Shown here: positions 1 through 64,000 of the stretch, piece after piece
Layout: the number at the start of each line of letters is the position of its first letter
How positions within the stretch are numbered: position 1 is the stretch's first letter
From: Candidatus Magasanikiibacteriota bacterium
GTDB lineage: Bacteria; Patescibacteriota; Patescibacteriia; Magasanikbacterales; UBA922
Assembly (NCBI GenBank): GCA_016193335.1
Contig: JACPSK010000001.1
Coordinates: forward strand, 175,926 to 239,925
Length of the DNA: 64,000 bases
Direction of reading: 5' to 3'
The notes under the pieces: model-generated
What the model was told of the DNA's origin: nothing
The model's input: only the letters and a program-made list of their open reading frames with translations
Database searches by the model: none
Position numbers and translations under genes: made by a program

Positions 1-1132
1 CCTCTGAAAAAGAAGGGCCCAGGTATGCGCCCCGCATCATGTCTCTGCCCTCTGGCGTCCGATCATTCAAAAAATGTTTGTGCCACAAAGCCAAAGCGGC
101 GCCCAAAGCTCCACCAGCATCTCCGGCCGCAGGCTGAATCCATATATCTTTGAAAGGCGACTCGCGCAGCACGCGGCCATTGGCCACGCAATTGAGAGCC
201 ACGCCTCCGGCCAGACACAAATATTCAGCGCCCAGCTCTTTATAAAGCGTGTTTGCAAGACGCAAGATTATCATTTCGGTTAACTTCTGGATAGAAGCGG
301 CAATATCCATTTCTCGCTGTGTCAACGCCGCTTCAGGAACCCGTGGCAGAGCGCCAAATAATGCGTGAAATTTATCATTTGTCATGGTTAATCCGACGGG
401 ATAATTGAAATAATCCATGTTCAAACGAAAAGTGCCGTCTGTCTTCACATCAATGAGCTTATCCAATATAAGCTCAAGGTACCTCGGTTCGCCGTATGGC
501 GCCAAACCCATGAGTTTATATTCTCCGGAATTAACTTTGAAACCCGTATAATACGTAAAAGCTGAGTACAAAAGACCCAAAGAATGAGGGAAATCTATTC
601 CCCATTTCAACTCAAGATTCTTGCCGTCTCCAAACCAAACACTGGTTGAAGCCCATTCTCCAACGCCGTCCAAACACAAGACAGCCGCGCTCTGAAACGG
701 ACTCGGATAAAATGCCGAGGCCGCGTGGGATTCATGGTGTGTCGAAAAAAAAATTTCCGGCAACTGTTTCTCTTTAATAGAGCCGACCTTAGATAATTCT
801 TTTTTTAAGAAGCTCTTCAAAAATAATTTTTCTTTGAGCCAGACAGGCATTGATGCTACAAAAGATTTTAAGCCGCGCGGCGCATAGCTCAAATATGTTT
901 CAAGTAAGCGTTCAAATTTCAACAAAGGTTTATCATAAAAAACAATCCCGTTCAAATCTTTAATTCCAATTCCCGCTTCTTTCAAGCAGTAGCGAAGAGC
1001 CTTGGCTGGGAAACCAGGGTCATGTTTTTTGCGCGTAAATCTCTCTTCCTGAGCGGCGGCTATGATTTTCCCGTCCTGTATAAGAGCCGCCGCGCTGTCG
1101 TGATAAAAGGCGGATATGCCTAGAATATACAT
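1..1132 (-). CDS. Carbamoyltransferase (NodU/CmcH family), partial: the start codon is at 1132 and the gene runs off the window edge
   Basis: The minus-strand translation from the ATG at 1130-1132 gives MYILGISAFYHDSAAALIQDGKIIAAAQEERFTRKKHDPGFP..., the hallmark N-terminus of NodU/CmcH-type O-carbamoyltransferases. The frame stays open to position 1. The ORF is absent from the track because it has no in-window stop. Confidence 0.75.
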   Translation of the reverse strand, partial: MYILGISAFYHDSAAALIQDGKIIAAAQEERFTRKKHDPGFPAKALRYCLKEAGIGIKDLNGIVFYDKPLLKFERLLETYLSYAPRGLKSFVASMPVWLKEKLFLKSFLKKELSKVGSIKEKQLPEIFFSTHHESHAASAFYPSPFQSAAVLCLDGVGEWASTSVWFGDGKNLELKWGIDFPHSLGLLYSAFTYYTGFKVNSGEYKLMGLAPYGEPRYLELILDKLIDVKTDGTFRLNMDYFNYPVGLTMTNDKFHALFGALPRVPEAALTQREMDIAASIQKLTEMIILRLANTLYKELGAEYLCLAGGVALNCVANGRVLRESPFKDIWIQPAAGDAGGALGAALALWHKHFLNDRTPEGRDMMRGAYLGPSFSE

Positions 1133-1275
1133 AATCCTAAAAACTATTTATTCGAAATCGACATAAAATACAGATAAGCTATAACGCGAGCGAGCATTTG
1201 TCAAAGTATGTCATTTACTCCGCCCGTCCCTTAAGGTAGAATACTCGCTGTCACACGAAGGGGTACCAACCAAAC

Positions 1276-2634
1276 ATGAAATCAAAATCGGAAAAATTCT
1301 CGGATTCAATATACACCGCAATAGGACTTGGGTCTATAGCTCTTTCGGCTTACACCGTATACGCAAGCTTTGTTTTTCACATAGAGAAAACAAGCGCGGA
1401 TTACGCGCTACCCTTTATAGGAATTCTGGCCTATTTTTTTTCTTTACGCATGAATAAAGAAAAAAAACTGAATATGATCCTCTTCTTCATCGCCATAGCT
1501 TTGTCTCTCTACATAGTGGAATTTTTACTTTTATTCCTTTCCACTGAAAATAAAAAAATCGAGAACACTATTATCAAAAAAATGAGATACTCGGTGGTTG
1601 AAGAGTACCGAACAAAAGGAGTTGACGCATTCCCCATGGCTTCTGCATCTGACCTAAATGGAAAACCAGATCCGAACACTGGACCATTTACCTTAGGACA
1701 CATATCGGATGCTTTGCTGGTCTCATGCAATGAAACCGGAGAATGGTCCGTATACCATACAGACGAACATGGATATCATAATCCTCTCGGTTCTCATAAT
1801 CCTGATCTTCAACTTGTCCTTTTGGGCGACTCATTCGTGGAAGGAGAATGCGTGCAAGAAAAAGAAGATGTAACTTCATTGCTGAGAGAAAAAGGCTACA
1901 GCGCGCTTAACCTTGGTTTTGGAGGTAATGGTCCGCTTCTAGAACTTGCCAGCCTTATAGAATATGCAAAACCATTAAAACCAAAAAGGGTGCTGTGGTT
2001 TTTCTATGAAGGCAATGACCTCTCTGACCTCAAAAATGAAATGTTATACCCGATGATAAAAAACTATTTTGATACGAGAGAATATTCTCAAAACCTAAAC
2101 AAACGGCAAGAAGAGATAGACGAAAAAATCAAAGCCAAAATTCAAAAAATAGAAACGGCAGAACAAGAGAGAGAGAAAAAGAATGCCGGTAATTCCTTTC
2201 CAGACACTCTGAGTTTAATGCGGATCCGGGTGCTTGTTTATCAAAATCTGGCAAAAATAAAAAAACTCAGCCGACAAGATGAAGAAAAGAAAGAACTGCA
2301 AGAGACGATCAACACCTTTAATCAAATACTCGAGCGAGCCAATACGGAAGTACGTTCTTGGGGTGGAACCTTATATTTCATATATCTGCCTTCAACTATA
2401 AGGTACACAGACAGTACCAAGTACGATAATGATGGCTATCGTCCGGACATACTCTCAACCGCAGAAAAATTGGGTATAGCGAGCATTGACTTCCACCAGG
2501 TTTTTAGTAAACACAAAGATTCATTTTCCCTTTATTTTCCTTTTTATCGGAGAAAAATAGAATCCCATTACACGGCAGAAGGATACAAATTGATAGCTGA
2601 CACTATCACGGAATATCTAAAAAATGAAGACTAA
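1276..2634 (+). CDS. Membrane-anchored SGNH/GDSL-like hydrolase or acyl-transfer accessory protein (AlgX/AlgJ/DltD-like architecture)
   Basis: Three N-terminal TM helices, then a soluble domain carrying SGNH blocks: LLGDSFVEG (GDS block), GFGGNG (G/N block), YEGNDL (GxND) and ESHYTAEG (His block). A coiled-coil insert is present. The gene is divergent from the carbamoyltransferase. Confidence 0.5.
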   Translation: MKSKSEKFSDSIYTAIGLGSIALSAYTVYASFVFHIEKTSADYALPFIGILAYFFSLRMNKEKKLNMILFFIAIALSLYIVEFLLLFLSTENKKIENTIIKKMRYSVVEEYRTKGVDAFPMASASDLNGKPDPNTGPFTLGHISDALLVSCNETGEWSVYHTDEHGYHNPLGSHNPDLQLVLLGDSFVEGECVQEKEDVTSLLREKGYSALNLGFGGNGPLLELASLIEYAKPLKPKRVLWFFYEGNDLSDLKNEMLYPMIKNYFDTREYSQNLNKRQEEIDEKIKAKIQKIETAEQEREKKNAGNSFPDTLSLMRIRVLVYQNLAKIKKLSRQDEEKKELQETINTFNQILERANTEVRSWGGTLYFIYLPSTIRYTDSTKYDNDGYRPDILSTAEKLGIASIDFHQVFSKHKDSFSLYFPFYRRKIESHYTAEGYKLIADTITEYLKNED

Positions 2635-2677
2635 AGACTCTGTGTATATCTGAGCTGGATTTTGTAAGCGATCTCTC

Positions 2678-3679
2678 TCATTTTTTGGGATTCTTCTTAT
2701 ACCATTCATAGGTTCTCAACAATCCGTCTTCCAAAGAAACTTTTGGCTTCCAATCCACCAAAAACTGGAGTTTGCTCACATCGCCAAGACGCCGAGCCAC
2801 ACTCCCTTCTACCGAGTTTTTTACCTCCACGCTCTTGGGCCGCCAGCCGGTGACATTAAACATTTTTTCCAAAAGATCGCCCATAGAGATTTCTTGAAAA
2901 TCTCCGATATGCACCGTCTCTATGGGCAGAGTATCGGTTTTCTCCGAATCCATAAGCAAACCCATGGCTCGGACCGCGTCATCTATAAAACAAAAGGTCC
3001 TGGTGTCAGTACTCCCAAAAATGGCGAAAGGATCACTGCGCTCTGCGATGCGAAGAGAAAATTGGGGAATCACATGACTATATCCCGCCCGAGGTCCGTA
3101 AAAATTATGCGGGCGAACGATAAGAGCGCGCAGTTTATATTGTTCGGCATAGTGAATCATAAATTGCTCCCCGATCAGCTTGGTACCCGCGTAAGTCCAG
3201 CGCGGATTATAGGTGTCCTCAATTACAAGAGGAACTGCTTCCGGAGTCGGGATCGGTAGTTGATTAAAAGCCGCCAAAGCACCTGCGTAAGCTTCATTGG
3301 ATGAGGTAAACAAAAATTTTCCTTCTTTGTTTTCCCTGCGAAACCATTCGAGCATGTAAATCAATGATAAAGTATTGATGCGCAATACTTCGTGAGGAAT
3401 TTCATAAAAAAGATTGGTGCCGTTTACGGCCGCCAGATGATACACGTGGTCATATCCGTTTCCGAGCTCTTTATAAACGGCTTGATCGGTGAGATCCAGC
3501 TGTAAAAATCGCATTCTTGGATCAGCGAGCAATTCGTGCATGTCCGCGTCAAGACGACCGCGCTGGAGATTGTCTACTAAAGTAAGACGAAGATCCGGCC
3601 CACCGGCCTCAAGCAAATATCTGCTTAAATGATAACCTATAAAACCCGCCCCTCCGGTAATAAGTATGTTTCGCGCCAT
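2678..3679 (-). CDS. NAD-dependent epimerase/dehydratase (extended SDR)
   Basis: N-terminal [11 protein letters not shown] Rossmann motif and a length of 333 aa typical of nucleotide-sugar epimerases/reductases. Confidence 0.8.
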   Translation of the reverse strand: MARNILITGGAGFIGYHLSRYLLEAGGPDLRLTLVDNLQRGRLDADMHELLADPRMRFLQLDLTDQAVYKELGNGYDHVYHLAAVNGTNLFYEIPHEVLRINTLSLIYMLEWFRRENKEGKFLFTSSNEAYAGALAAFNQLPIPTPEAVPLVIEDTYNPRWTYAGTKLIGEQFMIHYAEQYKLRALIVRPHNFYGPRAGYSHVIPQFSLRIAERSDPFAIFGSTDTRTFCFIDDAVRAMGLLMDSEKTDTLPIETVHIGDFQEISMGDLLEKMFNVTGWRPKSVEVKNSVEGSVARRLGDVSKLQFLVDWKPKVSLEDGLLRTYEWYKKNPKK

Positions 3680-3700
3680 AAGATATTATTCTGATTAGAG

Positions 3701-3726
3701 CCCCAGCTCAAAAATAATTTTGAGCC
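3701..3726. promoter_or_regulatory. 26-bp palindromic intergenic motif CCCCAGCTCAAAAATAATTTTGAGCC, copy 1 of 2
   Basis: A near-identical copy lies at 14248..14273. The core CTCAAAA-ATAA-TTTTGAG is an inverted repeat. The motif lies 22 bp upstream of the start of the 2678..3679 gene. Confidence 0.3.
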
Positions 3727-3858
3727 AGTTTCAAAGCAGTTTTGAGCGAAAAAAGTGAAGATTGAGAGAGTCATACTGGTAGTATGAAGATGAAAGCTGA
3801 ACTTTTTGGAGCCAAAACTGGTTGAAAATGGGCCATGAATTATTTGTGAGATGGGACT

Positions 3859-5709
3859 CTAGTTAATGCGATACAAAGACAGGTTAACAGATTCAGCAAT
3901 CAATTTCAAATCGGGAATGAATGAAAGATCCCAATCCGGACTCTGGGTCTTATCCCACAAGATGTAACGAACTTTGTGTTTTTTCAAAAGGTCATTAAAG
4001 CCCTTATTCTCATAAACAGTACTATAATCTTCTACAAATTCCTGAACGATTTTGTTTCTCCTCAGCAAGGCTTCAGAATCTCTCTTAGCCAAGAGATGAA
4101 TATAAGTACCCGAATCTTCATAACCCGAAAAATAAGCCTCTATAGAGGAAAAAAGCCTTGACGCGATATCAGCTTGGAGAGGGAGATAAAATCCGGCTTC
4201 GGAAATCCGTTCATCTTTGGACGAAAAGCCTTGCTCAAAAAATCCGAGAGGATTGTCTCTGATTTTTTTATTCAGATACATATAAACATGCAAAGCATCA
4301 CGCATATAGGTGATGGGCGTGTGGAACACCAAAGCATTACCCCAGAATAAATCATGTTTAGTATATATGCTAAGACCGTGGCCCAAGAATTGGTCTGAAA
4401 CCAAAACCACGCCGGGCTCGGGGTCTTGATCCAATATTTCAAAAATCGGCCCGTACTGTTGGGCGTAGGATTTTATGGACAGAGTGCTTTTGGCCGCCGC
4501 TATTTGGTCTCTTGTCAAAACAGAAAAAACCAAAACGAAAACCAAGCAGGCCCCGATCCCTAGCCAGGATTTACGAGAATAAAAATTGAGGAATTCCGAG
4601 ACACAATAAAAAACCGTTATAATGCCAAGCGGCACGATAAAATACCAAAAATAATGCAACGGCTGAACAGAGCGACCGCTGAAGAGCTGTTGATTCATGG
4701 CTACCCAACCTGCCGCTGAAGCGGCCAACAACAAAATGGCATCTTGGTTTATGACCTGTTTCTTTCTTTTTTGTAAAAAAACCACTATGATAAGCAATAA
4801 GATACTCCCCAGCGTTATTTTACTCAGATTCCAAAAAGACCTTCCTTTTTGGACCCCCATAAAAAAAGCTATCTGAGAACCGATAACGCTTGAAAGCAAA
4901 TAAAAACTCTGCCAGATTCGAGGCAGAGCAAGCAAAAGCGCCAATAAGCCGGAAAAAAACAAACCTGCCAAACGATTCCAATCTTTCGACGCGATATACC
5001 AAAGAGCGAGCAAAGCGCCGATCGCGAAAGCATAGGTCCAGGCGTAAAAATACACATAAAATAAAAGCCCTAAAATAAGTCCTAAGAGAACCCAATCCTT
5101 TAAGCGCCTATCCCAGATGGCTTTTTTTAATCTCAGAAAAAACCAAAAAAACATGATTGACCCTGCGAGAGGCATGATCGGACGTCCGTACACATTAAAT
5201 AATGAACTGAACGGGGAAGCCTGTATGGGAGCTTGGAGAAGCATGTTGTAGCCCCCAATTGCCATAAAGGCCGCGGCCAAGCTCCATATTCGGTGTCCTG
5301 TCATCGCGCTTACCAGATTCGACAGAATCCAAAAGAAAACAATAACGCCTATAAAACTAAGCCCTGTGTAATAAACGCTTATATCAACACGATCTGATAA
5401 ACCAAAAAAACGCAGGGGCCGAACAAGAACATACTCCACAAAGACACCGTGAGGATCGGGATTATCTTTGCCTACAGCCAGAGCGTAATTGCCGTTTCGA
5501 TGCCCCTCGAGTATCTCTTTTCCTTTTGAATAATAGCCCACGTCGTCTTCTCCATAATTGCCGAAATTCACCCCACGGTAAGATTCAGTAGCGACAAAAG
5601 GGAAACTGAGTTGTGGAAGTATAATCAAAAAGCCGAGTACGGCTCCCAAAAAAAGCGGGGCCGCGCTTTGTGTCGCATGTTTTTTTATACGCTCAATACA
5701 GGCAGGCAT
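3859..5709 (-). CDS. Polytopic membrane protein, putative GT-C-type (ArnT/PMT_2-like) glycosyltransferase; paralog of 10770..12560
   Basis: About 12 predicted TM helices, an ED..Y......EIL motif in the first loop (compare ArnT DEARYAEISREML) and a C-terminal soluble domain. The track ORF starts at 5892 and overlaps the upstream gene. An internal ATG at 5709 (MPACIERIKK...) removes the overlap. Confidence 0.5.
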   Translation of the reverse strand: MPACIERIKKHATQSAAPLFLGAVLGFLIILPQLSFPFVATESYRGVNFGNYGEDDVGYYSKGKEILEGHRNGNYALAVGKDNPDPHGVFVEYVLVRPLRFFGLSDRVDISVYYTGLSFIGVIVFFWILSNLVSAMTGHRIWSLAAAFMAIGGYNMLLQAPIQASPFSSLFNVYGRPIMPLAGSIMFFWFFLRLKKAIWDRRLKDWVLLGLILGLLFYVYFYAWTYAFAIGALLALWYIASKDWNRLAGLFFSGLLALLLALPRIWQSFYLLSSVIGSQIAFFMGVQKGRSFWNLSKITLGSILLLIIVVFLQKRKKQVINQDAILLLAASAAGWVAMNQQLFSGRSVQPLHYFWYFIVPLGIITVFYCVSEFLNFYSRKSWLGIGACLVFVLVFSVLTRDQIAAAKSTLSIKSYAQQYGPIFEILDQDPEPGVVLVSDQFLGHGLSIYTKHDLFWGNALVFHTPITYMRDALHVYMYLNKKIRDNPLGFFEQGFSSKDERISEAGFYLPLQADIASRLFSSIEAYFSGYEDSGTYIHLLAKRDSEALLRRNKIVQEFVEDYSTVYENKGFNDLLKKHKVRYILWDKTQSPDWDLSFIPDLKLIAESVNLSLYRIN

Positions 5710-5728
5710 AGACGCGTACCGACGGTAT

Positions 5729-6979
5729 TTAGGATTCAAGGTTTGATGGAAACAAAAATCCTCTGCCCCAGGCATTCCAGAGGTCAACATATATTTTCCC
5801 CGGATAAGCCTCGAAAGAAATATCCATGTACATGCGGTGAGGAGTTGACAACAAGATAATGTCAGAACGGGATAACACTTCTTCAAGTTCAAAAAATTCA
5901 GAACTCTTTATATAAGGATCATGGCATAAGACTTCTTGGGCCTCTGTATTCGCCACTTTTCTCAGTTTAAAAGATAGGCTGTCTCGCTGATCATCGCTTT
6001 CCGGTTTGAAAGCCATTCCAAGAATGCCTATGGTTTTATGCTTCAGATCAGGATACTGCTCTTTTATTTTTTGCATGACAAAACCGGGCAGACCTTCGTT
6101 CACCAGCATGGCCGCGTGCCCGAGCAAAAAATGGTTATTGTTGAAAGCCGCGAGTTGCATCGTGTCTTTTAGAAGACAAGGGCCCGCGGCAAAGCCCGGC
6201 TTGGGCAAATCCTTCATGCGTGAATAATCTTCAGTCATGGCTTTGAAAATAGAATGGTAATCCAGATTGTATTCAGACGCGATCATGAAGAATTGATTCG
6301 CAACCGCGAATGAAATATAACGCCAGGCATTGCAAAATAATTTGGAAAGCTCGGCCTCAATCGGTTTCACCGGCACAATGGCTCTTTCGGTGAGCTTCTG
6401 AAAAAGTTCTTTGACTCTTTCCAAGGTTTTTTCATCAAAGGCTGAAATAATCTGCGGAAGTCTCTTCATTTCTTCGAAAGCCTTGCCTTCCACAATACGC
6501 TCGGGACAAAAGGCGACTTTTACGTCCTTGCCATTTTTTTCAAAAAAACGCTGAACCCGCTCAGAGGTCCCCGGATACACGGTACTTCTCAAAATAAATA
6601 TCTGACCATCCCGAAAATGTTCCAGGTAATCGTTGACCGTGCGGATAATCCCGAGAAAATTGGGATTCAGATATTCGTCTATCGGCGTGCCGATCACGGT
6701 TATGATAATGGAGCTTTGGCTGATTACCGAAGGATCACTAGCCCCAAACAAAGTCCCGCGAGAAAGAGCTTCTTTCAATGTTTCTGTCCCCTTGTCTTCC
6801 TTAAACGGGAAAACACCGGACATGATCGTATCCAAATTTTTTTTATTAATATCCAACAAAACAGTCTTCAGGCCCGAACGCGCGAGAGCCACGCCAAGAG
6901 GCAAACCAATATGTCCCCCGCCTCCTATAATACAGACATCATACTTAGATGATTGATCCTTAGAATTCAAAACATTCAT
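5729..6979 (-). CDS. Nucleotide-sugar dehydrogenase (UDP-glucose/GDP-mannose dehydrogenase family)
   Basis: N-terminal CIIGGGGHIGLPLGVALA Rossmann motif and a C-terminal FKPESDDQRDS motif typical of UDP-glucose 6-dehydrogenases. Confidence 0.8.
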   Translation of the reverse strand: MNVLNSKDQSSKYDVCIIGGGGHIGLPLGVALARSGLKTVLLDINKKNLDTIMSGVFPFKEDKGTETLKEALSRGTLFGASDPSVISQSSIIITVIGTPIDEYLNPNFLGIIRTVNDYLEHFRDGQIFILRSTVYPGTSERVQRFFEKNGKDVKVAFCPERIVEGKAFEEMKRLPQIISAFDEKTLERVKELFQKLTERAIVPVKPIEAELSKLFCNAWRYISFAVANQFFMIASEYNLDYHSIFKAMTEDYSRMKDLPKPGFAAGPCLLKDTMQLAAFNNNHFLLGHAAMLVNEGLPGFVMQKIKEQYPDLKHKTIGILGMAFKPESDDQRDSLSFKLRKVANTEAQEVLCHDPYIKSSEFFELEEVLSRSDIILLSTPHRMYMDISFEAYPGKIYVDLWNAWGRGFLFPSNLES

Positions 6980-7043
6980 ATAATGTTAATTATCATAAGA
7001 TACGGCAAGTCTATCACAAAGCAAACAAATTACAAGGACCGTG

Positions 7044-8147
7044 CTAACCTGAAATGATCTCTTTAACAAGCGCGCGAGCCGTACTTACGGCAGTAATGAT
7101 TTTACCTTCAAATACAGACCAGCAGCCACGCCCGTGGTTTGTTATGGCGGTCAGACGCTGATCTGTTTTTTCAGTTTGCGGCTCTATGGCGAGAACAGCT
7201 CGCATGGATTTTATCAATTCGGCCCGGGCTGTAATAGGAATAAAGTAGGGATCATGAATTTTCATTTCTGTAAAACAAGATTTCGGAGTTCGTATTTCTT
7301 CCGAGGTCCACGGTATTCCCTCTTTTGAAATTTTAGTCTCATGAATAGAGCGAGGCACATCGCCCCAGGTAAATATTCCGGGTTCAGCTGTCGCCACCAA
7401 AGTGACAAAAGGCCCGTCCATTACGGTCACGGCGGTCCGCTCTTTAATTGGCAATTTCACCAGTAGAAACTCTTTGAGCCTGTATTCTATCTCCCTTTCC
7501 CCAAAACCAAACCAGCGGTAAAACAAGTTATTGTTTCCATACATCGCGTTCACCACATAATCAAACTCCAAACTTTCTATTGAAGAACCGCGCTCGATAT
7601 CCAATATCTTGGCCTGACTCTGTTCAGGAATTCTTCCGCCAACGACACGTGATCCAAGATTAACCTGTATCTCGGAAGTCTCGTTGAGAGTTTCTTTCGC
7701 GATTCGCTTCAGTCTGGCATAATCGTAAATCGGTTCAGGTGTCCGAACACATATCGAAACAGCATCAGGATTTAACAAAGAAAGATCCGGATATTCTTCT
7801 CTGTAAGGAAGACTATGCCGTTCGCAAAAATTCAAAAAATCCTCAGGAGACACTTTTGACCCTTCTTTCGCTATTGCGTAGTAAGCCGGGAACCCCTCAA
7901 TGATCGCGTCTCCCCACAAAGATCGAAAGTCCGCATCAGCGGCGATACATTGTTGAACGGTCTCATCGCTTCTCGGATAATGATACCCAAAATGATGCCT
8001 GTACTGATTCAAAAAAGTGCCCTCCCGCATGATATCATCATGTTGTTCAAACAAAAAAATGCGCAGGTCGGTTTTTGAAGCCAACTCGAGAGCGCAACTT
8101 ACTCCAAATATTCCTGCGCCGATAATCGCTACTGAAGGCCGTTTCAT
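7044..8147 (-). CDS. FAD-dependent oxidoreductase (DAO-type Rossmann)
   Basis: N-terminal VAIIGAGIFGVSCALELA dinucleotide-binding motif. Substrate unknown. Confidence 0.6.
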   Translation of the reverse strand: MKRPSVAIIGAGIFGVSCALELASKTDLRIFLFEQHDDIMREGTFLNQYRHHFGYHYPRSDETVQQCIAADADFRSLWGDAIIEGFPAYYAIAKEGSKVSPEDFLNFCERHSLPYREEYPDLSLLNPDAVSICVRTPEPIYDYARLKRIAKETLNETSEIQVNLGSRVVGGRIPEQSQAKILDIERGSSIESLEFDYVVNAMYGNNNLFYRWFGFGEREIEYRLKEFLLVKLPIKERTAVTVMDGPFVTLVATAEPGIFTWGDVPRSIHETKISKEGIPWTSEEIRTPKSCFTEMKIHDPYFIPITARAELIKSMRAVLAIEPQTEKTDQRLTAITNHGRGCWSVFEGKIITAVSTARALVKEIISG

Positions 8148-9112
8148 ATCTCCTGATACCGAACAGGCTTGCCGCTCAACAATGATCGTTCAGCCTGCGC
8201 GGCGATATGCACAATTCTGGCGCCAAGCAAGGCATCCGGGTAGCCTGAATGCGGGTCTTTGAGCGCTGAGAGAAAAAAGTTCAATTCATTCAAGAGCGGC
8301 GTCTTTGGCTTGGTCATCTTTATTATTCTCTTCTTTTTTTGCTCAAAAATGCTGATCTTTTGAGCAAGCAAATCAATTGACAGCTTTTTATCCGGAAAAT
8401 AGAGTTCGAGGCGTCTTGTTTTAGGCAGAGCATTCCACTGCAAATGTATCTCTCCCATTAAATCAGGCCCATAATTCATCAAGATGCTGACCGTGTCATG
8501 AGATGTGCTGTCTTCCCTCAATTTCATACCCATGCTGTACAGATTCCGAGGCTGACGTTCAAAGAGATAATCAAATATATCGAAACCATGCAGGTCAGAA
8601 TACAATATGCCGCAATCATCAGGCAATACATCGGGCTTATCGCTCATGATGCAAACCGCAAGAAAAGGCCTTGTCGCGCTTTTATCGAGATACTGTTTCA
8701 AAGTTTTCAGACAAGTGTTGAACCGATAAATATGCCCGGCGAAGAGGACGCGTTTATAACGCTTTGCCAGCTGATCCAATTGTAAAGCCTCTTTGACCGA
8801 CAAAGCGATGGGTTTTTCCAAAAAAACATTGGTATAAGGCAAACAGCGTTTTGCGAGCTGGAAATGAGTACTCGGCGGCGTGGAGATGTCCACCGCGTCA
8901 AGAGAAGACAGAAGTCCTTTGGAACATTCAGAAAAATAGTCTAAACCTTCTCGACGGGCCATGGTCCTGCTTCTTTTAGAAACTCCTAAAATTCCAACGA
9001 GATCAATCAGACCTTCTTTAGCCAAAATCTTCCAATCAGATAAATGATGTCGGCCAAAATGCCCGACGCCGGCAAGCAAAATTTTGGGTTTATTTGTTTT
9101 TGATAACTTCAT
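8144..9112 (-). CDS. Gfo/Idh/MocA-family NAD(P)-dependent oxidoreductase
   Basis: KILLAGVGHFGRHH Rossmann motif plus the EKP motif (FLEKPIA). There is a 4-bp overlap with the upstream gene. Confidence 0.7.
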   Translation of the reverse strand: MKLSKTNKPKILLAGVGHFGRHHLSDWKILAKEGLIDLVGILGVSKRSRTMARREGLDYFSECSKGLLSSLDAVDISTPPSTHFQLAKRCLPYTNVFLEKPIALSVKEALQLDQLAKRYKRVLFAGHIYRFNTCLKTLKQYLDKSATRPFLAVCIMSDKPDVLPDDCGILYSDLHGFDIFDYLFERQPRNLYSMGMKLREDSTSHDTVSILMNYGPDLMGEIHLQWNALPKTRRLELYFPDKKLSIDLLAQKISIFEQKKKRIIKMTKPKTPLLNELNFFLSALKDPHSGYPDALLGARIVHIAAQAERSLLSGKPVRYQEI

Positions 9113-10016
9113 AAATCATGTACTGACTGTGATCTTTTTGCTCATAATAAATCCTGAGAAGAATTTCTGTAACCAGGCCGAGCATAAAAAGAAGCACGGA
9201 CAAAATCACAAACATGGTGCCTATAAGAGGGAGCGGCGTTACGGTAAGATCTTTTATACCCATTATCTTAAGAGCCAGAGCCGCGGCAAAAGAAAACAAT
9301 CCCAAAACAAAAGAACCTAAGGCAGAGACACCAAAAAAACGAAGTGGTTTAGCAAAATAACCCAGCAAAAATTTCACGCTCAAAAGATCAAAAAAAACAA
9401 AAATCATCTCAGAAATTTTATGTTTGGATTCGCCGGTTTTTCGAGGAAAGTGTGAAACCGGCACTTCAACAACGTTTGCTCCTCTATGATGAGCGAAAAT
9501 CGGCATAAAAATAAAAGTCTCGCCAAGCAATTGCACCCCATCCACAAATTCACGACGATAACCTTTCAATGAACAGCTGAAATCATGAAGAGGAATATCC
9601 GTCATCCTGCGCACCAGCCAATTCGCGAGCCGCGAAAAAACTCTTCGGGAAAAGGAATCTTTCCGATCACGGCGCCTCCCCACCACGGCTCCATAGCCTT
9701 CACGCAATTTCTCGTAGAGCAAAAGAATATCCTCAGGCGCCTGCTGTAAGTCGCTGTCCATGGTTATGATATAGTCTCCTATGGCCACTTGAAATCCGGC
9801 GTCCACGGCCGCGTTTTGTCCGAAATTTTTTGAAAAAAGGACCAAAGTGGCTGGAGACAAAACGGACAAAATCTCTCGAGAACCGTCTGTAGAACCATCA
9901 TCCACAAAGACAATTTCAAAAGCTTCGCCTGTTTTTTCCAAAGTATTAACTAAACGCTCGTGTAATTCTTTTAAAGAATTTTTTTCATTGTACACAGGAA
10001 TGAGTACGGAAATCAT
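9090..10016 (-). CDS. GT2 polyprenyl-phosphate glycosyltransferase (DPM1/GtrB/ArnC-like), copy 1
   Basis: VLIPVYNE...VDDGSTDGS...MDSDLQ motifs and two C-terminal TM helices typical of lipid-carrier monosaccharide synthases. It is a paralog of 20711..21643. Confidence 0.75.
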   Translation of the reverse strand: MISVLIPVYNEKNSLKELHERLVNTLEKTGEAFEIVFVDDGSTDGSREILSVLSPATLVLFSKNFGQNAAVDAGFQVAIGDYIITMDSDLQQAPEDILLLYEKLREGYGAVVGRRRDRKDSFSRRVFSRLANWLVRRMTDIPLHDFSCSLKGYRREFVDGVQLLGETFIFMPIFAHHRGANVVEVPVSHFPRKTGESKHKISEMIFVFFDLLSVKFLLGYFAKPLRFFGVSALGSFVLGLFSFAAALALKIMGIKDLTVTPLPLIGTMFVILSVLLFMLGLVTEILLRIYYEQKDHSQYMIYEVIKNK

Positions 10017-10023
10017 ATCATTT

Positions 10024-10710
10024 TCAATTAAGTACGAGTCTAATCGGATCTATGCGATCGAGTTCGTCCGGAGAGAGAAAGTTAGGACGCTCTCTGCCGT
10101 ATACAGCGTGTACCATATGTGTTTTCATAAATTGATTCATGAGATCCGTGAAATAGTATTGTCCGTTTTCGTGACGCACAAGATCATAACGGAAAATATC
10201 CTCATTCAGAACCACGATGCCGGCAGCCGACATATTGGATGAAGGATTCGCCGGTTTTTCAATGACTTCTAGAATTATGTCGTCTTCTCCAATGGAAGCG
10301 ATTCCAGACTGTCTGGGGCTTGCCGAAGGCGCGCAGAGCCAACTGCTGGGGTATGACATACAGCCCTTGATTTCTTCCCGAGTGGGCAGTTCATCGCCGT
10401 AAATAAGCAAAAAACGTTCTTGAGGAGAAAAAAAATCTTTCGTGAGAAATAAAGCCGTTGCCGTTCCATCCAAGACAGCTTGGTCAACGTATCGAATGTT
10501 TTTTCCTTGATACTTGTGTCCTAGATGCTGCCGAATTTTTTTTTGAAGATAGCCAACCACCATAATTACTGAATCCACTTCGGGAGGAAGCGACTCAAAT
10601 ATATAATCAAGAATGGTTTTGTTCCCTACTCTCAACAATGGTTTGGGCATACTGCGCGTCAGCGGGTACATTCTGCGCCCTTCCCCTGCCGCAAGAATAA
10701 CTGTTTTCAT
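10024..10710 (-). CDS. Sugar-1-phosphate nucleotidyltransferase (HddC/mannose-1-P guanylyltransferase-like), copy 1
   Basis: MKTVILAAGEGRRMYPLTRSMPKPLL matches the NTP-transferase signature G-x-G-x-R. An internal ATG at 10710 is preferred over the track start at 10761. It is a paralog of 19995..20714. Confidence 0.7.
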   Translation of the reverse strand: MKTVILAAGEGRRMYPLTRSMPKPLLRVGNKTILDYIFESLPPEVDSVIMVVGYLQKKIRQHLGHKYQGKNIRYVDQAVLDGTATALFLTKDFFSPQERFLLIYGDELPTREEIKGCMSYPSSWLCAPSASPRQSGIASIGEDDIILEVIEKPANPSSNMSAAGIVVLNEDIFRYDLVRHENGQYYFTDLMNQFMKTHMVHAVYGRERPNFLSPDELDRIDPIRLVLN

Positions 10711-10769
10711 AGGAGGCCAGTAAAGTAGTCTTATTCTATAGGGCGGCGGCTCTCCTGTCAACGTGAGAG

Positions 10770-12560
10770 CTATTCTTTCTGCAAATGAAAAACAGCCATT
10801 TCATGCTCCTCAAAAACCAAATTCAAAGAAGACAAAGATGCAAAAACTGTTTTGTCCAAAGGCCCCTCTGACAATATATAATCAATGCGAAAACGCGAAA
10901 GCGCTTCCAAGAAATCCGTATCCATAAAACGGATATAATCATCAGCGAAACGTTCAAAACGAGTCTGGAGTTTAGGGTCCGGAAGGCCGAGCGTATGTTG
11001 CAATTGAAACTGCAGAGCATGCTCCACTTCTTGCTTGTGTGTCGCCAGATATCCATGGATGCTATCTTTTGTAATGCCTCGCAGACGCAACACACTCATG
11101 TAACGATAGACAAAATCCTCGGGATCAGCGAGCACAGATTGATTTTCTCCTGAATGATACGTATTGCAATGAGTGAACGCAGGAATGAGATTACTCCACC
11201 ACGAAATATCCTCTTCATTGATTAAAACTACGCAATCTTTTTGAGCTTGAGTATTGAAAAAAGCAAATACATCAGCGTACCATTGCCGTTCTCGAAATAT
11301 AGGCTCGTTCTTTTGATAGGCGCTCACCTGTTGGAATACACCCAATGCCAGAGAAGCGATGGCCATAAACCCGACCGCGGCCAAAGCACTGCGGGGGAAG
11401 CGCAGTCTGACTGCATGCCAAAAAAGGACAATAACTACCACGTACATGAGAGGAATAGTATAAAATACATAATGATAGTACCAAATCTCACGCCCTGTTA
11501 TGACCTGCTGATTATAGACAATCCAGGAAGCTAATATTAGGAAAAACGAAAAACTCCACCACCTAGTCCAAGAACCTAAGATACCTTTTTTGAAATATAA
11601 GATAAAACTGATTCCTGCAAAAAGAAGGGTGACGGCCAAGACAAAAAGGTTGAGATGCGGTTCACGGGTTAAATAAAGACCGATGCGCGCGGCGGCTTCT
11701 GGATACCATTGATCTTGGGCAGCTTCTAAGGCCCTCAGCCAGTATGGCAGGGAAAATAAAAGACCTAAAACAAAAATAGAAATATAGGCACGACATTCTT
11801 TATACTGATGCTTAAAAAAGGCACCAATAAAACACAAACCCAAAATCGTGAGAGCCAAAGTCCAACTAAAAACATAACTCGCCATCATAAGCGACAAAGA
11901 AAGGCCTCCTACTATTATCCACCGTTTCTCCCTCAATCCTCTATATATGTTCCAAACACACAAGAGAAAGAAAAACAACAATATCCCTCCAAACACCGGA
12001 TTGACAGGCCTGGTCCAGATAAAAAAACCTTCCGGAGAAGCAGACCCTAGTAGGTAAGCCCACACAGAGCGATAATCCACGAGATCAAAGCCCAAAGTCA
12101 CCATCAAAGCAGCCGCCGAAGCGTAGAAACCGGCTTTGCTTTTTTGAGAATCATCAGCTTCCAATATATGAAAAGTCAATAGGTAGACGGCAAAACACAG
12201 GAGGCCGGGAAGTAAAAATTTACTGAAAAGCAAAACAGAGATGAGAGAAATTCCAAACCATTTCACGGGGAAGGTATAAAGATGGGCCAGCGTGGCTGGC
12301 AAAAGAGGAAATTTATCTTTATATTCAAAAAAGGGCATAGAAGCTGTGCTTGGATGGCCATCTAAAATTTCTTGCATGATTGCTATGTAGGCTTCTTCAT
12401 TTGGCGTGGCAAACATATGCACGCCCCTATATTCAGGCCCAAGAGAAAAAGAAAACAGAATATGGGGAGCGACGGCAAGCAAGGCCACAAACAAAGACAC
12501 TACGATACCAGCCGCGTGCTGTCTGATTTTAGTATTCAGAAGCTTTAAATGCATTCGCAT
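10770..12560 (-). CDS. Polytopic membrane protein, putative GT-C-type glycosyltransferase; paralog of 3859..5709
   Basis: Many TM helices. The motif NEEAYIAIMQEIL aligns with ArnT DEARYAEISREML. An N-terminal block PEYRGVHMFATPNEE matches ESYRGVNFGNYGED of the 3859 gene. Confidence 0.5.
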   Translation of the reverse strand: MRMHLKLLNTKIRQHAAGIVVSLFVALLAVAPHILFSFSLGPEYRGVHMFATPNEEAYIAIMQEILDGHPSTASMPFFEYKDKFPLLPATLAHLYTFPVKWFGISLISVLLFSKFLLPGLLCFAVYLLTFHILEADDSQKSKAGFYASAAALMVTLGFDLVDYRSVWAYLLGSASPEGFFIWTRPVNPVFGGILLFFFLLCVWNIYRGLREKRWIIVGGLSLSLMMASYVFSWTLALTILGLCFIGAFFKHQYKECRAYISIFVLGLLFSLPYWLRALEAAQDQWYPEAAARIGLYLTREPHLNLFVLAVTLLFAGISFILYFKKGILGSWTRWWSFSFFLILASWIVYNQQVITGREIWYYHYVFYTIPLMYVVVIVLFWHAVRLRFPRSALAAVGFMAIASLALGVFQQVSAYQKNEPIFRERQWYADVFAFFNTQAQKDCVVLINEEDISWWSNLIPAFTHCNTYHSGENQSVLADPEDFVYRYMSVLRLRGITKDSIHGYLATHKQEVEHALQFQLQHTLGLPDPKLQTRFERFADDYIRFMDTDFLEALSRFRIDYILSEGPLDKTVFASLSSLNLVFEEHEMAVFHLQKE

Positions 12561-12586
12561 ATATCTAGGCCCAAAAAATCAAAAAA

Positions 12587-13258
12587 CTATTTCTTCAAAA
12601 GAATATGAAAACTATTAAAATACCAGGGGCGAAAGCATCTATATAAAAGAAAAAAAGGGAAAAACCAAAAGCCGAACTTTTTTTTGATTTTCATTTCCCT
12701 GATATCTTGAAAAACATAGAATCCCGCTTGCTGCAGGATCCGCTCTGCTTCTGAATATGTCACATAATGCATCGTGATCAGCTTTTGTCTGCCCGCGATT
12801 CCGTCTTCTTTTTGTCTATGCAAAAAATCCAGAACTGGCTCTGTCCAAGAGCGAGGCATCCAGTTGATGCCATACATGTGATAATGATAATCATAAGCGC
12901 CCCAACGATTGTGAAAACTTATGTAGGCTGAACCCCCTGTCTTCAATACTCTGTATAATTCTTTGGACATCAAAAGAGGATCTTCCACGTGTTCAGTAAC
13001 TTCTGAAGCATTTACAAAATCAAACTGCCCGTCGGGATAGGGCAGTTCTTCGGCTTTGGCCGCTCTTAAGTCAAAAGAAATTCCGTTTTGTTCCGCCAGA
13101 TTCTTGATTTCCTCGATATAGACGGGGTTGACTTCAATGCCGGAAACACGAAACCCTCTTTTTGCCATTTCCTTTAAAAAAGTTCCTCTCCCGGCGCCTA
13201 TATCCAAAACCTCGGCGCCCGGATTCAAGTAAGAGGCGCAATAATCTGCGTGTTTCAT
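12587..13258 (-). CDS. Class I SAM-dependent methyltransferase
   Basis: Motif I VLDIGAGRG, with a downstream acidic residue and a post-II motif. Confidence 0.75.
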   Translation of the reverse strand: MKHADYCASYLNPGAEVLDIGAGRGTFLKEMAKRGFRVSGIEVNPVYIEEIKNLAEQNGISFDLRAAKAEELPYPDGQFDFVNASEVTEHVEDPLLMSKELYRVLKTGGSAYISFHNRWGAYDYHYHMYGINWMPRSWTEPVLDFLHRQKEDGIAGRQKLITMHYVTYSEAERILQQAGFYVFQDIREMKIKKKFGFWFFPFFLLYRCFRPWYFNSFHILLKK

Positions 13259-13264
13259 AAAATG

Positions 13265-13999
13265 TTAAGCCAACCAAGCGCTAAAGTCGGATAAAAATTG
13301 TTCCACGACCTCGTCGGTCTTGAAGTGCCGTATCATGTCCGGAAAAAATTTGGGAGGCACGGTTACGATATGAGCTCCTGCCAAAGCCGCGTCGCGAACG
13401 TCCAGGACTCCTCTGATACTCCCGACTATAATTTTTGTGTTCAATCCTGATTGGTCAAGAAGTTTTCGCACCGATTGAGTAACGAAAGACGGATCAAAAT
13501 CCTGAGAATCAAGCACTGATCTTTTTTTCAAATCCTCACGTTTCTCCGCTGACTGATCGTTAAGCCCGCCGTCACGAATCCTGCCCCAAAATAAGCTGAC
13601 ATAACGCGCGCCGGCCCGAGCCGCCATCATAGCTTGGTTACTGTGCATACAGGCAGTGCAATTCACTGATATCCCCTGTTCAGACAGAATTTTTATAGTG
13701 GCAAGCTCATCCCAGCCAACTTGAACTTTTATACTGAGCTCGGGGTATTGAAATTGCTCCACAAACTGCTTGGCCTGACGAAGAATCTCTTGAGGATCCT
13801 TGGAAAAAACTTCCACGCTCAGATGAATGCCGGGCGCGTATCTTTTTATGAGTTCAACTATCTTTCCTATGTGCCCTTCAAATGAAGACTTGGGTTCTTT
13901 GGACAAAAGAGAAGGGTTCGTGGTGACTCCGGTCGCAAACCCACGTTTCAGCGCTTCTTCAATATCGTGAAGATTCGCTGAATCAACGAATATGTTCAT
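13265..13999 (-). CDS. Transaldolase / fructose-6-phosphate aldolase family (TalC/Fsa-like)
   Basis: N-terminal IFVDSANLHDIEEA...GVTTNPSLL and a length of 244 aa match the short transaldolase/Fsa class. Confidence 0.75.
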   Translation of the reverse strand: MNIFVDSANLHDIEEALKRGFATGVTTNPSLLSKEPKSSFEGHIGKIVELIKRYAPGIHLSVEVFSKDPQEILRQAKQFVEQFQYPELSIKVQVGWDELATIKILSEQGISVNCTACMHSNQAMMAARAGARYVSLFWGRIRDGGLNDQSAEKREDLKKRSVLDSQDFDPSFVTQSVRKLLDQSGLNTKIIVGSIRGVLDVRDAALAGAHIVTVPPKFFPDMIRHFKTDEVVEQFLSDFSAWLA

Positions 14000-14195
14000 A
14001 AAATATAATGAAAATTATCTGGCTCTAGTGTATCAAAGATGCCATGTAGGATCAATAGATAACAATAAGTCCTTTACCGGAAGCTCAAAAAATATTAAAC
14101 AGCCGATTTTGCTCGCAAAGAATCAAGACAAATTTTTACTTTAGACATGTACGCCATTTTGGCCAAAAATAGATTTAAAAAAAATAAACAAAAAA

Positions 14196-14232
14196 GCGAG
14201 GCACCGCGCAGCTCGCTTTTGGATTTTGGCGT
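14196..14232. terminator. Candidate bidirectional intrinsic terminator (AGCGAG-loop-CTCGCT flanked by A and T runs)
   Basis: On the minus strand the hairpin is followed by a TTTTTTGTTTATTTTTTTT run, downstream of gmhB. Confidence 0.45.
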
Positions 14233-14247
14233 CTCTTTTATTCAGAA

Positions 14248-14273
14248 CCCCATCTCAAAAATAATTTTGAGCC
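14248..14273. promoter_or_regulatory. 26-bp palindromic intergenic motif CCCCATCTCAAAAATAATTTTGAGCC, copy 2 of 2
   Basis: 25 of 26 positions are identical to 3701..3726. Confidence 0.3.
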
Positions 14274-14279
14274 GTGGTT

Positions 14280-14828
14280 CTACAAAGATAAATAAGGAAT
14301 AGCATCCAATAACCCATTCACCCGAATGTCTGACACCAAGTCTTTATTATATGAGTAATCAATAAGAACTGTCTTAGATCCAACAGCCTCGCCCGCCTCC
14401 GTATCCGCTTTCGTGTCTCCAATAATATAGGAACGGCTGAAATCTATTCCCCATTTTTTACCGGCCTCAAGGAGCATGCCGGGCTTTGGTTTTTTGCAGG
14501 CGCAATTATCATACCGTGTATGCGGACAAACAAATATATCATCAAACGGCAAAGCGGCCACAACGGCCATAATCTTCTGGTACTCTTCTTCAGTGATCAT
14601 GCCATAAGCCCGATCAGGTTGATTGGTGACAAGAATACGCAGATAACCCAGTTCACCCATCCGTTCAAGTGCTTCTTTGACGCCATCACGAAGATGGAAT
14701 TCATGATAAAAAAAAGGAGGGCTAAAACGCACTTTTTTTCCAAGCACTTCAAAATGCTCGCCGCGATCTATGGTCTCGTTAATTACTCCATCGCGATCAA
14801 GAAATACTGCTCGTCTTTTTGTATTCAT
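14280..14828 (-). CDS. gmhB: D-glycero-D-manno-heptose 1,7-bisphosphate phosphatase (HAD family)
   Basis: FLDRDGVIN, VTNQ and CxCxKPKPGM motifs together with GDTKADTEAG are diagnostic of GmhB. The internal start MNTKRRAVFLDRDGVIN is chosen at 14828. Confidence 0.75.
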   Translation of the reverse strand: MNTKRRAVFLDRDGVINETIDRGEHFEVLGKKVRFSPPFFYHEFHLRDGVKEALERMGELGYLRILVTNQPDRAYGMITEEEYQKIMAVVAALPFDDIFVCPHTRYDNCACKKPKPGMLLEAGKKWGIDFSRSYIIGDTKADTEAGEAVGSKTVLIDYSYNKDLVSDIRVNGLLDAIPYLSL

Positions 14829-15519
14829 GGATGCGCTCTTTAAGGCCGAACACGACCAGATGATCCAACACGACATGGAAGCCTTCCACCAGCGGCGTGG
14901 AATCGGCCGGAACCACAATAGGAACATCCACCAAATCTTTCATGGGCCCGCCGTCAAAGCCCGAAAATCCTATGGTTTTGCCTCCCCTTTCTTTTATATA
15001 TTGAAGACCCTTCATGACATTCTGAGACCATTTGCCGGCCAGGTCTGTCCCACTGCCGCCATGGACGCTCAGGGCAATGCCCACGCCTTCTGGCTCATAA
15101 TAGGTTGCTAATTGATTCACATAAATGTTGTCCCAACCCCAGTCATTGATAAAAGCGCTACATTGAGGGATATTGTCCACCAGAGCCATAGCCTTGATCC
15201 CGCGGTCTCCGGGTTTTTCGGTGATAGTCTTCGTAAGATCCGCGGCCAAATGAGTGGCACTCGAAGCTGAGCCTCCATTGCCCATAATATAGACCCAGCG
15301 GCCCGCTTTCCAGGTCTCAAACAAAAGTTCGATGGCCTGATCGAGTTGCCGCGTATACTCTTGTTTTATCCTCTCTATGGTCCGATCCGCATCTTCGAGA
15401 AAAGTAGCGGCAAAAGAAGCATTTTTTTCTTCCATCATAAATGACATGTGATAATCTGAAGCGTCTGATCTCCCGCCATAATCATCGTTATAGACGGACA
15501 GAAAATCGAAATCATGCAA
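14797..15519 (-). CDS. gmhA: Sedoheptulose-7-phosphate isomerase (SIS domain)
   Basis: IMGNGGSASSATHLAADL, SVHGGSG and GFSGFDGG blocks match GmhA/LpcA. The true start may be an internal Met near 15450. Confidence 0.7.
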   Translation of the reverse strand: MHDFDFLSVYNDDYGGRSDASDYHMSFMMEEKNASFAATFLEDADRTIERIKQEYTRQLDQAIELLFETWKAGRWVYIMGNGGSASSATHLAADLTKTITEKPGDRGIKAMALVDNIPQCSAFINDWGWDNIYVNQLATYYEPEGVGIALSVHGGSGTDLAGKWSQNVMKGLQYIKERGGKTIGFSGFDGGPMKDLVDVPIVVPADSTPLVEGFHVVLDHLVVFGLKERIHEYKKTSSIS

Positions 15520-15522
15520 GCT

Positions 15523-16044
15523 CTAATCACAGTGAACGATAGCATGAACCGGCGTATTTTGCAAGCGGGTTCTCCCCGCCATGTTATCCATTTCAATGAC
15601 AAAAACCGCGCCAATAATTTCAGCGCCCGTCTTTTTGACCAATTTAATGGCCGCTGACATGGTTCCGCCCGTGGCCAAAATATCGTCTACCAATAATACC
15701 CTGTCTCCGGACTTCACATCTCTTTCAGAAATCTCTATGACTTGTGAAGCGTATTCATAGCTGTATTCCTGGGATAAAACAGGCGGAGCAATCTTGCCTT
15801 TTTTCCGAATAAGACCAAGACCAGACCCGATCCGATCGGCCAAAGCCGCGGCTATTATAAAGCCTCTCGACTCAATTCCAAGGACCATAGAGATGTCTTT
15901 TTCTCTATATGGAGAAGCGATCTCATCAATAAGTTTTTTATACAAAATCGGGTCAGCCAAAATCGGAGCTATGTCATAGGTCATTATTCCCGTTCTTGGC
16001 CAATCATTAATTTTTCTTATGTGTTCTTCGAAACTCAAATCCAT
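15523..16044 (-). CDS. apt: Adenine phosphoribosyltransferase
   Basis: PRTase motif VLLVDDILATGGT and a length of 173 aa. Confidence 0.8.
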   Translation of the reverse strand: MDLSFEEHIRKINDWPRTGIMTYDIAPILADPILYKKLIDEIASPYREKDISMVLGIESRGFIIAAALADRIGSGLGLIRKKGKIAPPVLSQEYSYEYASQVIEISERDVKSGDRVLLVDDILATGGTMSAAIKLVKKTGAEIIGAVFVIEMDNMAGRTRLQNTPVHAIVHCD

Positions 16045-16049
16045 ATGAA

Positions 16050-17174
16050 TTATTGTATTTCTTTTAGCAAGCCTTGCTCACGCATAGTCTTTTCCGTTAC
16101 CCTAAGAATTGAAGAAACATTTTCAAACTCTGTAATCCATTGCATATAATCATGCACCATATCTTCCAAACCAAAACGAGGCTCCCAACCCAAAGACCGG
16201 AGTTTATCGATATTCATGAGCGCGTGGCGGGATCCTCCCACGCGGTATCTATTGTTGATTTTGGGTTCAAAAGGGACAGCGGCCTCTTTGGCCACGCGCT
16301 CGGCCAACTCAAGGACACGAGTTCTCTCACCGCTTCCCACATTAAAAACTTCAAAATTCGCTTTTTCATCTTCGAGAACACACAGATGCGCCCGGGCCAC
16401 ATCCTGCACATGCACAAAATCTCGGATCTGTCCGGCGTCTTCATTCATTTGAATAGCTTCTTTATCCAAGACATTGGCCGCGAAGGCTCTGAGAGCCCCT
16501 GAATAATAATGCCGAAATGATTGCCTGGGACCAAGCACAATACTGTAGCGCAAAGCCACTCCGGGAATGCGGTACTGTCTTCCCAAAGTCATAAGTAATT
16601 TTTCGCTTGCCCATTTCGATATGGCGTAGGGGATGTTCGGATGAAGTTCGTCGTCTTCACGTTCTGGCAAAGGCTTTACTTCCTGTCCGCAAACGGGACA
16701 GTGCTGTTCCCAATCGCCCTTCTTCATGCGCGCTTCACTGCGCGGCGGGAGATACAGCAGACCGTGCTCCTCGCATTCAAATTTTCCTTCTCCGTAAACA
16801 GACTGGGAAGACGCCATGATAATTTTTGTGATAGACAATTTTTTATCTTCTATGCATTCAAAGAGCAAGGCAAGACTTTTTAGATTCACGTCTATATAGG
16901 TGCTGAAGTCAAGATGATAATCCATGTACGCGGCCAAATGAATCACCGAATCTATGCCTTCAAGAGCTTTGAGCCAGTCTGCCTTTTCGCGCACATCGCC
17001 CCGCATGAATTCAGCTTTTTTATGTATCCAATCCGGTAAAATCCCATTATGAGTCGGGGGGAGAAGAGAATCAAAAATACGAACCCTATACCCGGCCTCA
17101 AGCAAAAGATCGGCCACATGGGAACCTATGAACCCCGCACCACCGGTAAGAAGGACATGATGTTTATCCTTCAT
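16050..17174 (-). CDS. NAD-dependent epimerase/dehydratase with internal zinc-ribbon insertion
   Basis: [13 protein letters not shown] Rossmann motif, a YxxxK motif (YAISK) and a CPVCG-containing insert. Confidence 0.75.
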   Translation of the reverse strand: MKDKHHVLLTGGAGFIGSHVADLLLEAGYRVRIFDSLLPPTHNGILPDWIHKKAEFMRGDVREKADWLKALEGIDSVIHLAAYMDYHLDFSTYIDVNLKSLALLFECIEDKKLSITKIIMASSQSVYGEGKFECEEHGLLYLPPRSEARMKKGDWEQHCPVCGQEVKPLPEREDDELHPNIPYAISKWASEKLLMTLGRQYRIPGVALRYSIVLGPRQSFRHYYSGALRAFAANVLDKEAIQMNEDAGQIRDFVHVQDVARAHLCVLEDEKANFEVFNVGSGERTRVLELAERVAKEAAVPFEPKINNRYRVGGSRHALMNIDKLRSLGWEPRFGLEDMVHDYMQWITEFENVSSILRVTEKTMREQGLLKEIQ

Positions 17175-18165
17175 ATATTTGTTCTACGATTTTAAGAACA
17201 CTGAGCGCGTCTTTGCCGCTTGGAACCGGGTCTCTTCCCTCTTCAATGGCCAAGAGCAACTCTCTCATCTCCCGAACAAAAGAAAGCTCCGCGTCAGGGT
17301 TACACTCAAATATTTCTTCTCGCGGCAGAGCGCTATATGTTTCATCTCGAATTCCGAAGATTACTTTTTCAGTGCCGCCGTACTTTCTGCCCAGACCTTC
17401 AACATGAATATACCCGAAACTTCCATAAATTTCAAAACGATGCAAAGGTTTCCAATTCGACCAGCTGACATGAATGGAGGCGAGCTGTTTTTTTTTGCTT
17501 TTGAGGAGCAGAAAGGCATTATCTTCCACTTGCGCGGTCCAATGCAAATTTTCCACAAAACCCTTTACTTCGGCGATTTCTCCGAAAAAAGAGATAACCA
17601 TATCAACCATATGCACGCCCTGGTCAATGAGTTCTCCGCCTCCGGCCCATTCTTTGTTCATGCGCCATTCAGTGTTCATACCTTTGCGCGCTCCAAAACC
17701 ATACACTGCTCGAATAAATTGGATGTCTCCGATTTTCCCTTCGGTGAATAATTTTCGCGCGAGCAAAAAACCTTCGTGGAAACGATGATTGAAGCCGGCC
17801 ATATAGCGCAGATTCCGTGCTTGAGCAAAATTCAAAAGATCAAAAAGTTCCGTACTCGAAACGGCGCAAGGCTTTTCTGACATAACGTGTTTCCCGGCCG
17901 ATAGAGCGGCTCTGGAAATGGAGGCCAGATACTTGTGGGGCGTAGCCGCTATGACTATATCTATGTCTGTGCGTTTCAAAAGCTCTTCATAATCCGTATA
18001 TGCTTGGCAAGCAGGACCATAGACTCCGGCGAGTTCACGCGCCTTATCGCCATCTGTGTCCAGAACTGCCAAAAGATTCACCTCTCCCATCGAGGAGAGG
18101 GCCTTTACCCAGCGTTTTCCTATGCCTCCGGCTCCAACGAGCGCCACTGCGTATTTACCAATCAT
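17164..18165 (-). CDS. Gfo/Idh/MocA-family oxidoreductase
   Basis: VALVGAGGIGKRW Rossmann motif and the EKP motif (SEKPCA). Confidence 0.7.
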   Translation of the reverse strand: MIGKYAVALVGAGGIGKRWVKALSSMGEVNLLAVLDTDGDKARELAGVYGPACQAYTDYEELLKRTDIDIVIAATPHKYLASISRAALSAGKHVMSEKPCAVSSTELFDLLNFAQARNLRYMAGFNHRFHEGFLLARKLFTEGKIGDIQFIRAVYGFGARKGMNTEWRMNKEWAGGGELIDQGVHMVDMVISFFGEIAEVKGFVENLHWTAQVEDNAFLLLKSKKKQLASIHVSWSNWKPLHRFEIYGSFGYIHVEGLGRKYGGTEKVIFGIRDETYSALPREEIFECNPDAELSFVREMRELLLAIEEGRDPVPSGKDALSVLKIVEQIYEG

Positions 18166-18991
18166 ATCCTCTGTCTTTAGGTTTAATTCTTCGAGCGGTA
18201 TATATATCAGAAGTCATTATGTCTTCACGATGTTTTAGTATGGTATCAGGATCGTCCCAACGGGCGGCAAACAATTTACCTGTCACTCCGGCCATTTCTT
18301 CTGACGCTAAAAATAAACAAAATTGAGCGGCCAGCTCCGGACCTATGGTTTCCATTTTACCGGAAACCTGAGCACAGGCGTCTTGGTACACTGTTTCCCC
18401 CGCGCGTTCCGGACCCGCGGCTATTATACTATGCACAAAACCGGAATTGATAAGTCCCGGATATATGGCATTAACTGATATACATTCACCCGAAAGTTCC
18501 ACGGCAACAGACTCGGCAAAGCGGATCACCGCGGCTTTTGAAGCGGCATAGGAACTTAAATGCGGCAAAGGGCCTTCGCCCCCACCGGCGAATACGATCA
18601 CTTTCCCGTTCTCGCTACGCCTGAGCAAAGGCAAAGCATATTTCACTGCGTGCATGGTCCCAAATACATTTACTCTGAAAGCATCCTGCCAGTGATCGGA
18701 ATCCGCGTTTGTCAAAGCATTGATCTCGCCATAGATGCCGGCTGTTGTAACGAGAACGTTCAGATACTTGATCCGTGATTCAAGACCTGTAAAAAGGGCG
18801 CGCATGCCGCTAGCATCCGACACGTCTCCCACACAAACCTGGCAGGCTTCTCCCAATCTTTCTTTTATCTCATGCAACTTTTTTTCGTCGCGTCCCAGAA
18901 TAAAAACATGATAGCCCGCGTCCACAAAATGTTTCGCGACAGAGGAGCCTATCACTCCGCTTCCTCCGGTTATAAGCGCTGTTTGAATCAT
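18155..18991 (-). CDS. Classical short-chain dehydrogenase/reductase
   Basis: TGGSGVIGSSVA glycine motif and a YAASKAA catalytic YxxxK motif. Confidence 0.75.
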   Translation of the reverse strand: MIQTALITGGSGVIGSSVAKHFVDAGYHVFILGRDEKKLHEIKERLGEACQVCVGDVSDASGMRALFTGLESRIKYLNVLVTTAGIYGEINALTNADSDHWQDAFRVNVFGTMHAVKYALPLLRRSENGKVIVFAGGGEGPLPHLSSYAASKAAVIRFAESVAVELSGECISVNAIYPGLINSGFVHSIIAAGPERAGETVYQDACAQVSGKMETIGPELAAQFCLFLASEEMAGVTGKLFAARWDDPDTILKHREDIMTSDIYTARRIKPKDRGYDW

Positions 18992-19998
18992 ATGCTGTTC
19001 ATTTCTCTCGGCCTATGAATCATTACCTGCGTGCCGCTCGCTTCAACCCTATAGGGGACCTCATGGAATTTGTATTCTGTAAATAATCGGCGAACCGCAT
19101 CTTGAGATCCTTCCTGACAATAGACAAGAAAAAACCCGCCCCCGCCGGCACCGATGATTTTCCCCCCAAGAGCTCCACAGCGTTTCCCTTTTTCATATAC
19201 TTCGTCAAAGACATCATTACTCATCCGATCGGACATTTTTCTCTTGGTCTGCCAATGTTCGTCCATCAGACGTCCAAAGGTATCCAGGTCTCCCTGTTCA
19301 AAAGCCGATAAAATTCCCTTTCCAATCCGCTTTGTTTCGTGTTTGAGAGCAATCTTATCCGGTTTCTCGGCCCGTATATCATCTTGCTGTTCTGCCAAGA
19401 CCGCGGTGCTCGAGCGACGCATTGCCGTGTTGAAGAGCAAAGTCCGGCGTTCAAAGGCCTCTTGAGTCGAACGGGAAATTTTAGCGGGTAGCAGGCTTAC
19501 CGTACCATTTGCGGCTATGTCCAGCACGCAAAAATTTCCGAAAGACGCAAGATAAAAATCTTGTTTTCCGTCCGGCAGACCCAAATCTTCCGTGGCAATT
19601 TCAAAAGCTTCTTCAGCAAGCTGCAAACGGGAAAGATTTTCCCCTTTCAGAGCATGAAGGCCGTTCAAAAGACCCACCAAATAACTCGCGGAACTGCCCA
19701 AACCGGTGCCACCGGTAACATCAGCCATGGAAGAAATTTCAATCTGTTTGACAATTCCGGTCCGTTGAAGAGCGGCACGGGCAAGGTTATGCTTTAAATC
19801 CATCAGACGCTCGACCTCCTCGCTATCGCTATATTTCAAGCGAATCATCTGGTCGACAGGAGGACGGTTCAGACCGATATACATGTACAGGTTAAGCGTA
19901 ACCGCAAAAATAAAGCCGCCATGCTGTTCATAATAAGCGGGAAGATCAGTAGAACCTCCGCCAAGGGATAATCGGAAAGGCGTTCTGGTCAATATCAT
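18988..19998 (-). CDS. hddA: GHMP sugar kinase, D-glycero-D-manno-heptose 7-phosphate kinase-like
   Basis: N-terminal TRTPFRLSLGGGSTDL, GHMP motif TGGTGLGSSASYLVG and a C-terminal GAGGGGF motif. Confidence 0.65.
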   Translation of the reverse strand: MILTRTPFRLSLGGGSTDLPAYYEQHGGFIFAVTLNLYMYIGLNRPPVDQMIRLKYSDSEEVERLMDLKHNLARAALQRTGIVKQIEISSMADVTGGTGLGSSASYLVGLLNGLHALKGENLSRLQLAEEAFEIATEDLGLPDGKQDFYLASFGNFCVLDIAANGTVSLLPAKISRSTQEAFERRTLLFNTAMRRSSTAVLAEQQDDIRAEKPDKIALKHETKRIGKGILSAFEQGDLDTFGRLMDEHWQTKRKMSDRMSNDVFDEVYEKGKRCGALGGKIIGAGGGGFFLVYCQEGSQDAVRRLFTEYKFHEVPYRVEASGTQVMIHRPREMNSI

Positions 19999-20714
19999 AG
20001 AGCGCTCGAGTGAATTACATGGTTATCTTTTCCAAAGCGTTCTTTTAATAAGTGCTCGGCTCTGATCAAATCTTCTTTGCTTGAAATCCCTCCTATCACA
20101 TCCTTGGCCACAACCGCCACCATACGCCTTTTTTTCGCGAGCTGATCAACCATACTGCTCAGATAATATTCATCGTTCGCCCCAGACTGCGGTTCATAGT
20201 CAAAAATGTCTTTATCCAAAACCATCAAGCCACCCACGATAAGACCATGGAAAAGATGCTGCGGTTTTTCGATCACGCTCAGAATCGTGCCGTCCTCCCC
20301 GGTAATAACAACTCCATGGTTCCAAGGATCGTTCACTTCACAACACAAAATGCTCAAAGGATATTTCAAACAAGCATCAAAATCAGCCCGCCTTGGCAAT
20401 TCATCTCCATACAGCAACACAAAGCGATCATCTCCAATAAAGGGTTTGGCGGCCAAAAAACTATAAGCGGTTCCGAGCGCCGATCCTTCGACATAACTAA
20501 TGGAACAGCCGTGAAACACGGAACCGCAATATTCACGGATTTGTTCACCCAGATAATGCACCACTATGACGGCTTCAGTGATTTCTTCGGGAAAAGATAA
20601 AAAAATATGATCCAAAAAAGTTTTGCCTGCCACAGACAGCAAAGGTTTAGGCGTCTTGAGCGTAAGCGGCCTCATGCGTTTTCCCTCTCCGGCCGCGAGT
20701 ATAACGGCTTTCAT
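19995..20714 (-). CDS. Sugar-1-phosphate nucleotidyltransferase (HddC-like guanylyltransferase), copy 2
   Basis: MKAVILAAGEGKRMRPLTLKTPKPLL. There is a 4-bp overlap with hddA downstream and with the GT2 gene upstream. Pathway context (gmhA, gmhB, hddA) suggests heptose-1-P is the substrate. Confidence 0.65.
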   Translation of the reverse strand: MKAVILAAGEGKRMRPLTLKTPKPLLSVAGKTFLDHIFLSFPEEITEAVIVVHYLGEQIREYCGSVFHGCSISYVEGSALGTAYSFLAAKPFIGDDRFVLLYGDELPRRADFDACLKYPLSILCCEVNDPWNHGVVITGEDGTILSVIEKPQHLFHGLIVGGLMVLDKDIFDYEPQSGANDEYYLSSMVDQLAKKRRMVAVVAKDVIGGISSKEDLIRAEHLLKERFGKDNHVIHSSAL

Positions 20715-21643
20715 ATTCCTTTTGTGATAATTTTTTCGCGGATCACATACGGTGTTTGTTTGCTTGTTTCAAAATACATGCGCAACATCATCTCGGCGAG
20801 CAGACCGAGCATAACAAACAAAATGGCAGACAAGACAAAAAAAATGCTTAGAATGGGAAGAGGCGTCTGACCAAAATTACGCAAGTCCGCAAGTTTTAAG
20901 TACAAAGCCAATACGGCGACTATAAATCCGATCACGAATGAAACAAAACCGATACTGCCGAAAAACACGAGAGGTCTGCCGGTCATCGCGAGCAAAAACT
21001 TCACCGTGGCCAAATCAAAAAGATTTTTAACCGCTTTCATGAAATAATGCTTGGACAAACCAAACTTGCGTTCGTGATGACGCACGGGCACTTCCGCAAC
21101 CCGGGCTCCGCGACCATGAAGGTAAGCGGGCAAAAACACATGCATCTCACCATAAAGACGCACCCCTTGAATAACTTCTTTTCGGTATGCTTTCATGGCG
21201 CAGGCAGAATCATGCAAAGCCAAGCCGCTCACTTTGGCCGTAAGCCAATTAGCGAACCTGGACAAAATTTTTCTGTTCATCGAATCTTGTCTGTCCTTAC
21301 GCCAACCGGAAACCACGTCATAGCCTTCTCTCATTTTCGCGACTAAGACCGGAATATCGGCAGGGTCATTTTGCAAATCTCCGTCCATGGTTATGATAAT
21401 ATCGCCCTTGGCCTCGTGAATTCCGGCGTCTAACGCCGAAGTCTGTCCAAAATCCATGCTCAAGGCGAGAATACATACCTCCGGGAGCATTTTTAGTTGC
21501 TGAACCGTGTCATCGGTAGAACCGTCATCTATAAATATAATCTCAAAAATGTCGGCCACTCGTTTCATGGAATCGAGAATTTTTTCGTGCAGCAACTTGA
21601 CATTATCACGTTCATTGTATACTGGTATCACGATTGAAATCAT
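20711..21643 (-). CDS. GT2 polyprenyl-phosphate glycosyltransferase (DPM1/GtrB/ArnC-like), copy 2
   Basis: IVIPVYNE...IDDGSTDDT...MDGDLQ motifs and two C-terminal TM helices. It is a paralog of 9090..10016. Confidence 0.75.
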   Translation of the reverse strand: MISIVIPVYNERDNVKLLHEKILDSMKRVADIFEIIFIDDGSTDDTVQQLKMLPEVCILALSMDFGQTSALDAGIHEAKGDIIITMDGDLQNDPADIPVLVAKMREGYDVVSGWRKDRQDSMNRKILSRFANWLTAKVSGLALHDSACAMKAYRKEVIQGVRLYGEMHVFLPAYLHGRGARVAEVPVRHHERKFGLSKHYFMKAVKNLFDLATVKFLLAMTGRPLVFFGSIGFVSFVIGFIVAVLALYLKLADLRNFGQTPLPILSIFFVLSAILFVMLGLLAEMMLRMYFETSKQTPYVIREKIITKGI

Positions 21644-21818
21644 AAAAATCTAGAGATGGACTTTTGAATCAAAGTGTTATGTCCTCACCATAGCGCCTCG
21701 GCTTAGTATAGTGTAAAGGCTCCACTATTATCACTATTTTATAGAAAGACACAGCCAAAATTTCTCTCTACAAAGCCAAAATAAGTTAGCTCAAGTATAT
21801 ATGAATTGAGAGTCCATG

Positions 21819-22556
21819 TCAATCTTGCTTTTTACGGGCAACACACAAAAGACTGGTCCCAAACGGCATGGGGATACAACTATCCAAAAACAACAAAAAA
21901 TTAAGCACGTATTTCTTCATTGCAGAACCAAAACCTTTGGTACGAGGGCCTATCGGATAAGACCGTTTTAATATCCTGCTAAAAAGCAAACAAATAGGAA
22001 TTAAGGTAAAACCGAAATAACGCAAGATACGTATCTCTAGGAGAGATTGTGAATTGATGAGACGGCGGAGTGTCAATTTTGAATAACGCCGGAAATGGCC
22101 CAATTCTCTGTCATGATACCCAAAAAGAAACTCCAGGGCGGGAACGGTAACAATAAGCATGCCCCCCGGCTTGACTAGTCTCGATAATTTCGCAAGGGCA
22201 GAATAATCGGCCTCAATATGTTCCAGAACATCGGTGGCTATAACACAGTCGTATTGATCCTTATCAGTGAAATTTTCGATAGAAGAGACTTCAAACACGC
22301 AGTCTTTTAAGCCCTTGCGCTCGGCAGCGGTCCTCGCGAGCCCTATATACTCTTCCGCCGGATCGATTCCGAACACACGGTGTCCCTTGTCTGAGAGTAA
22401 AAAAGACAGCTCTCCTGAACCGCATCCGGCATTCAAAATATGCAAAGATCTTTTGTCCTTCAGACAATCAGCTATCAAGCGATATTTCTTTTCGGCATAA
22501 GGATCCTGTTCTCTGATCAATAAATCCCGGTATTGATATTCATTATAATGATTCAT
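21819..22556 (-). CDS. Class I SAM-dependent methyltransferase
   Basis: Motif I ILNAGCGSGELS. The internal start MNHYNEYQ at 22556 avoids an overlap with the upstream gene. Confidence 0.7.
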   Translation of the reverse strand: MNHYNEYQYRDLLIREQDPYAEKKYRLIADCLKDKRSLHILNAGCGSGELSFLLSDKGHRVFGIDPAEEYIGLARTAAERKGLKDCVFEVSSIENFTDKDQYDCVIATDVLEHIEADYSALAKLSRLVKPGGMLIVTVPALEFLFGYHDRELGHFRRYSKLTLRRLINSQSLLEIRILRYFGFTLIPICLLFSRILKRSYPIGPRTKGFGSAMKKYVLNFLLFLDSCIPMPFGTSLLCVARKKQD

Positions 22557-22564
22557 AGTTGTAT

Positions 22565-24088
22565 TTACCAATAAGTATAAAACAATATTTGAAAGGCAAA
22601 ACTTTGAAATATGAGTAAGCACAAAAGCGAGGCGGATTTCGTTTCAGACTCTTGTTTGATCATAGAGGACAGTACCGGCAAAAACAATGGAAACACAAAA
22701 AGCCAGAGCCGCCCAACCTCACCCTGAAATATGCCTATGGCCAAAAGAAAAAGAACAAAAACATACCCTATATAATGATAATGTCGAGCCGTCTTATTTT
22801 TATCACGAAAACGCTGAAAAAAACCGGAAATATGCGCAATGCCCATGGCGATAGCAAAAGCAAGTATATTCATGAGGAAAAAAACCACATAGATTCCCAA
22901 GGAAGAAAAATTACTCTGCACTGTTTCGGAATTAGCGCCTCTCGCCGCGAGAAAATTTTCCAGTATCGAATAACCGGTCGAAACGTACAGAAAAGCAAAA
23001 AAACTCAGAAAAAAAACAAGACCAAGACTCAAATTCAGCGAAAAATCGTAAGCCGATCGTGTCGGATTATTTTTGTAATGCTTTTGCCATATGTGCCACA
23101 ACATATACAAAAAAACAGGAGCGACAAGCAAAAAAAGGAAATTCGAAAATAAAGCAAAAGCCGCGGCCAAACCGCCAAAGGCAGATCCAATCCGGGATGA
23201 TTTCCAGCCTTTGAGGCAGAGCCCCAAACTCAGCCATGTAATGAACAGAAAAAAAGCCTCAAGAGAACTCACGCTCATCAATACCAGGCCCGGAAAAAAA
23301 ATAAACAACTGAAGCGAAGATCTCAGGTCATTTTCATCCATGAATTCCCTCCAAAAAAGATAGATCGGAAAGACAGAAAGACCTGAAACCAAAGCCAAGA
23401 CAATGGCCACGCCCGGATATTCAAATTTGAAGAACTGCCGGAGCCCGTACAAAAACAAAATATAACCCGGCGGATGGGTGCTGCTGTGCCGCGCGTAAGA
23501 AAGATCGGGATCTGAAACGGTCGCGACATAATCATGGAGAAAACTCTTTGTATTTTCAATATGGGGAAGATAGCCAGTGTACTCCCAATAACTACGCGAT
23601 AAGGAATCCGTGACGCTCGCCCAACCCGAACGCATGCCGTTTATCCCCAAGCTAAACAGTGTAAATACAAAGGCCAAAACGGCCAAGTAAGGCCAAATTT
23701 TCCATTTTTTGAAATATTTCCGGAAGGCAAAAAATAAAAAAACGATAAAAACCGTGTACAAAACCCACCAGGGAGCCAAAATCTGCGGAGAAGGAAGGGC
23801 ATACATAATCAGTCTGTCTGCTATATACCCTTTATATGAGAGGCTGAGAACATATTTCCCCAAAACAACCAAGAACATTAAAAACATGCTGTAATAAAAT
23901 ATTTGCCGCGTTTCTTTTTCTTTCCAAAAAAAATGATGGTAAACAAGGCAAAAAAGTATGGTTGCCAATGTCAAAATAAGGCCGGCCCAGAGCACAGACT
24001 CAGCCTTTTCATAGAGCGCCAGACGGTACTCCTCCCCGAACAGCGATGAAATGAGATTCAGAAATATACTCTTAAAATAGTCCGCCAT
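22565..24088 (-). CDS. Polytopic membrane protein, possibly GT-C-type glycosyltransferase
   Basis: About 11 TM helices and an HPPGY loop motif. No soluble catalytic domain is present. Confidence 0.4.
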   Translation of the reverse strand: MADYFKSIFLNLISSLFGEEYRLALYEKAESVLWAGLILTLATILFCLVYHHFFWKEKETRQIFYYSMFLMFLVVLGKYVLSLSYKGYIADRLIMYALPSPQILAPWWVLYTVFIVFLFFAFRKYFKKWKIWPYLAVLAFVFTLFSLGINGMRSGWASVTDSLSRSYWEYTGYLPHIENTKSFLHDYVATVSDPDLSYARHSSTHPPGYILFLYGLRQFFKFEYPGVAIVLALVSGLSVFPIYLFWREFMDENDLRSSLQLFIFFPGLVLMSVSSLEAFFLFITWLSLGLCLKGWKSSRIGSAFGGLAAAFALFSNFLFLLVAPVFLYMLWHIWQKHYKNNPTRSAYDFSLNLSLGLVFFLSFFAFLYVSTGYSILENFLAARGANSETVQSNFSSLGIYVVFFLMNILAFAIAMGIAHISGFFQRFRDKNKTARHYHYIGYVFVLFLLAIGIFQGEVGRLWLFVFPLFLPVLSSMIKQESETKSASLLCLLIFQSFAFQILFYTYW

Positions 24089-24094
24089 AAAATG

Positions 24095-25231
24095 CTAGAG
24101 TCTGATAAAATCTGCGATGTTTCTCGCCCGCGCAGGCCATCCGTACAAGCTCCGGGCTTTCAATTGTAATGTGTTCGCCGCCTTCTCGCGCTCAGCAAAA
24201 TGCTTAAAGACCTGCTCAATCGCTTCTGCCAAAGAGGCCGGGTCATCCGGCTTAAAAAAAACCGCTTCTTCGTCGCTAAGCACTTCTCGAAGCGAAGGTA
24301 TATCTGAACAAATCATTGGTCTTCCGGAAACCATATACTCGAACAATTTGAGAGGAGAAGTATAATGCGTGCTAATGCGCTGTTTGGCGCTGTTTGGGAG
24401 TACCAAAATATCCGCCGCTTTCTGCCAAAAAGGCATCTCCCTTTGAGGCCTCCAACCCACAATATGCAGCCGATCAGACTGGTAAGCTTTCCTAAAACGT
24501 ACAATATCCTCTTGCGTTCCGCCTACAAAATAAATATGAATGTCAGAAGGAAGCAAAGACGCGGATTCTGCCAGAGTATCCGCCCCTTTCCAGCCGTACA
24601 AATGACCTGTATACACCAACATTCTTTCTTGTTTACCTATGCCTAATTTTTCTCTGCATGAATCTCTGGGTTCTGGTATGTCAAACATAGTCATGTCAAC
24701 CGCGTCACGGGCGATCAAAATAGAATTCGGATTAACGCCTTGTGCCACCAAATCGTTTTTAAGGCCCTGACTTATGACTACGAATGAGCTAAGATTCCGC
24801 CAAATTCTGTTATATAATTTCGGAGTCTTTTTTTCGGGCAAAGAATGAATCTCAAAAACTACCGGTTTCTCTCCGGAACGACTCAGCCAATCGGCGAGAA
24901 ATTGATCTCTCGTGTAATATAATTCAAGACCAGACTTTTTTAAATATCGTTTTAAAAAATAAAAAAAAGAGAGACTCTCCAAAAAAAAACCAAAAGGGCC
25001 CAAGGCGCACAGACTAACGAAGTCGAGACAGGGCAAACGCAGAATCGAAAAAGAATCTTTGACGCCATAAAATTCAAAAGGATCCGACTTTATGCTGTTC
25101 AAACGCTTCGGTACTATGAGCGTCACGTCAAGCCCGCACTCAGAAAGGCCTTCGCAGGTCTTCATAATCTGGACTCCATGAGCTTTTTCAGTTGGGAGCC
25201 GTATATTGGCTATATAAGCGACTTTGGTCAT
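24095..25231 (-). CDS. GT4 glycosyltransferase (group 1)
   Basis: A C-terminal block LVLPNSAKQRISTHYTSPLKLFEYMVSGRPMICSDIP resembles the E-x7-E region. The internal start MTKVAYIANIR is chosen. Confidence 0.65.
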   Translation of the reverse strand: MTKVAYIANIRLPTEKAHGVQIMKTCEGLSECGLDVTLIVPKRLNSIKSDPFEFYGVKDSFSILRLPCLDFVSLCALGPFGFFLESLSFFYFLKRYLKKSGLELYYTRDQFLADWLSRSGEKPVVFEIHSLPEKKTPKLYNRIWRNLSSFVVISQGLKNDLVAQGVNPNSILIARDAVDMTMFDIPEPRDSCREKLGIGKQERMLVYTGHLYGWKGADTLAESASLLPSDIHIYFVGGTQEDIVRFRKAYQSDRLHIVGWRPQREMPFWQKAADILVLPNSAKQRISTHYTSPLKLFEYMVSGRPMICSDIPSLREVLSDEEAVFFKPDDPASLAEAIEQVFKHFAEREKAANTLQLKARSLYGWPARARNIADFIRL

Positions 25232-25236
25232 ACATC

Positions 25237-27105
25237 TTATTTTTTGATATAGGTATCGTACCAGAGCTGCCACATAAAGGCGGCGTATAGTATGTTAACA
25301 TGATAGGCTTTTGAATGCACATGTTCCTCAAATAATATATTCAGGGCTTTGGGATCAAAAAAATCAGTGTTAAGATGACCGGGAGAAATGATGTCCCCCA
25401 CAAAATCCCGCAGTTCATGCCGCATCCATTTTGCCATGGGAGTAAACCAGCCTCTTTTTTTCTGGTTCAAAACTCGCTCGGGAATATAAGATTTCAAGGT
25501 CTCCCTCCAAATATCTTTTCCTTTAAACATAGACGGAGCCAAGGGAGACAGATGCATTTTCCAAACGCTCGGAATTTTTGCCGCAAATTCCACCAAGTGT
25601 TTATCAAGTATGGGGACTCGTTCTTCCAAACCCCAGGCCATAGTCATGGCGTCTGTGCGAAACAAAGATTCATCCACCAGCCAACTCTGCCGGTCCACGT
25701 TCATCAGATGTTTTTCCAAGTCTTCCTCTCCTTTCAATTCTTCTCCAAAACGTTCCGCAAGATGCCGGGCCACCCCGTTCGGCCGAAAAACATTCGCAGC
25801 CAAAGTACCCTTCGCCAGGCTTGTTTTTTGGCAAAAAAAAGCGAGCCAGCGTTCCATTCCGGTCCTAGCTCCTAGCTTTTTAAGCACATGCTGTTTTCCG
25901 GTAAGTCGTAAAAAATTCTCGAATGAACGCCTGAAAAAATGAGGGAGCCGATAATAATGGCTCAAAAGAAAACTGTAGTAATATCTCGGGTATCCTCCGA
26001 ACAATTCGTCTCCCCCGTCTCCGCCCAAAACAACCGCCACTTCTTGCTTGGCCGCGCGGGAAAGCAAAAATTGGGCGAAAGCGGTGGGGTTGGCGTTTGG
26101 TTCCCCCAGGTGAGAAACCACGTGCGCGCTATGTTCCAACACATCCCGGGCCGAAATTCTGGTTTCAAAATGTTCGGTGCCATAGTACGCGGCGCTGAGT
26201 TTCGCCAGCAAAAAATCCGCGTTGAATTTTTTTGATTCTGGATGATCAATTTCAAAACCCACTGAAAATGTCTTTATCTTGCCGCGTGCCGATTCTGATA
26301 CTGCCCCGAGCACTGCCGTTGAATCAATGCCTCCGCTCAAAAAAATGCCAAGAGGCCGATCCGAAACCAGCTGGCGTCTTATGCTCTCCTTAAACAAAAA
26401 TAAAATCTGTTCCCGAGCCTCTTTTCTCGTTAATGACGTATCGACAAAATCGTCTACTTGCCAATACCTAAGAATAGATAAACGCTTGTTCGCGTCCAAT
26501 CTGAGATAATGCGCGGCCGGCAATTTTTTTATTCCCTCAAACATGGTGAGCGGTTCGGGGATATAGAGAATCTGAGCATACATATTGAAAGCCACAGGGT
26601 CCACGCTACGAGGTACTCCATGCTCCAATATTCCCTTAATTTCAGAAGAAAAAATGAAGCGCGTATTATCAAAATAATAATACAAAGGTTTAATCCCCAT
26701 CTGGTCGCGCGCGAGCCAGAGATCTCCGGTTCGTTTGTCCCAGATGGCGAAAGCGAACATGCCGTTGAAACGTTTTAAACAATCAATCCCCCACTCCCGA
26801 TACGCGTATAAAACCACTTCAGTATCGCTTTCTGACCGAAAGGAATACCGTGTTTTCAGTTCTTCACGAATTTCTTTGAAGTTGTAAAGTTCTCCATTGT
26901 ACACAATGACGATCTCCTTCTTTTCATCCCACATAGGCTGGCTCGCCCGTTCGGATAAATCTATGATAGCCAGACGATTGAACCCAAAAGAGACAGCCTG
27001 CTCGGCGAAAAAATCATTTTGATCAGGGCCGCGATGCCTGGTTATGTGATTCATGCGCTGAATCAATTCCGGGCCGTAAAAATTAAAACCATTTATGCCA
27101 CACAT
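25237..27105 (-). CDS. Asparagine synthase (glutamine-hydrolysing)-like amidotransferase
   Basis: Starts Met-Cys-Gly-Ile, the N-terminal Cys nucleophile. PP-loop SGGIDS is present (FLSGGIDSTAV). The length is 622 aa. Confidence 0.8.
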   Translation of the reverse strand: MCGINGFNFYGPELIQRMNHITRHRGPDQNDFFAEQAVSFGFNRLAIIDLSERASQPMWDEKKEIVIVYNGELYNFKEIREELKTRYSFRSESDTEVVLYAYREWGIDCLKRFNGMFAFAIWDKRTGDLWLARDQMGIKPLYYYFDNTRFIFSSEIKGILEHGVPRSVDPVAFNMYAQILYIPEPLTMFEGIKKLPAAHYLRLDANKRLSILRYWQVDDFVDTSLTRKEAREQILFLFKESIRRQLVSDRPLGIFLSGGIDSTAVLGAVSESARGKIKTFSVGFEIDHPESKKFNADFLLAKLSAAYYGTEHFETRISARDVLEHSAHVVSHLGEPNANPTAFAQFLLSRAAKQEVAVVLGGDGGDELFGGYPRYYYSFLLSHYYRLPHFFRRSFENFLRLTGKQHVLKKLGARTGMERWLAFFCQKTSLAKGTLAANVFRPNGVARHLAERFGEELKGEEDLEKHLMNVDRQSWLVDESLFRTDAMTMAWGLEERVPILDKHLVEFAAKIPSVWKMHLSPLAPSMFKGKDIWRETLKSYIPERVLNQKKRGWFTPMAKWMRHELRDFVGDIISPGHLNTDFFDPKALNILFEEHVHSKAYHVNILYAAFMWQLWYDTYIKK

Positions 27106-27145
27106 ATGTTTCTGAAGACATCAAAACGAATAATGACCTGCCTTG

Positions 27146-28819
27146 TCAATTTAAACGACGGATAATAATCTCAGGCCCAAGCTGTCGAGTTCTCAACAGA
27201 TTCGGCAAGCCGCCGTTAAACCCGTCGGTAAAAGGCAGGCCTTCCGGCGTCTCATCTCCGTGAATGTATTCCAGTTCGGCCCCTGAGGCGAGAAAGGAGG
27301 AATCAGCTTTTTTGCTCAATAAAAATTCAGGGTTAAAAACAATATATTCATATCCCTGGGTTTCCAGATAGTCGGACAAATGAGCAAAAAAAGAAGAATC
27401 GGAAACCGCTTCCAGATTCAAAGCATGAAATGCTTTTCTATTTTGTTGAGTCATTGTCAATTGCTTTTCGGCCTTATCCGCGTTCCGCAAGGCTTGGGGC
27501 TGGATGGATTCGAGCTCCATAACCGCAGATGGGAGACCGGGCAAGCGAGTAAGCGGAGCAAGGACAGCAATCTTACTGCCGCCAGAAACCTCTCTGTATA
27601 TCCAATCCAAGGCCTGAATTCTGGAGTCATTTCGCAAAAACAGCAGATCGAGATAGAGAAGCGGCGCAATCATCAAAGCTATGAGAGAGAAAACAAGGAA
27701 AAACTGAAATCTTCTTCTAAGTCGCTGAGATATACACCATAACCCAAATCCGGCACATAAAGCAAATAGAGGATAAAAAGGAAGAATGTAGCGATCCATG
27801 TTGAGAAACGAATAATAAAATATGGCGACATACGAAGCCAAAAAAATAATCCCGACAAAAAAAAGACGTTTATACTTTTGAAAACCGGCCAAGGCTCCAA
27901 AAAATGCAAAAACAGAAAGCAAAGGATCCCCCTTTATCACACTCCGTATATACATCCAATAATCGTGGAACAAACCGCTCAATGTTTTGTGATAAAAAAT
28001 AGAGTCAGGCGCGTTTCTCGCCACAAAGAAAGGCTGGGGCCATAATACATATACCAGTAACACCAAACAAACAAAGACTGCTATCGACCCCCAAAACCAT
28101 AACGTCTTGACATCTTTGAACAAAGACCGCCGATCATAGATCAGATACCAAAGCACGATAAAAAGCGCTGTCAGACCCATTTGGGGAGCTATACCCACCC
28201 CCATGCCGCTCAGAATTGCCGACACGAAATAGCGTTTGGCAGAAGGCCATTCTTCATGGAGCAAGACGAGCATAAGCGCGGATAACAAAAAAGCCGCATA
28301 TATCCAATGCCGGGCCCAGTGGGAAAAATTACTGTGCAAAAATGATAGGGCCAAAAAACCGGCCGCGTAGAGAGCCATGGTCTTGTTCTTGAACAGACGA
28401 AGGCCCAGCGCGTAGCTGAGGTACACGGTTCCCGTGCCGACCAGAACCGCCAAAAAACGCGCCATCAAAAAAAATGCCGAAGGGTCACTGCGCATCAAAA
28501 GACTTAGAGTGTTTACATCCACACCTTTTATGAAAAAACTGATGCCGATATATGCCAAAAAGGGAAACAGGTACAAATAAGAGATAAAAGGAGTGTAATA
28601 AAATGTTAAAGCGAACACTTCTCTATGCGCAGCTGGAATTATGGTCTTGAGTTCCAACATTTTAAGAGCACCAAAGATCAATGTTGGTTCATCTCCGACG
28701 AGCCAGAGTGGCAAGCCGAAACCGATGCCCGTGAGTCGAATGATAAAGGCGACAATGAGGATAGCCACAATGAGCGCCTGGGGATACTTGTTTAAGATAC
28801 TTCTCATATGTATTCTCAT
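27146..28819 (-). CDS. GT-C-type glycosyltransferase (ArnT/PMT_2-like)
   Basis: LVGDEPTLIFGALKML matches the ArnT DE..Y/F..IA..ML loop motif after TM1. It has about 12 TM helices plus a C-terminal soluble domain. Confidence 0.65.
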   Translation of the reverse strand: MRIHMRSILNKYPQALIVAILIVAFIIRLTGIGFGLPLWLVGDEPTLIFGALKMLELKTIIPAAHREVFALTFYYTPFISYLYLFPFLAYIGISFFIKGVDVNTLSLLMRSDPSAFFLMARFLAVLVGTGTVYLSYALGLRLFKNKTMALYAAGFLALSFLHSNFSHWARHWIYAAFLLSALMLVLLHEEWPSAKRYFVSAILSGMGVGIAPQMGLTALFIVLWYLIYDRRSLFKDVKTLWFWGSIAVFVCLVLLVYVLWPQPFFVARNAPDSIFYHKTLSGLFHDYWMYIRSVIKGDPLLSVFAFFGALAGFQKYKRLFFVGIIFLASYVAIFYYSFLNMDRYILPFYPLFALCAGFGLWCISQRLRRRFQFFLVFSLIALMIAPLLYLDLLFLRNDSRIQALDWIYREVSGGSKIAVLAPLTRLPGLPSAVMELESIQPQALRNADKAEKQLTMTQQNRKAFHALNLEAVSDSSFFAHLSDYLETQGYEYIVFNPEFLLSKKADSSFLASGAELEYIHGDETPEGLPFTDGFNGGLPNLLRTRQLGPEIIIRRLN

Positions 28820-28946
28820 GCATTTTGATTTAATGAAACCTTTTCCGTAATCACGGTATTGTGGTACCACTCGCTCCGAGCAGGCATCCACTATGGAAAT
28901 ATGCCTAAGCTATTCGAACAAAAGTCACAAATGGCCAAACACGATG

Positions 28947-29504
28947 TCATAGCAAGTCAGCATCAGGCCGTTTTAACCATTCTTCAAAACTCAAAGCAAC
29001 GCTGTCCCTTTCAGACACGATATAATCTGTCGCGCCAGGCCAGTTTATTTTGAGCAAGGGATCATTCCAAACGATACTGGCTTCAGCCGCCGGATTATAC
29101 AAAGATGTATAATGATAAGACATGAAGGCCTCCGAACCGAGCACTTGGAAACCGCAGGCAAAACCCGGCGAGGCATACAACTGTTTCTTGTTTTCTTCAC
29201 TTATCTCGATGCCGAACCATGCGCCAAAACTGGGCGATGATTTTCTAATATCCACAGCCACCACAAAAGCGGCTCCACGGGTGATCCTCATCAATTTGCC
29301 AAGCGGCTCTTTCCACTGAAAATGCAGCCCGCGTATAACTCCCCTTTTAGAATATGAACAATTTTCTTGGACAAAATCCAAATCTAAACCGCATTCTTTG
29401 AATTTATCTTTGTGAAACAATTCCATGAAATATCCCCGCGTATCTCTGAAGCAATTCGGCTCGATGACATAAAGACCTTCAAGTGGTTTTTCCAGTATGC
29501 GCAT
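28947..29504 (-). CDS. rmlC: dTDP-4-dehydrorhamnose 3,5-epimerase family cupin (RmlC-like); it may act on another NDP-sugar such as GDP-heptose
   Basis: GVIRGLHFQ (RGLH motif) and a length of 185 aa. Confidence 0.7.
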   Translation of the reverse strand: MRILEKPLEGLYVIEPNCFRDTRGYFMELFHKDKFKECGLDLDFVQENCSYSKRGVIRGLHFQWKEPLGKLMRITRGAAFVVAVDIRKSSPSFGAWFGIEISEENKKQLYASPGFACGFQVLGSEAFMSYHYTSLYNPAAEASIVWNDPLLKINWPGATDYIVSERDSVALSFEEWLKRPDADLL

Positions 29505-29522
29505 ATATGTTAGGGGATAGTC

Positions 29523-29738
29523 CTAATACCATTGGCCTGAAGATTGTTTTTGATAATGGTCCTGAAATTCTCTGCGTCCCTTTATCTTAAGCCACCAATC
29601 TTTATGTTCAAGATACCATTCCACCACATCCCCCAAACTCTGGTCTATTGGCAAAGCTGGCGCCCATGTAAACTGAGATCTGAGCTTATCGCCATTCACG
29701 GCATAACGCGTGTCCGCTCCCGGACGGTCGCTGATATG
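29523..29738 (-). pseudogene. C-terminal fragment (about 70 aa) of dTDP-glucose 4,6-dehydratase (RmlB)
   Basis: ISDRPGADTRYAVNGDKLRSQF...VVEWYLEHKDWW matches the RmlB C-terminus DRPGHDRRYAID...TV.WY..N..WW. The upstream part of this ORF is antisense to the transposase remnant and unrelated to RmlB. Confidence 0.6.
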
Positions 29739-29744
29739 TGTGGT

Positions 29745-29909
29745 ATGTTCAGCTACCGTGATACTGATCTCGATACGATCACCGCCGCCCAGATCAGACG
29801 CGTTGAAGACAAAATCAATAACCGACCAATGAAGTGTCTCAACTATCAAACTCCGAACGAGGCCTATGCAATTGAAATGAACAAAATTATGCCTAACCGC
29901 AATCTATGA
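29745..29909 (+). mobile_element. IS30-family transposase, C-terminal remnant of about 55 aa
   Basis: DTDLDTITAAQIRRVEDKINNRPMKCLNYQTPNEAY matches the IS30 transposase tail ...EL..IA..LN.RPRK.L.+KTP.E.F. No DDE core is present. Confidence 0.55.
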
Positions 29910-29916
29910 AATTAAT

Positions 29917-30228
29917 TTATTTTTTTATCCACAGGTTGCACTTGTAAATTGAATGTGGGTAGTTTGATCGCCCACGAGCCTCAGCGGTTTTCAAGTATTC
30001 ACGGTCCTCGGTATTGTATAATTTTACCACTTCATCAAGGGTCAATGTTTCCCTGGTTTGAATAAGTCCGCAACGGATACATTTTACCATTGGCAAGCAA
30101 ACGCCATAATCTTTATCAGTGACTTTAAAAGTGGCGCACTCATATAAACTAACATACCGCTTAGCAAAGGATACAGGAGTTAGGTCACCTTGGCAAATTT
30201 CGCAATTGATACTCAGATTATTTGGCAT
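29917..30228 (-). pseudogene. N-terminal zinc-ribbon fragment of an NDP-sugar C-methyltransferase (TylCIII-like)
   Basis: CEICQGDL...KCIRCGLIQ resembles the CxxCG...CxxCGLVQL putative zinc-binding N-domain of sugar C-methyltransferases. The SAM-binding domain is missing, and the ORF stops 8 bp from the IS remnant. Confidence 0.45.
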
Positions 30229-30239
30229 AGCGCTAAAAA

Positions 30240-30815
30240 TTATTGAACAAGCAGAGAAAAATTACTGCCCTTTACTAAAAAAATACGGTCAGCTGCATCC
30301 ATAAGTGGACGATCTTCTTCTGAATCGGTAAAAACATCAAAATGTTCCAGATTCTCGGTTTTTAAACGATCAACTTTCGCCATATGCCAACAAGTAGAAA
30401 ATCTATTAAAATCAGGATCATACTCCGTACCATGAACAATCCAGCCTTTAATATTTTTGCGGGCTAAAATTGCTTCAACCAAATCTTTCCAGGCCGCGGT
30501 TGACACATACACACGGTTATATTGTTCGTTTATATACCGAACCAAATCTTCATTAACAAAGGGAAATAATTTTTCCGCATACTCATCGGTAACACGCGCC
30601 GCGCCGCGGCGGTAGACTTCCTTAAATAAAGCATGACGAAATTTTCTCCTAAAAAAAACTTGACGCTGATACGGCAAAATGAATCGCACGCCAAACAGGA
30701 CGATTCCCCACCATAAAATAATCGGGGAACTATAGGTATAGCCGTCACGAAGCATACGCATGGTGGAGTCAACCGTAAGCAAAGTTTTATCAAAATCAAC
30801 CACTGCCGTAGACAT
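30240..30815 (-). CDS. HAD-superfamily hydrolase (phosphatase)
   Basis: Motif I VVDFDKTLL (DxDxT) and motif IV FTDSEEDRPLM. Confidence 0.65.
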   Translation of the reverse strand: MSTAVVDFDKTLLTVDSTMRMLRDGYTYSSPIILWWGIVLFGVRFILPYQRQVFFRRKFRHALFKEVYRRGAARVTDEYAEKLFPFVNEDLVRYINEQYNRVYVSTAAWKDLVEAILARKNIKGWIVHGTEYDPDFNRFSTCWHMAKVDRLKTENLEHFDVFTDSEEDRPLMDAADRIFLVKGSNFSLLVQ

Positions 30816-30824
30816 ACAAAAAAT

Positions 30825-31766
30825 TTATTGACGGATAGAGTATCCTATAAAATGATTTTCCAGAAAAAAATGCAATCTGGGAAAATCAACCCACAACAAT
30901 AAACTGACACTCATGGTTAATAATAAAATGTACAGCATAAACCACCTCTCTCGATAAAGTTTTTCCGGCCGCTGTGCTGGTGAATCAGAATTCATCCCCA
31001 AAGACAGATACCAACCGAATAAAATTGAAAATAAAGGCAAACTCAAAAGAAGTTCAATCCGGTGTTTAATTATAAATACACCAAAGAAAAAGGCAAAACT
31101 CATGGCGTAAAAAAGAATGGATACAAGCAAATTATTTTCCGTGTAAAAACGAAATGACCGACGATAGAGTACGGCCGTACTCCGATCGCCGATAAACCGC
31201 AATTCGGCATACCGCTTCACGGCCATAAGGAATGCCCCGCCCATCCAATATGCAACCAATAAACTCACAGGTGGTAAATAGGCGCTGGTCACAACAAACC
31301 ATCCTAAGGCAAAACGGATAGGATTATTAATTGATTCGGATAATACATCCATGTACATTTTGTCCTTGGTTCGAAACGGTTTTACATTATATAAAAAACC
31401 CATGACCAAAAGAAACAACGCAGCAGCCAAAAAATAATAAGAAATAAAATAGGCAATACTTAAACCTGTTACCGCCAATACTGCATATTCAACAAAAACC
31501 AACTTTGCCTTGATTCTACCTGTTACCGACGGACGATTTTTTTTAAGGGGGTGATATTTATCAAATTCAGCGTCCAGCCACTCATTTATGACATAGTTAG
31601 CGGAAGCAATGATACATACACTTATCAAAGCCAAAAGACCTACCGCAAGCAGACGGTAAGAGAACGTATCGGTCAGCCACATAGCCACGACTACACCGGG
31701 CAACATGAATATATTTTTAAACCAATGTGAGGGTCTGGCAATAGAGATATAATCTTTTAAACTCAT
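30825..31766 (-). CDS. UbiA-family polyprenyltransferase-like membrane protein (candidate polyprenyl-phosphate phosphoribosyltransferase)
   Basis: About 8 TM helices. An N-x-x-x-D-x-x-x-D motif (NEWLDAEFD) follows an RP...W...F..PG segment, and a second acidic motif KDKMYMD is present. The gene abuts the HAD hydrolase gene. Confidence 0.55.
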   Translation of the reverse strand: MSLKDYISIARPSHWFKNIFMLPGVVVAMWLTDTFSYRLLAVGLLALISVCIIASANYVINEWLDAEFDKYHPLKKNRPSVTGRIKAKLVFVEYAVLAVTGLSIAYFISYYFLAAALFLLVMGFLYNVKPFRTKDKMYMDVLSESINNPIRFALGWFVVTSAYLPPVSLLVAYWMGGAFLMAVKRYAELRFIGDRSTAVLYRRSFRFYTENNLLVSILFYAMSFAFFFGVFIIKHRIELLLSLPLFSILFGWYLSLGMNSDSPAQRPEKLYRERWFMLYILLLTMSVSLLLWVDFPRLHFFLENHFIGYSIRQ

Positions 31767-31859
31767 AAAATCAAGCTCTAAAAAGACCCTGAAACTACAA
31801 ACATAATAACATAAACCCATCTTTATGACAATGGCTGCGGAATCAAAAAACAGCGGCTT

Positions 31860-32618
31860 TCATCTTTCATATTCTCCCCTCCCGAGTCTGAGCCGAATAT
31901 GAATTATATCCCAGATCATCATCAAGGTGTCTGCGACAAGGCGCACACTGCTTTCTTTATGATGAATCAATTCCACCGGAAAATCTAAAAATAAAAGGCT
32001 GTTTTTCCGAGCGATAACAAACATTTCTATATCAAAAGCAAAACGGTCCACGCGTGAACATTCAAGAAGCAAAACAGCAAATTCTTTCCTCATCATTTTT
32101 ATGCCGCATTGAGTATCCGGAATTCCTGAAAGCAGGACGGATTGCACGACATATTTAAAAAATGTTCTGCCCGCGTTTCTGATAAATCCATACTTTTTTC
32201 GTGATTGCGAAGCCGGATGACTCCGAGACCCATAGAGCAAGGACAAATCCGTTTGCGCCCGCATCTGACCAAGCATATGGCCAAACATCGCTATGCCATA
32301 AGGCAGATCCGCGTCAGTAAAAACAAGAAAAGCCCCGCGCGCCTTCCGGAATCCTTCTTTGAGCGCCCCGCCTTTCCCCTTGTTTTCGGGGAGATGCAAA
32401 ATCGTATAATCTCTTATGGATCCGGCATACGATCGGGCGATCTCGAGAGTCCTGTCTGAGCTTCCGTCATCAACCACTATAATTTCCACACCATATCCGC
32501 AGGAGACCGCATAATCCCGAAGCGTGCGCAAAGAAGATTCCAAAAAGGCCTCCGCGTTCAAGACCGGAATAATAATCGACACATCAATAGTCCTATTTAT
32601 TATCTGGGGTTCTTTCAT
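31860..32618 (-). CDS. GT2 glycosyltransferase
   Basis: VSIIIPVLNAE...VVDDGSSDRT...TDADL motifs. The internal start MKEPQ at 32618 removes the overlap with the upstream gene. Confidence 0.7.
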   Translation of the reverse strand: MKEPQIINRTIDVSIIIPVLNAEAFLESSLRTLRDYAVSCGYGVEIIVVDDGSSDRTLEIARSYAGSIRDYTILHLPENKGKGGALKEGFRKARGAFLVFTDADLPYGIAMFGHMLGQMRAQTDLSLLYGSRSHPASQSRKKYGFIRNAGRTFFKYVVQSVLLSGIPDTQCGIKMMRKEFAVLLLECSRVDRFAFDIEMFVIARKNSLLFLDFPVELIHHKESSVRLVADTLMMIWDIIHIRLRLGRGEYER

Positions 32619-34056
32619 ACAAAGTATAATGCCCTCGCTGAGCCGTGGGCCTATAGGATTCCAAAATAGTTGTTTCCAAGTTAGCCAATCTAAGTTCTGA
32701 AAGCGAAGCGCCGGAGACGATATAAGAAAATAAATTCCCGTTTTTATTTTCCAATCCGTCAACCCCGAAATGCAAAACCGGATTGATTTGGAGATATTGA
32801 TATATCTCGAACTCATCCGACAAAAAAGCAAGAGAGGGACTATTTATCATCAAAATATCAGAACCAAAATCCACATGATCTTTTACGGTCATCTCCATAT
32901 CTTGAACTTCTTGTGAAAAATATAAAGGTTCATCCACTTTTTTGATAAACAAAAAAGTTTGGAGCGAAACGAGACAAGCCAAGATAGCAAGTGCGTATGT
33001 TCTGCCGATGAGTTTAAAAAGCGCGAAAGGAAAAAACAAAAATAAAAGCAGGTGAGCAGGGAAAAAGTACCGGTACCATCCCGGCGTCTTCAGATACCAA
33101 AGAACATTCAATAGTATGAATACAAAAAGAATCAGCTCTGATCCCGAGAGAAAATCACCTTTCCGAAAACGCTTTATAAATGAAAGGCCGCTTATTAAAA
33201 ACAAAAACAGGAAATGAAGCGGCGTGCTTTCCCGCAAAAAACGAAGGGCATTCCCCGCGACAAGCCCCCCTATATTCGCTTCCGCGTAAGAATTGGCGTA
33301 AAAATCAAGCGTTTCCTTGAGTCCCGCCATACTGAATTCCGGCATGATAATGAAAAAATATATGAGAAGCGGGGGAAGCAATCCGGCGCCAAAAACCAAG
33401 GACTGCGCCAAAACTCCTTTTTTATGTTTCAAAAAACGATATGCCTCATATACGAATACGGCGGGAAGAATCAATACAAAAAAAGGCTTGGTGGCCACAC
33501 TCAAACCTATCAGTATGCCTGAAACAAAAAACCTTCGGAGACCCTGAGCGCCATAAAAAGCACAAACGCCTAAAAGCAAAAAACTTAAGCCCGGAACCTC
33601 GCCAAGCGCTGCTTTGCCGTTTCCATAAAAAGGAATAAAACTTATAATCAAAACAAGAGTCCATAAGGCGGCTTCTTTGTTATGGTAAACCATTCGAACA
33701 AAAAAATACGCGGTTCCGGAGAATAGCAACATATACAGGATCATGGGTATTCGAGCGGCCCCAATGCCCGAACCGAAAAATTTCAAAGACAGAGCCACCG
33801 GAATTATCAAAGGGTAATTGCTCGTTATCAAAAAAGACCGCTCTTCCACAAATTGTCCGGGGCCGATTTTTAAGCTAAATATCCAGTCTTCGGCCAGACT
33901 TTGGGCTATGCCCATGTTTATCCCTTCGTCAAACCAGGTGGCAGGCGAATACGAGATTCGCCAGAAGCCAAAAAATAGCAAGACAGCAAAAAGTAAACCC
34001 AGAAGTACCGTATGCCTGGGTACATAAGAAAAAACCTTTTGAAACAGAGTCTGCAT
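32593..34056 (-). CDS. GT-C-type glycosyltransferase (ArnT/PMT_2-like)
   Basis: WFDEGINMGIAQSL motif after TM1, a KP-type motif SVATKPFFVL and about 12 TM helices. Confidence 0.6.
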   Translation of the reverse strand: MQTLFQKVFSYVPRHTVLLGLLFAVLLFFGFWRISYSPATWFDEGINMGIAQSLAEDWIFSLKIGPGQFVEERSFLITSNYPLIIPVALSLKFFGSGIGAARIPMILYMLLFSGTAYFFVRMVYHNKEAALWTLVLIISFIPFYGNGKAALGEVPGLSFLLLGVCAFYGAQGLRRFFVSGILIGLSVATKPFFVLILPAVFVYEAYRFLKHKKGVLAQSLVFGAGLLPPLLIYFFIIMPEFSMAGLKETLDFYANSYAEANIGGLVAGNALRFLRESTPLHFLFLFLISGLSFIKRFRKGDFLSGSELILFVFILLNVLWYLKTPGWYRYFFPAHLLLFLFFPFALFKLIGRTYALAILACLVSLQTFLFIKKVDEPLYFSQEVQDMEMTVKDHVDFGSDILMINSPSLAFLSDEFEIYQYLQINPVLHFGVDGLENKNGNLFSYIVSGASLSELRLANLETTILESYRPTAQRGHYTLYERTPDNK

Positions 34057-34074
34057 ATTAGTGAATCTATCTTT

Positions 34075-35415
34075 TCAGCTGAATAACCGATACAGATGTT
34101 CGTGTACCGCGGGCCAGAAAAAAATAAAATCCAACACACTTATAATAAGCAGCAAAGAAAAAACTCTATACAAAGCCTTTAAAGCCTCTTTCTTTCTTTC
34201 ATAGAGCAGAACCAGAAAATAGGATCCAAAAAGCGCCAAGAAAGGATAAATTTGAAGACGATACCTGGATTCTACCACGCTTGGTAAAAGAAGGATCGGA
34301 GCGCTCAAACCGAGCGCGATACAATAATACAGTATGGTGCTTTTCTCTTTTTTAGAAAGCAACATTCCCGAAAAACCGCTCACAAACAAAATTCCTATGC
34401 CGATAAGCGAGCTCAAAACAAAGGCTATTTGCCCGATCCCGTTTTGATAAAACCAAAAACCCATCGGGCGTATTAAACTGAAATAACGGAGAAATCTGAG
34501 AAAAGACAGCTTGATAAAATGTGAGGGATCTTCTTTCAGAACCCGCAAAAATTCCTGGCGTGCTTTTTCTTTTAAATCAAAGGAACCTTCCTCGTTGAGA
34601 TATTCTGTCAAAGGATTGTACCCACCCGCGATCTGCCCGCCATTGGCGCTTTCAATATTACCGATCCACAAATTATATTCTCCGATTAGAGTGGTGGGAA
34701 TAAAATCCCCATAAATCGCATGATTTCGGAGAGCCCAGGGAATCAAAACGATAACAAAAAAACAAAAAAACAAAAACAACTGCGCATAATATTTACGTAT
34801 TGCATAAAAAAACAAAAAAACAGGCACAAAAAGCAATATGGGCGGCCGTGTGAGTATCGCGAGGCCTGTCAGGAATCCGAGTAAGGCCGCGGCGATTTTT
34901 CTCTCAGGTCGGCTAAAAATCTTCACAAAGACGTAGAGTGTCGCTATCGTAAAAAAAAGATACAAGGTCTCAGTCATAAGCATCGCGGATATTTCTATCA
35001 AATCAGGATGCAAACCAAAGAGACCCAAGGCCACAAAAGCGATGGCATTTTTGCTCGTTTGTTTCTCGAACACCATTCTCGCGATCAGAAAAATAAGGTA
35101 CGCGGAAACTGCGTGCAGGAAAGCTTGAATAAGCCATACGGCCTCGTAATAATGGCCGAATACAAAATATATCCCGGCGAGAAAAAATTCATAAGCAGGC
35201 CCTGCGCGAAGTATGGCGCCATCAAATTCATAGGATTTCGCCGCATCTTCCCTGAAACCCTGGCCATCAAGAATATTCAAAGCTATTCGATCGTATGCTT
35301 TCGCGTCGACCACGGGGTTTATCTTATAATAAAAAGAGTATCCTGCGGATAGCAAAAAAATGACAAGTAAAAACGCGGCGAGCCATTTACGCTCTTTGTT
35401 CCATTTCATAAGCAA
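34075..35415 (-). CDS. GT-C-type glycosyltransferase (ArnT/PMT_2-like)
   Basis: VVDAKAYDRIALNIL aligns with ArnT DEARYAEISREML. An LTRPPILLF segment resembles the KPPL motif. Many TM helices. Confidence 0.6.
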   Translation of the reverse strand: MLMKWNKERKWLAAFLLVIFLLSAGYSFYYKINPVVDAKAYDRIALNILDGQGFREDAAKSYEFDGAILRAGPAYEFFLAGIYFVFGHYYEAVWLIQAFLHAVSAYLIFLIARMVFEKQTSKNAIAFVALGLFGLHPDLIEISAMLMTETLYLFFTIATLYVFVKIFSRPERKIAAALLGFLTGLAILTRPPILLFVPVFLFFYAIRKYYAQLFLFFCFFVIVLIPWALRNHAIYGDFIPTTLIGEYNLWIGNIESANGGQIAGGYNPLTEYLNEEGSFDLKEKARQEFLRVLKEDPSHFIKLSFLRFLRYFSLIRPMGFWFYQNGIGQIAFVLSSLIGIGILFVSGFSGMLLSKKEKSTILYYCIALGLSAPILLLPSVVESRYRLQIYPFLALFGSYFLVLLYERKKEALKALYRVFSLLLIISVLDFIFFWPAVHEHLYRLFS

Positions 35416-36367
35416 TCATCCGTTCTATCAAGGACAAAAACGAATACTCAGGTTTCCAGCCAAGAGAGACAGCTATGCGCTCATTGGACGCGCCGAGTTC
35501 ACTCGTGTCTCGCTTGCGTATAAAATCAGAATTGACCCGAACATAAGCCTCCCAATCCTTAATCCCCAGTGCTTCAAAAGCCACCTTAAGAAGTTCTCTC
35601 AGAGTATGCTGTTCTCCGCTTGAAATAATAAAATCTTCAGGCTTCTTTGCTTGGAGCATCATCCACATGGCCCGCACGTAATCACCCGCGAATCCCCAGT
35701 CTCTGCTCACATTGAGGTTCCCCAGCTCCAGATATTTTTTATTTCCTTTCTTAAGATCAGCCACTCCTTTGATAATTTTTTTAAACACAAAGGTATCCGG
35801 CCGAAGCGGAGATTCGTGTTGAAACAAAATGCCGTTTACCGCGAATAGCCCATATTGTTCACGAAAATTGATTACGGAAAAATGCGCGGCAAGTTTTGTG
35901 ACGCTGTATAAATCGATAGGTTTAAACTCAGATTGGTCTTCGGTGACTCTCAGAGTTTCGAGTTTTTCTTGTTCATAGATTTTACCGCTTGAAGCCTGAA
36001 ATATCCGTGTCTCTCCGCTGTAACGCCGCGCTGATTCAAGCATATTCACCACTGCATCACAGTTTGTCTGAAAAGCTTCGAGCGGCCGCTCCCAGACTCC
36101 CGTCACGCTACTTAAAGCGGCGAGATTGTAGTATTCATGGGGCTGCGTTTTTTTGAGTATATCTTCTACGCGAGGATAATCCCTCACATCGCATTCCAAA
36201 ATTTCCACCTGATTTTGGATACCAAAATGATCCAAACGCCACAAAGCCTCCCGAGTGGCACGGCGGCACAGACCAATCACCCGGTAGTTTTTTCGCAACA
36301 AAAAGTCCGCTAAATAAGCGCCATCTTGGCCTGCGATTCCGCTAATCAGAGCTATTTTGTCCGCCAT
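35387..36367 (-). CDS. gmd: GDP-mannose 4,6-dehydratase family (may act on GDP-heptose)
   Basis: ALISGIAGQDGAYLADFLL and ILFQHESPLR blocks match Gmd, whose consensus is ILFNHESPRR. Confidence 0.8.
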   Translation of the reverse strand: MADKIALISGIAGQDGAYLADFLLRKNYRVIGLCRRATREALWRLDHFGIQNQVEILECDVRDYPRVEDILKKTQPHEYYNLAALSSVTGVWERPLEAFQTNCDAVVNMLESARRYSGETRIFQASSGKIYEQEKLETLRVTEDQSEFKPIDLYSVTKLAAHFSVINFREQYGLFAVNGILFQHESPLRPDTFVFKKIIKGVADLKKGNKKYLELGNLNVSRDWGFAGDYVRAMWMMLQAKKPEDFIISSGEQHTLRELLKVAFEALGIKDWEAYVRVNSDFIRKRDTSELGASNERIAVSLGWKPEYSFLSLIERMIAYEMEQRA

Positions 36368-36370
36368 ATT

Positions 36371-37597
36371 TCAAGTGCTAGGGAAGAGACTCTCAAGAGA
36401 ATTTTTAATAATTCCCGTCAAACGCTCAGAAGAAAACAAAGCCGAAGCCTGGTCTTTGGCTTTAATTGAGAGTCTCTGCCTCAAATCCAGGTCTCTCAAT
36501 ACGCCAAGAGCTTCTGCAAATTCCCGGGGAGAATCCGCAGTAAGCAGATGTTCTCCATTGTAAAATGGATAGCCCGCTATACCGCGAGACGAAACAAGAG
36601 CGGGGAATCCCCTGGCCAACGGCTCGAATATTTTCTGTTGCATTCCCGCTCCGTACAAAGAAGGAATAAGCGCTATATCCATTCCTTCGAATACCTTATT
36701 CAATTCTCCAAGTGGTACATAGCCATGTTGCGTCACGCCATTCACGCAGAGAGTTTCCAAATGAGAGGGCAATTTTGCCCCGAAAATATGGAATTCAAAT
36801 TCGCCGGGGAACATATGTTGAACCAAAGGGACAATCCGAGAAAGAAGCATTTCCGCGGCCGCCCGATTATGCGCCACATTGTATGTGGATCCGAAAAAGA
36901 ATACTTGAAGAGGGCTGGAATCTTTTATATTCGCCTTATAAGAAAGATAAGAAGAAATCCCCCGAAGCGGAAGCACTATCACATTTTTAGATCCTATCTT
37001 TTTATACCATTTCTCTTCGTCCGGCGTGATCGCGAAAAGGACATCGCTTAATTTTCCCGTAATGTATTCACTCAAAAATTTCGGCAAAAATTTTAGATAG
37101 TTCCAAGCGCTGCGGCCGTCCTCTTCCAAAAAATGCAAGGCCTCAAAATTGATAGAACGGCTGACAATGGGTATTTTCCTTTTTTTCACAAAACGGAAAA
37201 GCGGCCATAGATAGGTATAATCAAACCAGACCAGATCGGGCTGAAATTCGTCCAAGATACGCAAAAGTTCCTTTTGTATTTCTGGATCCCTGTATTCGTA
37301 GGCGGCTCCGTCCAAGTACCAAGGTCTCGCGAGACGTCCACAGATATTTTTTATCTTCTGAATCTTGGACATGTTTGCTCGAAGATTTTTGTATGGAACC
37401 GCGGATATGGGAATCTCAAGAGCCTCGCTCATTGTTTCCGCTTCTTTTCTGTATTTCTCTGAAGAAACCTTGGTAAGTACAGATACTTCATAACCCCAGC
37501 TTATAAATTGCTCTATTCCGGTCGCCCTATCTTGTTCGCAAGCCCCGTAAGCCGGAAACGGAAATTTCGGAGTTATGATCAAAATTTTCCTCTTCAT
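36371..37597 (-). CDS. GT4-like glycosyltransferase
   Basis: A C-terminal block [30 protein letters not shown] resembles the GT4 E-x7-E region. The N-terminus is divergent. Confidence 0.55.
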
Positions 37598-38301
37598 GAA
37601 AATAGATTAAATTTAATTATGGCCCACAAAGCGCTGAAACCATCTTTCCAACCTATTTTTTTGCCCTCGGCATAGGTACGGCCGCTGTATGAAATCCCCA
37701 CTTCATAAATTCTCAAACGCTCCCGCGCCACTCTGGCTGTTATCTCGGGTTCAATGGTAAAGCGATCTGAGCTCAGCTTAGGAAGAATTCTTTTCAAGGC
37801 TTCTCCGGTAAAAGCCTTGTAGCAGGTCTCCATGTCCGTAAGATTGATATTGGTAAACATGTTGGAAAGAAGGGTCAAAAACCGGTTTCCCACATAATGC
37901 CAGAAAAAAAGAACCCGGTGAGGCCTATTGCCCAAAAAACGAGAACCATAAACTACATCAGCGCGGCCATCAAGTAAAGGCTCAAGGAGAACCGGGTATT
38001 CTTCTGGATTATATTCCAAATCAGCATCTTGGATAATAACAAAGTCCCCTTTGGCCGCGGCAAAACCGCTCCGGAGGGCCGCTCCCTTACCTTTGTTTTC
38101 AGGATGAAACAGTACGCGCAAAGAGTCTTGATTTTTATCAAGACCTTGCAACAATTCCCTCGTACCGTCAGTGGAAAAATCATCAACCAAAATAATTTCC
38201 TTCTCCATGCCTTCGAGAGCAACCTTTTTCACGGCGTCAATGAGGCCGAGTATTGTATGTTTTTCATTATATACCGGTATGACTACTGACAATATCTTCA
38301 T
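37594..38301 (-). CDS. GT2 glycosyltransferase (soluble DPM1-like)
   Basis: [10 protein letters not shown]...[10 protein letters not shown]...QDADLE motifs. No C-terminal TM helices. Confidence 0.7.
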
Positions 38302-38442
38302 ACATCAAATATCTATGGGCTTATTCATGAGAATATGAATATAAGATCTTAATTACAAACCGTGGAAAAAATAAATCTCCGCGACATTTCCGTGGCAGAC
38401 TCAGGGAAAAATACATTCCCAGGCCTGCTTGTCTTGATTTTA

Positions 38443-39483
38443 TCAAGAGTCAAAATAAGCAACAATCCGGGTAAGAACCCGATCCAAAGAAAAATGACTC
38501 TCTATGAATTCAACGGCTTTTTGATTCCGTGTTAGTATATCAGCTGAGAGCATTTTTTCAAGCGTAATGAAGAGCGCGCCGGAATTATTGGCTGGAAATC
38601 TCTCCAACAGACCGTCAAAGCCCTCATACGCCTCGCTCGAGCTAATGACTCGAAGGCCTGAGGCAAGAGCTTCGAGAACCACCTTGTCCATGCTTCCGGT
38701 TTTACTCGTATGAACCAATATATCGCTTGCCGCGTATTCCTTGGCCATCTCATGGTATTTTTTCCCCCCGATAAAGCGCAGCTTGTCGGAGAGATTGAGT
38801 CTTTGTATAAGTTCTTCCAAAACTTTTTTATACTCTTGGTCTGCCACCGTGATAGGTTCGCCGATAATATCCAATACGAGAGCTCGTTCAGGATGTTTTT
38901 CTACTACTTTATGAAAGCCTAAAATCACCGTTTCCAAATCTTTTACCAGGCTGATTCGTCCGACGCACATCAAACGAACACTGTTGTTTTTTCGCGTATC
39001 CGAGATATTTGAAAAGAGATCAACATCAATACCGTGTCCCAGAACCTCCACTTTTTTGCTCGGGAGGCGGAAACTCTCTTTGGAAGCCGTAAAAATCTTT
39101 GTGGCAATTTTTTCCGCGAGACGCAATTTGAAATTCACGGCTTTGTGCGTGTACCAGAGCAAAACTTTTTTCCGGCTCAAACGCCAAAAAAAACCACCAA
39201 GAATCAAGTACTCAGGATTCATGTGCACGAATACGTGATCATAATGTTTGCGTTCAGAAAAAATATAACGATAAAAACGAAACAGATAAACAAAACGCGA
39301 AGTTCCCTCTTCTTTGCCCAAAGACAAAACATTCACGTTCAGAGGAAAATCGTAGTCCCCCTTTTTCAGACAAATCACGGTCAGTGTATCCACCTGGCCG
39401 GCAATCTTTTTTATCCAGGTATGAAAAAAACCAAGATCAGTATCGTCCCGGTCAACCGTCTGAGTAATTAATAAAAGTTTCAT
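38443..39483 (-). CDS. GT4 glycosyltransferase
   Basis: LVHTSKTGSMDKVVLEALASGLRVISS matches the E-x7-E region. Confidence 0.7.
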   Translation of the reverse strand: MKLLLITQTVDRDDTDLGFFHTWIKKIAGQVDTLTVICLKKGDYDFPLNVNVLSLGKEEGTSRFVYLFRFYRYIFSERKHYDHVFVHMNPEYLILGGFFWRLSRKKVLLWYTHKAVNFKLRLAEKIATKIFTASKESFRLPSKKVEVLGHGIDVDLFSNISDTRKNNSVRLMCVGRISLVKDLETVILGFHKVVEKHPERALVLDIIGEPITVADQEYKKVLEELIQRLNLSDKLRFIGGKKYHEMAKEYAASDILVHTSKTGSMDKVVLEALASGLRVISSSEAYEGFDGLLERFPANNSGALFITLEKMLSADILTRNQKAVEFIESHFSLDRVLTRIVAYFDS

Positions 39484-40499
39484 AGAGACAGTATGGCTTT
39501 AATGAAGGCATTCTTATCGTTCACCGGTACAATGCGAACTGTTTCGCTTGGTTTAAGTTCATAATGAGCGACACCCACATCGCTCATAATCACCGGCGTC
39601 CCGAGCGCGTGAGCTTCCATGGGCACCAGTCCATAACCTTCCGCGAGACTGGGAAAAAGCACCGCGTCAGCATTACGCAGATACACGGCCGGTGAATACT
39701 GCCAGCCCAAAAATCTTACATGCCGCTTGAGATCAAGAGCCTCAACGCGATTCTCCAAAGCCTGCTTTTGGCTCCCCTTCCCTACGAGGAACAGGCCATA
39801 CTTGGGGTTATGTTTTACGATTTCAAAAAATACATCAAGCAAAAAGAACAAATTTTTGATTGGCTCCATTCTGCCGGCCCACACAAAAATTTTTTCATAA
39901 TCTCCGAATGTTTTCTTTAAATCAGAATCTTCCGCCGCCCTCCCGTATATCTTTGCCAAATTTACGGTCTGCTCTATCGGCCTGATCTTCACCTTGTTCT
40001 CGTCCAAACCCAATTTGCTTAAGCTTTGTTTTATTCGTTCACCCACAACTCTAAGCCTATCCGCTCTCTTCACGATAAAGCGAGCCAGGATATAGCGCAA
40101 AAAATAATTTTTTTTATAATAATCAGAGTCAAAAAAATCTCCGTGAAGTTGTACTTCAAGTGGAACAGCATATTTCTTTTTGAGCAGATAACCCGCCAGC
40201 CCGGTAAAAAAAGGATCCTGAGCGCTCAGTTCTTTGATCTTATTTTTCCTCATAAGTTCAGCGCCGATCCGAAGGAGGCTAAAAAATTGCAGGGCCTTTC
40301 CCCCGCCGGTCGATTGAACATGGACCCTACCACTCAAATCAAACGCTGTTTTTTTTCTGTCAGGAATGAGAATGAATAATTCCTCCGCATTTCCATAAGA
40401 CATCATCCTATTTGCCACGGATGATTGCGGATCCAATATTTCTTTATCCAGACTGATCATTAAAATAGACATAGTGTTATTCATCCCGCCCTTTTCCAA
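39480..40499 (-). CDS. GT4 glycosyltransferase
   Basis: LFPSLAEGYGLVPMEAHALGTPVIMSDVG. Confidence 0.7.
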   Translation of the reverse strand: MEKGGMNNTMSILMISLDKEILDPQSSVANRMMSYGNAEELFILIPDRKKTAFDLSGRVHVQSTGGGKALQFFSLLRIGAELMRKNKIKELSAQDPFFTGLAGYLLKKKYAVPLEVQLHGDFFDSDYYKKNYFLRYILARFIVKRADRLRVVGERIKQSLSKLGLDENKVKIRPIEQTVNLAKIYGRAAEDSDLKKTFGDYEKIFVWAGRMEPIKNLFFLLDVFFEIVKHNPKYGLFLVGKGSQKQALENRVEALDLKRHVRFLGWQYSPAVYLRNADAVLFPSLAEGYGLVPMEAHALGTPVIMSDVGVAHYELKPSETVRIVPVNDKNAFIKAILSL

Positions 40500-41601
40500 A
40501 AAGACGAAGCGTATCCTTGGCCGCTTCTTTAAAACTATAAGTGTAACGCAAGGAGTTCAAAGCCTGTTTTGCTTTTTCATAACCTTCAGGGCTCATAATT
40601 GTTTTTAAAGATTGCTTAATATCTTCAGTCTTGCGCGGATTGAAATGAATGGCCGATTTTAGAACCCAGTCATAACCGATTTCTTCGGATGTTATAAACG
40701 GAGTTTTTGCGGCTATGCAATCAAGCATCGTATTCGGGCTGATATCCGTAAGGCTGGGAAAAACCATGGCATAAGAACGGGCAATACGTTTGGTCAATCC
40801 GTCTCGAGACAGAGCCGGTTCAAATCTGGTATGATTATAGTTTTGACTGCGCGCGTAAGCTTCAAGCTCTGATTTTTGCTCTCCTTCGCCGATAATGACT
40901 AACCCGATTTCTGTCTGGTCAATGGAAGAGAAAGCATCCAAGAGAGGCTTTATATTATTCTTGTTGATAATGCGCCCGGCGCAGAGAATTTCTTTGGATC
41001 TCTGCGCGGTCTGCGCTTCTATAACGGTTTCTGGCAAAGGATTTTCTATAAAAGCCAATTTTCTCTTATCACATCCATAATATCGCACAAATATGTCGGC
41101 CTGGAATCGAGTGGTAAAAACCAAAATATCGGCTCGGCCAAACACCCATTTAATTAAAACAAAACGAAGCCAATCCTTTTGGTATAAACCTTGTTCATAA
41201 TAATCTCTCAGAGCCAAAGCCGCGCCAGTCTTTCCCAAAAATCGTTCCCAGATGAAATCTCCTCCTATGCGGATTGCCATTTTTTTCCTGAGAAACAGAT
41301 TTGCCAAACTTGCCGGAATACCGGCGCTAAAATGATCAAAAGCGTATATATAGTCATACTGTTTACCGATTCGTAACAATGTTTTTGCGTAACGCCAATA
41401 ATTACTGAGAGTACTCGTCCTCTGTATTCTCAAAACACGGAAGGGATAACGCGCATCGTCATCATGCGCTGCCACATTAGAATATGTGAGGATACAGACA
41501 ACATGACCGAGGGCCGCGAATTCCTCGGCTATATTTTTGGCGTAGCAGGCAGGACCTCCGAGTTCTGGCACAAAAATTCCGCTGGCGATGAGTATCTTCA
41601 T
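40477..41601 (-). CDS. GT4 glycosyltransferase
   Basis: An N-terminal block KILIASGIFVPELGGPACYAKN resembles the GT4 N-domain. C-terminal PSLTDISPNTMLDCIAAKTPFITSE block. Confidence 0.65.
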   Translation of the reverse strand: MKILIASGIFVPELGGPACYAKNIAEEFAALGHVVCILTYSNVAAHDDDARYPFRVLRIQRTSTLSNYWRYAKTLLRIGKQYDYIYAFDHFSAGIPASLANLFLRKKMAIRIGGDFIWERFLGKTGAALALRDYYEQGLYQKDWLRFVLIKWVFGRADILVFTTRFQADIFVRYYGCDKRKLAFIENPLPETVIEAQTAQRSKEILCAGRIINKNNIKPLLDAFSSIDQTEIGLVIIGEGEQKSELEAYARSQNYNHTRFEPALSRDGLTKRIARSYAMVFPSLTDISPNTMLDCIAAKTPFITSEEIGYDWVLKSAIHFNPRKTEDIKQSLKTIMSPEGYEKAKQALNSLRYTYSFKEAAKDTLRLFGKGRDE

Positions 41602-42764
41602 AGGTCTCTGCTCGTTTTGTTGAACAATTCTTTCATTTTATACGCGATAATATTCCAATCATAATCCGATACGTGATTTCGGGCGTTTTTAACGCAGTTC
41701 TCACGAAGATCGACATTATCCATAATACGCGCGATAGCCTCTGCCGCTTCTTTGGGTTTCCCGGGACTACACAAAATTCCGGTTACTTCATGTCTCACAA
41801 TGTCCGGGATTCCGCCCACGGAAGTGGCCACTACCGGGATGCCGGCGGCCATGGCTTCAAGAAATACATTGCCAAGTCCTTCTGAACGCGACAAGCGACA
41901 AAAAACATCCGAAGAGGCGTAGAGACGGGGCAAGGATTCATGGGCGACATTGCCCAAAAAGAAAACTCGTTCACTGCATTTAAGATCCTTGCTCAATCTC
42001 TCCAAGGCAGCTCTTTCTTTTCCCGATCCTGCCACAATCAGCTTATATTGAAACGGCAAAAAGGCCAGGGCCCTGATCAGAGTATCCACTCCATTCTTCC
42101 GAGCCAAACGTGAAACCGTGAGGATCGTTCGATCATCCGGAGATACGGCACAGCCAAATTCATTCTTCAAAACAGCCACACGGGCAGAGGGATCCCGGGG
42201 TATCTGGAATCTCTTTGATTGCGCCAGGTCAACTCCATTGGGAATCAGCGCAGATATTTTTCCCCCAAAACCCATAATTCTACCCCACTCAAGCAAATAA
42301 CCGCTTATGGCCTGGAGGGCGCTCGCTCGTCTGAATATCTGCTTAAACCAAGGCCAGAGAAACCAAACTCGGGAATATATATGCGCCCTGCTGTCGCCTT
42401 CTTGCAAAGTCAACAAAAAAGGAATTTCGGGATTCTGTTTTTTGTATCTCAGAGCGGCAAAACCTCCGTAACTTGCCATGATAGCCCATATTACAGAAAA
42501 ATGACCAAGCCTTCTCACGTATTTTGCGCCTCCGAAAACCAAACGAAACTTATCAAAAAAATTCCCCTTCCCCATTCTATGAATTTCCACATTTCCTCTC
42601 TGTTCAATGATGGGAAATGTTTTATCCAAGCGAGCCGTAATAAGCACAAACTCAAAATCAAAAATCCGATCTGTTATCTCTTTTACCGCGATTTCTGCCC
42701 CGCCCAGCATCGGAAGATAGGCCGTGGAAAAAATAAGTATCTTCTGTTTCATAACATAATTCAC
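41598..42764 (-). CDS. GT4 glycosyltransferase
   Basis: VFCRLSRSEGLGNVFLEAMAAGIPVVATSVGGIPDIV (E-x7-E). Confidence 0.7.
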   Translation of the reverse strand: MNYVMKQKILIFSTAYLPMLGGAEIAVKEITDRIFDFEFVLITARLDKTFPIIEQRGNVEIHRMGKGNFFDKFRLVFGGAKYVRRLGHFSVIWAIMASYGGFAALRYKKQNPEIPFLLTLQEGDSRAHIYSRVWFLWPWFKQIFRRASALQAISGYLLEWGRIMGFGGKISALIPNGVDLAQSKRFQIPRDPSARVAVLKNEFGCAVSPDDRTILTVSRLARKNGVDTLIRALAFLPFQYKLIVAGSGKERAALERLSKDLKCSERVFFLGNVAHESLPRLYASSDVFCRLSRSEGLGNVFLEAMAAGIPVVATSVGGIPDIVRHEVTGILCSPGKPKEAAEAIARIMDNVDLRENCVKNARNHVSDYDWNIIAYKMKELFNKTSRDL

Positions 42765-42839
42765 AGCAGATTTAATCCTCTTATTCAGGCTATGGCCAAA
42801 AATACGAAGCTCGTCTGAAAAAGATACATCCGAGCCGGT

Positions 42840-43784
42840 TTATCCAAACAAGCGCTTCTTAAAATCCGCTATGGTTTTCTCCAAGCCCTGGTCCAGAGAG
42901 ATTGTCGGCTTCCAGGCCAAACGTTCTCCTGCCAGATCTATGTTCGGCTGTCTTTGTTTCGGGTCATCCTCCGGAAGATCCCGATACACGAGCCTGCTCG
43001 AAGAGCCAATGGCAAGAATAATTTTTTCCGCTAGTTCTTTAATCGTAAATTCAGAAGGATTGCCAAGATTGACCGGCCCGAGGAAAGAAGCCTCGGTTTC
43101 CATCATTTTGACAAGTCCCCCCACCAAATCGTCCACATAACAAAAACTTCTGGTCTGAGAGCCATCGCCGTAAATCGTAATATCTTCCCCTTTGAGGGCT
43201 TGCAAGATAAAATTCGACACCACGCGGCCGTCATTAAAGGTCATCCGGGGCCCATAGGTATTGAATATACGTACGACTTTTATTTCCATGCCGTGCATCC
43301 GATGATAATCAAAACACAGAGTCTCAGCGCAACGCTTGCCCTCGTCATAGCAAGCTCTCGGCCCGATGATACTTACATTCCCTCTGTAAGCTTCGGTCTG
43401 CGGATGAACTTCCGGGTCTCCATATACTTCGGAGGTGGACGCTTGCAAGAGCCTTGCTTTATGTTTTCTCGAAAAACCCAAAACATTAATCATGCCTATA
43501 GTGTTGGCTTTGATGGTACGCACCGGATTTTTCTGGTAATGAATGGGGCTCGCGGGGCAGGCTAAATTATATACCTGATCTATATGCTCTTGGATTTCAA
43601 AAGGTTCAATAATGTCTTTCGGCAAAAAATGAAATCGCGGATTATCAAGAAGCCGCGTTATATTTTCTTTCCCGCCGGTAAACAAATTATCAAGACAATA
43701 TACTTCATGTTCTTTATCCAAAAGCCGTTCACACAAATGAGAACCTATAAAGCCCGCGCCGCCGGTTACCATTATCTGAGACAT
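42840..43784 (-). CDS. uxs: UDP-glucuronate decarboxylase (UDP-xylose synthase)
   Basis: [40 protein letters not shown] and [15 protein letters not shown] blocks are characteristic of UXS/ArnA-C-type decarboxylases. Confidence 0.75.
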
Positions 43785-43874
43785 AAAGATATGAAAATTT
43801 ATCGCTCTGTTTAGAGAAAAAATGATAAAAAAAACACATATTCATAATACCCCAAATAAGCCGTCCCGTCAATC

Positions 43875-43910
43875 AAAAACCCGCCGATTTTATGTCACAA
43901 GCGGGTTTTA
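43875..43910 (-). terminator. Candidate intrinsic terminator downstream of the decayed fibre gene
   Basis: AAAAACCCGC-16 nt-GCGGGTTTT. On the minus strand the stem is followed by TTTTTGATT. Confidence 0.45.
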
Positions 43911-43930
43911 ATAAGTCCGATAATATTCCC

Positions 43931-45250
43931 TTACAGGATGGCGGGGCAGGTTACCACAGAACCGAGTACAACTCCGTTTTGAACCGTTATAGAGGTGCAA
44001 GCGGTCGCGTCATCAGAGTCGTGCATTATTATTTCAGGTCCGCCGGTGCCACCATCATAAATCATGAGCGTTGTGCTACCGGTGGTATTTTTTATGGTAC
44101 TCGTGGCAGAATGCACAGTGCCGGACGCGTGCACGTCATTCCAAGAAAAAGTTGGACCTGTAAAAGAACCCCATTCACCGATATCAAAACTATTGTTAAG
44201 GGCAGGTCTCAGAAAACCGCTGAAAGAAGCGGAGTTTATATCTATGTCCACCGAGCCTCCACCGGTTTGCCCGAATGTAACGTTTCCAAAAAAAGTGGTC
44301 GCTCCGGTAACTCCCAAGGTGGAACTTACATTCACAAAACCGTCAACAGATAAATTATTCCCTACATTCAGGTTCCCAGAGTTAGTTTTTGCTCCCGTGT
44401 TATTCACAGTCCCGAGCCAAACGGTGCCGCTGGAATACATATCACCCCAGGCAAACCCATAGGCTCCAAAGTCACCGGCGTCATTGCCGGATGGCATAAG
44501 AAAATCTACAGAGGTCATCGTAGAACTTACATAATCCAAGAACGCGGTGCTGGACGCGTAGATATTTTTTGCCGCTTTGCCAAAACTACCGAAACTGGCG
44601 CGATTATTTACGGTCAGCAAAACACCATCTCTAAGGAGTATGCATGGTGCTCGTTACATAATCCAAAAAGGCCGTACTCGATGCATAAATATTGCCAAGC
44701 GCGTTGCCATAAGCGCCAATGCCAACCGAATTGTTCGAACCGAGAAGCACCGTGCCATTTATGGTCAAGGCCGTACTGCTTACATAATCCAGAAAGGCCG
44801 TACTCGATGCGTAGATGTTGTCGAGGGCATTGCTATAAGCGCCAATGTCCACTGTTTTGTTTGATCCCAAAAGCACGGAACCGTTTATGCTTAGTGCAGT
44901 CGAACTTACATAATCCAGAAAGGCGGTGCTGGACGCGTAGATGTTGTTATACGAGAGAGAATATGAACCCAAATCAACCGTGTTGTTGGCATTCGGATCC
45001 AAATCTCCTGCCAAACGCGCGGTAACCGTGAGGCTGTCGCTCGTGGCATTGCCAATGGTAGTACTGCCTTCTATACTCAAGGCCGAGCTTAAAGTGGTGT
45101 TTCCTATTACGTCAAGCGTGCCACCTATACAGATACATCATTGCCCACAGTCGTCACAGCAAGGGACGATTCAGAAATCAAGAACGACAAAACCACAATA
45201 AATAAAAATCCCAAACAGGCGAATTCTATTCTAAAAAGTGGTCTTGCCAT
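43931..45250 (-). pseudogene. Frameshifted paralog of the secreted phage-tail-fibre-repeat protein (47446..49158)
   Basis: From the ATG at 45250 the reading is MARPLFRIEFACLGFLFIVVLSFLISESSLAVTTVGNDVSV, then a stop. This is a signal peptide plus the same TTVGN(N/D)VSV start as the 570-aa protein. The repeat protein continues in two other frames (ORFs 44631..45080 and 43931..44620). Confidence 0.6.
44640..44990. repeat. Three tandem 114-bp (38-aa) coding repeats
   Basis: CTTACATAATCCAGAAAGGCCGTACTCGATGC... recurs at about 44660, 44775 and 44895. The protein repeat is D.GAYSNAL.NIYASSTAFLDYVSSTAL.ING.VLLGSN. Confidence 0.55.
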
Positions 45251-45314
45251 ATTTTTTCTAAATATAAAAAATATAATTAATTGATGAACAAAAAAATAAA
45301 ACTTTCTATCCCAC

Positions 45315-45764
45315 CTAATTCGCAGATTCCGAATATAACCTTACAATATCAACAATTTTATCCGCCACCGCATCGTATATTATAACTCCATGAGGATAAT
45401 AAAGCAATTTATCTCCGTTTTTCACATATTGAAAATATATGGGATTTTGCTCATGCAAGCTGGACGCGTCAAGCACCGTAGCCACCGTAATTTTCCCCTC
45501 AGGGAAAAGCATATGACGTGAGACAGCTTGTACCACAAGATCCGCCTCAGAACCTGATCCTGTTGTGTCTTCTGCAGGCTCTGTAGCCTCTGTTTGTCTG
45601 CTTTTCAAAAAATCTTGAGAGTTTTCTTGAAAAGGTACCTTTGCTTTGTCCTCAACACCGCGATCAAGCATATACCAGGCCAAAATTACGACTACCAAAA
45701 AACTGATGAGAGACACTGTAACAGAGCCGTACAAAATCCTTTTCTGATTCAAATTCTGATTCAT
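45315..45764 (-). CDS. Small type-II membrane-anchored protein, family copy 2 (paralog of 49262..49729)
   Basis: An N-terminal TM helix, then the conserved C-domain VQAVSRHMLFPEGKITVATVLDASSL...NPIYFQYVKNGDKLLYY...IVDIVRL, shared with 49262..49768. Confidence 0.55.
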   Translation of the reverse strand: MNQNLNQKRILYGSVTVSLISFLVVVILAWYMLDRGVEDKAKVPFQENSQDFLKSRQTEATEPAEDTTGSGSEADLVVQAVSRHMLFPEGKITVATVLDASSLHEQNPIYFQYVKNGDKLLYYPHGVIIYDAVADKIVDIVRLYSESAN

Positions 45765-46006
45765 ACATTCGCTTCCTAAAAATTTAAACTTTCAGAAGAA
45801 CAGGCATATTATAGATCTTTTTCTATGCCTAGTACATCCTTATTTGTGTACAAATATAAGTCTACCTCTTCACAACATATTTTGAAAATCCTACGAAGTC
45901 AGCCCGCTTCGCTGCTTTGCCGACTTGAGTCCTGACTGAAAAAATTGTCAATAAAACAAGCCCCTGAATCCAGAGGCCTGTAATATCCGATAGAGCTTTT
46001 TGATTT

Positions 46007-47404
46007 TTACAGTCCGCTCAAAACAGCTCCTTCGCTATATGTTTCAGAGTCTTTCAAAGTAACTATCCGGTCCCAGCGATATTTCAATTTTTTGAATGTT
46101 TGTTCGTCCTTTATATGACGCTTTATCTGTTTGCTGGAATCAGCCGGATCCGGTTCAAGACGATAAACCTTGGAAGAACCTTTATATTTAACCAAAGTAT
46201 AATTCGGATGATGATCCGTATAACTTATCTCTGACCCGACTTTATATTTGTCGAGCAAGGCGCCATCTATGTCTTCAATCCAATCCCATTTATAACTGAG
46301 ATCATTAAATACTTTTTCAGAATTTATCCAATATTTATCAGGACCCAGAAGCAAGTATACTTTAGGATCTGTGACGATTTTTGCCAAGGCTCCGTATTTT
46401 GGATCGTAGAGAGGCCCCCATGGCATGAAACCCAGCGAATCATTAGTGATACTGTCCAATTTCGCTTTCGTGGTCGTCATGACACTGCTCCATCCGGTGA
46501 GATAGCTGAAAAATTTATCCGGACTGCTGAAAGGTCTTTTGGTACAGTTTTCAGTTACATAGTAAACAGCGGGTGACGCGGAATGTTTGTAAGCTTTTTT
46601 CAGAGCCAAAGCACACTCTTTCTTGCCGCCAGCTGCCAATTCTGAGAATTGCAGTTTTGGATTGCCTTTTTCATCCAAACCGTAATAGGTTACTCTCAAA
46701 TCCGCTTTGCCATTGCCATCACTGTCTATATCTTTCGAAGCACCTTTATCAAGGGTAACACTCACCGGTTTTGACTCTATCACCATGCTGATAGTGCTTT
46801 CCGTGGCGCTTGAAACAGTAACCGTGTGAGAGCTGGATCCTACACTTATTGATGTGGGAGAGCTGACACTTACTGAAACAGTAACCGGAATTCCTACGGG
46901 AGCTGGAGCTTCAGCGGCCGGGGCAGGAGCTTCAGCCTCAGCCTCAGGAGCCGGAGCCGGAGCCGGGCTAGCGCCCGGGCCTGATCCACCTCCGCCACCT
47001 CCGCCGCCCCCACTACTACCCGCGCCTGAGCTCGCCGTACAGGTGGTCTGAGGAGTTACCGTAATGGTCTGAGAATCAATATCATTGGTACAAAGAATCG
47101 TGAGCTTAGATGTTGAGGCGCAGGTTATCGTTTTTTCACCGCAGGTATTGCTCGATAAGCCAAATCCGTCTCCATTGGCTGAAGTGATCTCCACCACAGA
47201 GCCGGTAGCCACGGTAAACACTACATTATCTGTATTAACCGTGTAAGACTCCACGCGGGTGGCATTGGTAAGCGTATAGGTGTGTCCTGTGCCCGCGCTC
47301 AAACTTACGGTTGTAGTCCCATCATGCGTGACCGTGTTAAAGGCTCCAAGCGCCGCGGCGGGTACGAGGAGAAAAACCGCGATAATTGTGAATACTTTAT
47401 GCAT
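46007..47404 (-). CDS. Secreted protein with poly-Gly and Pro/Ala/Glu-rich linker, C-terminal domain of unknown function
   Basis: Signal peptide MHKVFTIIAVFLLVPAAALGA. Low-complexity segments GGGGGGGGGS and PAPAPAPEAEAEAPAPAAEAPAP. The C-terminal domain of about 270 aa has no motif I can name. Confidence 0.55.
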   Translation of the reverse strand: MHKVFTIIAVFLLVPAAALGAFNTVTHDGTTTVSLSAGTGHTYTLTNATRVESYTVNTDNVVFTVATGSVVEITSANGDGFGLSSNTCGEKTITCASTSKLTILCTNDIDSQTITVTPQTTCTASSGAGSSGGGGGGGGGSGPGASPAPAPAPEAEAEAPAPAAEAPAPVGIPVTVSVSVSSPTSISVGSSSHTVTVSSATESTISMVIESKPVSVTLDKGASKDIDSDGNGKADLRVTYYGLDEKGNPKLQFSELAAGGKKECALALKKAYKHSASPAVYYVTENCTKRPFSSPDKFFSYLTGWSSVMTTTKAKLDSITNDSLGFMPWGPLYDPKYGALAKIVTDPKVYLLLGPDKYWINSEKVFNDLSYKWDWIEDIDGALLDKYKVGSEISYTDHHPNYTLVKYKGSSKVYRLEPDPADSSKQIKRHIKDEQTFKKLKYRWDRIVTLKDSETYSEGAVLSGL

Positions 47405-47445
47405 AATGCTTTTTGTTTTGCTTGGGTTATACTTCAACTACCGGA

Positions 47446-49158
47446 CTAGAAATCACATGGATAGGTCCCGCTTGATACCGTCGAAGTGACAAACTCTCCA
47501 TTCACACCGAAAGAAAAATTTATACAGCCGCTTCCATCGCTTTTTTCCATTATGATGGCCGCTCCGAGCGAAGCTTTGCCCGAACCCATCACCAAATTGG
47601 AAACAGCCACAGAATTAACAAGAGTGGAAGTTGTCATATAGACTGTTCCTGAAGCGACGAGATCATTAAACGCCGCTCCGGCGCCGGCGCCGGAAACCAA
47701 GACACCGACATCATAGGTGTTATGTGTCCCCGGAGCTACTGAAGAAGCAACTCCTCCGTTAAAGGTAATAGTATCAGCGCCTGAATCTCCAAGAGTCACA
47801 TTGCCGTCTGCGCTCAGCACACCTGCCCAGAGAGTACCGGAAGAGAAAACATCATTCCAAGCGTTGCTGAACGCGCCGAGATCAAGATCATTGTTTGCAG
47901 TCGGTTCGAGTCTGCTTGCAAAACGAGAGTTGAGATAAATGGTATCAGACGTAGTGGCATTGCCCAGAGTTGTATTGCCGCCAAACCAGCCGGTGCCGTC
48001 TACCGCGAGGTTGTTGCCAACGCTCAAATCACCGGCACTGGTGCCAAGAGTGGCTACGTCTACGGTGCCGAGAACGATGGTGTTGGAAGCGAAAATGTCC
48101 CTCCAAGCTCCACCGTATTCTCCGGAGTCATACAAATTATTACCCACCGGTACCACAGTACCCGTAATGTCAGCGGCTCCAAACAAAGTCAAAGTACCGC
48201 TTGCAGAGCTATTCCCGATGGTGGTATTTCCGTAAAGCTGTGAAGTCCCATCAACAGCGAAATTATTACCCACACTCAAATCTCCGGCAGCGGTGCCAAG
48301 AGTAGCTAAGTTAACAGTGCCAAGCACGATAGTATTCGAAGCGAAAAGGTCATTCCAGGCGTTTGAATAGGCGCCAAGATCATTTCCATTGTTATCAGTG
48401 GGCTGAACTGACCCGGCCACACGAGCGTTGAGATACAATACATCTGTGGTAGTGGCGTCCCCAACAGTCAAGTTGTTTGAAATGGTAACGCTTGAACTCC
48501 ATACTGCCAAAGTGCCTACATACAAAGTCCCGGAAACATACAGATCTTTCCAAGCATTTGAGTAGGCGCCAAGATCATTTCCATTGTTATCAGTGGGCTG
48601 AACTGACCCGGCCACACGAGCGTTGAGATAAATGGTATCAGAAGTAGTGGCATTACCAAGAGTAGTGTTGCCGCCAAACCAGCCGGTGCCGTCTACCGCG
48701 AGGTTGTTGCCAACGCTCAAATCACCGGCACTGGTGCCAAGAGTGGCTACGTCTACGGTGCCGAGAACGATGGTGTTGGAAGCAAAGAGATCGTTCCATC
48801 CTGAACCATAAGCTCCGAGGTCATAGGTGTTGTGAGTGCTCGGCAAAACATTACTTGCCACGTCAGCGGTTATTGTAACCGTGTCGCTGGCAGAATCTCC
48901 GATGGTCGAGTTCCCGTTCAGGGTTGTAGCCCCAGTCACGGTTGTGGCTCCGGTAACGTCGAGCGTACCTCCAAAGGTTGCAGCCCCAGTGATGGTTGTA
49001 ACTCCGGTTACGTCGAGTGTGCCTCCAACAGAGACATTATTACCGACTGTAGTCGCGGCTTTGGAACTGCTTGGAGCGAACAGCAGAGCAACCGCTATAC
49101 CCAGTCCTGCGTAGAGAAGCAACATTCGTGCCTCTCTCCAACTTAGTGATTCAGACAT
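47446..49158 (-). CDS. Secreted beta-rich repeat protein with phage-tail-fibre-like repeats
   Basis: Signal peptide. Recurring DLGAYSNAW(N/K)DL(F/Y)AS.T..LGTV units resemble the LG....W..+Y phage tail-fibre repeat. The C-terminus has two cysteines (GSGCINF...YPCDF). Confidence 0.65.
   Translation of the reverse strand: MSESLSWREARMLLLYAGLGIAVALLFAPSSSKAATTVGNNVSVGGTLDVTGVTTITGAATFGGTLDVTGATTVTGATTLNGNSTIGDSASDTVTITADVASNVLPSTHNTYDLGAYGSGWNDLFASNTIVLGTVDVATLGTSAGDLSVGNNLAVDGTGWFGGNTTLGNATTSDTIYLNARVAGSVQPTDNNGNDLGAYSNAWKDLYVSGTLYVGTLAVWSSSVTISNNLTVGDATTTDVLYLNARVAGSVQPTDNNGNDLGAYSNAWNDLFASNTIVLGTVNLATLGTAAGDLSVGNNFAVDGTSQLYGNTTIGNSSASGTLTLFGAADITGTVVPVGNNLYDSGEYGGAWRDIFASNTIVLGTVDVATLGTSAGDLSVGNNLAVDGTGWFGGNTTLGNATTSDTIYLNSRFASRLEPTANNDLDLGAFSNAWNDVFSSGTLWAGVLSADGNVTLGDSGADTITFNGGVASSVAPGTHNTYDVGVLVSGAGAGAAFNDLVASGTVYMTTSTLVNSVAVSNLVMGSGKASLGAAIIMEKSDGSGCINFSFGVNGEFVTSTVSSGTYPCDF
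47961..48110. repeat. Intragenic direct repeat, copy A (about 150 bp)
   Basis: Near-identical to 48641..48790. It encodes IFASNTIVLGTVDVATLGTSAGDLSVGNNLAVDGTGWFGGNTTLGNATTSDTIYLN. Confidence 0.7.
48641..48790. repeat. Intragenic direct repeat, copy B (about 150 bp)
   Basis: Near-identical to 47961..48110. A second shorter pair lies at about 48378..48445 and 48572..48640. Confidence 0.7.
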
Positions 49159-49261
49159 AATGTACTATATTTTACCTATGTATTTAAAAGTAACATAGGT
49201 TTTAATTTATAAATAAATGTAAATTTCTCAGAGAATAGGAACCCTTATTTCTTCGACCACA

Positions 49262-49729
49262 TTATTCGGTAGTCTTCTTGGATCCTGGTCCAGTAACCAC
49301 TTGCTCAGGAAATAACCTTATAACATCCACAATAATATCTTGCTCCAAATCGTACACAATCAGACCCAAAGCGTAGCGTATAATTTTATCCCCATTCTTA
49401 ACGAACTGAAAATATAATGGATTCCTGGAACGGAGCAAATCCGCGTCCGTAACGGTTACGACCGTAACATCGCTTTGAGGAAGCATAATATGTTTAGAGA
49501 CCTTCTGAACCACTTCCACTACCTCGGATTGTTGATTGTTTGCTGAAGCCTTATCTATATTTAGACCTTCTGCGTTTTTTGCAGGTCCTGCGCCATCCGG
49601 TTTCACGTCTCCCTTGTCAAAAACATACCAAGCAAGTATCAAAACAATCGATAAAGCTAAAAAAGACAACAAAATTGAGGCATACGAAAAAGATTTTTCA
49701 CCCGTAAGATGAAGTCCTTGTTTCTTCAT
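49262..49729 (-). CDS. Small type-II membrane-anchored protein, family copy 1
   Basis: An N-terminal TM helix, then the domain VQKVSKHIMLPQSDVTVVTVTDADLLRSRNPLYFQFVKNGDKIIRY...IVDVIRL. It lies immediately upstream (minus strand) of the fibre-repeat gene. Confidence 0.55.
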   Translation of the reverse strand: MKKQGLHLTGEKSFSYASILLSFLALSIVLILAWYVFDKGDVKPDGAGPAKNAEGLNIDKASANNQQSEVVEVVQKVSKHIMLPQSDVTVVTVTDADLLRSRNPLYFQFVKNGDKIIRYALGLIVYDLEQDIIVDVIRLFPEQVVTGPGSKKTTE

Positions 49730-49865
49730 TCCTAAACTCATAACCCCTTTAGAAATATATATCTGCAAGTATACTCTTTTTTTTATACAGGTGATACGTT
49801 TTCTGTGGATAAGTACTAAAAAACAAAATACAATTGTTTTTCAAAAATAAATACGATACACTACA

Positions 49866-51071
49866 ATGCATACAATCATTATGGAATTACGCCAAAAACA
49901 AACTATTTTGTACATCATCACTCAGGGGCATTGGGGAGGCGCTCAAACCTATCTCTATGAGCTCGCGACAGGCTTAAACCGGAGGTACAACATACATATA
50001 GCAGTGGGAGAATCTCTGGATACTCCTGATTTACAGAAAAAAATACAAACATTCAACCAAGGAGAATCCGCACAAAATCAAATCTCCTGTATAAGCCTCA
50101 AACATCTAGTCCGTCCCGTCTCCCCTGCCCAGGATATCTTGGCCATTTTTGAAATGGCAAAATGTATCAAAACCTGCGAACCGGATATAATACATCTCAA
50201 CAGCTCAAAAGCCGGCGTTCTTGGTTCAATATCCGCCCTATTTTACCGTAATCCTTCAAAACGCGTGATATACACGGTCCACGGCTGGGTATTCAACGAA
50301 GCTCTTGGAAAAACAAAAAAATACCTATATAAAATCTTGGAAAAACTAAGCGCGGCTTTCAAGACTCACATTATTCTACTGACAAAAAAAGACTTTTCCA
50401 TTGTCCTCAATCTCCTTGGTATCTCCAAAAATAAATTGCGTCTTATACCGCTTGGCGCCTCAGTCCAAAATCATATTTTAACTAAACAAGAGGCAAAAAC
50501 ACAGATAAACGCATACCTACCTTCAAACAAAAAAATTCTCCAAGATACATTCACCATAGGTATCATAGCCAATTTATACCACAACAAAGGTATCGACATA
50601 CATCTGCGAGCCCTCGGCCTTTTGTCCAAGACAGAGATTCAAAATACCAAAACCATAATCATAGGAGACGGGCCTGAGCGCGCAAGACTTCTAAAGCTTT
50701 CCGAAGATTTGCATATCAAAGACTTTGTCCATTTCCTCGGATTCATTGACAAAGCTTCCTGTCTTCTACCGGCCTTCGATCTCTGCATCATACCTTCAAG
50801 AAAAGAAGGCTCACCATATATCTTAAAGGAAGCCATAATCCAAAACATCCCTGTGTTAAGCTCAAAAGTCGGCGACGTAGAAGAATATATCATACATAAA
50901 AAAACCGGACTCCTCGCAGAACCCGGCAATACGGATGAATGGGCCGCTCATATTGTATGGTCTCTCCACAATAGACAACAACTGTCTTCTTTCTCCGCGT
51001 CAAACCAAAAAAACATCCCGAGCGTGGATGAAATGCTAAAAAAAACCATTGAGGTGTACGGCACTGTGTAA
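49866..51071 (+). CDS. GT4 glycosyltransferase
   Basis: CIIPSRKEGSPYILKEAIIQNIPVLSSKVGDVEEYI (E-x7-E). Confidence 0.7.
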   Translation: MHTIIMELRQKQTILYIITQGHWGGAQTYLYELATGLNRRYNIHIAVGESLDTPDLQKKIQTFNQGESAQNQISCISLKHLVRPVSPAQDILAIFEMAKCIKTCEPDIIHLNSSKAGVLGSISALFYRNPSKRVIYTVHGWVFNEALGKTKKYLYKILEKLSAAFKTHIILLTKKDFSIVLNLLGISKNKLRLIPLGASVQNHILTKQEAKTQINAYLPSNKKILQDTFTIGIIANLYHNKGIDIHLRALGLLSKTEIQNTKTIIIGDGPERARLLKLSEDLHIKDFVHFLGFIDKASCLLPAFDLCIIPSRKEGSPYILKEAIIQNIPVLSSKVGDVEEYIIHKKTGLLAEPGNTDEWAAHIVWSLHNRQQLSSFSASNQKNIPSVDEMLKKTIEVYGTV

Positions 51072-51082
51072 AGTCTTCTCTC

Positions 51083-51114
51083 AAAATTCCTCCGGCTTGG
51101 ACCGGAGGAATTTT
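51083..51114. terminator. Bidirectional intrinsic terminator between convergent genes
   Basis: 13-bp perfect stem AAAATTCCTCCGG-CTTGGA-CCGGAGGAATTTT. Confidence 0.65.
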
Positions 51115-51139
51115 GACGCAAAAATCAGTGTCGAAAAAC

Positions 51140-53161
51140 CTACTTATTTATCGTCGTAGAAACGACATCTCCGAGAAGCGCCAAACTCTGTTCATCAAAA
51201 TAAATCCCGGCCGCGTAGGCGCGGTTTACCAACTCAATCGCCTTCTCAGTCTGTCCCAAATGTTTATAGACCAAAGCCAACCTCCACCAACCCTCGCCTA
51301 TATCAGGCAAAAGATTTATACTCTCTTCCAAAAGTTTTACGACTTCTTCCCCTTTTCCCAACTGAAATTTAACACCGGCCAAACTGTAATACACTTGCTG
51401 ACGCTTGGGAGACTTGCGCAAGGCATCCTCCATAATCACTTCGGCTTTTACCACATATTCTGCGTTATGCGTGATTTCTGAGAGAACCTGGGCTATATGG
51501 GTCAGCTGAAGGTGTATCCTGATGTCATAGGGATGGATGTCCATGTTTTTCATCAAATCGTCGAAAGCTCGCTTTCCCATTTTAACCGCGAGTTCCGGAT
51601 TGCCGCCCTTGGCATACTGGCCCATGGTGTCCACCACGGTTCGCGCCAAGTCCAAACGAATATCATCCACATGAGGCGTGGGAATCCGGTACGCCTGTTC
51701 TATGGCTCCAAGCGGGTCGTTCCCTGCGTAGATACCGCGAATCGCGTCAAGAGAATGCATATTTGCCCGGGCAGGGCTGATATTAGTGGCATAGATGATA
51801 AGCGCCAGCACAATGGAAACAGGAGCCACCATGGAGAGAGACAGCTTGGCAGACTTAACATTCGCTATCCGCGCCAGAGCTTGAGGCCGTATATGCCAAT
51901 TTACAAAAGCCAAAAAGAAAAAGAAATAAATATATGAAGTGGGATTTTCAAACACAAACAACTGTTGAACAAAATGAGACACCAAAAAAGCCGACCCGAG
52001 AACACTCACATGCACGCCAACTTTCTTCTCACGATATCCTTTCCACAAATACCATATGGGAACCCCGAAAAGACCGAGATAACTCAAGAATCCAAACAAA
52101 CCCTGAACCGCAAGCGTGTTTAGAGCCGCGTTGTGCGCGTTGTCAAACCAGGTTTCTCCATAACCGGAACGCAAAAACTCGGGTCTGTAATATTTATTAA
52201 ACGCGTAATAATAATTGTTGGGTCCCCAACCGAATATGGGCTTTTCTTGCCAAGCCTCCACGGCTATATTCCAAGCCATCAAACGCGTGGCCCCCGTACC
52301 GCTGGTAAAAGATGAATTAACCAGTTTGCCCACAATGGGTGTTTTCATCACAAAAGGACTTTGTCTAAAAGTAAAAGCCAATACAAGGCACAAGAGACCG
52401 CCCACTATTACTATTCTCAAAATCTGGCGAACGCGCTTATGGCCCGAAAGAGTAATCGAATAACCAAGCAACAAAACCCCAAGCCCGGCCAAAAAACCCA
52501 AAAAAACGCCCCTGGTACCGCTAATAAATATACCCACCAAGCCAAGAAAGCTCACTATTCCAAAATAGCCTTTCCACAAAAATGTTTTCTCTTCAACAGC
52601 AAGAAAAAAACCCACAAAAGACAAAAACATCCCATAAGCTCCCAGATAGATGGCATTCCCCAAAGTGGCAGACACACGATCACTGCCTCTATTCAAAAGA
52701 AATTCAGGACTAAAAATTTGGATAATCCCCAAAACCATGATTAAAGCCCCTGTTGATAAAAGAATAAACAGCAAACGCCTCCATTGCTCCCGGGTTTTGA
52801 TGCAAGATGCCAAGACCACGTAATACATGCCATAATGGATAAGCGTAAAAAAACCAAGCATCCGTTCATGGTTGTCCCAAAAACTCTTGTACCAATCCAC
52901 GCCCAAAAAAGTGGACACCGCGAAACTCAAGAAATAAAGCAGAATCATGAGAGTAAGCGGCGTAGCTCGTACTTTATACGCCTCCCTGTCCATTTTAAAA
53001 AGCAAAATAAAAGTGCCGAGCATCAAAAGCGCAATGGTCCTGAAAAGAATAATTTTGGGTACGATAAAAGGAAAAATAAAAGCGCTGGGCACCACCACAA
53101 AAGGAACCAAAAACGTCAAGACAACAAGAGAAAAAAGTACTTGTTCAAGTCTCTTTTGCAT
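51140..53161 (-). CDS. O-antigen ligase/polymerase-like (Wzy_C) polytopic membrane protein with C-terminal TPR domain
   Basis: About 12 TM helices, including a loop segment IFISGTRGVFLGFLAGLG typical of the Wzy_C region. The C-terminal 250 aa are TPR-like (ALVYKHLGQTEKAIELVNRAYAAG). Confidence 0.55.
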   Translation of the reverse strand: MQKRLEQVLFSLVVLTFLVPFVVVPSAFIFPFIVPKIILFRTIALLMLGTFILLFKMDREAYKVRATPLTLMILLYFLSFAVSTFLGVDWYKSFWDNHERMLGFFTLIHYGMYYVVLASCIKTREQWRRLLFILLSTGALIMVLGIIQIFSPEFLLNRGSDRVSATLGNAIYLGAYGMFLSFVGFFLAVEEKTFLWKGYFGIVSFLGLVGIFISGTRGVFLGFLAGLGVLLLGYSITLSGHKRVRQILRIVIVGGLLCLVLAFTFRQSPFVMKTPIVGKLVNSSFTSGTGATRLMAWNIAVEAWQEKPIFGWGPNNYYYAFNKYYRPEFLRSGYGETWFDNAHNAALNTLAVQGLFGFLSYLGLFGVPIWYLWKGYREKKVGVHVSVLGSAFLVSHFVQQLFVFENPTSYIYFFFFLAFVNWHIRPQALARIANVKSAKLSLSMVAPVSIVLALIIYATNISPARANMHSLDAIRGIYAGNDPLGAIEQAYRIPTPHVDDIRLDLARTVVDTMGQYAKGGNPELAVKMGKRAFDDLMKNMDIHPYDIRIHLQLTHIAQVLSEITHNAEYVVKAEVIMEDALRKSPKRQQVYYSLAGVKFQLGKGEEVVKLLEESINLLPDIGEGWWRLALVYKHLGQTEKAIELVNRAYAAGIYFDEQSLALLGDVVSTTINK

Positions 53162-53176
53162 AAAATGCGTATGTGT

Positions 53177-53884
53177 TTATTTTAAAGCCGAACCCCAGGT
53201 CTCTTGATATAATTTCTCATCAGGATAAGCTTCAAGCAGTATCCGTACTGCCTCTTTGTATGATGTTTCATTGTTAGTATCCTGGTAGAAATTGATCAAA
53301 GCAATCAAAAGATCGGGATGTTTTGGGATTCGCTTCAATCCATTCGACAAAACCTCCTCCGCTTCGTTCGGATTATTGAGCTGTTTCTGGAGCATCCGCG
53401 CAAATGTTATATAGATGCCCACGTCCCCGGGCGATTCATCCAAAGCTCTCGGATAAAAGAGGGCCGCTTGTTCATAATCATTGAGCTCGATTCTATAGGT
53501 TTCGGCGATATTTCTTTGTCCCAATATATTGGGATGCACTTCATGCGACTTCTTGAAGCTCAAAATAGCCCGATGATAATCACCAAACATAGAGTACATA
53601 TTGCCAATTGCTATCCAGGTCTGCCAATCGCCCGGGCCGTCTTCTTCAAAAGCTTTTTTCGTCAAAGTTAGGGTTTCTTCCATGCGCGCTCGCGTCGCCT
53701 CATCCAAATTTTCTGGAATTACAACATGCCGAAATGGGTCTTCCACTGAAAAACTAATCTGAGTATCTTGATTCTGTCCGTCTTTTTTATCATCAGACCC
53801 TGTTCTGTACACAAACCAATACCAAGAGCTGAGAATTACCCCAATCAAAACGGCTCCTAACAATACATATGTTCTTTTTTTCAT
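53177..53884 (-). CDS. Membrane-anchored TPR-repeat protein
   Basis: An N-terminal TM helix, then TPR-like repeats (WIAIGNMYSMFGDYHRAILSFKKSHEVHP...). Confidence 0.6.
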   Translation of the reverse strand: MKKRTYVLLGAVLIGVILSSWYWFVYRTGSDDKKDGQNQDTQISFSVEDPFRHVVIPENLDEATRARMEETLTLTKKAFEEDGPGDWQTWIAIGNMYSMFGDYHRAILSFKKSHEVHPNILGQRNIAETYRIELNDYEQAALFYPRALDESPGDVGIYITFARMLQKQLNNPNEAEEVLSNGLKRIPKHPDLLIALINFYQDTNNETSYKEAVRILLEAYPDEKLYQETWGSALK

Positions 53885-54111
53885 ATTTTGATTTACATCC
53901 GCATCTCCGCAAAATCTCTATGACATGAGGCCTTCTTTCAAAAAAACCGCCGCAGGCTGAGAAAATTTCGGCTCATTCCGGATTAAATGGCAGCCAAACA
54001 TTTCACATCGTCCCGATCACGCGGGAACTAAAAATTATAAATTGTTGAGATTGTTAAGAAAGTATAACACAGATAACAAAAGCCCGGCAAGGCTTGAAAG
54101 TAGACTTAACG

Positions 54112-54135
54112 AAAAACCCCCGTAAGGGGGTTTTT
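54112..54135. terminator. Intrinsic terminator for the giant surface-protein gene
   Basis: AAAAA-CCCCC-GTAA-GGGGG-TTTTT, a perfect GC stem with a tetraloop and a flanking T-run, 29 bp downstream of the stop at 54164. Confidence 0.8.
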
Positions 54136-54163
54136 CTAGACTAGGCGTTCAGTAAGAGAAATC

Positions 54164-57100
54164 TTACTTCGCTACAACGGTAGGCGTGGTAGAGACGGAG
54201 TTCAATCCGCTTACCAAGAAACCGTTTACCCAGTCGTTCGTGGTGGTCGCGTGAGCGCCAGCACTGCGATCAGACCAGATGAAGTCATCATGGACATCGC
54301 TGTCGACTGTGTTGGCTGCTGACATGAGGTTAGCGTTCTCAACCCATGTGGCCGCGTCACCGCCGAGCCGTGTGCTAATGCTTGCTCCGGAAGCCACGCC
54401 AGTAACTGTGCCGCGGACCAAGTAGAGTCTTGGCTTGGAAACAGAAACTGTGCGTTCTTCTCCTCCATCGCCTGTGCCTGAACTGTCAGTATCAAACAAG
54501 GCCTGGAAGTAGCCGTTCACAAAAGCAGTAGTAGCTGAATTGTACAGTTGTACTTCCGTGCTTTCGGTAACATCGAGCACTTCAACGTTCGTGACTGTAG
54601 CCGTTGTCGTACTCATATCGAACACGAATTTGTACAATCCGATATCTCCCTTGTTGGCTGTGACCTTGAACTTGAACAGATCATTAGCGCCGTTTGCCAA
54701 GGTTCCGCCCACCGACAGAACTTCTACAGTCGGAGCAGCCTTGTACATGTAGTGCGTATTTCCTGTCGGAACATTGGAAGTGCTGAGGTACTCAATACTT
54801 CCAGTTCCGGTGAGGTTGCCTTTTGCCACCACATCTCCCGCGGCGTTGATCTTCAATCCAAGACGATGGCCACCTACTGTTACGGACTCTTGCGGACCAA
54901 TGCTGGCGAGGTTTGCCTTGAGATAAAGTTTCTTGCCATCAGAATCATCGGTCTTTACCACAAAGGATCCATCATTAAAGTCTATAACAGGGGTGGTGCT
55001 GGTCGGTACTACAGAACCTACCTTCACACCGTCTTCATCTTCAGCGTACAGAAGAGCATAATCCTTAAATGAAGAGCTGCTTGTGTCAGTCACGTTCATG
55101 GTGAACATGAGAGTGTCGAGCTCTACATTTTCTGTGGTGGTTGCGTAGAAGTTGAAGGTTCCCAAGGTCACACCGCTCGTTCCCGCGGTCATAAGAGCCG
55201 CTGTCGGGTTGGATGGGTCAAGTGAAACCTGTACGGTTCCGCCTGCCGCGCCTACGGTAATGGCTTGTCCATTTGCCGTGTCCTTAGTCTCGGTAACTGT
55301 GTTACCGGTCTTCACGCCCACAGATACCACGTCATCATTGCTGTTGTCATTGTCTACAGCAAATGTATGAGAGGAGGTGGATCCGGTCACTGCCCCACCG
55401 GCAATGTTTCCAACAACGCGTACTACCACCTTCTTGCCGGCCTTGACAACAAATTGGTCAGTGCCGCTCAAGTTGAAGGTAAAGGTTTGGTTGTTGCCTG
55501 CCGTGGAATCAGAACCGCTCTTTGTTTCGTTCAAAGCTTCTTCAGTACCGGCGCCATCATAGCTGTCGCCATCTTTATCCACCATCAATCTGATGTTCTG
55601 GACATCAATGGTTTTAGCAGCGGCATCGGTAGTATCCGTCATCTTGACCTGAGTAACTCTTATGTCCTCAGAAGAATTGCTGCCGTCAAACAAAAGTTGA
55701 GCGAACTCAACATTGTTGGTACCGGCTGCGAGTGTCTTGGCCGAAGGTACGGACAAGGTGGTCACGCGCAAAGAGCCTGCTTTGATAGTCTGAACGTTTG
55801 CGCTCACTGCGGCTTGCGGGTTTGCGTAAGTGCCAAGCGTAATCGTTTCAGAACTGTTTTCACCGGTAGCTTCGAAATTGGACGTATTGGCCATATCGAT
55901 AGCTACGGTTACTGTGTCATTTACTGCCGGCGTGCTGTCAAGAGTAGCCTTCAAAGTAAGGATATTGTCACCGACCGGTAAAGTAAATGAATCAGTTGAT
56001 GTCGCATAACCGGGGCTGGTGGATCCTACGCCGTCTTGTCCTCCGGTAAGAGAATCACCTTTTGCGCTGTACAAAACGAGCTGATCAAATCCGGTCGGAA
56101 GTACAGAGCCAGTGGTGGTCAATCTGAACACTACGGTTTTTACGGTTATAGGTTCTCCCTGAACTTTGAAGTTCCATGAACCCAATGCTACGCCGGTTGA
56201 ATCTTCCGGGATATTGCCGGCAATAACATCATTGGTCTTGGAAACGGTCAAGTTGCCCTGAGCGACAGTTACCGTGTTGCTCATCGCGCTCGCGTTATTG
56301 GTGGGAGTGGCATAGTAGCTATGCTTCAAATCCTTGGCCAATACATCGCTGGCTTGTTTTACATCCAAGTTCATGGTTCTCGCTGAGCCGCTCACAATGT
56401 CACCATATACTTCATAGGTCTTGTTCTTGCCTTTACCGATCTTACAGTCTTCGGTACAAGCATCAAGCTTGAAGGTAACATATTTGCCGCTCATTACACC
56501 GGTAGCAACTTTGTTGTCGTTGTAGCGGAGTTCAAGATCCGCGAAATCAGTGGTCGCGGCGCTTCCATCGTTGTAGAGAACGATTTTCTCAACCTGGAAA
56601 TCATTGGTCGCAACCGTGATCTTTACGTTGGCAAGGTTTATATCCTTGTCACCAACTTGCTCGGTGATGGTGCCTACCACAGCGCCTTCTGCCAAGGTTA
56701 CGGTGCCAAGAGTCACACCGGTGTTGGTTTGCACAGCATTTCCTTCCACAGGAAGAGTGCTGGCTACTTTGGCATCTGTCTCAACAGAATACAAAGCCAA
56801 GCGTGGTAAGTCTCCGCCGATAACGCCGGAACTCGCCATGTCAGCAACCAAAGTGTAGGTCTTGGTTTCGCCGCTCTTTACCATTACGTCTTCTGTAAAG
56901 GTGGCTAGGCTATCTGCATTCAATGTTTTACCAAGTGAATTCAACAGATTTCCATCCGGATCTACCACGTTTACTTTGCTCAAGTCTGCGTCTCGAGCCG
57001 GTGTACCGGTTCTCTTAACCACAAATGACTTGATAGTTACATCACCACCAGTCGCGCTAAGGTTGAGTTTGGTAAACTCAACGCGAGCCGCGCTTTGCAC

Positions 57101-57937
57101 TGCATAGGTGCCTGATGGCGTGCCAGCAGCCAAAGCCACACTCAAAGTCCCTTGGCTGGTCGTTGTGGTGTCAGTGGTTGTGGTGTCAGTGGTTGTGGTG
57201 TCAGTGCTGCTTGAACCAGTTCCCATCTGAGAAGGATCGGCACTAAGACTGCTTGGAGTTGCCGTGCCGCTTGCCACTTCCAAAGAATCAAATACTTCTT
57301 GGGAAACAGTGCGCACGTCACCCTTTGAGGTCATACCAAGAGTGCCGCTTACTTCTTTCAGTTCACCATTCCATACGTAGAAAACGCTGTCATCTCCGGA
57401 AGTCTTCACCAACATACCATTATGTGGTTTTGCTTCGGTTACAGCAGGGCCGTCTTTGTAGTTGGCGTCAAATACATCCGCAAGGTCTCTCACAAGAGAA
57501 GCCCACTTGTCGCCATACAGCGCTTTGGCCACAGCTTCGCTGGCCAATTTGTGCTTCATGTTGCTTGGACCCACGGCGTATACGTCTGGTGAAACTACGG
57601 TCTTGTACAATCGTGAACCAGGGCGGAAGTTTACACCACCACCACTTGGATAATTGCTTACGCATGTGTTTGGAATTTCTACCACACCGGAGAAATCTTC
57701 AAACCATGTTTTGTATACTTCTGAGTTCGGGAAATACATGCGCTCCATGTCAGCGTTGACATAGTATACCGCGCTGTTGTTCGGAACTTTGAACAAGTCC
57801 CCGGCTTCTAGCTCAGGACATGCTTCGGCCGCGTTGACCACGGCTGGAAGAAAAGCACCGAACGACATGCTGAAAACGGTCATACCAGAAACTACGCTGG
57901 TAAAGAGCTTTTTCCCGAATTTCTTCAAATCGCTCAT
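54164..57937 (-). CDS. Giant secreted cell-surface protein (S-layer or adhesin candidate) with Thr-rich linker
   Basis: Signal peptide MSDLKKFGKKLFTSVVSGMTVFSMSFGAFLPAVVNA. An N-terminal domain of about 200 aa, then a TDTTTTDTTTTDTTTTS linker, then about 1000 aa of beta-rich Thr/Ser/Gly/Val sequence. A strong terminator lies downstream. Confidence 0.7.
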   Translation of the reverse strand: MSDLKKFGKKLFTSVVSGMTVFSMSFGAFLPAVVNAAEACPELEAGDLFKVPNNSAVYYVNADMERMYFPNSEVYKTWFEDFSGVVEIPNTCVSNYPSGGGVNFRPGSRLYKTVVSPDVYAVGPSNMKHKLASEAVAKALYGDKWASLVRDLADVFDANYKDGPAVTEAKPHNGMLVKTSGDDSVFYVWNGELKEVSGTLGMTSKGDVRTVSQEVFDSLEVASGTATPSSLSADPSQMGTGSSSTDTTTTDTTTTDTTTTSQGTLSVALAAGTPSGTYAVQSAARVEFTKLNLSATGGDVTIKSFVVKRTGTPARDADLSKVNVVDPDGNLLNSLGKTLNADSLATFTEDVMVKSGETKTYTLVADMASSGVIGGDLPRLALYSVETDAKVASTLPVEGNAVQTNTGVTLGTVTLAEGAVVGTITEQVGDKDINLANVKITVATNDFQVEKIVLYNDGSAATTDFADLELRYNDNKVATGVMSGKYVTFKLDACTEDCKIGKGKNKTYEVYGDIVSGSARTMNLDVKQASDVLAKDLKHSYYATPTNNASAMSNTVTVAQGNLTVSKTNDVIAGNIPEDSTGVALGSWNFKVQGEPITVKTVVFRLTTTGSVLPTGFDQLVLYSAKGDSLTGGQDGVGSTSPGYATSTDSFTLPVGDNILTLKATLDSTPAVNDTVTVAIDMANTSNFEATGENSSETITLGTYANPQAAVSANVQTIKAGSLRVTTLSVPSAKTLAAGTNNVEFAQLLFDGSNSSEDIRVTQVKMTDTTDAAAKTIDVQNIRLMVDKDGDSYDGAGTEEALNETKSGSDSTAGNNQTFTFNLSGTDQFVVKAGKKVVVRVVGNIAGGAVTGSTSSHTFAVDNDNSNDDVVSVGVKTGNTVTETKDTANGQAITVGAAGGTVQVSLDPSNPTAALMTAGTSGVTLGTFNFYATTTENVELDTLMFTMNVTDTSSSSFKDYALLYAEDEDGVKVGSVVPTSTTPVIDFNDGSFVVKTDDSDGKKLYLKANLASIGPQESVTVGGHRLGLKINAAGDVVAKGNLTGTGSIEYLSTSNVPTGNTHYMYKAAPTVEVLSVGGTLANGANDLFKFKVTANKGDIGLYKFVFDMSTTTATVTNVEVLDVTESTEVQLYNSATTAFVNGYFQALFDTDSSGTGDGGEERTVSVSKPRLYLVRGTVTGVASGASISTRLGGDAATWVENANLMSAANTVDSDVHDDFIWSDRSAGAHATTTNDWVNGFLVSGLNSVSTTPTVVAK

Positions 57938-58067
57938 AATTAGTAATCCTCTACTCATCTTCAAGCGTCCCAATGTTTATTTTTTCACCGGGATCAAAAA
58001 GATAAGTACTTGACTTAAAGTCATCCAACGGTCCATAGACCCCGACCTTTCAGTCGAATGACACTTC

Positions 58068-58104
58068 CTTGCGCGAACGCAAGTCCTTCGGCTTTGGCCG
58101 AAGG
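58068..58104 (-). promoter_or_regulatory. Tandem GC-rich tetraloop hairpins in the leader region of the giant surface-protein gene
   Basis: CTTGCG-CGAA-CGCAAG and CCTTCGGC-TTTG-GCCGAAGG on the plus strand. On the minus-strand transcript these give UUCG and CAAA loops. No U-run follows. Confidence 0.35.
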
Positions 58105-58239
58105 GCCGCAATATACTGTATGGCATAGAGATCCCTCAATATTAAGGTGAAGGAGCCCAAGCCGCACAGTAGTATACCGCGACTGCATACTTTATAATAC
58201 TTGTAAAAGAACCCTTCTCTAGTTTTCTATCCTTAATTT

Positions 58240-59580
58240 TTAATTCGAGTTTGTTCCCGTGGCTGATTTTGGAGCTACCTGTAATGCCGGATCTGTCTTT
58301 TGCGTGCCTGCTCCCAAGCCTCCCGCAGGAGGGGACACTGCCACAGCCTGAGCTTCAATCAAAATATGTTCAGCTACGTTTGTAATTTCACCGAGACCCT
58401 TTATGGTGTCAAAAGCCTCTTGCAATTTACCTTCTTCTATCAAAATCCTTACTTTTTGGGCTGAATTATCTACTTCTTTTGTTTTTTCTTTAAGTTGTTC
58501 TTTTGCCTGGCTAACCGAAGGCGTCTCTAGCACCTGGGCAGCCTGGGCCATCACATTGGCACTGGAAGAAACGATTCTCGGCGTGTCAGCGCTCCAAGAA
58601 GCTGTGGAACTGCTAAGCTGTACGGAAACAGTGGAAGAAGACAAAGACAGAGTACTGCTGACTGCGCCATTCATCAAAATAGCTGAACCGGAAACCGTTT
58701 GATTCGAAGCGTTTGAGTCGGCTCCTTTCTTTACTTTTTCATTATCTTGTAAAATATTGTCTAATGCTCCGTTCACCAAACTTTTTACTTCGTCTTTCAA
58801 ACCACCATTTTCAGCGATCCCGCTTCTCACGATTGTTTCAATCGAATCCAAGGCCTTACCATCCACACTTTGGGCCACTTCAGAGACTTGCCTTACCACT
58901 TCCGTATTTTGGGTCGTCTGAGAGTTGGCGCTAATGTCTTTCAATTCTTTGGTGATCACTTCTGTTTCTTTTTGAGTGTCTTTCGCAAGAGCCAGAGCTT
59001 TGCCAGGGTCTTCATTTATTTTTTGTTTAACCTCTTCATTGCTTATGGTCACTGCGGTTGATATAGACTCCTGAAGATGCTTGTTCGCGGCATCCACCCG
59101 ACGCGAAGTATCTTTACGATCCTCTTCAACCAATTGTTTGATCTCTTCCACCCTTCTCTCTGCAAATTCAAAATTTCTTTTAATTTTAATCTCTTGTTTT
59201 GATTCTTTTGGCGCTCCAACAGCTGCAAAAGCTATCTGAGTTTTCTCATGAGCCACTTTAACACTCCAGCACATATCTCCGGGTATACAATTGAAAGTGG
59301 CGCTTACACTGGCAGACCAGCCGGCGAGGGCCATGAGCATGATAAGAAAAGTAGTGAGCACCGGACGACCAAACGACACCAAGCCCTGCGGTACAAACGT
59401 ATGAATAAATATATCGAAAGACCAACTTTTTTCTCCAAACGAGACAGGCCATTGCTTCACTGCCTGAGCACGTATCTGGTCCATCATTATCTCTTTATTT
59501 TTTGAAACCCAAGAAGGATCTGGGTTAAGCAGATCTTTCATCGTATCAAAATGCTTCAATTGTCTTCGAAAATTCTTCAT
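58240..59580 (-). CDS. Candidate anti-sigma factor: a single-pass membrane protein with a long coiled-coil and Ser/Thr-rich ectodomain
   Basis: It starts 17 nt after the sigma-factor stop. A cytoplasmic N-domain of about 85 aa, one TM helix (VLTTFLIMLMALAGWSASV) and a charged, repetitive extracytoplasmic domain. Confidence 0.5.
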   Translation of the reverse strand: MKNFRRQLKHFDTMKDLLNPDPSWVSKNKEIMMDQIRAQAVKQWPVSFGEKSWSFDIFIHTFVPQGLVSFGRPVLTTFLIMLMALAGWSASVSATFNCIPGDMCWSVKVAHEKTQIAFAAVGAPKESKQEIKIKRNFEFAERRVEEIKQLVEEDRKDTSRRVDAANKHLQESISTAVTISNEEVKQKINEDPGKALALAKDTQKETEVITKELKDISANSQTTQNTEVVRQVSEVAQSVDGKALDSIETIVRSGIAENGGLKDEVKSLVNGALDNILQDNEKVKKGADSNASNQTVSGSAILMNGAVSSTLSLSSSTVSVQLSSSTASWSADTPRIVSSSANVMAQAAQVLETPSVSQAKEQLKEKTKEVDNSAQKVRILIEEGKLQEAFDTIKGLGEITNVAEHILIEAQAVAVSPPAGGLGAGTQKTDPALQVAPKSATGTNSN

Positions 59581-59596
59581 ACACGCATTGTCCAAG

Positions 59597-60157
59597 TTAT
59601 TGCTCTTTCTGAAGAATATTTTTGAGCACTTGCAAAGCTCTATGCAGAGTAACCCTCACATTTGTCCTGCTTTTTCCAAGTATGACGGCTATTTCAGAAC
59701 CACTCAAAGAGTCCATATATCGGAGAATTATTATCTCCTGATATTCACGCTTCATCTTTTTCAAGGCTTTCAGTATTTTTTCAGCCTCATAACGATCGTG
59801 AATCATTTCGTATTCTTTCGCGTCTGTTCCCTGTTCTTTCAAATCTTCGAGAGAACAAAGTTGTTCTCTTCCCTTTTTTCTATAAAAATCCACCAAAGTA
59901 GTTTTGGCTACTTTATATATAAAGCCGCTGAAACTTCTTACATCACTGTACTTTCCTTCGGCAAGATAATTCCAAGCTTTCAAAAAAATGTCACTGGTCA
60001 AGTCCTCTGCCTCGGAACGACTTGAAACCTTAAAAGAAATAAATCTATATATCCTCTCTATATACAGACTATAAAGCTCCCCGTAAGCCTCAGGATCACG
60101 GTCTTTCTTTATTTTGTAAAGAAGCTTTTTTTCTCTCAAGCTGTCTTTTACGTTCAT
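59597..60157 (-). CDS. ECF-type sigma-70 family RNA polymerase sigma factor
   Basis: Region 2 DLTSDIFLKAWNYL and region 4 HTH LSGSEIAVILGKSRTNVRVTLHRALQVLK. Length 186 aa. Confidence 0.8.
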   Translation of the reverse strand: MNVKDSLREKKLLYKIKKDRDPEAYGELYSLYIERIYRFISFKVSSRSEAEDLTSDIFLKAWNYLAEGKYSDVRSFSGFIYKVAKTTLVDFYRKKGREQLCSLEDLKEQGTDAKEYEMIHDRYEAEKILKALKKMKREYQEIIILRYMDSLSGSEIAVILGKSRTNVRVTLHRALQVLKNILQKEQ

Positions 60158-60619
60158 ATATGAAGACGTTGGAACTAAAAAAGTGTTACATCAGAACACC
60201 GAAAGCAGGGGCCCTAAATCTCTAAAAACATCAAGAACAAAACAAAATTCCTTTTCGGAATCTGCCGGACGATGTTTCAAGAAATTAAGAGAATACAGGC
60301 CAAACCCACTTGAATAGAAGTATAGCATATTTTATAGCTTGATTCCAGATTTTAAAGAAAATATGATTAGAAAAACAGCTGTCTAAGACATGGCCTATGC
60401 CCGTGGAAACATATCTATAAGCTTTCCATATATTGAACGCGAATACGCGAAAATTTATCTCCATTCAGGTTCACCGACAAGAGGCCTCATATCTTAGCCG
60501 ATAAAATGAAAAAATGCAAGTATCTGTACAGTATCTCTATTCTCAATAATAAAGCATTCCGCTTATTCTACCATTCTTAGTCAAAATTATCTCAAAAAAT
60601 TAAAGAATACTAAACATAT

Positions 60620-60910
60620 TTTTGTATAAAATAATGTATACAAAATTATATTAATATAGATCTTTTTGTATACATTATTGTACTAAATTAAAAATGTCGA
60701 ATAAACCTCCCCACTCCGAGAGTATTCATCAGTCATTCTTGTATTTAAGATATTTTGTAGTTAAGATAAAATATAATTTTGTATAGATTATTGTATACAA
60801 ATATTATTATATTTTTTCTTTCTTCAAAGCTAGCTACTAAATAAAATAAAAAAACTTGTATATTGACAAAAATACCTTTTTTTGTTAATATTATTGTATA
60901 CAAAATTACT
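60620..60910. promoter_or_regulatory. Array of TTGTATACAA palindromes and ATTATTGTATACAAAAT direct repeats in a 760-bp non-coding region
   Basis: Full palindromes lie at about 60646, 60668, 60796 and 60895. Half-sites TTGTATA lie at about 60622, 60778 and 60858. The array sits immediately upstream of the HTH_17 gene and is part of the region divergent from the sigma-factor operon. Confidence 0.5.
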
Positions 60911-60918
60911 GTTTATTT

Positions 60919-61251
60919 ATGCCTGAACAGAGTTTTTCCCAGCAAAAAGAGGTAATACGAGTATCGGTTTCCGAAGCGGCAAGGCTTTTTGGCGTAAATG
61001 CTCAGACCATTCGAAGAGCGATCAAAAATCAGGAAATCAATTATGTGGTGGTTGCCGATCGCTATAAAATAGATTTTGAAAGCTTGGTAAAATGGTCTCA
61101 AAAGAGAACAACCGTACGAAAAAAAACAAATATTCATGGGATCGGCCAATTTGTAGACAAATGGAAAATATCAAACACTCTTTATTCACCAAGCTCTAAA
61201 AGAATAAAAAAAACAGAAACCCCTGAGGAACAGAAAAAGACAGAAGAATAA
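60919..61251 (+). CDS. HTH_17 (excisionase/MerR-like) DNA-binding protein
   Basis: VSVSEAARLFGVNAQTIRRAIKNQEINYVVVADRYKIDFESLVKW fits the HTH_17 pattern. A basic C-terminal tail follows. Confidence 0.6.
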   Translation: MPEQSFSQQKEVIRVSVSEAARLFGVNAQTIRRAIKNQEINYVVVADRYKIDFESLVKWSQKRTTVRKKTNIHGIGQFVDKWKISNTLYSPSSKRIKKTETPEEQKKTEE

Positions 61252-61434
61252 AGCCTAAGCAAATTCCGCGCTACAACAAACACTGACAATCTCCGACAGA
61301 GCAGGATCCAAATTCTTAACAAAGCGCCAACAAACTCTAGAGACCGGATGAGCGCTCATTAATTAACAAGACAAAACACTGAAGATAACTAGATCTTCCT
61401 GTCTGTTTTAAAAGAGACAAAAAATGCAAAAGAT

Positions 61435-61466
61435 AAGGCCCGAATCCAAGGGCCTTCTTTTTTTCT
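61435..61466 (+). terminator. Intrinsic terminator after the HTH gene
   Basis: AAGGCCC-GAATCCAA-GGGCCTT followed by CTTTTTTTTC. Confidence 0.65.
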
Positions 61467-61692
61467 TGTTTTTTACCCCCTAAGAGGGATATAATAATCA
61501 CAGTCTGAAATCCTCACCATAAACGGTAATCAAGTCTTACAGATACATTCATACTCGCGACGCCAACTGCCAAAGCCCAACGGTTGGAGATAGCCAATTC
61601 GGGTGCCAGAATAATCGGGACTCTGTACTCAAATCTTCCAAAGACGTATTTCTAAAATATCCATAGATCTGCAAAACCGTATATCCGTACTT

Positions 61693-63561
61693 ATGGATTT
61701 TGTCACAAAACACCTCACGCGCCATCACTTCTTCCGCGCGCCGCATCGCTGGTTTTTTAGTTTGCTTTTGTCCCCCATTCACTTTGCCGAAATACATTAC
61801 CAAAAACGTTATCACCTCAAATACGCTCACGCAAAAAAATTATTCTTCTTTGATAGTGCGCTCCTCGGTACTGTGATCGTCCTTATAACATCAACTCTAT
61901 TTTGGCTGAGCTATGACCCAAGTGTAACGGCCCTCGTATACCTCAATATTTCTCAACAATTGAATGAGGAAGCGCAAAAAAATCCGGAACGAATCTCGAG
62001 CGGTTCATACACCACATATATCGTCTCATACGCGAATAAAAGCGATACAGAGCTGAGAAGTCCCGCCGTCAGCTTACAATTACCCGCAGGATTCATTCTG
62101 GATTCAGCCAAACCTTCTGAAAACTTTTCATCGTCTACCTTTACGTTTAACTTGCCCAGCTTAAAGCCCGGAGCCGAAGGAATTCTCTTCTTCAGTGGAT
62201 GGTTCTATGGCGCAGTGGACAAAGAAACAACGCTCAGCGCTCGCATTTCCTACACGCAAGCCGACAAAGAAGAGCTGGAGACAAAAGCAGTCCACATTCT
62301 CACTACTCTTAGAGGTTCAAGCATGGAGGCAACTATCAACGCGCCAAACTATATAGTATCCCAAGGCTCGCATAAACTCACTTTGAGCCTGCAAAACCGC
62401 GGAACTCATAACATTGAACTCACACGGGTACCGCTTATACTTCCAAGTGGACTTGAAATACGAAACACGACCAACACCATAGGGAACGTGGAAGATACAA
62501 TCTGGACTGTTAAAAATATGGATGCAAATCAGCAAGCCGATCTGGACCTGGATATTTCTTCAAACATAGCTCAGAACCTAAACGAACAAGAGCTTTCATT
62601 CACCCCGGAAATAATTATAGATAGTCATATATTTCCACAGACAAAAATTTCACATGTTTATACTACGGTTCATCCAAATCTTGAAACATCCGCTATCTGG
62701 AGCAAGGCAAACCTAAAGCCCGGAGAAACAGACTCATTAAAAATAAAATTAAAAAACAGCGGCGACACGGCCCTCAAAAATCTCACTTTCTCGGTTCTTT
62801 TATCTCCTGAACTTGTTGACTTAAGCATGCTTGCCAAAATTAATCATGGATTCTTGGAAAAATCTACATTCAACATAGATTCCGGATACAACGCGGGATT
62901 CAGTTCTCTCGAAGTTCAAGAAGAAATAGCAATAAACCTGGATATTCCTATACGCAAAACCCCTAAAGGCGGGACTGACCTCACCATGCGGCTTAAGCCT
63001 GTTTTGAACGCGGATATCAGCGCGAATGGATCTTCATATCGCTTTGAACGTTCATTCGAAACCCCATCAGCGCATATTGGAACCCTGCTTTCATTGGACG
63101 CGGAATCACGTTATTTTACCAATGAAGGAGACCAGCTGGGGCGCGGCCCCTTGCCGCCTCGAGTAGGAGAGCAAACCAAATATTGGGTCTTGATAAACAT
63201 TTCCAATACAAGCAGTCGGGTGCGAGATCTTTCGTTTTCAGCAAAGATTCCGGAATACATACAATGGACCGGCAGATCCAGTGTGAGCAAAGGAAACAAT
63301 CTGACATTCAACGATCAAAACCGTCTGGTGTCTTGGTCCGCCGCGTCTCTTGAACCGTATGAGACAGTAGGACTCTACATAGAGCTTGGTCTCACGCCCA
63401 CCCCAAGCCAAAAAGGAAGCTTTCCTATTCTGCTCAGCGATATCGAACTGAACGGAACAGACAACTACATATCTTCACCATTACAAAACTTTATTTCTTC
63501 TGTGGATTCTTCACTCAAGAACGATAAAAAAGCTCAAGGAAAAGGAGTCGCTGTGCGCTAA
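61693..63561 (+). CDS. Membrane-anchored extracytoplasmic protein with repeated beta-sandwich-like segments (surface protein, function unknown)
   Basis: One TM helix (LLGTVIVLITSTLFWL), then about 540 aa with recurrent ...L.L.L.N.G...+.L... segments suggesting Ig-like or CARDB/DUF11-type repeats. The start codon is uncertain. Confidence 0.45.
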   Translation: MDFVTKHLTRHHFFRAPHRWFFSLLLSPIHFAEIHYQKRYHLKYAHAKKLFFFDSALLGTVIVLITSTLFWLSYDPSVTALVYLNISQQLNEEAQKNPERISSGSYTTYIVSYANKSDTELRSPAVSLQLPAGFILDSAKPSENFSSSTFTFNLPSLKPGAEGILFFSGWFYGAVDKETTLSARISYTQADKEELETKAVHILTTLRGSSMEATINAPNYIVSQGSHKLTLSLQNRGTHNIELTRVPLILPSGLEIRNTTNTIGNVEDTIWTVKNMDANQQADLDLDISSNIAQNLNEQELSFTPEIIIDSHIFPQTKISHVYTTVHPNLETSAIWSKANLKPGETDSLKIKLKNSGDTALKNLTFSVLLSPELVDLSMLAKINHGFLEKSTFNIDSGYNAGFSSLEVQEEIAINLDIPIRKTPKGGTDLTMRLKPVLNADISANGSSYRFERSFETPSAHIGTLLSLDAESRYFTNEGDQLGRGPLPPRVGEQTKYWVLINISNTSSRVRDLSFSAKIPEYIQWTGRSSVSKGNNLTFNDQNRLVSWSAASLEPYETVGLYIELGLTPTPSQKGSFPILLSDIELNGTDNYISSPLQNFISSVDSSLKNDKKAQGKGVAVR

Positions 63562-63697
63562 AATTCGCGGGAGTATCTGGATTTTAATAAGCTCTCATTT
63601 CTTACAGCTCGCTTCTTTATCGAGATTAAAATTTAATTATACACGCTTTCTCTTACAAAAATGGCTTAAATAAGGCATTTTTTTATACTTTTTATTA

Positions 63698-63726
63698 TTG
63701 ACAAAAGGAGAATTTTGTGCTAGAGT
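63698..63726 (+). promoter_or_regulatory. Candidate sigma-70-type promoter TTGACA-17-TAGAGT
   Basis: TTGACA at 63698..63703, a 17-nt spacer, TAGAGT at 63721..63726 and an AT-rich upstream region. A second TATTGACAAAA element lies at 63806..63816. Confidence 0.35.
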
Positions 63727-63793
63727 GTTCTGTTCTATAGCGTATCTCTGCTATAGTACAAAAGGCTCTTTACAAGCGGTGAATATAATCCTA

Positions 63794-63847
63794 TCCGCCC
63801 TTCTTTTTATTGACAAAACTTATTTTGCCAGATGAAAAGAAGGGCGG
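63794..63847. other. 13-bp inverted repeat CCGCCCTTCTTTT / AAAAGAAGGGCGG enclosing a TTGACA element
   Basis: Perfect complementary arms separated by 28 nt, about 110 nt upstream of the partial ORF at 63954. Confidence 0.3.
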
Positions 63848-63953
63848 AAAAAACGCCTACATTTTCTAAGAAGGGAGGCCTCGCTGTTCCGGCGAAGCGC
63901 ACTCAACCAATTGGCATAGCAAGAGCAAGGGAGAAACCTAATAATGAGCGGCA

Positions 63954-64000
63954 AGATCATGAATTTTTTTGTGGCGACGGTGCTGGTGCTTTCGTCTTCC
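63954..64000 (+). CDS. N-terminus of a probable secreted or membrane protein, partial at the window end
   Basis: A GGGAG RBS 9 nt upstream of the ATG. MSGKIMNFFVATVLVLSSS looks like a signal peptide. Confidence 0.4.

Follow-up and report, generated by a model that had tools for sequence, protein, structure and literature searches.

A widespread gene cassette predicted to make a modified NDP-heptose in a surface-glycosylation island of Candidatus Magasanikbacteria

Which sugar is made by a compact minus-strand gene cluster in a Candidatus Magasanikbacteria (CPR/Patescibacteria) genome, and where does that sugar go? The cluster occupies positions 13265-20714 of the window (the whole 64-kb stretch of DNA analysed) and comprises a transaldolase, a HAD phosphatase, a SIS isomerase, apt, three oxidoreductases, a GHMP kinase and a nucleotidyltransferase. 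An initial annotation had read it as a complete pathway to GDP-activated D-glycero-D-manno-heptose; all genes that it named are present at the positions it gave, on the minus strand, but it left out the three oxidoreductase genes. We posit that the cassette most likely converts sedoheptulose-7-phosphate (S7P) into an activated, modified heptose for the cell surface. Its features, together with the adjoining glycosyltransferase gene, are:

13265..13999, minus strand: TAL, short TalC/B. subtilis-type transaldolase (Pfam TAL_FSA, 140 bits)
14180..14215, minus strand: terminator-like hairpin, AAAGCGAG...CUCGCUUUUUU then a T-run, from direct sequence reading, after the HAD stop and before the TAL start
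14280..14828, minus strand: HAD-IIIA phosphatase, GmhB-like (AVFLDRDGVINE; DRDGV; GmhB/HisB zinc motif CPH...CACKKP)
14797..15519, minus strand: SIS_2 isomerase, GmhA-like, 'type I' cassette clade (best matches GmhA structures, E 4e-17)
15523..16044, minus strand: apt, adenine phosphoribosyltransferase (NF002636, 192 bits, cutoff 125)
16050..17174, minus strand: epimerase-type extended SDR carrying a Zn-ribbon-like insert (CxxH...CPxC), best matches GalE-type 4-epimerases
17164..18165, minus strand: Gfo/Idh/MocA NAD-dependent sugar oxidoreductase (Pfam GFO_IDH_MocA and C-terminal domains)
18155..18991, minus strand: classical SDR oxidoreductase (Pfam adh_short), a predicted tailoring enzyme
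18988..19998, minus strand: GHMP sugar kinase, HddA type, cassette clade (N-terminus MILTRTPFRLSLGGGSTD)
19995..20714, minus strand: NTa, sugar-1-phosphate nucleotidyltransferase (Pfam NTP_transferase)
20711..21643, minus strand: GT2a, ArnC/GtrB/PgfS-like polyprenyl-phosphate glycosyltransferase (Pfam Glycos_transf_2)

GT2a is the first gene of the operon, overlapping NTa by 4 nt, and a promoter-like site lies at 21822-21794 (11 of 12 positions match). From GT2a to the SIS gene every pair of neighbours overlaps or is at most 6 nt apart, including a 4-nt overlap between NTa and the kinase start, and the HAD and SIS genes overlap by 32 nt. The HAD open reading frame spans 14280-14927, with M34 as the probable true start (14280-14828, 182 aa), likewise called in two public assemblies; an alternative SIS start at 15438 gives a 213-aa protein identical to P0121. 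The position of apt, once taken to divide two sub-clusters, carries no functional meaning: apt adjoins the cassette in this organism's contigs (L001-L003) alone, none of 80 further loci having it there, and is an incidental housekeeping passenger outside the pathway.

Kinase relatives were surveyed in 80 species-representative genomes from CPR, Acidobacteriota, Chloroflexota, delta-proteobacteria, Ignavibacteria, Verrucomicrobiota, Bacteroidota, Thermoplasmata, Nitrosopumilaceae and Woesearchaeota, and genes were counted wherever 6 kb or more flanks the relative on each side, which left 43 loci. The SIS isomerase is present in 37 of these, the HAD phosphatase and the transaldolase in 34 each, a nucleotidyltransferase in at least 26, and the SDR and Gfo/Idh/MocA genes, found together, in 20; this pair and the Zn-ribbon epimerase are frequent cassette members. 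The unit of kinase, SIS, HAD and transaldolase is retained in numerous phyla of bacteria and archaea. Its grouping is far beyond chance; the same gene set surrounds kinase relatives in dozens of unrelated genomes. Fusion proteins also exist (SIS-HAD, kinase-SIS and, in P0347, SIS-TAL), all with a cassette-type Asp65/Glu172 SIS domain. No description of the cassette was found in the literature searched, and it is probably a widespread version of the alpha-type NDP-heptose pathway, which uses a GHMP kinase, that seems not to have been described before. The best family and PDB matches of four proteins are fsa/TalC, GmhB, GmhA and HddA, as the initial annotation had supposed, but isomerase, phosphatase, kinase, nucleotidyltransferase and transaldolase all fall below their NCBIfam equivalog cutoffs and the best match of NTa is not HddC.

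The transaldolase, which carries a CPR-specific 27-aa insert, has B. subtilis TAL (3r8r) as its closest PDB structure and scores 148 against the Fsa/TalC model (cutoff 246). All 11 of 11 catalytic and phosphate-binding residues are as expected for a true transaldolase, Glu63 and Phe137 among them; an Fsa identity, for which Gln and Tyr would be expected at these two positions, was rejected. The enzyme would thus be predicted to supply S7P from fructose-6-phosphate and erythrose-4-phosphate, a link proposed at the outset and now considerably firmer, given the synteny in 34 of 43 loci and the SIS-TAL fusion. It is highly improbable that TAL is merely a housekeeping pentose-phosphate enzyme placed beside glycan genes by accident. 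Its active site is the same as that of a housekeeping transaldolase, CPR genomes are small and may contain this copy alone, and a 280-bp gap with the terminator-like hairpin lies between it and the HAD gene; the stem is visible in the fold (z-score of the 76-nt stretch non-significant) and would act as a terminator separating TAL from the upstream operon. However, the same-strand transaldolase within 8 kb of the kinase recurs in those 34 loci across many phyla with large genomes, and P0347 joins a cassette-type SIS domain and TAL_FSA in a single polypeptide.

The SIS isomerase scores 88 bits against TIGR00441 (GmhA; cutoff 209). Its active site only partly bears out a GmhA assignment: His61 and His180 are retained, but Glu65 is replaced by Asp, Gln172 by Glu, Asp58 by Ser/Thr and Arg69 by Thr, and 10 extra residues lengthen the C7-phosphate loop. 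Gln173 and Thr122, reported to be fully conserved in characterised GmhAs (PMC7705670), are changed throughout the cassette clade, as is Glu66. The isomerase belongs to a distinct clade paralogous to canonical GmhA and is presumed to be an S7P ketose/aldose isomerase. The phosphatase exceeds the cutoffs of TIGR01656 (99.7 against 84) and TIGR01662 (71 against 44.6), scores 100 against the GmhB equivalog (cutoff 178) and has GmhB as its closest PDB structures (4pnh, 3l8e, 2gmw); it is presumed to be a heptose-1,7-bisphosphate 7-phosphatase.

These observations bear on an alternative in which the cassette enzymes are merely divergent orthologues of the textbook GDP-heptose enzymes, with tailoring as in Campylobacter capsules. 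Isomerase, kinase and phosphatase do match GmhA, HddA and GmhB best by family and structure, relatives are labelled heptose-7-phosphate kinase and S7P isomerase by JGI, and the metal-site substitutions (Glu to Asp, Gln to Glu) are conservative, so that ordinary GmhA chemistry could persist at a site kept as His/Asp/Glu/His. Against this, GmhA residues reported to be catalytic or fully conserved (Gln173, Thr122, Glu66) differ across the clade, and in two loci (L042 and L055) the cassette SIS/kinase pair is accompanied by canonical GmhA and by a kinase of the WcbL type (241 bits), which argues against redundancy.

The kinase groups with heptokinases, as anticipated, and not with galactokinase or mevalonate kinase: its PDB matches are 3k85 (E 2.5e-39), WcbL 4usk (3e-37) and the Cj enzyme 4n3o (3e-33), whereas fuco-, galacto- and mevalonate kinases match at E > 1e-11. 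Its invariant R9 and D147 correspond to the WcbL catalytic Arg13 and Asp163. It scores 136 against the HddA equivalog (cutoff 600), and 131 bits against WcbL versus 241 for the second kinase of L055. It belongs to a sister clade of the characterised HddA enzymes and is presumed to phosphorylate C1 of heptose-7-phosphate. Because isomerase and kinase are paralogous to GmhA and HddA and able to share one locus with them, the cassette heptose may be other than D-glycero-D-manno. We consider it very unlikely that the SIS/kinase/phosphatase trio acts on another sugar phosphate (hexose, octulose), or makes a soluble metabolite or signal, with no S7P-derived glycan precursor. The phosphate-binding loop and position 69 of the SIS protein are unlike GmhA, and GAF or MshEN domains fused to some relatives hint at regulatory contexts; yet the transaldolase has standard substrate-binding residues that make S7P the obvious product, kinase and nucleotidyltransferase are coupled, glycosyltransferase genes flank the cassette, and the nearest characterised kinase relatives are all heptokinases.

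NTa is presumed to be the heptose-1-phosphate nucleotidyltransferase, and in at least 16 other loci the gene directly upstream of the kinase encodes such an enzyme. NTa had been called HddC-like and placed in a GDP route, for which its matches give no support: it scores 139 bits against Arch_glmU, 106 against AglF, 91 against RmlA_long and 66 against HddC (cutoff 300), and in the PDB 75 bits against MurU (4y7t, the best) and 43 against HddC (5xhw). A close CPR relative in L010 scores 52 bits against HddC. The paralogue NTb also matches Arch_glmU and AglF (ranges for the two proteins 139-147 and 104-106 bits), with HddC below the 1e-12 listing threshold. Scores far above those to HddC count against divergent orthology, and NTa resembles UDP/dTDP-type archaeal enzymes more closely than HddC. 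The CPR nucleotide may therefore be other than GDP, while the GHMP-kinase (alpha-anomer, HddA-type) route from S7P, rather than HldE/HldD, stands as first proposed. In favour of orthology, non-CPR cassette nucleotidyltransferases match best either HddC (L073, 125 bits) or mannose-1-phosphate guanylyltransferase (L037, L054 and L069, 134-166 bits). A GMD-like gene 15 kb off in the same island also fits orthology; it suggests that GDP-sugars are probably used there, so that GDP may yet be the nucleotide.

The oxidoreductases weigh further on the identity of the product. Among solved structures, the Gfo/Idh/MocA protein is nearest to dehydrogenases of sugars and inositol, DgpA among them. The epimerase has S-S-Q-S and PYAISK (YxxxK) and lacks the dehydratase acid pair, and its insert (C-x2-H-G...W-E-x2-C-P-x-C) is kept in CPR, Acidobacteriota, Chloroflexota and Actinobacteria orthologues. 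Since three conserved oxidoreductases lie within the operon, plain D-glycero-D-manno-heptose, the end product originally named, is unlikely. None of the three is of the C. jejuni GDP-heptose tailoring types (PMC10680097), and on the combined evidence we regard simple divergence from the textbook enzymes as unlikely.

The surface-glycan setting of the initial annotation fits the GT2, GT-C, GT1 and Wzy-like genes around the cassette, of which those closest to it, with two methyltransferases and NTb, are:

9090..10016, minus strand: GT2b, second ArnC-like polyprenyl-phosphate glycosyltransferase (GT2a paralogue, 45% identity)
10024..10761, minus strand: NTb, second nucleotidyltransferase (NTa paralogue, 42% identity; start probably ATG 10707)
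10770..12560, minus strand: MEMb, GT-C-fold membrane glycosyltransferase by structural model, previously unannotated (CPR-specific family without a Pfam model)
12587..13258, minus strand: MTb, class I SAM methyltransferase (Pfam Methyltransf_11/23/25)
21819..22622, minus strand: MTa, class I SAM methyltransferase, upstream of GT2a
22565..24088, minus strand: MEMa, membrane protein with 12 TM segments predicted from hydropathy, possibly GT-C

GT2a scores 207 bits against ArnC and 139 against PgfS, both below cutoff, and in other CPR classes relatives 63-70% identical lie next to NT/kinase genes. A Pfam search of MEMb gave no match, and its homologues with a source name (n = 84) are 'hypothetical' proteins of CPR or unclassified-bacterium MAGs, save one from Candidatus Marinimicrobia. 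Its AF2 model (pLDDT 95, pTM 0.94) has a GT-C fold, the top 21 Foldseek PDB matches all being GT-C enzymes (STT3, AftA, DPY19, AglB, ArnT, AftD), and in other CPR loci its gene comes after TAL. MEMa, also unmatched in Pfam, aligns weakly (27%, pairwise E 9e-6) to the PMT_2 region of the protein encoded at 34075-35415, and its single-sequence AF2 model is unusable (pLDDT 49); it is possibly a GT-C enzyme. CPR cassettes adjoin ArnC-like GT2 genes and the MEMb-type GT-C family, from which we infer a polyprenyl-phosphate-linked heptose donor; adjacency suggests that the NDP-heptose would pass to GT2a. The paralogous pair GT2b/NTb may serve another sugar.

Taken together, sequence comparisons make it reasonably probable that the locus encodes an NDP-heptose pathway variant within a surface-glycosylation island. 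The dedicated transaldolase would convert fructose-6-phosphate and erythrose-4-phosphate to S7P, the SIS enzyme would isomerise this to an aldoheptose-7-phosphate, the GHMP kinase would phosphorylate C1 to give the alpha anomer, the HAD-IIIA phosphatase would remove the 7-phosphate, and NTa, translationally coupled to the kinase, would form the NDP-heptose. The Zn-ribbon epimerase and the SDR/Gfo/Idh/MocA pair would then, in the predicted order, remodel its stereochemistry. GT2a, being ArnC-like, would transfer the sugar to polyprenyl phosphate, and after flipping, GT-C enzymes (MEMb and possibly MEMa) would pass it to a putative acceptor outside the membrane.

Compared with known systems, the cassette resembles the HldE/HldD ADP-heptose route in starting from S7P with a SIS isomerase and in its GmhB-type phosphatase, but its kinase is of the GHMP type. 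In line with the initial annotation, the 64-kb window holds no HldE (ribokinase-fold kinase plus adenylyltransferase) and no gene whose best match is HldD, TIGR02197 appearing only as a secondary, below-cutoff match of generic SDR epimerases; CPR bacteria, to our knowledge, lack LPS. In three-component extracytoplasmic glycosylation systems, a flippase is combined with a GT2 of the GtrB/ArnC/CsbB type and a GT-C enzyme (for example ArnT, GtrC, YfhO, PMT). The locus is similar in that its GT2, which is ArnC-like and has a TM hairpin at the C-terminus, lies beside a sugar-nucleotide pathway and a GT-C-fold enzyme. It differs in the proposed donor sugar, a heptose, in the CPR-specific family of MEMb without a Pfam model, and in that the window showed no flippase of the GtrA type. 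We know of no polyprenyl-phosphate heptose described to date.

The canonical GDP-heptose route shares with the cassette four folds and the order of chemistry (SIS, GHMP kinase, HAD-IIIA phosphatase, nucleotidyltransferase), as well as the S7P precursor, the alpha-anomer logic via a GHMP kinase and a surface-glycan end use (PMC10680097). Unlike that route, the cassette includes a dedicated transaldolase, a SIS protein with Asp/Glu for Glu65/Gln172 and a longer phosphate loop, a sister-clade kinase (131 versus 241 bits to WcbL) and, in CPR, a nucleotidyltransferase that is not HddC-like; its tailoring set is an SDR, a Gfo/Idh/MocA protein and a Zn-ribbon epimerase, as opposed to a C4-dehydrogenase or 4,6-dehydratase together with epimerases of the cupin type and C4-reductases. 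HygP, a GmhA homologue of hygromycin B biosynthesis, converts S7P to D-glycero-D-altro-heptose-7-phosphate (PMC10948575). Although that route belongs to a Streptomyces antibiotic cluster and uses HldE-type beta-anomer ADP activation, HygP provides a precedent for a GmhA-family isomerase that yields a heptose other than D-glycero-D-manno and feeds a kinase/phosphatase/nucleotidyltransferase series (PMC10948575).

Minus-strand genes fill the window from 9 to 25 kb with ends that overlap or almost abut, and the interval from 13265 to 20714, initially annotated as a pathway to GDP-activated D-glycero-D-manno-heptose, is made up as follows.

Genes of the interval, assigned by profile family match (SIS_2 by Pfam)
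19995-20714, minus strand: NTP_transferase-family nucleotidyltransferase (NTa)
18988-19998, minus strand: GHMP kinase
18155-18991, minus strand: classical SDR
17164-18165, minus strand: Gfo/Idh/MocA oxidoreductase
16050-17174, minus strand: extended-SDR epimerase, 374 aa
15523-16044, minus strand: apt
14797-15519, minus strand: SIS_2 protein
14280-14828, minus strand: HAD-IIIA phosphatase
13265-13999, minus strand: TAL_FSA protein, preceded by a 280-bp gap

The gene set flagged initially is present, as are the motifs given for it, FLDRDGVIN in the phosphatase and the N-terminal RTPFRLSLGGGSTD of the kinase; three oxidoreductase genes in the same interval went unmentioned. The window kinase is also encoded on contig CAYOIR010000002.1 of a Candidatus Magasanikbacteria MAG (CPR; GCA_964404105.1), and a protein identical to the window SIS protein carries the Candidatus Magasanikbacteria name in public records. 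About 150 bp upstream of the gene for GT2a, an ArnC-like polyprenyl-phosphate glycosyltransferase, there is a promoter-like site that agrees at 11 of 12 positions, and a hairpin followed by a T-run separates the HAD and transaldolase genes. From these predicted signals the hairpin makes a second operon possible, in which the transaldolase may be the head of a unit with a methyltransferase, a GT-C gene, a second nucleotidyltransferase (NTb) and a second ArnC-like glycosyltransferase (GT2b) in this genome. tRNA and Rfam scans of the whole window returned zero features.

A profile search with the kinase identified 80 loci from species-representative genomes, onto which the window proteins were mapped, and presence was counted in the 43 cassette loci flanked by 6 kb or more on each side. 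The kinase-SIS-HAD-transaldolase cassette occurs in CPR, Acidobacteriota, Chloroflexota, delta-proteobacteria, Ignavibacteria, Verrucomicrobiota, Bacteroidota and Actinobacteria as well as in Thermoplasmata, Nitrosopumilaceae and Woesearchaeota. Besides the kinase, these loci encode SIS (37/43), HAD (34/43), transaldolase (34/43) and nucleotidyltransferase (at least 26/43) proteins, while the SDR and the Gfo/Idh/MocA gene (20/43 each) travel as a pair and the Zn-ribbon epimerase is found in 12. apt was ruled out as a pathway member, being present in none of the 43 loci and adjoining the cassette in the organism's own contigs only. Fusion proteins strengthen these links: a cassette-type SIS domain is joined with HAD in proteins P0327, P0387 and P0376, with TAL_FSA in P0347 and with the GHMP kinase in P0470, P0382 and P0457. 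Among the SIS relatives P0470, P0382, P0383, P0410 and P0373, the domain is joined to GAF domains, with or without a GHMP kinase, and in one case to MshEN/DUF4388 domains, which hints at regulated or signalling variants. No description of a transaldolase-linked heptose cassette was found in the literature searched, where heptose in Patescibacteria appeared solely as a KEGG-module remark on ADP-heptose in Paceibacteria.

True transaldolases combine the Schiff-base Lys with a set of Asp, Glu, Thr and Phe, in which Glu and Phe are the signature residues; Fsa-type aldolases have Gln and Tyr. The window protein is identical to the B. subtilis transaldolase 3r8r at D6, N28, S61, E63, K91, N113, T115, F137, R140, S194 and R196, and all eleven positions are matched in at least 52 of the 57 other cassette transaldolases, these 52 being the complete ORFs. 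The gene is thus predicted to encode a genuine transaldolase of the short TalC/B. subtilis type, and the Glu/Phe signature together with all phosphate-binding residues rules out an aldolase of the Fsa type that would produce a non-standard ketose. The protein scores below the cutoff of the TIGR00875 equivalog, a curated-function model (148 vs 246); a 27-residue insert that is specific to CPR breaks the match into two parts. The role of sedoheptulose-7-P (S7P) supplier proposed for this gene at the outset is upheld: given the true-transaldolase residues, its presence in 34 of the 43 loci and the SIS fusion P0347, the conserved transaldolase is by these features a functional member of the heptose pathway and the obvious source of S7P.

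The closest characterised family of the window SIS protein is GmhA, as evidenced by its best 12 PDB matches, all of which are phosphoheptose isomerases (E 4e-17 to 2e-9). The initial identification as GmhA is sound to this extent, but it does not extend to the catalytic and metal-site residues, the phosphate loop or the equivalog cutoffs (TIGR00441, 88 vs 209; NF010546, 68 vs 276; NF001628, 63 vs 265), and PGAP labels the identical protein just as 'SIS domain-containing protein'. Asn53, Thr122, Ser126 and Gln173 are fully conserved among characterised GmhAs, in which Glu66 and Gln173 form the catalytic pair (PMC7705670). In E. coli GmhA numbering, the window protein retains His61 and His180 but departs from GmhA at positions regarded as essential: Glu65 is replaced by Asp and Gln172 by Glu, both in this protein and in all cassette-linked SIS proteins of either subfamily; alignment to GmhA further shows Asp58 as Ser and Arg69 as Thr in the window protein. 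The C7-phosphate loop of GmhA, Ser119-Thr120-Ser121-Gly-x-Ser124 (S-T-S-G-x-S), reads S-V-H-G-G-S-G-T-D-L-A-G-K-W-S in the window protein, which is ten residues longer; Ser119 and Ser124 are retained, and the added length makes the placement of Thr120 and Ser121 in the alignment uncertain. The Asp and Glu substitutions are conservative; metal binding and the ordinary GmhA reaction could both persist with a His/Asp/Glu/His site.

Two subfamilies make up the cassette-linked SIS proteins: that of the window protein, type I (NGGS-T-H...D...SVHG...E...H), and type II (VGG[GS]-[NH]-H-N-D...SVGG...E...H). The canonical pattern (Asp58, Glu65, Arg69, STSG, Gln172) is limited to extra SIS genes of three loci (L042, L052 and L055), in two of which (L042 and L055) the canonical gene adjoins a second kinase. 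The co-occurrence of two complete isomerase/kinase pairs in one locus argues against redundancy, and we infer that the cassette represents a paralogous pathway with non-redundant pairs rather than a divergent orthologue. Other arrangements were also observed, with a third SIS gene after the transaldolase gene in L024, L034, L036, L043 and L085. Some cassettes with two SIS genes combine type II with a third type (NGGSMHVDN...SASG...NE-H), and others combine a cassette-type SIS with a canonical GmhA (L042, L052 and L055), the second kinase of L042 and L055 being WcbL-like. Such double-SIS loci suggest either that isomerisation takes place twice or that one locus carries two heptose routes in parallel.

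The kinase groups with the heptokinases and not with galacto-, fuco-, mevalonate or homoserine kinases, as anticipated by the initial annotation: its best PDB matches are 3k85, WcbL (4usk) and the C. jejuni enzyme 4n3o (E 1e-39 to 1e-33), with fucokinase as the next family at E 6e-11 and galacto- and mevalonate kinases also far weaker. R9 (PFRLSLGGG) and D147 (DGKQD) are invariant in the kinase alignment and correspond to Arg13 and Asp163 of WcbL, the catalytic roles of which have been described (PMC4691232). The window kinase nevertheless scores below the HddA equivalog cutoff (NF049969, 136 vs 600) and reaches 131 bits to WcbL, compared with 241 for the second kinase of L055, which lies beside a canonical GmhA. 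By these scores it is placed outside the clade of characterised HddA enzymes. The phosphatase has GmhB as its best PDB matches and combines FLDRDGVIN (the DxDGT/V nucleophile motif) with a GmhB-type zinc loop of the form Cys-x-His...Cys-x-Cys, CPHTRYDNCACKKP. It exceeds the cutoffs for HAD-IIIA (TIGR01662, 71 vs 44.6) and the histidinol-phosphatase domain (TIGR01656, 99.7 vs 84) but lies below the GmhB equivalogs (NF006506, 100 vs 178; TIGR00213, 84 vs 150; the alpha-specific NF050049, 74 vs 250). Equivalog cutoffs were reached by none of the four pathway proteins (isomerase, kinase, phosphatase and nucleotidyltransferase).

The nucleotidyltransferase had been described as HddC-like, a reading that did not survive comparison across families. 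HddC (NF049965) ranks seventh among the NCBIfam matches of NTa, with 66 bits vs a cutoff of 300, behind Arch_glmU (139 bits), AglF (106), a Thermoproteota sugar-1-P nucleotidyltransferase/acetyltransferase (93), RmlA_long (91), MurU (84) and mannose-1-P guanylyltransferase (73). In the PDB, NTa likewise matches the UTP-specific MurU at 75 bits vs 43 bits for HddC (5xhw). The NTa gene overlaps the kinase start by 4 nt, and at least 16 other loci also have a nucleotidyltransferase gene directly upstream of their kinase gene. Predicting the nucleotide from the position of RmlA Gln83/GlmU Gln76 was abandoned, as this residue fails to discriminate, being Glu in both NTa and MurU, and no reliable sequence rule for GTP specificity in nucleotidyltransferases was found. 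Cassette enzymes of other phyla are best matched by HddC (Thermoplasmata locus L073, 125 bits) or mannose-1-P guanylyltransferase (L037, L054 and L069, 134-166 bits), while those of CPR (NTa, NTb and the enzyme of L010) best match UDP/dTDP-type archaeal enzymes. From these family matches GDP is plausible as the nucleotide of many cassettes, but as the nucleotide of the window cassette, as originally proposed, it is unsupported. Elsewhere in the window, a GMD-like gene (35387-36367) scores 264 bits to TIGR01472 vs a cutoff of 415; its presence keeps GDP-sugars in play, and by analogy with DmhA/WcbK its product could act on GDP-heptose, or else on GDP-mannose. No mannose-1-P guanylyltransferase was recognised in the 64-kb window.

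The 374-aa extended SDR is GalE-like, with S-S-Q-S and YxxxK motifs and without the dehydratase acid pair. A 4,6-dehydratase of a 6-deoxyheptose route was ruled out from its sequence alone, which has S-S-Q-S rather than T-D/S-E before VYGE. The SDR also has a zinc-ribbon-like insert, C-x2-H-G...W-E-x2-C-P-x-C, conserved in orthologues of four phyla. In this epimerase subfamily, with orthologues in L012, L013, L016, L025, L037, L047 and other loci, the insert is 35-60 aa long, and it was seen in none of the matched solved SDR epimerases. Among solved structures, the Gfo/Idh/MocA enzyme comes closest to sugar and inositol dehydrogenases; a likeness to septacidin SepI was considered and dropped, SepI being a GMC-family FAD oxidase. 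We infer that tailoring proceeds by epimerisation via oxidation and then reduction. GDP-heptose tailoring in C. jejuni employs a C4-dehydrogenase, a 4,6-dehydratase, a cupin epimerase and a C4-reductase (PMC10680097), none of which is matched by the window oxidoreductases.

NTa overlaps the ArnC/PgfS-like GT2a, which is 63-70% identical and likewise adjacent in other CPR classes. The transaldolase gene is followed by genes for a methyltransferase, a 596-aa membrane protein (MEMb, 10770-12560), NTb (42% identical to NTa) and GT2b (45% identical to GT2a), and the same order occurs in a Giovannonibacteria genome (L008). MEMb has zero Pfam matches, and practically every homologue is a 'hypothetical' protein from CPR; in their alignment, E55, D67 and E79 of the N-terminal loop region are nearly invariant. 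An AlphaFold model built from a 61-sequence alignment (pLDDT 95) gave Foldseek matches to the PDB of which the best 21 are all GT-C proteins (probability 1.0, TM 0.43-0.53), namely STT3, AftA, DPY19, AglB, ArnT and AftD; the modelled structure is that of a GT-C membrane fold. The donors of GT-C enzymes are polyprenyl-phosphate-linked. Combined with GT2a, this donor preference and the MEMb fold point to a route in which GT2a would move heptose from NDP-heptose onto polyprenyl phosphate and the GT-C enzyme would then transfer it from polyprenyl-P-heptose outside the membrane. In the two larger intergenic stretches searched for a flippase, no small ORF resembling GtrA was found. A second membrane protein (MEMa, 22565-24088) may be another GT-C, on weak evidence: its single-sequence AF2 model is unusable (pLDDT 49) and hhalign against the MEMb alignment gave nothing (probability 6.6). 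A 677-aa protein at 3859-5892 is a MEMb paralogue (E 1e-17) of the same CPR-specific family, which has no Pfam model and is publicly 'hypothetical'.

The remaining window is one large glycosylation island in which GT1s, GT2s and PMT_2 proteins occur alongside a Wzy_C/TPR protein. Within the 64 kb there is no HldE, and HldD is the best match of no gene. A minus-strand UbiA-family prenyltransferase (30825-31820) shows weak similarity (74 bits vs a cutoff of 234) to decaprenyl-phosphate phosphoribosyltransferase. Its minus-strand neighbours encode a HAD hydrolase at 30240-30815, a GT2 at 31860-32831 and, at 32593-34056 and 34075-35415, two GT-C proteins of the PMT_2 type; the whole arrangement (30240-35415) is reminiscent of how the mycobacterial decaprenyl-phosphoribose/arabinose donor route begins. 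Next to rmlC (28947-29504), a minus-strand ORF of 108 aa (29523-29909) looks by eye like a C-terminal fragment of RmlB (dTDP-glucose 4,6-dehydratase) and overlaps a plus-strand ORF ending like the C-terminus of an IS30-type transposase, which suggests an insertion remnant. Two adjacent minus-strand ORFs at 43931-45080 repeat the motif NIYASSTAFLDYVSST several times and lie just upstream of two secreted-looking proteins (46007-47437 and 47446-49158), each with a single N-terminal TM segment and no Pfam match; these may be surface proteins that are glycosylated. A 1269-aa ORF without Pfam match (54164-57973) is located in the window's sole stretch of higher G+C (0.49) and GC skew near zero.

The region most likely encodes an alpha-type NDP-heptose pathway with its own transaldolase, followed by tailoring and lipid-linked transfer. 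The initial observation holds, and its interpretation does so in part: a transaldolase-fed heptose pathway stands, the HddC-like assignment does not. With an isomerase that fails the defining features of GmhA, a kinase outside the clade of characterised HddA enzymes and a nucleotidyltransferase that is not HddC-like, the window copy is assigned to a paralogous cassette. We tentatively suggest, while regarding it as rather unlikely in full, that this second pathway makes a heptose-7-P other than the D-glycero-D-manno form (e.g. a C2/C3 epimer), activates it with a nucleotide other than GDP in CPR, remodels it with the SDR/Gfo pair and the Zn-ribbon epimerase, and passes it as polyprenyl-P-heptose to an unrecognised GT-C family. 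If true, the lipid-linked heptose donor would be new and the heptose itself might be a new natural one, common in uncultivated bacteria and archaea. This would add a building block to prokaryotic surface glycobiology and offer a way into the cell envelopes of CPR, about which almost nothing is known. Recognition of the cassette would also correct the existing automatic labels of its proteins ('galactokinase', 'SIS domain protein' and 'hypothetical').

Heptose pathways are known chiefly from LPS, a few capsules, S-layer glycans and antibiotics. The related cassette described here is distinct: it brings a transaldolase of its own, and its isomerase and kinase are built differently. It spans CPR, many uncultivated bacterial phyla and several archaeal lineages, and in CPR appears wired to polyprenyl-phosphate and GT-C machinery. 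A precedent for a GmhA homologue yielding another heptose from S7P is HygP, which makes D-glycero-D-altro-heptose-7-P (PMC10948575).

Follow-up and report, generated by a model that had tools for sequence, protein, structure and literature searches.

The genes described here probably, if by no wide measure of confidence, make up a long conserved system resembling the arn operon, in which NDP-heptose would be made, tailored, loaded onto undecaprenyl phosphate and passed to a GT-C enzyme. They lie in a 64,000-nucleotide stretch of DNA (the window), of which 2.7-44 kb is a single strand-run of glycan genes (Table 1). The family-level identities of the genes, their architecture, the conserved catalytic residues and the cross-phylum synteny are matters of observation. 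The cluster, which is conserved in many ultra-small CPR/Patescibacteria and some Elusimicrobia, combines an apparently complete heptose activation pathway with an enzyme for charging a membrane lipid carrier with single sugars; this suggests, without proving, that cell-surface glycosylation draws on a lipid-linked heptose. The initial annotation had held such a donor to be undescribed, and a full-text literature search found no description of lipid-linked heptose.

Table 1. Features of the gene run (positions in the window)
Feature	Position	Strand	Basis or remark
NDP-sugar dehydrogenase, UDP-Glc/GDP-Man dehydrogenase family	5729..6979	-	NCBIfam TIGR03026, 269 bits (above cutoff of 190)
FAD-dependent oxidoreductase, DAO family	7044..8147	-	Pfam DAO and NAD_binding_8
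Gfo/Idh/MocA oxidoreductase after GT2-2, UDP-GlcNAc 3-dehydrogenase-like	8144..9112	-	Pfam GFO_IDH_MocA
GT2-2, second ArnC/GtrB-type polyprenyl-phosphate glycosyltransferase	9090..10016	-	NCBIfam ArnC model; own CPR ortholog group
NT2, sugar-1-P nucleotidyltransferase, sister paralog of NT1	10024..10710	-	Pfam NTP_transferase; Arch_glmU 150 bits
596-aa polytopic membrane protein, large C-terminal soluble part	10770..12560	-	About 10-14 hydrophobic segments
MT2, second SAM methyltransferase	12587..13258	-	Pfam Methyltransf_11/23/25
Transaldolase/fructose-6-P aldolase family (TAL/FSA)	13265..13999	-	Pfam TAL_FSA 141 bits; NCBIfam fsa_talC_mipB 148 bits (cutoff 246)
HAD-IIIA phosphatase, GmhB-like	14280..14927	-	NCBIfam GmhB NF006506, 100 bits (cutoff 178)
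SIS_2 protein, divergent GmhA-like sedoheptulose-7-P isomerase	14797..15519	-	Pfam SIS_2; NCBIfam gmhA
Adenine phosphoribosyltransferase within operon	15523..16044	-	NCBIfam NF002636, 192 bits (cutoff 125, passed)
Extended SDR, epimerase/dehydratase family, Cys-rich insertion	16050..17174	-	NCBIfam, sub-cutoff matches
Gfo/Idh/MocA oxidoreductase, putative tailoring enzyme	17164..18165	-	NCBIfam, sub-cutoff matches
Classical SDR oxidoreductase, putative tailoring enzyme	18155..18991	-	Pfam adh_short 140 bits
GHMP kinase, HddA/WcbL heptose-kinase clade	18988..19998	-	Pfam GHMP_kinases_N/C; NCBIfam HddA
NT1, short sugar-1-phosphate nucleotidyltransferase	19995..20714	-	Pfam NTP_transferase
GT2-1, polyprenyl-phosphate glycosyltransferase, ArnC/GtrB architecture	20711..21643	-	GT-A domain and two C-terminal TM helices
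MT1, SAM-dependent methyltransferase, between GT-C and GT2-1	21819..22622	-	Pfam Methyltransf_31/11/25
507-aa polytopic membrane protein, GT-C fold	22565..24088	-	AF2 model and Foldseek; directly upstream of GT2-1 region

Two nucleotidyltransferase-glycosyltransferase pairs

The initial annotation had seen in NT1 with GT2-1, and NT2 with GT2-2, two copies of one module, in which an 'HddC-like' nucleotidyltransferase is coupled to a glycosyltransferase that loads a lipid carrier. The open reading frames, all on the minus strand, their coordinates, overlaps and domain classes proved real on ORF checking and Pfam search. Overlaps of 4 bp (ATGA) chain GT2-1, NT1, the GHMP kinase and the classical SDR, so that NT1 is flanked by one on either side and the kinase belongs to the chain, as had been claimed. 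NT2 is separated by 7 nt from GT2-2 downstream, and the order of transcription is inverted (GT2 then NT in the first module, NT then GT2 in the second).

Pfam Glycos_transf_2 matches GT2-1 and GT2-2 alike, and both are full-length, ArnC/GtrB-type members of the polyprenyl-phosphate glycosyltransferase family, as the initial annotation had it. The NCBIfam ArnC model matches residues 2-305 of the 310 in GT2-1 and the full length of GT2-2 (190 bits); the PDB matches of GT2-1 are to ArnC (E about 7e-53), then GtrB (2e-25) and PfDPMS (1.5e-20). GT2-1 keeps the PVYNE, DDGS and DGDLQN motifs and the nucleotide, metal and Und-P ligands of ArnC (P7/Y9/E11, D40, D87/D89/Q91, R115/R118/R124, R192/S197/K198). 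Two strong C-terminal hydrophobic helices are present in each protein (231-249 and 264-282 in GT2-1).

The 'HddC-like' label did not hold. In NCBIfam, NT1 matches Arch_glmU best (139 bits), then AglF (106), which is a UDP-glucose pyrophosphorylase; the HddC model, with a cutoff of 300 bits, gives NT1 66 and NT2 50. The best PDB match of NT1 is MurU (5e-20), with Yersinia HddC at 4e-10. To judge by sequence, NT1 and NT2 are generic, archaeal GlmU-N/AglF-like enzymes rather than specifically HddC-like ones, NT1 being closer to UDP/dTDP-type archaeal nucleotidyltransferases than to HddC, and naming them heptose enzymes from sequence alone is not supported. It is from its context that NT1 is proposed to act on heptose-1-P.

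Nor does a duplicated module stand as such. NT1 and NT2 are 42% identical (E 4e-59), and their groups are sister paralogs in the tree (about 41% identity mutually, against 18-28% to other nucleotidyltransferase types). GT2-1 and GT2-2 share 45% identity (E 6e-105). Their ortholog groups do not pair as sisters in a rough NJ tree; the two groups have a mean identity of 43% to each other, and the GT2-1 group one of 45% to generic ArnC-like GT2s (GT2-2 orthologs show 52-72% identity). Since the GT2 groups are non-sister while the NT groups are sister, duplication of the two genes as a unit is unsupported, and the two pairs look like old, separate pairings.

Candidate heptose and tailoring genes

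The link to heptose turned out to be stronger than had been supposed from the kinase, in that genes for GmhA-like, GmhB-like and TAL/FSA proteins lie in the same operon, which carries an apparently complete heptose activation pathway. The top NCBIfam match of the kinase is HddA, with fucokinase second (70 bits), and its best four PDB matches are all heptose kinases (3k85, 4usk, 4usm and 4n3o; E 2.5e-39 to 2.8e-33), about 22 orders of magnitude ahead of fucokinase, the next in the list (5.9e-11). For the SIS protein, gmhA is the top NCBIfam match and GmhA accounts for all twelve best PDB matches; the GmhA motifs are kept, but with Glu to Asp at a catalytic/metal position and a loop insertion. 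The HAD protein (182 aa in the source record, the true start probably being Met34, about 14828) passes the HAD-IIIA and histidinol-phosphatase-domain models TIGR01656 (99.7 against 84) and TIGR01662 (71 against 44.6). The TAL/FSA protein is a candidate supplier of sedoheptulose-7-P, and its gene is kept beside SIS/HAD in L009, L092-L094, L175, L012 and L177 (L numbers denote related loci).

Every enzyme scores below its NCBIfam equivalog cutoff (in bits: ArnC 207/529, HddA 136/600, gmhA 88/209, GmhB 100/178, HddC 66/300), and the substrates of the enzymes are therefore not established by these scores, which, like the Glu to Asp change and loop insertion of the SIS protein, count against the reading preferred here. 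Might the pathway then activate a sugar other than D-glycero-D-manno-heptose (a different ketose-phosphate-derived aldose, say, or a free sugar obtained by salvage that is phosphorylated at C1), which the GT2 would load onto the lipid carrier? The low scores and the altered SIS protein would fit, as would the NUDIX and GNAT genes that replace the nucleotidyltransferase gene next to the kinase in L006 (L097 also has a NUDIX gene) and the unexplained adenine phosphoribosyltransferase (its gene is also within the operon of L004, L092 and L093) and additional oxidoreductases. We nevertheless find this improbable: four independent proteins, the kinase, SIS, HAD and TAL, each best match a heptose-pathway or sedoheptulose-7-P-forming enzyme, the kinase by the large interval just given, and the co-localisation of TAL/FSA is hard to account for without a C7 sugar-phosphate.

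Genes for putative tailoring enzymes accompany these. The classical SDR gene is kept in all related loci, and those for the extended SDR (sub-cutoff scores of 132 bits with GalE, 107 with dTDP-glucose dehydratase and 92 with heptose 6-epimerase) and the adjacent Gfo/Idh/MocA enzyme (inositol 2-dehydrogenase-like 122 and UDP-GlcNAc 3-dehydrogenase-like 92 bits, both below cutoff) are kept in relatives. MT1 (245 aa in the source record, the real start probably being Met23, about 22556) has a conserved position in L004 and L175, and MT2 follows TAL also in L009, L092 and L093. Downstream of GT2-2, the second Gfo/Idh/MocA gene (NCBIfam NF040723, 110 bits against a cutoff of 450) is kept in L092 and L093; the FAD-dependent oxidoreductase gene, overlapping the preceding gene by 4 bp, is kept in L092, L093 and L094. 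Members of the Pfam family of the NDP-sugar dehydrogenase occur in or beside the heptose core of L004, L006, L009, L175, L176, L012 and L177; tblastn, which gave identities of about 21-23% or no match, shows no clear orthologs of the window's gene among them.

Conservation across lineages and the possible fate of a heptose product

A GT2-1-clade gene and the kinase gene occur together in 10/10 non-redundant lineages or arrangements: the window, L004 (Magasanikbacteria), L006 (Giovannonibacteria), L009 (Peregrinibacteria), L096, L175 (Minisyncoccia), L176, L012/L013 (Elusimicrobia), L177 and L097. The recurring set, in CPR classes and Elusimicrobia, is GT2, kinase and tailoring oxidoreductases, usually with NT, SIS, HAD and TAL. 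At generic ArnC-like GT2s the kinase is near in just 1/104 loci (Fisher p = 1.6e-13), and any sugar-1-P nucleotidyltransferase in 3/104; to that extent the coupling of NDP-sugar to lipid-P-sugar formation is unusual, as had been remarked. The comparison took the GT2 rather than the kinase as its starting point, and this counts against the preferred reading, as does L097, where no NT, SIS or HAD gene was found within the sequence range examined.

Gene order is shuffled among these lineages (Giovannonibacteria have the GT2 next to the kinase, Elusimicrobia have it between SDR and GFO), so the association is maintained by selection, beyond simply inherited gene order. This bears on whether the adjacency and overlaps of NT and GT2 genes are mere operon compaction in a small genome, with only general glycan-locus membership as a link. 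Of 20 junctions inspected, 8 have overlaps of 4 to 23 bp, which are therefore no peculiarity of the NT-GT2 pair and would agree with compaction, and so would the single strand-run and its uniform composition; but an association that outlasts reshuffling in all ten lineages, a second phylum included, and is nearly absent at control loci makes that explanation very improbable, the synteny statistics being strongly against it.

In L006, L012 and L177 the NT slot holds a ManB/HddC-like type that adjoins SIS-HAD and is non-orthologous to NT1, and L157 encodes an NT-SIS fusion; the nucleotidyltransferase step is therefore tied to the heptose pathway. Where relatives have a GDP-type enzyme in this slot, a further point against the preferred reading, the GT2 is still 68% identical, which is awkward if it must recognise the nucleotide.

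A larger challenge, which we consider unlikely though deserving of weight, is that NDP-heptose, tailored or not, is used by a cytoplasmic GT4, soluble GT2 or GT9 for an Und-PP-linked or ABC-exported glycan. GT2-1 would then carry another sugar (Glc, GlcNAc, or the product of NT1 acting as a UDP-Glc/UDP-GlcNAc pyrophosphorylase) and the GT-C would decorate the same glycan, co-localisation reflecting a shared final product and no substrate-product link. GT9 is the heptosyltransferase family. The window holds seven GT4s and soluble GT2s as possible cytoplasmic users, a GT2/GT9 fusion is found in L177, and L157 has a GT4 within its heptose operon, all of which weigh against the preferred reading; ABC-2 transporter genes occur in L012 and L177, the best family matches of NT1 are not to HddC, and classical GtrB systems draw on housekeeping UDP-Glc (PMC11127046). 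Against this, heptose genes are so seldom found beside generic GtrB/ArnC-like GT2s, GT2-1 stays in the heptose and tailoring block through several rearrangements in two phyla, and in Giovannonibacteria the GT2 adjoins the kinase while the sole nucleotidyltransferase seen in the cluster (ManB/HddC-like) adjoins SIS-HAD.

Proposed route and likeness to the arn operon

The initial annotation had supposed that the lipid-linked sugar feeds GT-C enzymes of the island, and such proteins are present: two PMT_2 proteins and the 507-aa protein, which in L004, L006 and L009 likewise has an ortholog upstream of GT2-1. The latter has no Pfam match itself, but PF13231 PMT_2 is present in 5/22 of its homologs, and it aligns with PMT_2 proteins (hhalign E 8e-5). 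The top Foldseek PDB matches of its AF2 model (pLDDT 87, pTM 0.88) are all GT-C (AftA, STT3, EmbB, Pmt4, ArnT, ALG9), making it a candidate extracytoplasmic transferase using a Pren-P-sugar. The 596-aa protein gave no Pfam, NCBIfam or PDB profile match, was negative by hhalign against GT-C profiles, and has a single-sequence AF2 model of pLDDT 44.5; its orthologs precede NT2 in L092 and L093 and lie downstream of GT2-2 in L094. A search for a GtrA/ArnEF-like flippase found none, which also counts against the preferred reading.

All substrates in the preferred route, notably a heptose nucleotide as the donor of GT2-1, derive from homology and gene context. Sedoheptulose-7-P from TAL/FSA would be converted by the GmhA-like protein to D-glycero-D-manno-heptose-7-P, phosphorylated at C1 by the HddA/WcbL-type kinase, relieved of its 7-phosphate by the GmhB-like phosphatase and made into NDP-heptose by NT1. 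Tailoring of the sugar by the SDR, Gfo/Idh/MocA enzyme and extended SDR would either precede or follow its transfer to the lipid, and relatives may use an NDP-sugar dehydrogenase and methyltransferases as well. GT2-1, an inverting GT-A enzyme with two TM helices, would put the heptose or heptose-derived sugar on undecaprenyl phosphate; after flipping, the upstream GT-C-fold protein would pass it to an acceptor outside the cytoplasm, for example a wall polymer, an S-layer protein or a pilin. The other pair, NT2 and GT2-2 (their order is kept in L092-L094), with the Gfo/Idh/MocA and FAD oxidoreductases after it, may be another Pren-P-sugar branch of the same super-cluster that evolved separately. 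What was first observed in this DNA is partly confirmed, and its first interpretation partly supported.

The arn operon is the textbook precedent for making an NDP-sugar and a lipid-P-sugar in one coupled system, so that in principle the coupling is not unusual. The Pren-P glycosyltransferase embedded in that operon uses the product of the neighbouring NDP-sugar tailoring genes (10.1101/2025.01.29.634835), which argues against GT2-1 carrying a sugar unrelated to its neighbours. As in the arn (L-Ara4N) operon, a Pren-P glycosyltransferase stands here among NDP-sugar tailoring genes, in this case probably with heptose.

The GT2 proteins and the organization of their genes

The initial annotation proposed that the two GT2 glycosyltransferases, GT2-1 (module 1) and GT2-2 (module 2), load a sugar onto polyprenyl phosphate (Pren-P), and profile searches agree with this at the level of family. 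GT2-1 and GT2-2 each cover the NCBIfam ArnC model from end to end (207 and 190 bits), the next models being PgfS (139 bits) and then AglJ. In PDB searches, the best matches of GT2-1 were three ArnC entries (E about 1e-52; residues 2–305 against ArnC 10–314, with the TM region inside the alignment), followed by GtrB (2e-25) and Pyrococcus DPMS (PfDPMS, 5mlz; 1.5e-20). Both proteins have two strong C-terminal hydrophobic helices (hydropathy peaks at 231–249 and 264–282 in GT2-1). The residues assigned to nucleotide, metal and Und-P binding in the ArnC cryo-EM paper (10.1101/2025.01.29.634835) can be followed through the alignment: the DXD motif D87-G-D89-L-Q91-N of GT2-1 lies over ArnC D100-A-D102-L-Q104-N; P7/Y9/E11 and D40 correspond to P15/Y17/E19 and D48, D87/D89/Q91 to D100/D102/Q104, and R192/S197/K198 to R205/S210/K211; and R115, R118 and R124 match R128/R131/R137, which in ArnC bind the acceptor phosphate, as R205 binds the nucleotide (same paper). 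The sole differing ligand residue is ArnC N77, replaced by D64. These conserved residues, together with the matches to ArnC (full-length), GtrB and DPMS, support the assignment of GT2-1 and GT2-2 to the Pren-P glycosyltransferase family. They are uninformative about the nucleotide used by GT2-1, because ArnC and GtrB (UDP) and PfDPMS (GDP) bind their nucleotides similarly (10.1101/2025.01.29.634835). That either protein is ArnC proper is not supported, given scores well short of the equivalog cutoff (529) and the absence of an arnA/B/D/T context, the window annotation containing no formyltransferase, ArnB-type aminotransferase or ArnD.

Features of the window discussed in the text
Feature	Position (nt)	Strand	Remarks
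Repeat-containing ORFs and 476-aa protein	43931–47437	minus	
UbiA-family protein, HAD hydrolase, GT2, two PMT_2 proteins	30240–35415	minus	PMT_2 proteins at 32593–35415
ORFs, probably gene remnants	29523–29909	both	adjoin rmlC
rmlC	28947–29504		
AsnB-type glutamine amidotransferase	25237–27105	minus	
507-aa membrane protein	22565–24088	minus	two genes upstream of GT2-1
GT2-1	20711–21643	minus	module 1
NT1	19995–20714	minus	module 1
GHMP kinase	18988–19998	minus	
SDR	18155–18991	minus	
Extended SDR	16050–17174	minus	374 aa
Adenine phosphoribosyltransferase (APRT)	15523–16044	minus	
SIS_2 protein	14797–15519	minus	GmhA-like
HAD-IIIA phosphatase	14280–14927	minus	GmhB-like
Transaldolase/FSA	13265–13999	minus	
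596-aa membrane protein	10770–12560	minus	
NT2	10024–10710	minus	module 2
GT2-2	9090–10016	minus	module 2
Gfo/Idh/MocA oxidoreductase, then DAO-type FAD oxidoreductase	7044–9112	minus	follow GT2-2

Nearly all the genes between about 2.7 and 44 kb are on the minus strand and are transcribed from high to low coordinates; the GC content of the region is uniform (42–47%), so its composition gives no sign of recent or horizontal acquisition. ORF calls and a check of the junctions confirmed the annotated genes and the overlap chain that includes the GHMP kinase: 4-bp ATGA overlaps join GT2-1, the sugar-1-phosphate nucleotidyltransferase NT1, the kinase and an SDR. The Pfam classes were also as annotated (Glycos_transf_2 for the GT2s, 107 and 115 bits; NTP_transferase for NT1 and NT2; GHMP_kinases_N/C for the kinase). 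Two further overlaps, of 11 bp each, follow the SDR, and since short overlaps are common in the operon, that between NT1 and GT2-1 is no special evidence of coupling, contrary to what had been suggested.

In module 2, NT2 precedes GT2-2 by 7 nt, the inverse of the GT2-then-NT order of module 1. The two pairs had been taken for a duplicated two-gene module (GT2s 45% identical, NTs 42%). This holds for the nucleotidyltransferases, which form sister paralogue groups (about 41% identity to each other versus 18–28% to other NTs), but in a distance tree the GT2-1 clade has neighbours at least as near among generic bacterial ArnC-like GT2s (45% identity) as in the GT2-2 clade (mean 43%). A single two-gene duplication therefore does not clearly explain the origin of both pairs, as judged from sequence comparison. 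All four genes have separate orthologue groups in several CPR classes, from which it follows that both pairs are ancient.

The order NT2, GT2-2, Gfo/Idh/MocA oxidoreductase, DAO-type FAD oxidoreductase is kept in two related loci (L092 and L093). In a third, L094, the NT2–GT2-2 pair and the DAO gene are retained with other genes between (DegT and GT2 genes separate DAO from GT2-2), and no homologue of the Gfo/Idh/MocA gene was detected there. In the window and in all three loci the block is just downstream of the SIS_2, HAD and transaldolase genes, with a methyltransferase and a membrane protein of about 590 aa nearby; within this super-cluster, module 2 would seem to be a second branch leading to a Pren-P-sugar. 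It is pure speculation, but an FAD and NAD(P) enzyme pair placed after a Pren-P glycosyltransferase recalls the DprE1/DprE2 epimerization of a lipid-linked sugar.

The putative heptose pathway and its conservation

The closest characterized relatives of the kinase, which has both GHMP domains, are heptose kinases: HddA is its top NCBIfam match (136.5 bits against a cutoff of 600; 144–145 bits for orthologues in the Giovannonibacteria locus L006 and the Elusimicrobia locus L012), and its first four PDB matches are heptose kinases (3k85, 4usk, 4usm and 4n3o; 2.5e-39 to 2.8e-33), with fucokinase next at 6e-11. Downstream in the operon are genes for a Gfo/Idh/MocA oxidoreductase, an extended SDR, APRT, a SIS_2 protein, a HAD-IIIA phosphatase and a transaldolase/FSA. 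GmhA is the top NCBIfam match of the SIS_2 protein (88 bits, cutoff 209) and accounts for its twelve best PDB matches; GNGGSA, ND[YW]G and the catalytic C-terminal His are retained, the catalytic/metal Glu is replaced by Asp, and there is an insertion in the STSG loop. The phosphatase passes TIGR01656 (99.7 bits, cutoff 84) and TIGR01662 (71 bits, cutoff 44.6), and its top match is GmhB at scores under the cutoffs (NF006506, 100 versus 178; TIGR00213, 84 versus 150). With the kinase, the GmhA-like and GmhB-like proteins, transaldolase/FSA and a nucleotidyltransferase in one operon, there is thus a candidate enzyme for each step from sedoheptulose-7-phosphate to NDP-heptose, all of them divergent and below equivalog cutoffs.

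A UDP-GlcA-derived pentose (the logic of ArnA and UXS) was considered as the donor for GT2-1, since NDP-sugar dehydrogenases recur in these loci. It was set aside as the leading explanation because of the extended SDR, which scores only 28–34 bits with ArnA and UXS-type models versus 107–132 bits with GalE and dTDP-glucose dehydratase, and because of the lack of an aminotransferase or formyltransferase in the window. The extended SDR also has an insertion carrying two Cys pairs (CEEHG...CPVCG), around which its Pfam and NCBIfam matches are split and which is possibly a zinc ribbon. The APRT gene, between those for the extended SDR and the GmhA-like protein here and in Magasanikbacteria and Peregrinibacteria loci, is bona fide (192 bits versus a cutoff of 125); its presence in the operon might be a hint of an adenine nucleotide.

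The description of NT1 and NT2 as HddC-like was not sustained. Their best NCBIfam match is the archaeal GlmU-type N-terminal domain (Arch_glmU; 139 and 150 bits), and AglF scores 106 and 107 bits (cutoff 400); HddC (cutoff 300), which ranks seventh for NT1 with 66 bits and reaches 50 bits with NT2, is outscored by Arch_glmU, AglF, RmlA-long and MurU. Likewise, in the PDB, MurU (5e-20), RmlA and ST0452-type proteins all precede Yersinia HddC (5xhw, 4e-10) as matches of NT1. Taken on their own, then, these sequences would not make NT1 and NT2 heptose enzymes. In the Giovannonibacteria and Elusimicrobia loci and L177, the operon has a ManB/HddC-like nucleotidyltransferase of a different type (man1P_GTase, 119–149 bits; HddC, 71–99 bits), and in L157 a nucleotidyltransferase is fused to a SIS_2 domain. 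The occurrence of non-orthologous nucleotidyltransferases in one operon, together with this fusion, supports a place for the NT step within the heptose pathway. A difficulty is that any change of nucleotide between lineages must be tolerated by a GT2 that stays 68% identical.

Orthologues of GT2-1 (56–73% identity) were found in genomes named Magasanikbacteria, Giovannonibacteria, Peregrinibacteria, Minisyncoccia and Parcubacteria, and the conservation of this GT2 across several CPR classes makes it likely that the cluster has a core envelope function. The associated genes recur in varied arrangements, as tabulated here.

Gene arrangements in related loci (MT, methyltransferase; DH, dehydrogenase; GFO, Gfo/Idh/MocA oxidoreductase; TAL, transaldolase/FSA; SIS, SIS_2 protein; HAD, phosphatase)
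Locus	Arrangement
L004, L005 (Magasanikbacteria)	MT, GT2, NT, kinase, NDP-sugar DH, SDR, GFO, extended SDR, APRT, SIS, HAD, TAL
L009 (Peregrinibacteria-named), L175 (Minisyncoccia)	same gene set as L004 and L005
L006 (Giovannonibacteria)	kinase directly after GT2; NT relocated beside SIS–HAD
L176 and L094 (one contig)	GT2, radical SAM, NT, kinase, on to HAD, TAL, SIS, then NT2, GT2-2
L096	kinase and TAL inverted
L012, L013 (Elusimicrobia MAGs), L177 (shared layout)	SIS, TAL, epimerase, NT, kinase, DH, SDR, (MT), GT2, GFO; then ABC-2 transporter genes in L012 and L177, with a PMT_2 GT-C also in L177
L097	GT2, 614-aa membrane protein, MT, kinase, GFO, extended SDR, SDR; no NT, SIS or HAD within the fetched range

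A B12-binding radical SAM gene stands beside GT2 or NT genes in L092, L093, L176 and L097 and is absent from the window, and NUDIX or NUDIX-GNAT genes adjoin the kinase in L006 and L097.

Scans of genome and metagenome contigs with GT2-1 yielded, among the matches listed, mostly generic ArnC-like GT2s of 42–48% identity; they provide a negative control and do not amount to a survey of CPR. The control comprised 104 such loci from other phyla among the matches listed (40–48% identity, at least 8 kb fetched for each). A kinase lies near the GT2-1-clade gene in all 10 of the lineages or arrangements sampled, counting one locus for each, versus 1 of the 104 controls (Fisher p = 1.6e-13). The same single control locus, L157, is the only one with kinase, SIS_2 and HAD genes near the GT2; any nucleotidyltransferase was found in three. 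As synteny was sampled outward from the GT2, the result establishes that genes of the GT2-1 clade keep company with heptose genes; it does not establish the converse.

On L157, an apparently high-GC metagenome contig, genes for a methyltransferase, a generic ArnC-like GT2 (45% identical) and a 909-aa ORF converge (positions 8942–19537) on a heptose operon of GT4, GHMP kinase, NT–SIS_2 fusion and HAD genes; the co-location could be a coincidence or an independent instance of the association. The end of the L177 locus (18022–20927) encodes large GT2-domain proteins, one of them also with a GT9 (heptosyltransferase family) domain, and ABC-2 transporter genes are present in the locus; a cytoplasmic transferase may be a further user of heptose in that lineage. 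Such cases bear on the main alternative, in which NDP-heptose is consumed by cytoplasmic GT4, GT2 or GT9 enzymes, with GT2-1 carrying a common sugar that decorates the same glycan. The GT2/GT9 fusion of L177, the GT4 gene within the L157 heptose operon, the many GT4 genes of the window and the AglF-like profile of NT1 all speak for it; on balance we think it rather unlikely, and prefer to see GT2-1 itself as the user of the heptose.

GT-C proteins and other features of the island

The product of the heptose pathway had been suggested to feed many GT-C enzymes in the island; three such proteins could be verified. Two are PMT_2 proteins. The third, the 507-aa membrane protein, lacks a Pfam match of its own (PMT_2 was found in 5 of 22 homologues), but its AF2 model, built on homologues (pLDDT 87, pTM 0.88), gave only GT-C proteins as top Foldseek matches in the PDB (AftA, STT3/AglB, EmbA/B/C, Pmt4, ArnT and ALG3/6/9), so the modelled structure points to a GT-C fold. 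Alignment by hhalign of the 596-, 677-, 581-, 476- and 570-aa proteins with GT-C profiles was negative. PDB profile searches with the 507- and 596-aa families gave no match, and the single-sequence AF2 model of the 596-aa protein has a pLDDT of 44.5, too low to be of use; these five large membrane proteins are left without an assignment.

A three-component system has been defined as a Pren-P-sugar synthase, a flippase and a GT-C (PMC11127046). Two of these three parts are present, as an ArnC/GtrB-type Pren-P glycosyltransferase and a nearby GT-C; no candidate for a small flippase of the GtrA, ArnE-F or SMR type was seen among the small window ORFs examined (those under 60 aa were not searched exhaustively).

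Further upstream, a UbiA-family protein and a HAD hydrolase follow a GT2 and the two PMT_2 GT-Cs. The top NCBIfam match of the former is a generic UbiA-family prenyltransferase, the second to fourth being decaprenyl-phosphate phosphoribosyltransferases at about 69–74 bits (one model has a cutoff of 234). This group looks like a pentofuranose-type three-component system as described in PMC11127046, in which case there may be three distinct routes to lipid-linked sugar donors in the island. Adjoining rmlC are probable gene remnants: by eye, a 108-aa ORF looks like the C-terminal end of dTDP-glucose 4,6-dehydratase, and the end of an overlapping plus-strand ORF is like that of an IS30-type transposase. 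The AsnB-type amidotransferase gene, upstream of the GT4, GT-C, MT and GT2-1 block, is conserved in L004, L009 and L175; taken together with the recurrence of an NDP-sugar dehydrogenase, it could point to a uronamide sugar. Finally, a motif, NIYASSTAFLDYVSST, is repeated in two ORFs close to the gene for the 476-aa protein, whose N-terminus is signal-like and whose linker is Gly-rich and of the PAPAPE type. None of these has a Pfam match; from their sequence features they may be surface proteins and candidate targets of glycosylation.

Proposed role and comparison with known systems

Family-level identities and synteny are observed here; all substrates are inferred. By analogy with the arn operon, NDP-heptose would be made through the transaldolase, GmhA-like, HddA-like, GmhB-like and NT steps and tailored by the oxidoreductases and methyltransferases; GT2-1 would load the tailored heptose onto undecaprenyl phosphate, and a GT-C would use it outside the membrane. 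We would give an even chance to the general proposal that many Patescibacteria (CPR) and some Elusimicrobia make polyprenyl-phosphate-heptose, or a tailored (maybe oxidized or methylated) derivative, for dedicated GT-Cs that build or decorate the envelope, with the second, paralogous NT/Pren-P glycosyltransferase branch providing a further uncommon sugar on a lipid carrier, which the Gfo/FAD pair might modify while lipid-linked, in the manner of DprE1/DprE2.

The known Pren-P-monosaccharide donors form a short list (Glc, GlcNAc, Man, Gal, L-Ara4N, GalN, GalA and Araf/Ribf). In keeping with the initial annotation, the full-text literature searched, whose incomplete coverage means that absence is not proof, covering undecaprenyl-, polyprenyl-, dolichol- or otherwise lipid-linked heptose as well as heptose in Patescibacteria, gave no description of such a donor or of this cluster. 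If the proposal is true, such a heptose would represent a class of lipid-linked monosaccharide donor not described before and would add a new class of sugar to that list; it would be simple to approach biochemically (five or six soluble enzymes and one small membrane glycosyltransferase, all expressible in E. coli) and would predict heptose-containing surface glycans as a CPR marker. CPR envelope chemistry is almost unknown and very few members have been cultivated. The interest lies in the wide conservation of the cluster across a radiation that is poorly understood, and in a directly testable hypothesis. Heptose metabolites are innate-immune agonists in other bacteria, which is why a widespread heptose pathway outside LPS could matter for host-associated CPR.

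Several known systems share parts of this arrangement. The Haloferax Agl system also pairs a short nucleotidyltransferase (AglF, a UDP-Glc pyrophosphorylase) with lipid-phosphate-hexose synthases (AglJ and AglD). The window GT2s score 81 and 72 bits with AglJ (cutoff 325), and the window host, unlike Haloferax, is bacterial; to our knowledge the Agl cluster has no heptose-pathway context. DPMS/Ppm1 with PMT share the Pren-P glycosyltransferase fold, and PMT_2-type GT-Cs are present in the island, but PfDPMS aligns only to the GT-A domain of GT2-1 (residues 2–199), whose TM arrangement, with two C-terminal helices, is of the ArnC/GtrB type. The GtrA/GtrB/Gtr* systems and streptococcal PgfS resemble the window in combining a Pren-P-monosaccharide synthase (GT-A plus TM anchor) with a GT-C. 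They differ in that GtrB uses housekeeping UDP-Glc without linked sugar-activation genes (PMC11127046), whereas the window links a complete sugar-1-phosphate/NDP-sugar pathway and its small ORFs examined include no GtrA-like flippase.

The GDP-D-glycero-alpha-D-manno-heptose pathway of capsules and S-layer glycans (GmhA, HddA, GmhB and HddC) has the same four enzyme classes that occur in one window operon, and its enzymes are the best matches, below equivalog cutoffs, of the window kinase, isomerase and phosphatase, although the window NT departs from the HddC type. Cytoplasmic glycosyltransferases are the direct users of GDP-heptose in the known systems, and the literature searched gave no link between this pathway and a Pren-P glycosyltransferase. 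The arn (pmrHFIJKLM) operon differs in that homologues of ArnA, ArnB, ArnD and ArnE/F were not identified in the window, where GT2-1 remains under the ArnC cutoff, the sugar pathway is GmhA/HddA/GmhB-like rather than UDP-GlcA-derived, and the host belongs to the CPR, bacteria in which lipid A is not expected. Nevertheless, GT2-1 and GT2-2 align with ArnC over their full length (about 45% identity in the GT-A domain) and share its DXD motif, Arg triad and two TM helices, and the logic is the same: a Pren-P glycosyltransferase set amid dedicated genes for NDP-sugar synthesis and tailoring, with a GT-C nearby.

Follow-up and report, generated by a model that had tools for sequence, protein, structure and literature searches.

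Seven GT-C-fold glycosyltransferases and their candidate lipid-linked donor synthases in a probable surface glycosylation island of Candidatus Magasanikbacteria

The analysed stretch of 64,000 nucleotides, hereafter the window, encodes six polytopic glycosyltransferases of the GT-C fold (A to F) together with synthases of lipid-linked sugar donors, and we consider it very likely (probability of about 0.8) that the window is part of a surface glycosylation island stringing together several multi-component transmembrane glycosylation systems. The island, of at least 70 kb, continues beyond the window in Candidatus Magasanikbacteria (CPR/Patescibacteria), a groundwater bacterium with a genome of ~0.7–1 Mb. 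A seventh PMT_2 protein (G, 464 aa) is encoded ~3–4 kb beyond the left edge of the window, on an overlapping contig whose shared part matches the window with 100% identity. The claim of the first-pass annotation that there are six or more GT-C-type proteins held and slightly understated their multiplicity, the evidence differing from protein to protein. The features of the window are as follows.

3859..5709, minus strand: A, GT-C-fold glycosyltransferase of the A/B family (616 aa; first-loop E54-D55-D56)
9090..10016, minus strand: ArnC/GtrB-type polyprenyl-phosphate glycosyltransferase no. 1 (308 aa, C-terminal TM helices; adjoins the NTP-transferase and B)
10024..10761, minus strand: sugar-1-phosphate nucleotidylyltransferase, probably feeding module 1 (Pfam NTP_transferase; NCBIfam Arch_glmU/AglF-like, 1e-43)
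10770..12560, minus strand: B, GT-C-fold glycosyltransferase of the A/B family (596 aa; N54-E55; 11 TM; C-terminal extracytoplasmic alpha/beta domain)
13265..20714, minus strand: NDP-heptose-like pathway, probably feeding module 2 (Pfam, NCBIfam)
20711..21643, minus strand: ArnC/GtrB-type polyprenyl-phosphate glycosyltransferase no. 2 (310 aa, full-length match; ArnC 9hwj 7.3e-53, GtrB 1.8e-25)
22565..24088, minus strand: C, divergent PMT_2-related GT-C-fold glycosyltransferase (507 aa; all-membrane; conserved E169 and H205-P-P-G208)
24095..25273, minus strand: GT4 glycosyltransferase (Pfam)
25237..27105, minus strand: AsnB-type glutamine amidotransferase, probable sugar amidation (Pfam Asn_synthase 1.6e-76)
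27146..28819, minus strand: D, PMT_2-type GT-C glycosyltransferase (557 aa; invariant D43-E44; C-terminal domain of ~160 aa)
30240..30815, minus strand: HAD-family phosphatase adjoining the UbiA enzyme, candidate lipid-P-ribose-5-P phosphatase (Pfam HAD 4e-9)
30825..31820, minus strand: UbiA-family polyprenyl-phosphate phosphoribosyltransferase-like enzyme, a third donor type (Pfam UbiA 4.8e-24)
31860..32618, minus strand: soluble GT2 (~252 aa) directly downstream of E, possible polyprenyl-P-sugar synthase (Pfam Glycos_transf_2 2e-27)
32593..34056, minus strand: E, PMT_2 family GT-C glycosyltransferase (487 aa; D43-E44)
34075..35415, minus strand: F, PMT_2 family GT-C glycosyltransferase without a large C-terminal domain (446 aa; D37..Y41..IALNIL)
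36371..42764, minus strand: cytoplasmic glycan-assembly glycosyltransferases (five GT4, one GT2; Pfam)
47446..49158, minus strand: repeat-rich fibre-like secreted protein, candidate acceptor (sequence reading)
51140..53161, minus strand: Wzy_C (O-antigen ligase/polymerase/O-OTase superfamily) membrane protein with C-terminal TPR (Pfam Wzy_C 7e-21, TPR)
54164..57973, minus strand: conserved secreted surface protein (~1,250 aa in the family, 1269 aa here), candidate glyco-acceptor (signal-anchor, Thr-rich linker)

All six ORFs were present at these coordinates, and each product is polytopic, with 7–12 strong hydrophobic segments, in agreement with the first-pass annotation. The ORF of A can be extended to a TTG at 5892 and that of D to a GTG at 28891; the ATG starts were preferred, as they agree better with both the adjacent genes and the alignments of the families. 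The start of the soluble GT2 was moved to the ATG at 32618. The only other polytopic proteins in the window are the UbiA-family enzyme and the Wzy_C/TPR protein (~11 TM). Thirty-eight minus-strand genes follow one another in a row, with gaps mostly of ≤40 nt or overlaps, in an operon-like packing. Decay was seen elsewhere in the island, as an RmlB fragment, an IS remnant and a frameshifted fibre gene.

The GT-C identity of the seven enzymes was reached by different routes. E and F passed the gathering threshold of Pfam PMT_2 directly (E: 1e-6, 29.5 bits versus 26.1; F: 2.3e-8), and F also exceeded that of PMT (6e-5), being the only protein to pass PF02366, and this marginally (23.1 versus 22.7 bits). 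In NCBIfam, E matched ArnT weakly (1e-3), and F matched the LA_3751/3752 family (1e-7) and ArnT (2e-6), both far below cutoff. D on its own scored E = 0.014 against PMT_2, and 43 of 52 of its relatives matched this model (best 1.8e-12); the D-family profile matched yeast Pmt1 (E = 0.0015), and the family comprises 1,725 representatives at E ≤ 1e-3. C had been called a weaker candidate without the motif: it does lack D-E and has no PMT_2 match of its own, but 11 of 23 members of its family match PMT_2 and it is a clear GT-C. A and B belong together (BLASTP, 1e-17), as A, which has a C-terminal domain of ~210 aa, matched over its full length at 2e-54 a B-family HMM built without it. No HMM-level similarity of A/B was found in Pfam, NCBIfam or PDB sequences, and their connection to the other enzymes is a profile-to-profile match to the D family (hhalign 94.7%, E = 6e-8, 365 columns), in which N54-E55 is superposed on D43-E44. 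The proposed likeness to PMT_2/ArnT was thus borne out for E and F directly and for D and C at the family level; A and B, assigned to GT-C from their fold and remote homology, are not PMT_2/ArnT members in the database sense and constitute a new Patescibacteria GT-C family without a database model or annotation.

The acidic first-loop motif reported by the first-pass annotation is present as E54-D55-D56..Y59..EIL in A, N54-E55-E56..Y58..EIL in B, D43-E44..ALKML in D, D43-E44..IAQSL in E and D37..Y41..IALNIL in F, while C carries W-E169-Y in the equivalent large outer loop. As an acidic residue after TM1 in one sequence is weak evidence, the weight comes from conservation within the families. 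D43 and E44 are invariant in the D family (52/52), Y58 is invariant in the A/B family (50/50) and position 55 of that family is E in 48 and D in 2 of 50 sequences, and E169 is kept in 22 of 23 members of the C family, with D in the remaining one. The motif is extracytoplasmic, because A, B, D, E and F have positively charged N-termini (2–4 K/R versus 0–1 D/E) and all 27 conserved loop residues of B fall in predicted outer loops, with 14 more in its C-terminal domain; in the same predicted topology, K+R density in the loops of B is 21% inside versus 7% outside. None of the three observations named earlier as counting against these assignments, namely a cytoplasmic motif, a transporter fold in the structure predictions, which covered B and C, or no similarity to PMT_2/ArnT, was made. 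B has N rather than D at the first motif position, and it carries R for H299 and L for K305, two outer-loop residues that hardly vary in its family; it may therefore be altered in activity or specificity.

The first-pass annotation had counted two polyprenyl-P-sugar synthase modules. Both synthases are indeed full-length homologues of ArnC/GtrB/DPMS (for no. 1: ArnC 9hwj 1.7e-51, GtrB 5ekp 5.5e-26, DPMS 5mlz 1.5e-22), but the number was too low: with the UbiA-family enzyme there are three donor synthases, possibly five if two small soluble GT2s are included, of which the one at 31860..32618 has weak NCBIfam matches to PpgS, PgfS and ArnC. The closest PDB relative of the UbiA-family enzyme is the Mtb decaprenyl-phosphate phosphoribosyltransferase (8j8j, 4.8e-14), and NCBIfam DPPR-synthase models matched it at ~1e-20 (69–74 bits), below their cutoffs (207–474). 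Its top NCBIfam model, PRK08238, has 482 positions and the match covers 190–387 only, the unmatched N-terminal part being presumably a HAD domain. The block at 13265..20714 encodes a transaldolase, a HAD phosphatase, a GmhA-like isomerase, a PRTase, an epimerase, a GFO oxidoreductase, an SDR, an HddA-like kinase and an NTP-transferase, with NCBIfam matches to GmhA (4.7e-25), HddA (1.4e-39) and HddC-like (2.7e-18) models, all below equivalog cutoffs. The gene neighbourhood suggests the donor chemistry.

The linkage of the A/B family with a donor synthase is conserved in other genomes. A full-length ArnC-like GT2 was located within 10 kb of an A/B-family gene in 45 of 80 loci, and in 33 of the 49 loci with full flanks. 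A same-strand cassette of GT2, AsnB, a further gene and GT-C is frequent at these loci, and in many Patescibacteria loci an AsnB gene separates the ArnC-like GT2 from the A/B-family gene. One locus (L001) is syntenic with the island, including the 13265..20714 block, another (L005) combines GtrA, GT2, AsnB, an MTase, a B homologue and PMT_2, and Wzy_C/TPR-like genes occur near A/B-family genes in five other loci.

The arrangement amounts to several transmembrane glycosylation systems of the known “GT-A + GT-C” type, placed in tandem in the genome of a CPR bacterium. In the Gram-positive three-component and Gtr systems, a GtrB/CsbB/GacI-type GT-A acts with a GtrA/Wzx flippase and a GT-C (YfhO, the PMT_2 protein GtlB or GacL), so that the GT-A/flippase/GT-C logic has a known precedent (PMC8035078). 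The island likewise has a membrane-anchored ArnC/GtrB-homologous GT2 next to a polytopic GT-C with an outer-face acidic first-loop motif, within a surface-glycan cluster, and an A/B-family homologue stands with GtrA and GT2 in the related L005 locus. Those systems have one to three pairs, whereas the seven GT-Cs of the island represent at least four sequence families and are joined by at least three donor synthases; in addition, its window has no flippase, two of its GT-Cs come from a family without a database model, and its host is a CPR bacterium. Likeness to the ArnC/ArnT lipid A aminoarabinose pathway (GT2 + GT83) consists in both island GT2s being closest to ArnC structures (E ~1e-52), in ArnT being the best named NCBIfam match of E and F, and in the presence of a UDP-sugar dehydrogenase and decarboxylase-like epimerases nearby in the island. 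E and F were ruled out as ArnT orthologues by equivalog scores of 17.6 and 26.8 bits, where the cutoff is 567, and the Pfam annotation showed no ArnA/ArnB/ArnD set. To our knowledge, CPR bacteria have neither lipid A nor an outer membrane. The eukaryotic lumenal ALG mannosyl/glucosyltransferases (ALG3/9/12/6), GT-C enzymes that use Dol-P-sugars on a lipid-linked oligosaccharide, share 12% identity and differ from the bacterial context here.

We propose that an NDP-heptose-like route, UDP-sugar dehydrogenase/decarboxylase steps and the AsnB amidotransferase would supply substrates in the cytoplasm, and that the two ArnC/GtrB-type GT2s, the UbiA-type enzyme with the adjoining HAD phosphatase and possibly the small soluble GT2s would load single sugars on polyprenyl phosphate. 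The lipid-linked sugars would then be flipped across the membrane. The window encodes no flippase of the GtrA, Wzx or ABC type, and no Bac_transf- or MraY/WecA-type priming phosphoglycosyltransferase is among its Pfam annotations, so either both functions are encoded elsewhere or the scheme has gaps. At the outer face, the seven GT-Cs would transfer the sugars by means of the acidic residue conserved where the first outer loop begins. In our judgement, most of them would extend or branch a glycan made by the six GT4/GT2 enzymes and handled by the Wzy_C/TPR protein, whose two domains had been recognised correctly; this glycan may be destined for the neighbouring surface proteins or for the cell wall, acceptors that are suggested by gene neighbourhood.

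It is possible, although at less than even odds, that one or more of the PMT_2-type enzymes D, E, F and G move sugars from polyprenyl-P-sugars directly onto linker Ser/Thr of surface proteins, with the other GT-Cs extending the O-glycans outside, in parallel to streptococcal GtrB/PgtC2 and Pgf systems or actinobacterial Pmt. Such GT-A + GT-C glycosylation of Ser/Thr-rich disordered regions has been proven in streptococci, where pgf genes are clustered with adhesin substrates (PMC12041528). The island shares with it and with PMT (GT39) the GT-C fold, the loop-1 D-E of D and E, a predicted GT2-made polyprenyl-P-monosaccharide donor and Ser/Thr-rich linkers in neighbouring secreted proteins, and E and F belong to the PMT_2/PMT family. 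The proven enzymes PgtC2 and PgfM are of the YfhO family, however, which was not found in the island, and its GT-Cs have neither the MIR domains of eukaryotic PMTs nor a WWDYG-type peptide-binding motif. The candidate substrates in the island are the ~1,250-aa layer protein and the fibre proteins, among which the one at 47446..49158 had no match in Pfam. As the first-pass annotation had observed, the 1269-aa protein has a Thr-rich linker, TDTTTTDTTTTDTTTT, with TDTTTT repeats at residues ~254–273. It has 161 homologues (the closer ones 50–62% identical, most named sources being Magasanikbacteria), in which the linker position is conserved and G/S/T/P-rich, but only 3 of 117 full-length homologues have a strongly poly-Thr tract there. 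Seven GT-Cs and at least six cytoplasmic glycosyltransferases also exceed the needs of known direct O-glycosylation systems, and the computational evidence does not separate protein from glycan acceptors; O-glycosylation of an S-layer protein, as suggested by the first-pass annotation, is plausible.

Alternatively, the GT-Cs would polymerise and branch a cell-wall or lipid-anchored polysaccharide outside from polyprenyl-P-pentofuranose, -heptose and -hexose, like mycobacterial Aft/Emb/Mpt, with the surface proteins as unrelated cargo, a reading that we likewise regard as possible at less than even odds. Among the documented roles of bacterial GT-A/GT-C pairs, the decoration of cell-wall polymers is the most frequent (PMC8035078), and the many cytoplasmic GT4/GT2 enzymes, the Wzy_C protein and the DPPR-synthase-like enzyme with its phosphatase beside E and F are consistent with this role. 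The mycobacterial arabinan machinery combines a UbiA DPPR synthase (Rv3806c) with the GT-C arabinofuranosyltransferases AftA-D and EmbA-C, but identity to AftA is 11%, the island synthase scores below cutoffs and its phosphatase is HAD rather than PAP2. We recognised no epimerase pair of the DprE1/DprE2 type; the FAD protein at 7044 matched DAO/NAD_binding_8 only. The window also has no LCP ligase, PGT or flippase. We regard it as improbable that multiplicity overstates the enzymology, with some of the six being degenerate paralogues, scaffolds or acceptor-binding partners of GT-C fold. Non-catalytic GT-C-fold proteins (PIG-U/GAB1) do occur among the structural neighbours. The N54 and outer-loop departures of B and the decay in the island would fit such a loss, but all six ORFs are intact and full-length, N54 is the family norm (39/50) with E or D following in 50/50, A to D score full-length against their own family HMMs, and each of the six stands beside donor-pathway genes. 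Taken together, these data indicate that a tiny-genome CPR bacterium carries at least seven GT-C sugar-transferases, with lipid-linked donor enzymes, in what is very probably one surface-glycosylation island.

All six open reading frames claimed by the first-pass annotation as GT-C-type membrane glycosyltransferases were found, and each encodes a polytopic protein with 7–12 strong hydrophobic segments:

3859..5709, minus strand: candidate A
10770..12560, minus strand: candidate B, 100% identical to NCBI HYY51_00930
22565..24088, minus strand: candidate C
27146..28819, minus strand: candidate D
32593..34056, minus strand: candidate E
34075..35415, minus strand: candidate F

These six proteins are GT-C enzymes. 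Three-dimensional similarity to solved GT-C enzymes was found, and none of the observations named beforehand as speaking against the assignment (a first-loop motif on the cytoplasmic face, a transporter fold, no similarity to PMT_2/ArnT profiles) was made. The proposed check with PMT_2 and ArnT models gave a divided outcome. The Pfam PMT_2 model (PF13231, gathering threshold 26.1 bits) was passed by E and F, with 29.5 and 34.9 bits, respectively, but no candidate reached the equivalog cutoff of 567 bits of the NCBIfam ArnT model NF009784 (E, 17.6 bits; F, 26.8 bits; the others without a match). Because these scores fall far below the cutoff, E and F belong to the PMT_2 family but are not ArnT orthologues. 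Unlike the eukaryotic and actinobacterial PMT enzymes (GT39), A–F contain no MIR domain (lumenal in eukaryotes) by Pfam, and only F reached the PMT model PF02366, marginally (23.1 versus 22.7 bits); F matched no PDB sequence. D alone scored 16.0 bits against PMT_2 (E = 0.014), below the threshold. Its family comprises 1,725 representatives in an exhaustive HMMER search; PMT_2 was matched by 43 of 52 sampled relatives (best, 1.8e-12), and the family profile matched yeast Pmt1 (E = 0.0015). C had been rated a weaker candidate lacking the first-loop motif. The D-E pair is indeed absent, and C alone matched nothing in Pfam (PMT_2 included), NCBIfam or the PDB sequences, but PMT_2 was matched by 11 of its 23 relatives and the C and D families aligned in hhalign at E = 9.5e-6, which argues for GT-C membership of C as well. 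C also aligned with the PMT_2 core of F at 7e-5.

Single-sequence Pfam, NCBIfam and PDB searches with A, B and C returned nothing meaningful. A and B are paralogous (BLASTP, 1e-17), and an HMM of the B family, built with A left out, matched A at 2e-54. The A/B family gave no Pfam, NCBIfam or PDB sequence match, a 50-sequence profile included, and a Pfam domain was found in none of 84 B homologues, all named “hypothetical protein” by their sources, bar one JGI entry, “cell division protein FtsL”. The predicted model of B (pLDDT 94.8, pTM 0.93) contains 11 TM helices, and that of C about 12. The A/B and D families aligned in hhalign with 94.7% probability (E = 6e-8, 365 columns), with N54-E55 of B placed exactly upon D43-E44 of D. 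Sequence comparison can all but miss a GT-C member, for which structure prediction is the best means of detection (PMC8035078); A/B was recognised in just this way, from a predicted model. A/B is a new Patescibacteria-wide family of ~590 aa, called “hypothetical” by nearly all sources and here recognised as GT-C. An STT3-type oligosaccharyltransferase identity of B (STT3/AglB/PglB) was ruled out, as the WWDYG motif is absent. At two nearly invariant outer-loop positions, B carries R299 where 45 of 50 members have H, and L305 where 45 of 50 have K; these departures may reflect a specificity altered from that of its orthologues.

As had been claimed, A, B, D, E and F carry the acidic first-loop motif. 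In one sequence (D43-E44 in E, D37 in F) such a motif would count as weak evidence, whereas its conservation within a family is strong. D43 and E44 are invariant in all 52 D relatives; in the A/B family, residue 55 is E in 48 and D in 2 of 50 members, Y58 is invariant (50/50), and 39 members have N and 8 have D just before E55. The large outer loop of C carries E169, kept in 22 of 23 relatives (D in the remaining one), and an H-P-P-G invariant in all 23. The expected position of the motif on the outer face was borne out by prediction. With the helices of the B model taken as TM segments, the N-terminus of B is predicted to lie inside and its C-terminus outside. In the predicted cytoplasmic loops the K+R density is 21%, versus 7% in the short outer loops. 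The conserved loop residues, 27 in all, belong without exception to outer loops and never to cytoplasmic ones; 14 more lie in the C-terminal domain, where two cysteines (C443 and C465) are conserved. At the N-termini, A, B, D, E and F have 2–4 K/R versus 0–1 D/E. Because of the positive-inside pattern and outer-loop conserved residues of B, together with these charged N-termini, the motif is predicted to face outside. In C, residues 1–153 comprise four helices ahead of the large conserved outer loop, and the short loops are rich in K/R (WKEKETRQ, 55–62; KKWK, 127–130). The N-terminus of C is therefore predicted to lie outside the cell, which would make C longer at this end than the other candidates, in which the motif comes after TM1.

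The window comes from a MAG of Candidatus Magasanikbacteria (CPR/Patescibacteria), and the NCBI protein identical to B is encoded on a contig of 686,675 bp. An unbroken row of 38 minus-strand genes, mostly overlapping or at most 40 nt apart, runs from 2678 to 43784. Pfam and NCBIfam annotation placed the following in the island:

sugar-nucleotide enzymes: epimerases/dehydratases, NDP-sugar dehydrogenase, oxidoreductases (GFO and SDR), RmlC, sugar-1-P nucleotidylyltransferases (two) and a heptose-pathway-like set (GmhA-like, HddA-like, HAD, transaldolase)
methyltransferases (two) and one AsnB amidotransferase
glycosyltransferases: seven of GT4 and four of GT2 type
a UbiA-family enzyme and a Wzy_C/TPR membrane protein
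secreted proteins and, after them, an ECF sigma factor and its DUF5667 partner

Judged from these domain assignments, it is a surface-glycan island. Against solved structures, the Wzy_C/TPR protein was matched in its TPR part alone, and against NCBIfam it gave only a sub-threshold match to IctB. By eye, an ORF at 29523..29849 (minus strand) resembles the C-terminal end of RmlB (dTDP-glucose 4,6-dehydratase) without the N-terminal part, and one at 29544..29909 on the plus strand terminates in ...NRPMKCLNYQTPNEAY, a motif like the C-terminus of an IS30-type transposase; 29523..29909 thus looks like an IS remnant that broke a rhamnose pathway beside the intact RmlC gene (28947..29504).

The “six or more” enzymes first counted did include a further one. 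Logan contig L006, 100% identical to window positions 1..3731, reaches 8.7 kb further left. On it lies the gene for a seventh PMT_2 protein of 464 aa, whose motif reads GDSSEY..LALNI; the neighbouring genes encode a small GT2, NTP-transferase, methyltransferase, amine oxidase, DegT aminotransferase and carbamoyltransferase. The left edge of the island (L006 7432..9857) holds the carbamoyltransferase (Carbam_trans_N/C, 612 aa), the 5' part of whose gene is in window 1..1132, next to small proteins of the SxtJ and DUF5989 families, which suggests sugar O-carbamoylation. Beyond the right end of the window, contig sequence gained only about 0.8 kb.

Two polyprenyl-P-sugar synthase modules had been proposed, and both GT2 proteins proved to be full-length ArnC/GtrB/DPMS homologues:

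9090..10016: first GT2, ArnC 1.7e-51, also GtrB and DPMS, C-terminal TM helices
20711..21643: second GT2, ArnC 7.3e-53, also GtrB and DPMS, C-terminal TM helices

Each adjoins a nucleotidylyltransferase, and the second ends the heptose-like pathway; by homology, both are predicted membrane-linked GT-A enzymes for C55-P-sugar. Two soluble GT2 proteins may be further synthases, namely that at 31860..32618 (start re-assigned), with weak PpgS/PgfS/ArnC similarity, and the 218-aa one of L006. The nearest solved relative of the UbiA protein is the Mtb decaprenyl-phosphate phosphoribosyltransferase (8j8j, 4.8e-14), and its NCBIfam matches have the same function at 69–74 bits, below cutoffs of 207–474. 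A HAD phosphatase adjoins the UbiA enzyme; neither DprE1/DprE2 nor a priming phosphoglycosyltransferase was evident from Pfam annotation of the window.

Multi-component transmembrane glycosylation systems work in three steps (PMC8035078): synthesis of a C55-P-sugar by a membrane-linked GT-A, its passage across the membrane through a flippase, and transfer of the sugar by a GT-C on the outside. The island matches this anatomy in its ArnC/GtrB-type GT-A and GT-C enzymes but differs in that no flippase (GtrA, Wzx or ABC) is encoded in the window, where the only polytopic proteins besides A–F are the UbiA and Wzy_C proteins and no ORF of 70–200 aa has three or more TM segments. The gap at 29.5–30.2 kb holds the RmlB fragment and transposase remnant, not a flippase. 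The analysis shows the identities of the GT-C enzymes and donor synthases, the predicted outer-face placement of the motif and the conserved linkage of the genes. Flipping, like the sugar carried by each module and the acceptors, we infer; the flippase may be encoded elsewhere on the 687-kb contig. The type of system is already known, and no new mechanism is revealed. What is new is a scale unusual for a minimal CPR genome, the recognition of A/B as GT-C, and the conserved ArnC-like/AsnB/MTase/GT-C cassette of the A/B family.

A scan of species-representative genomes gave 80 A/B-family loci, and those with informative names are all from Patescibacteria, of many classes. Many TPA_asm MAG records with Patescibacteria-type loci (L008, L011, L020, L032 and others) bear the title “uncultured Gammaproteobacteria bacterium” or, in other cases, “uncultured Candidatus Saccharibacteria bacterium”; such bulk-submission titles are probably placeholders or mis-assigned taxonomy. 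A full-length ArnC-like GT2 lies within 10 kb of the A/B gene at 45 of the 80 loci (33 of the 49 with full flanks), and this linkage, with the adjacent ArnC/GtrB homologues, points indirectly to a lipid-phosphate-linked donor for the GT-Cs. Often these genes stand in a recurrent same-strand cassette of an ArnC-like GT2, AsnB, a ~2 kb gene and then the A/B-family GT-C, in many cases followed by a PMT_2-type GT-C. It was found at the following loci:

L005, L014, L024, L034–L036, L038, L041, L048, L049
L058, L059, L063, L071, L079, L081, L082, L085, L086

In L005, the ~2 kb gene is a methyltransferase, and the order is GtrA, GT2, AsnB, MTase, B homologue, PMT_2; in the window, AsnB adjoins D, not A or B. 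Around B, the window and L001 share synteny, and L003 has three A/B-family genes side by side. Since every other locus has at most three GT-C genes per ~21 kb, as counted with limited detectors, the six to seven of the window stand at the high end and are not called unique.

Beyond the row of biosynthetic genes, the window encodes surface proteins and their neighbours:

43931..45200, minus strand: second fibre-like gene, homologous to the fibre gene 47446..49158, with repeated ...NIYASSTAFLDYVSST... units
45315..45764, minus strand: small single-TM protein, 149 aa
46007..47437, minus strand: secreted protein, 476 aa, its two domains joined by a striking low-complexity linker (SSGGGGGGGGSGPGASPAPAPAPEAEAEAPAPAAEAPAP), no Pfam match
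49262..49768, minus strand: small single-TM protein, 168 aa, no Pfam match
54164..57973: 1269-aa copy of the ~1,250-aa secreted protein
58240..60157, minus strand: ECF sigma factor and DUF5667 membrane protein (putative anti-sigma partner), directly upstream of the 1269-aa protein gene

The second fibre-like gene runs through two or more reading frames (first 44631..45080, next 43931..44620), owing to either a frameshift that made it a pseudogene or an assembly error in the repeat. The two small single-TM proteins are paralogous and share a conserved C-terminal stretch of ~80 aa (...NP(I/L)YFQ(Y/F)VKNGDK...). Because each lies immediately upstream of a fibre gene, a duplicated two-gene cassette of assembly factor and fibre is suggested. 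The ECF sigma/DUF5667 pair suggests dedicated regulation of the surface layer.

The acceptors allow two readings. The island may glycosylate its neighbouring surface proteins by protein O-glycosylation, as it encodes fibre-like proteins and the conserved ~1,250-aa secreted protein. The Thr-rich linker reported earlier is present in the 1269-aa copy as (TDTTT)n, in a stretch that includes SSSTDTTTTDTTTT. There is also a precedent, in that GtrB/PgtC2 and Pgf glycosylate disordered, Ser/Thr-rich stretches of surface proteins in streptococci, where pgf genes cluster with their adhesin substrates (PMC12041528). The secreted protein has 161 homologues, mainly in Magasanikbacteria (the closer ones 50–62% identical), in which the linker keeps its position and is usually rich in G/S/T/P; a strong poly-Thr character is seen in just 3 of 117, which weakens this reading. 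The alternative, decoration or elongation of a glycan, on a wall polymer or a protein-linked glycan, accords with the numbers of GT-Cs and cytoplasmic GTs, the Wzy_C protein and the AftA/ALG12-like structural neighbours. We judge that most of the seven GT-Cs act on glycan acceptors.

A more far-reaching scheme, which we consider improbable, would make the island the bacterial equivalent of the line that assembles glycans in the lumen of eukaryotes. Outside the cell, up to seven GT-Cs would lengthen a glycan, linked to a lipid or a protein, step by step from at least three polyprenyl-P-monosaccharide donors of heptose, pentofuranose and amidated uronate type, and the Wzy_C/TPR protein would move it en bloc onto the ~1,250-aa surface-layer protein of Magasanikbacteria. 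The Patescibacteria-restricted A/B family and its cassette would then be a lineage-specific enzyme system for a surface epitope in episymbiont-host attachment.

The genomes of CPR/Patescibacteria are minimal, a life attached to other cells is assumed for these bacteria, and to our knowledge almost nothing is known of their surface chemistry; a literature search of limited reach on GT-C enzymes, S-layers or glycosylation in these bacteria found nothing relevant. This organism, whose longest contig is 687 kb, gives at least 70 kb to one glycosylation island. Seven extracytoplasmic GT-Cs and at least three lipid-linked donor pathways imply an elaborate, probably strain-variable glycocalyx or glycoprotein coat, and the N/D-E..Y motif of A/B, together with the cassette, provides an annotation handle for many CPR genomes and defined targets for experimentalists.
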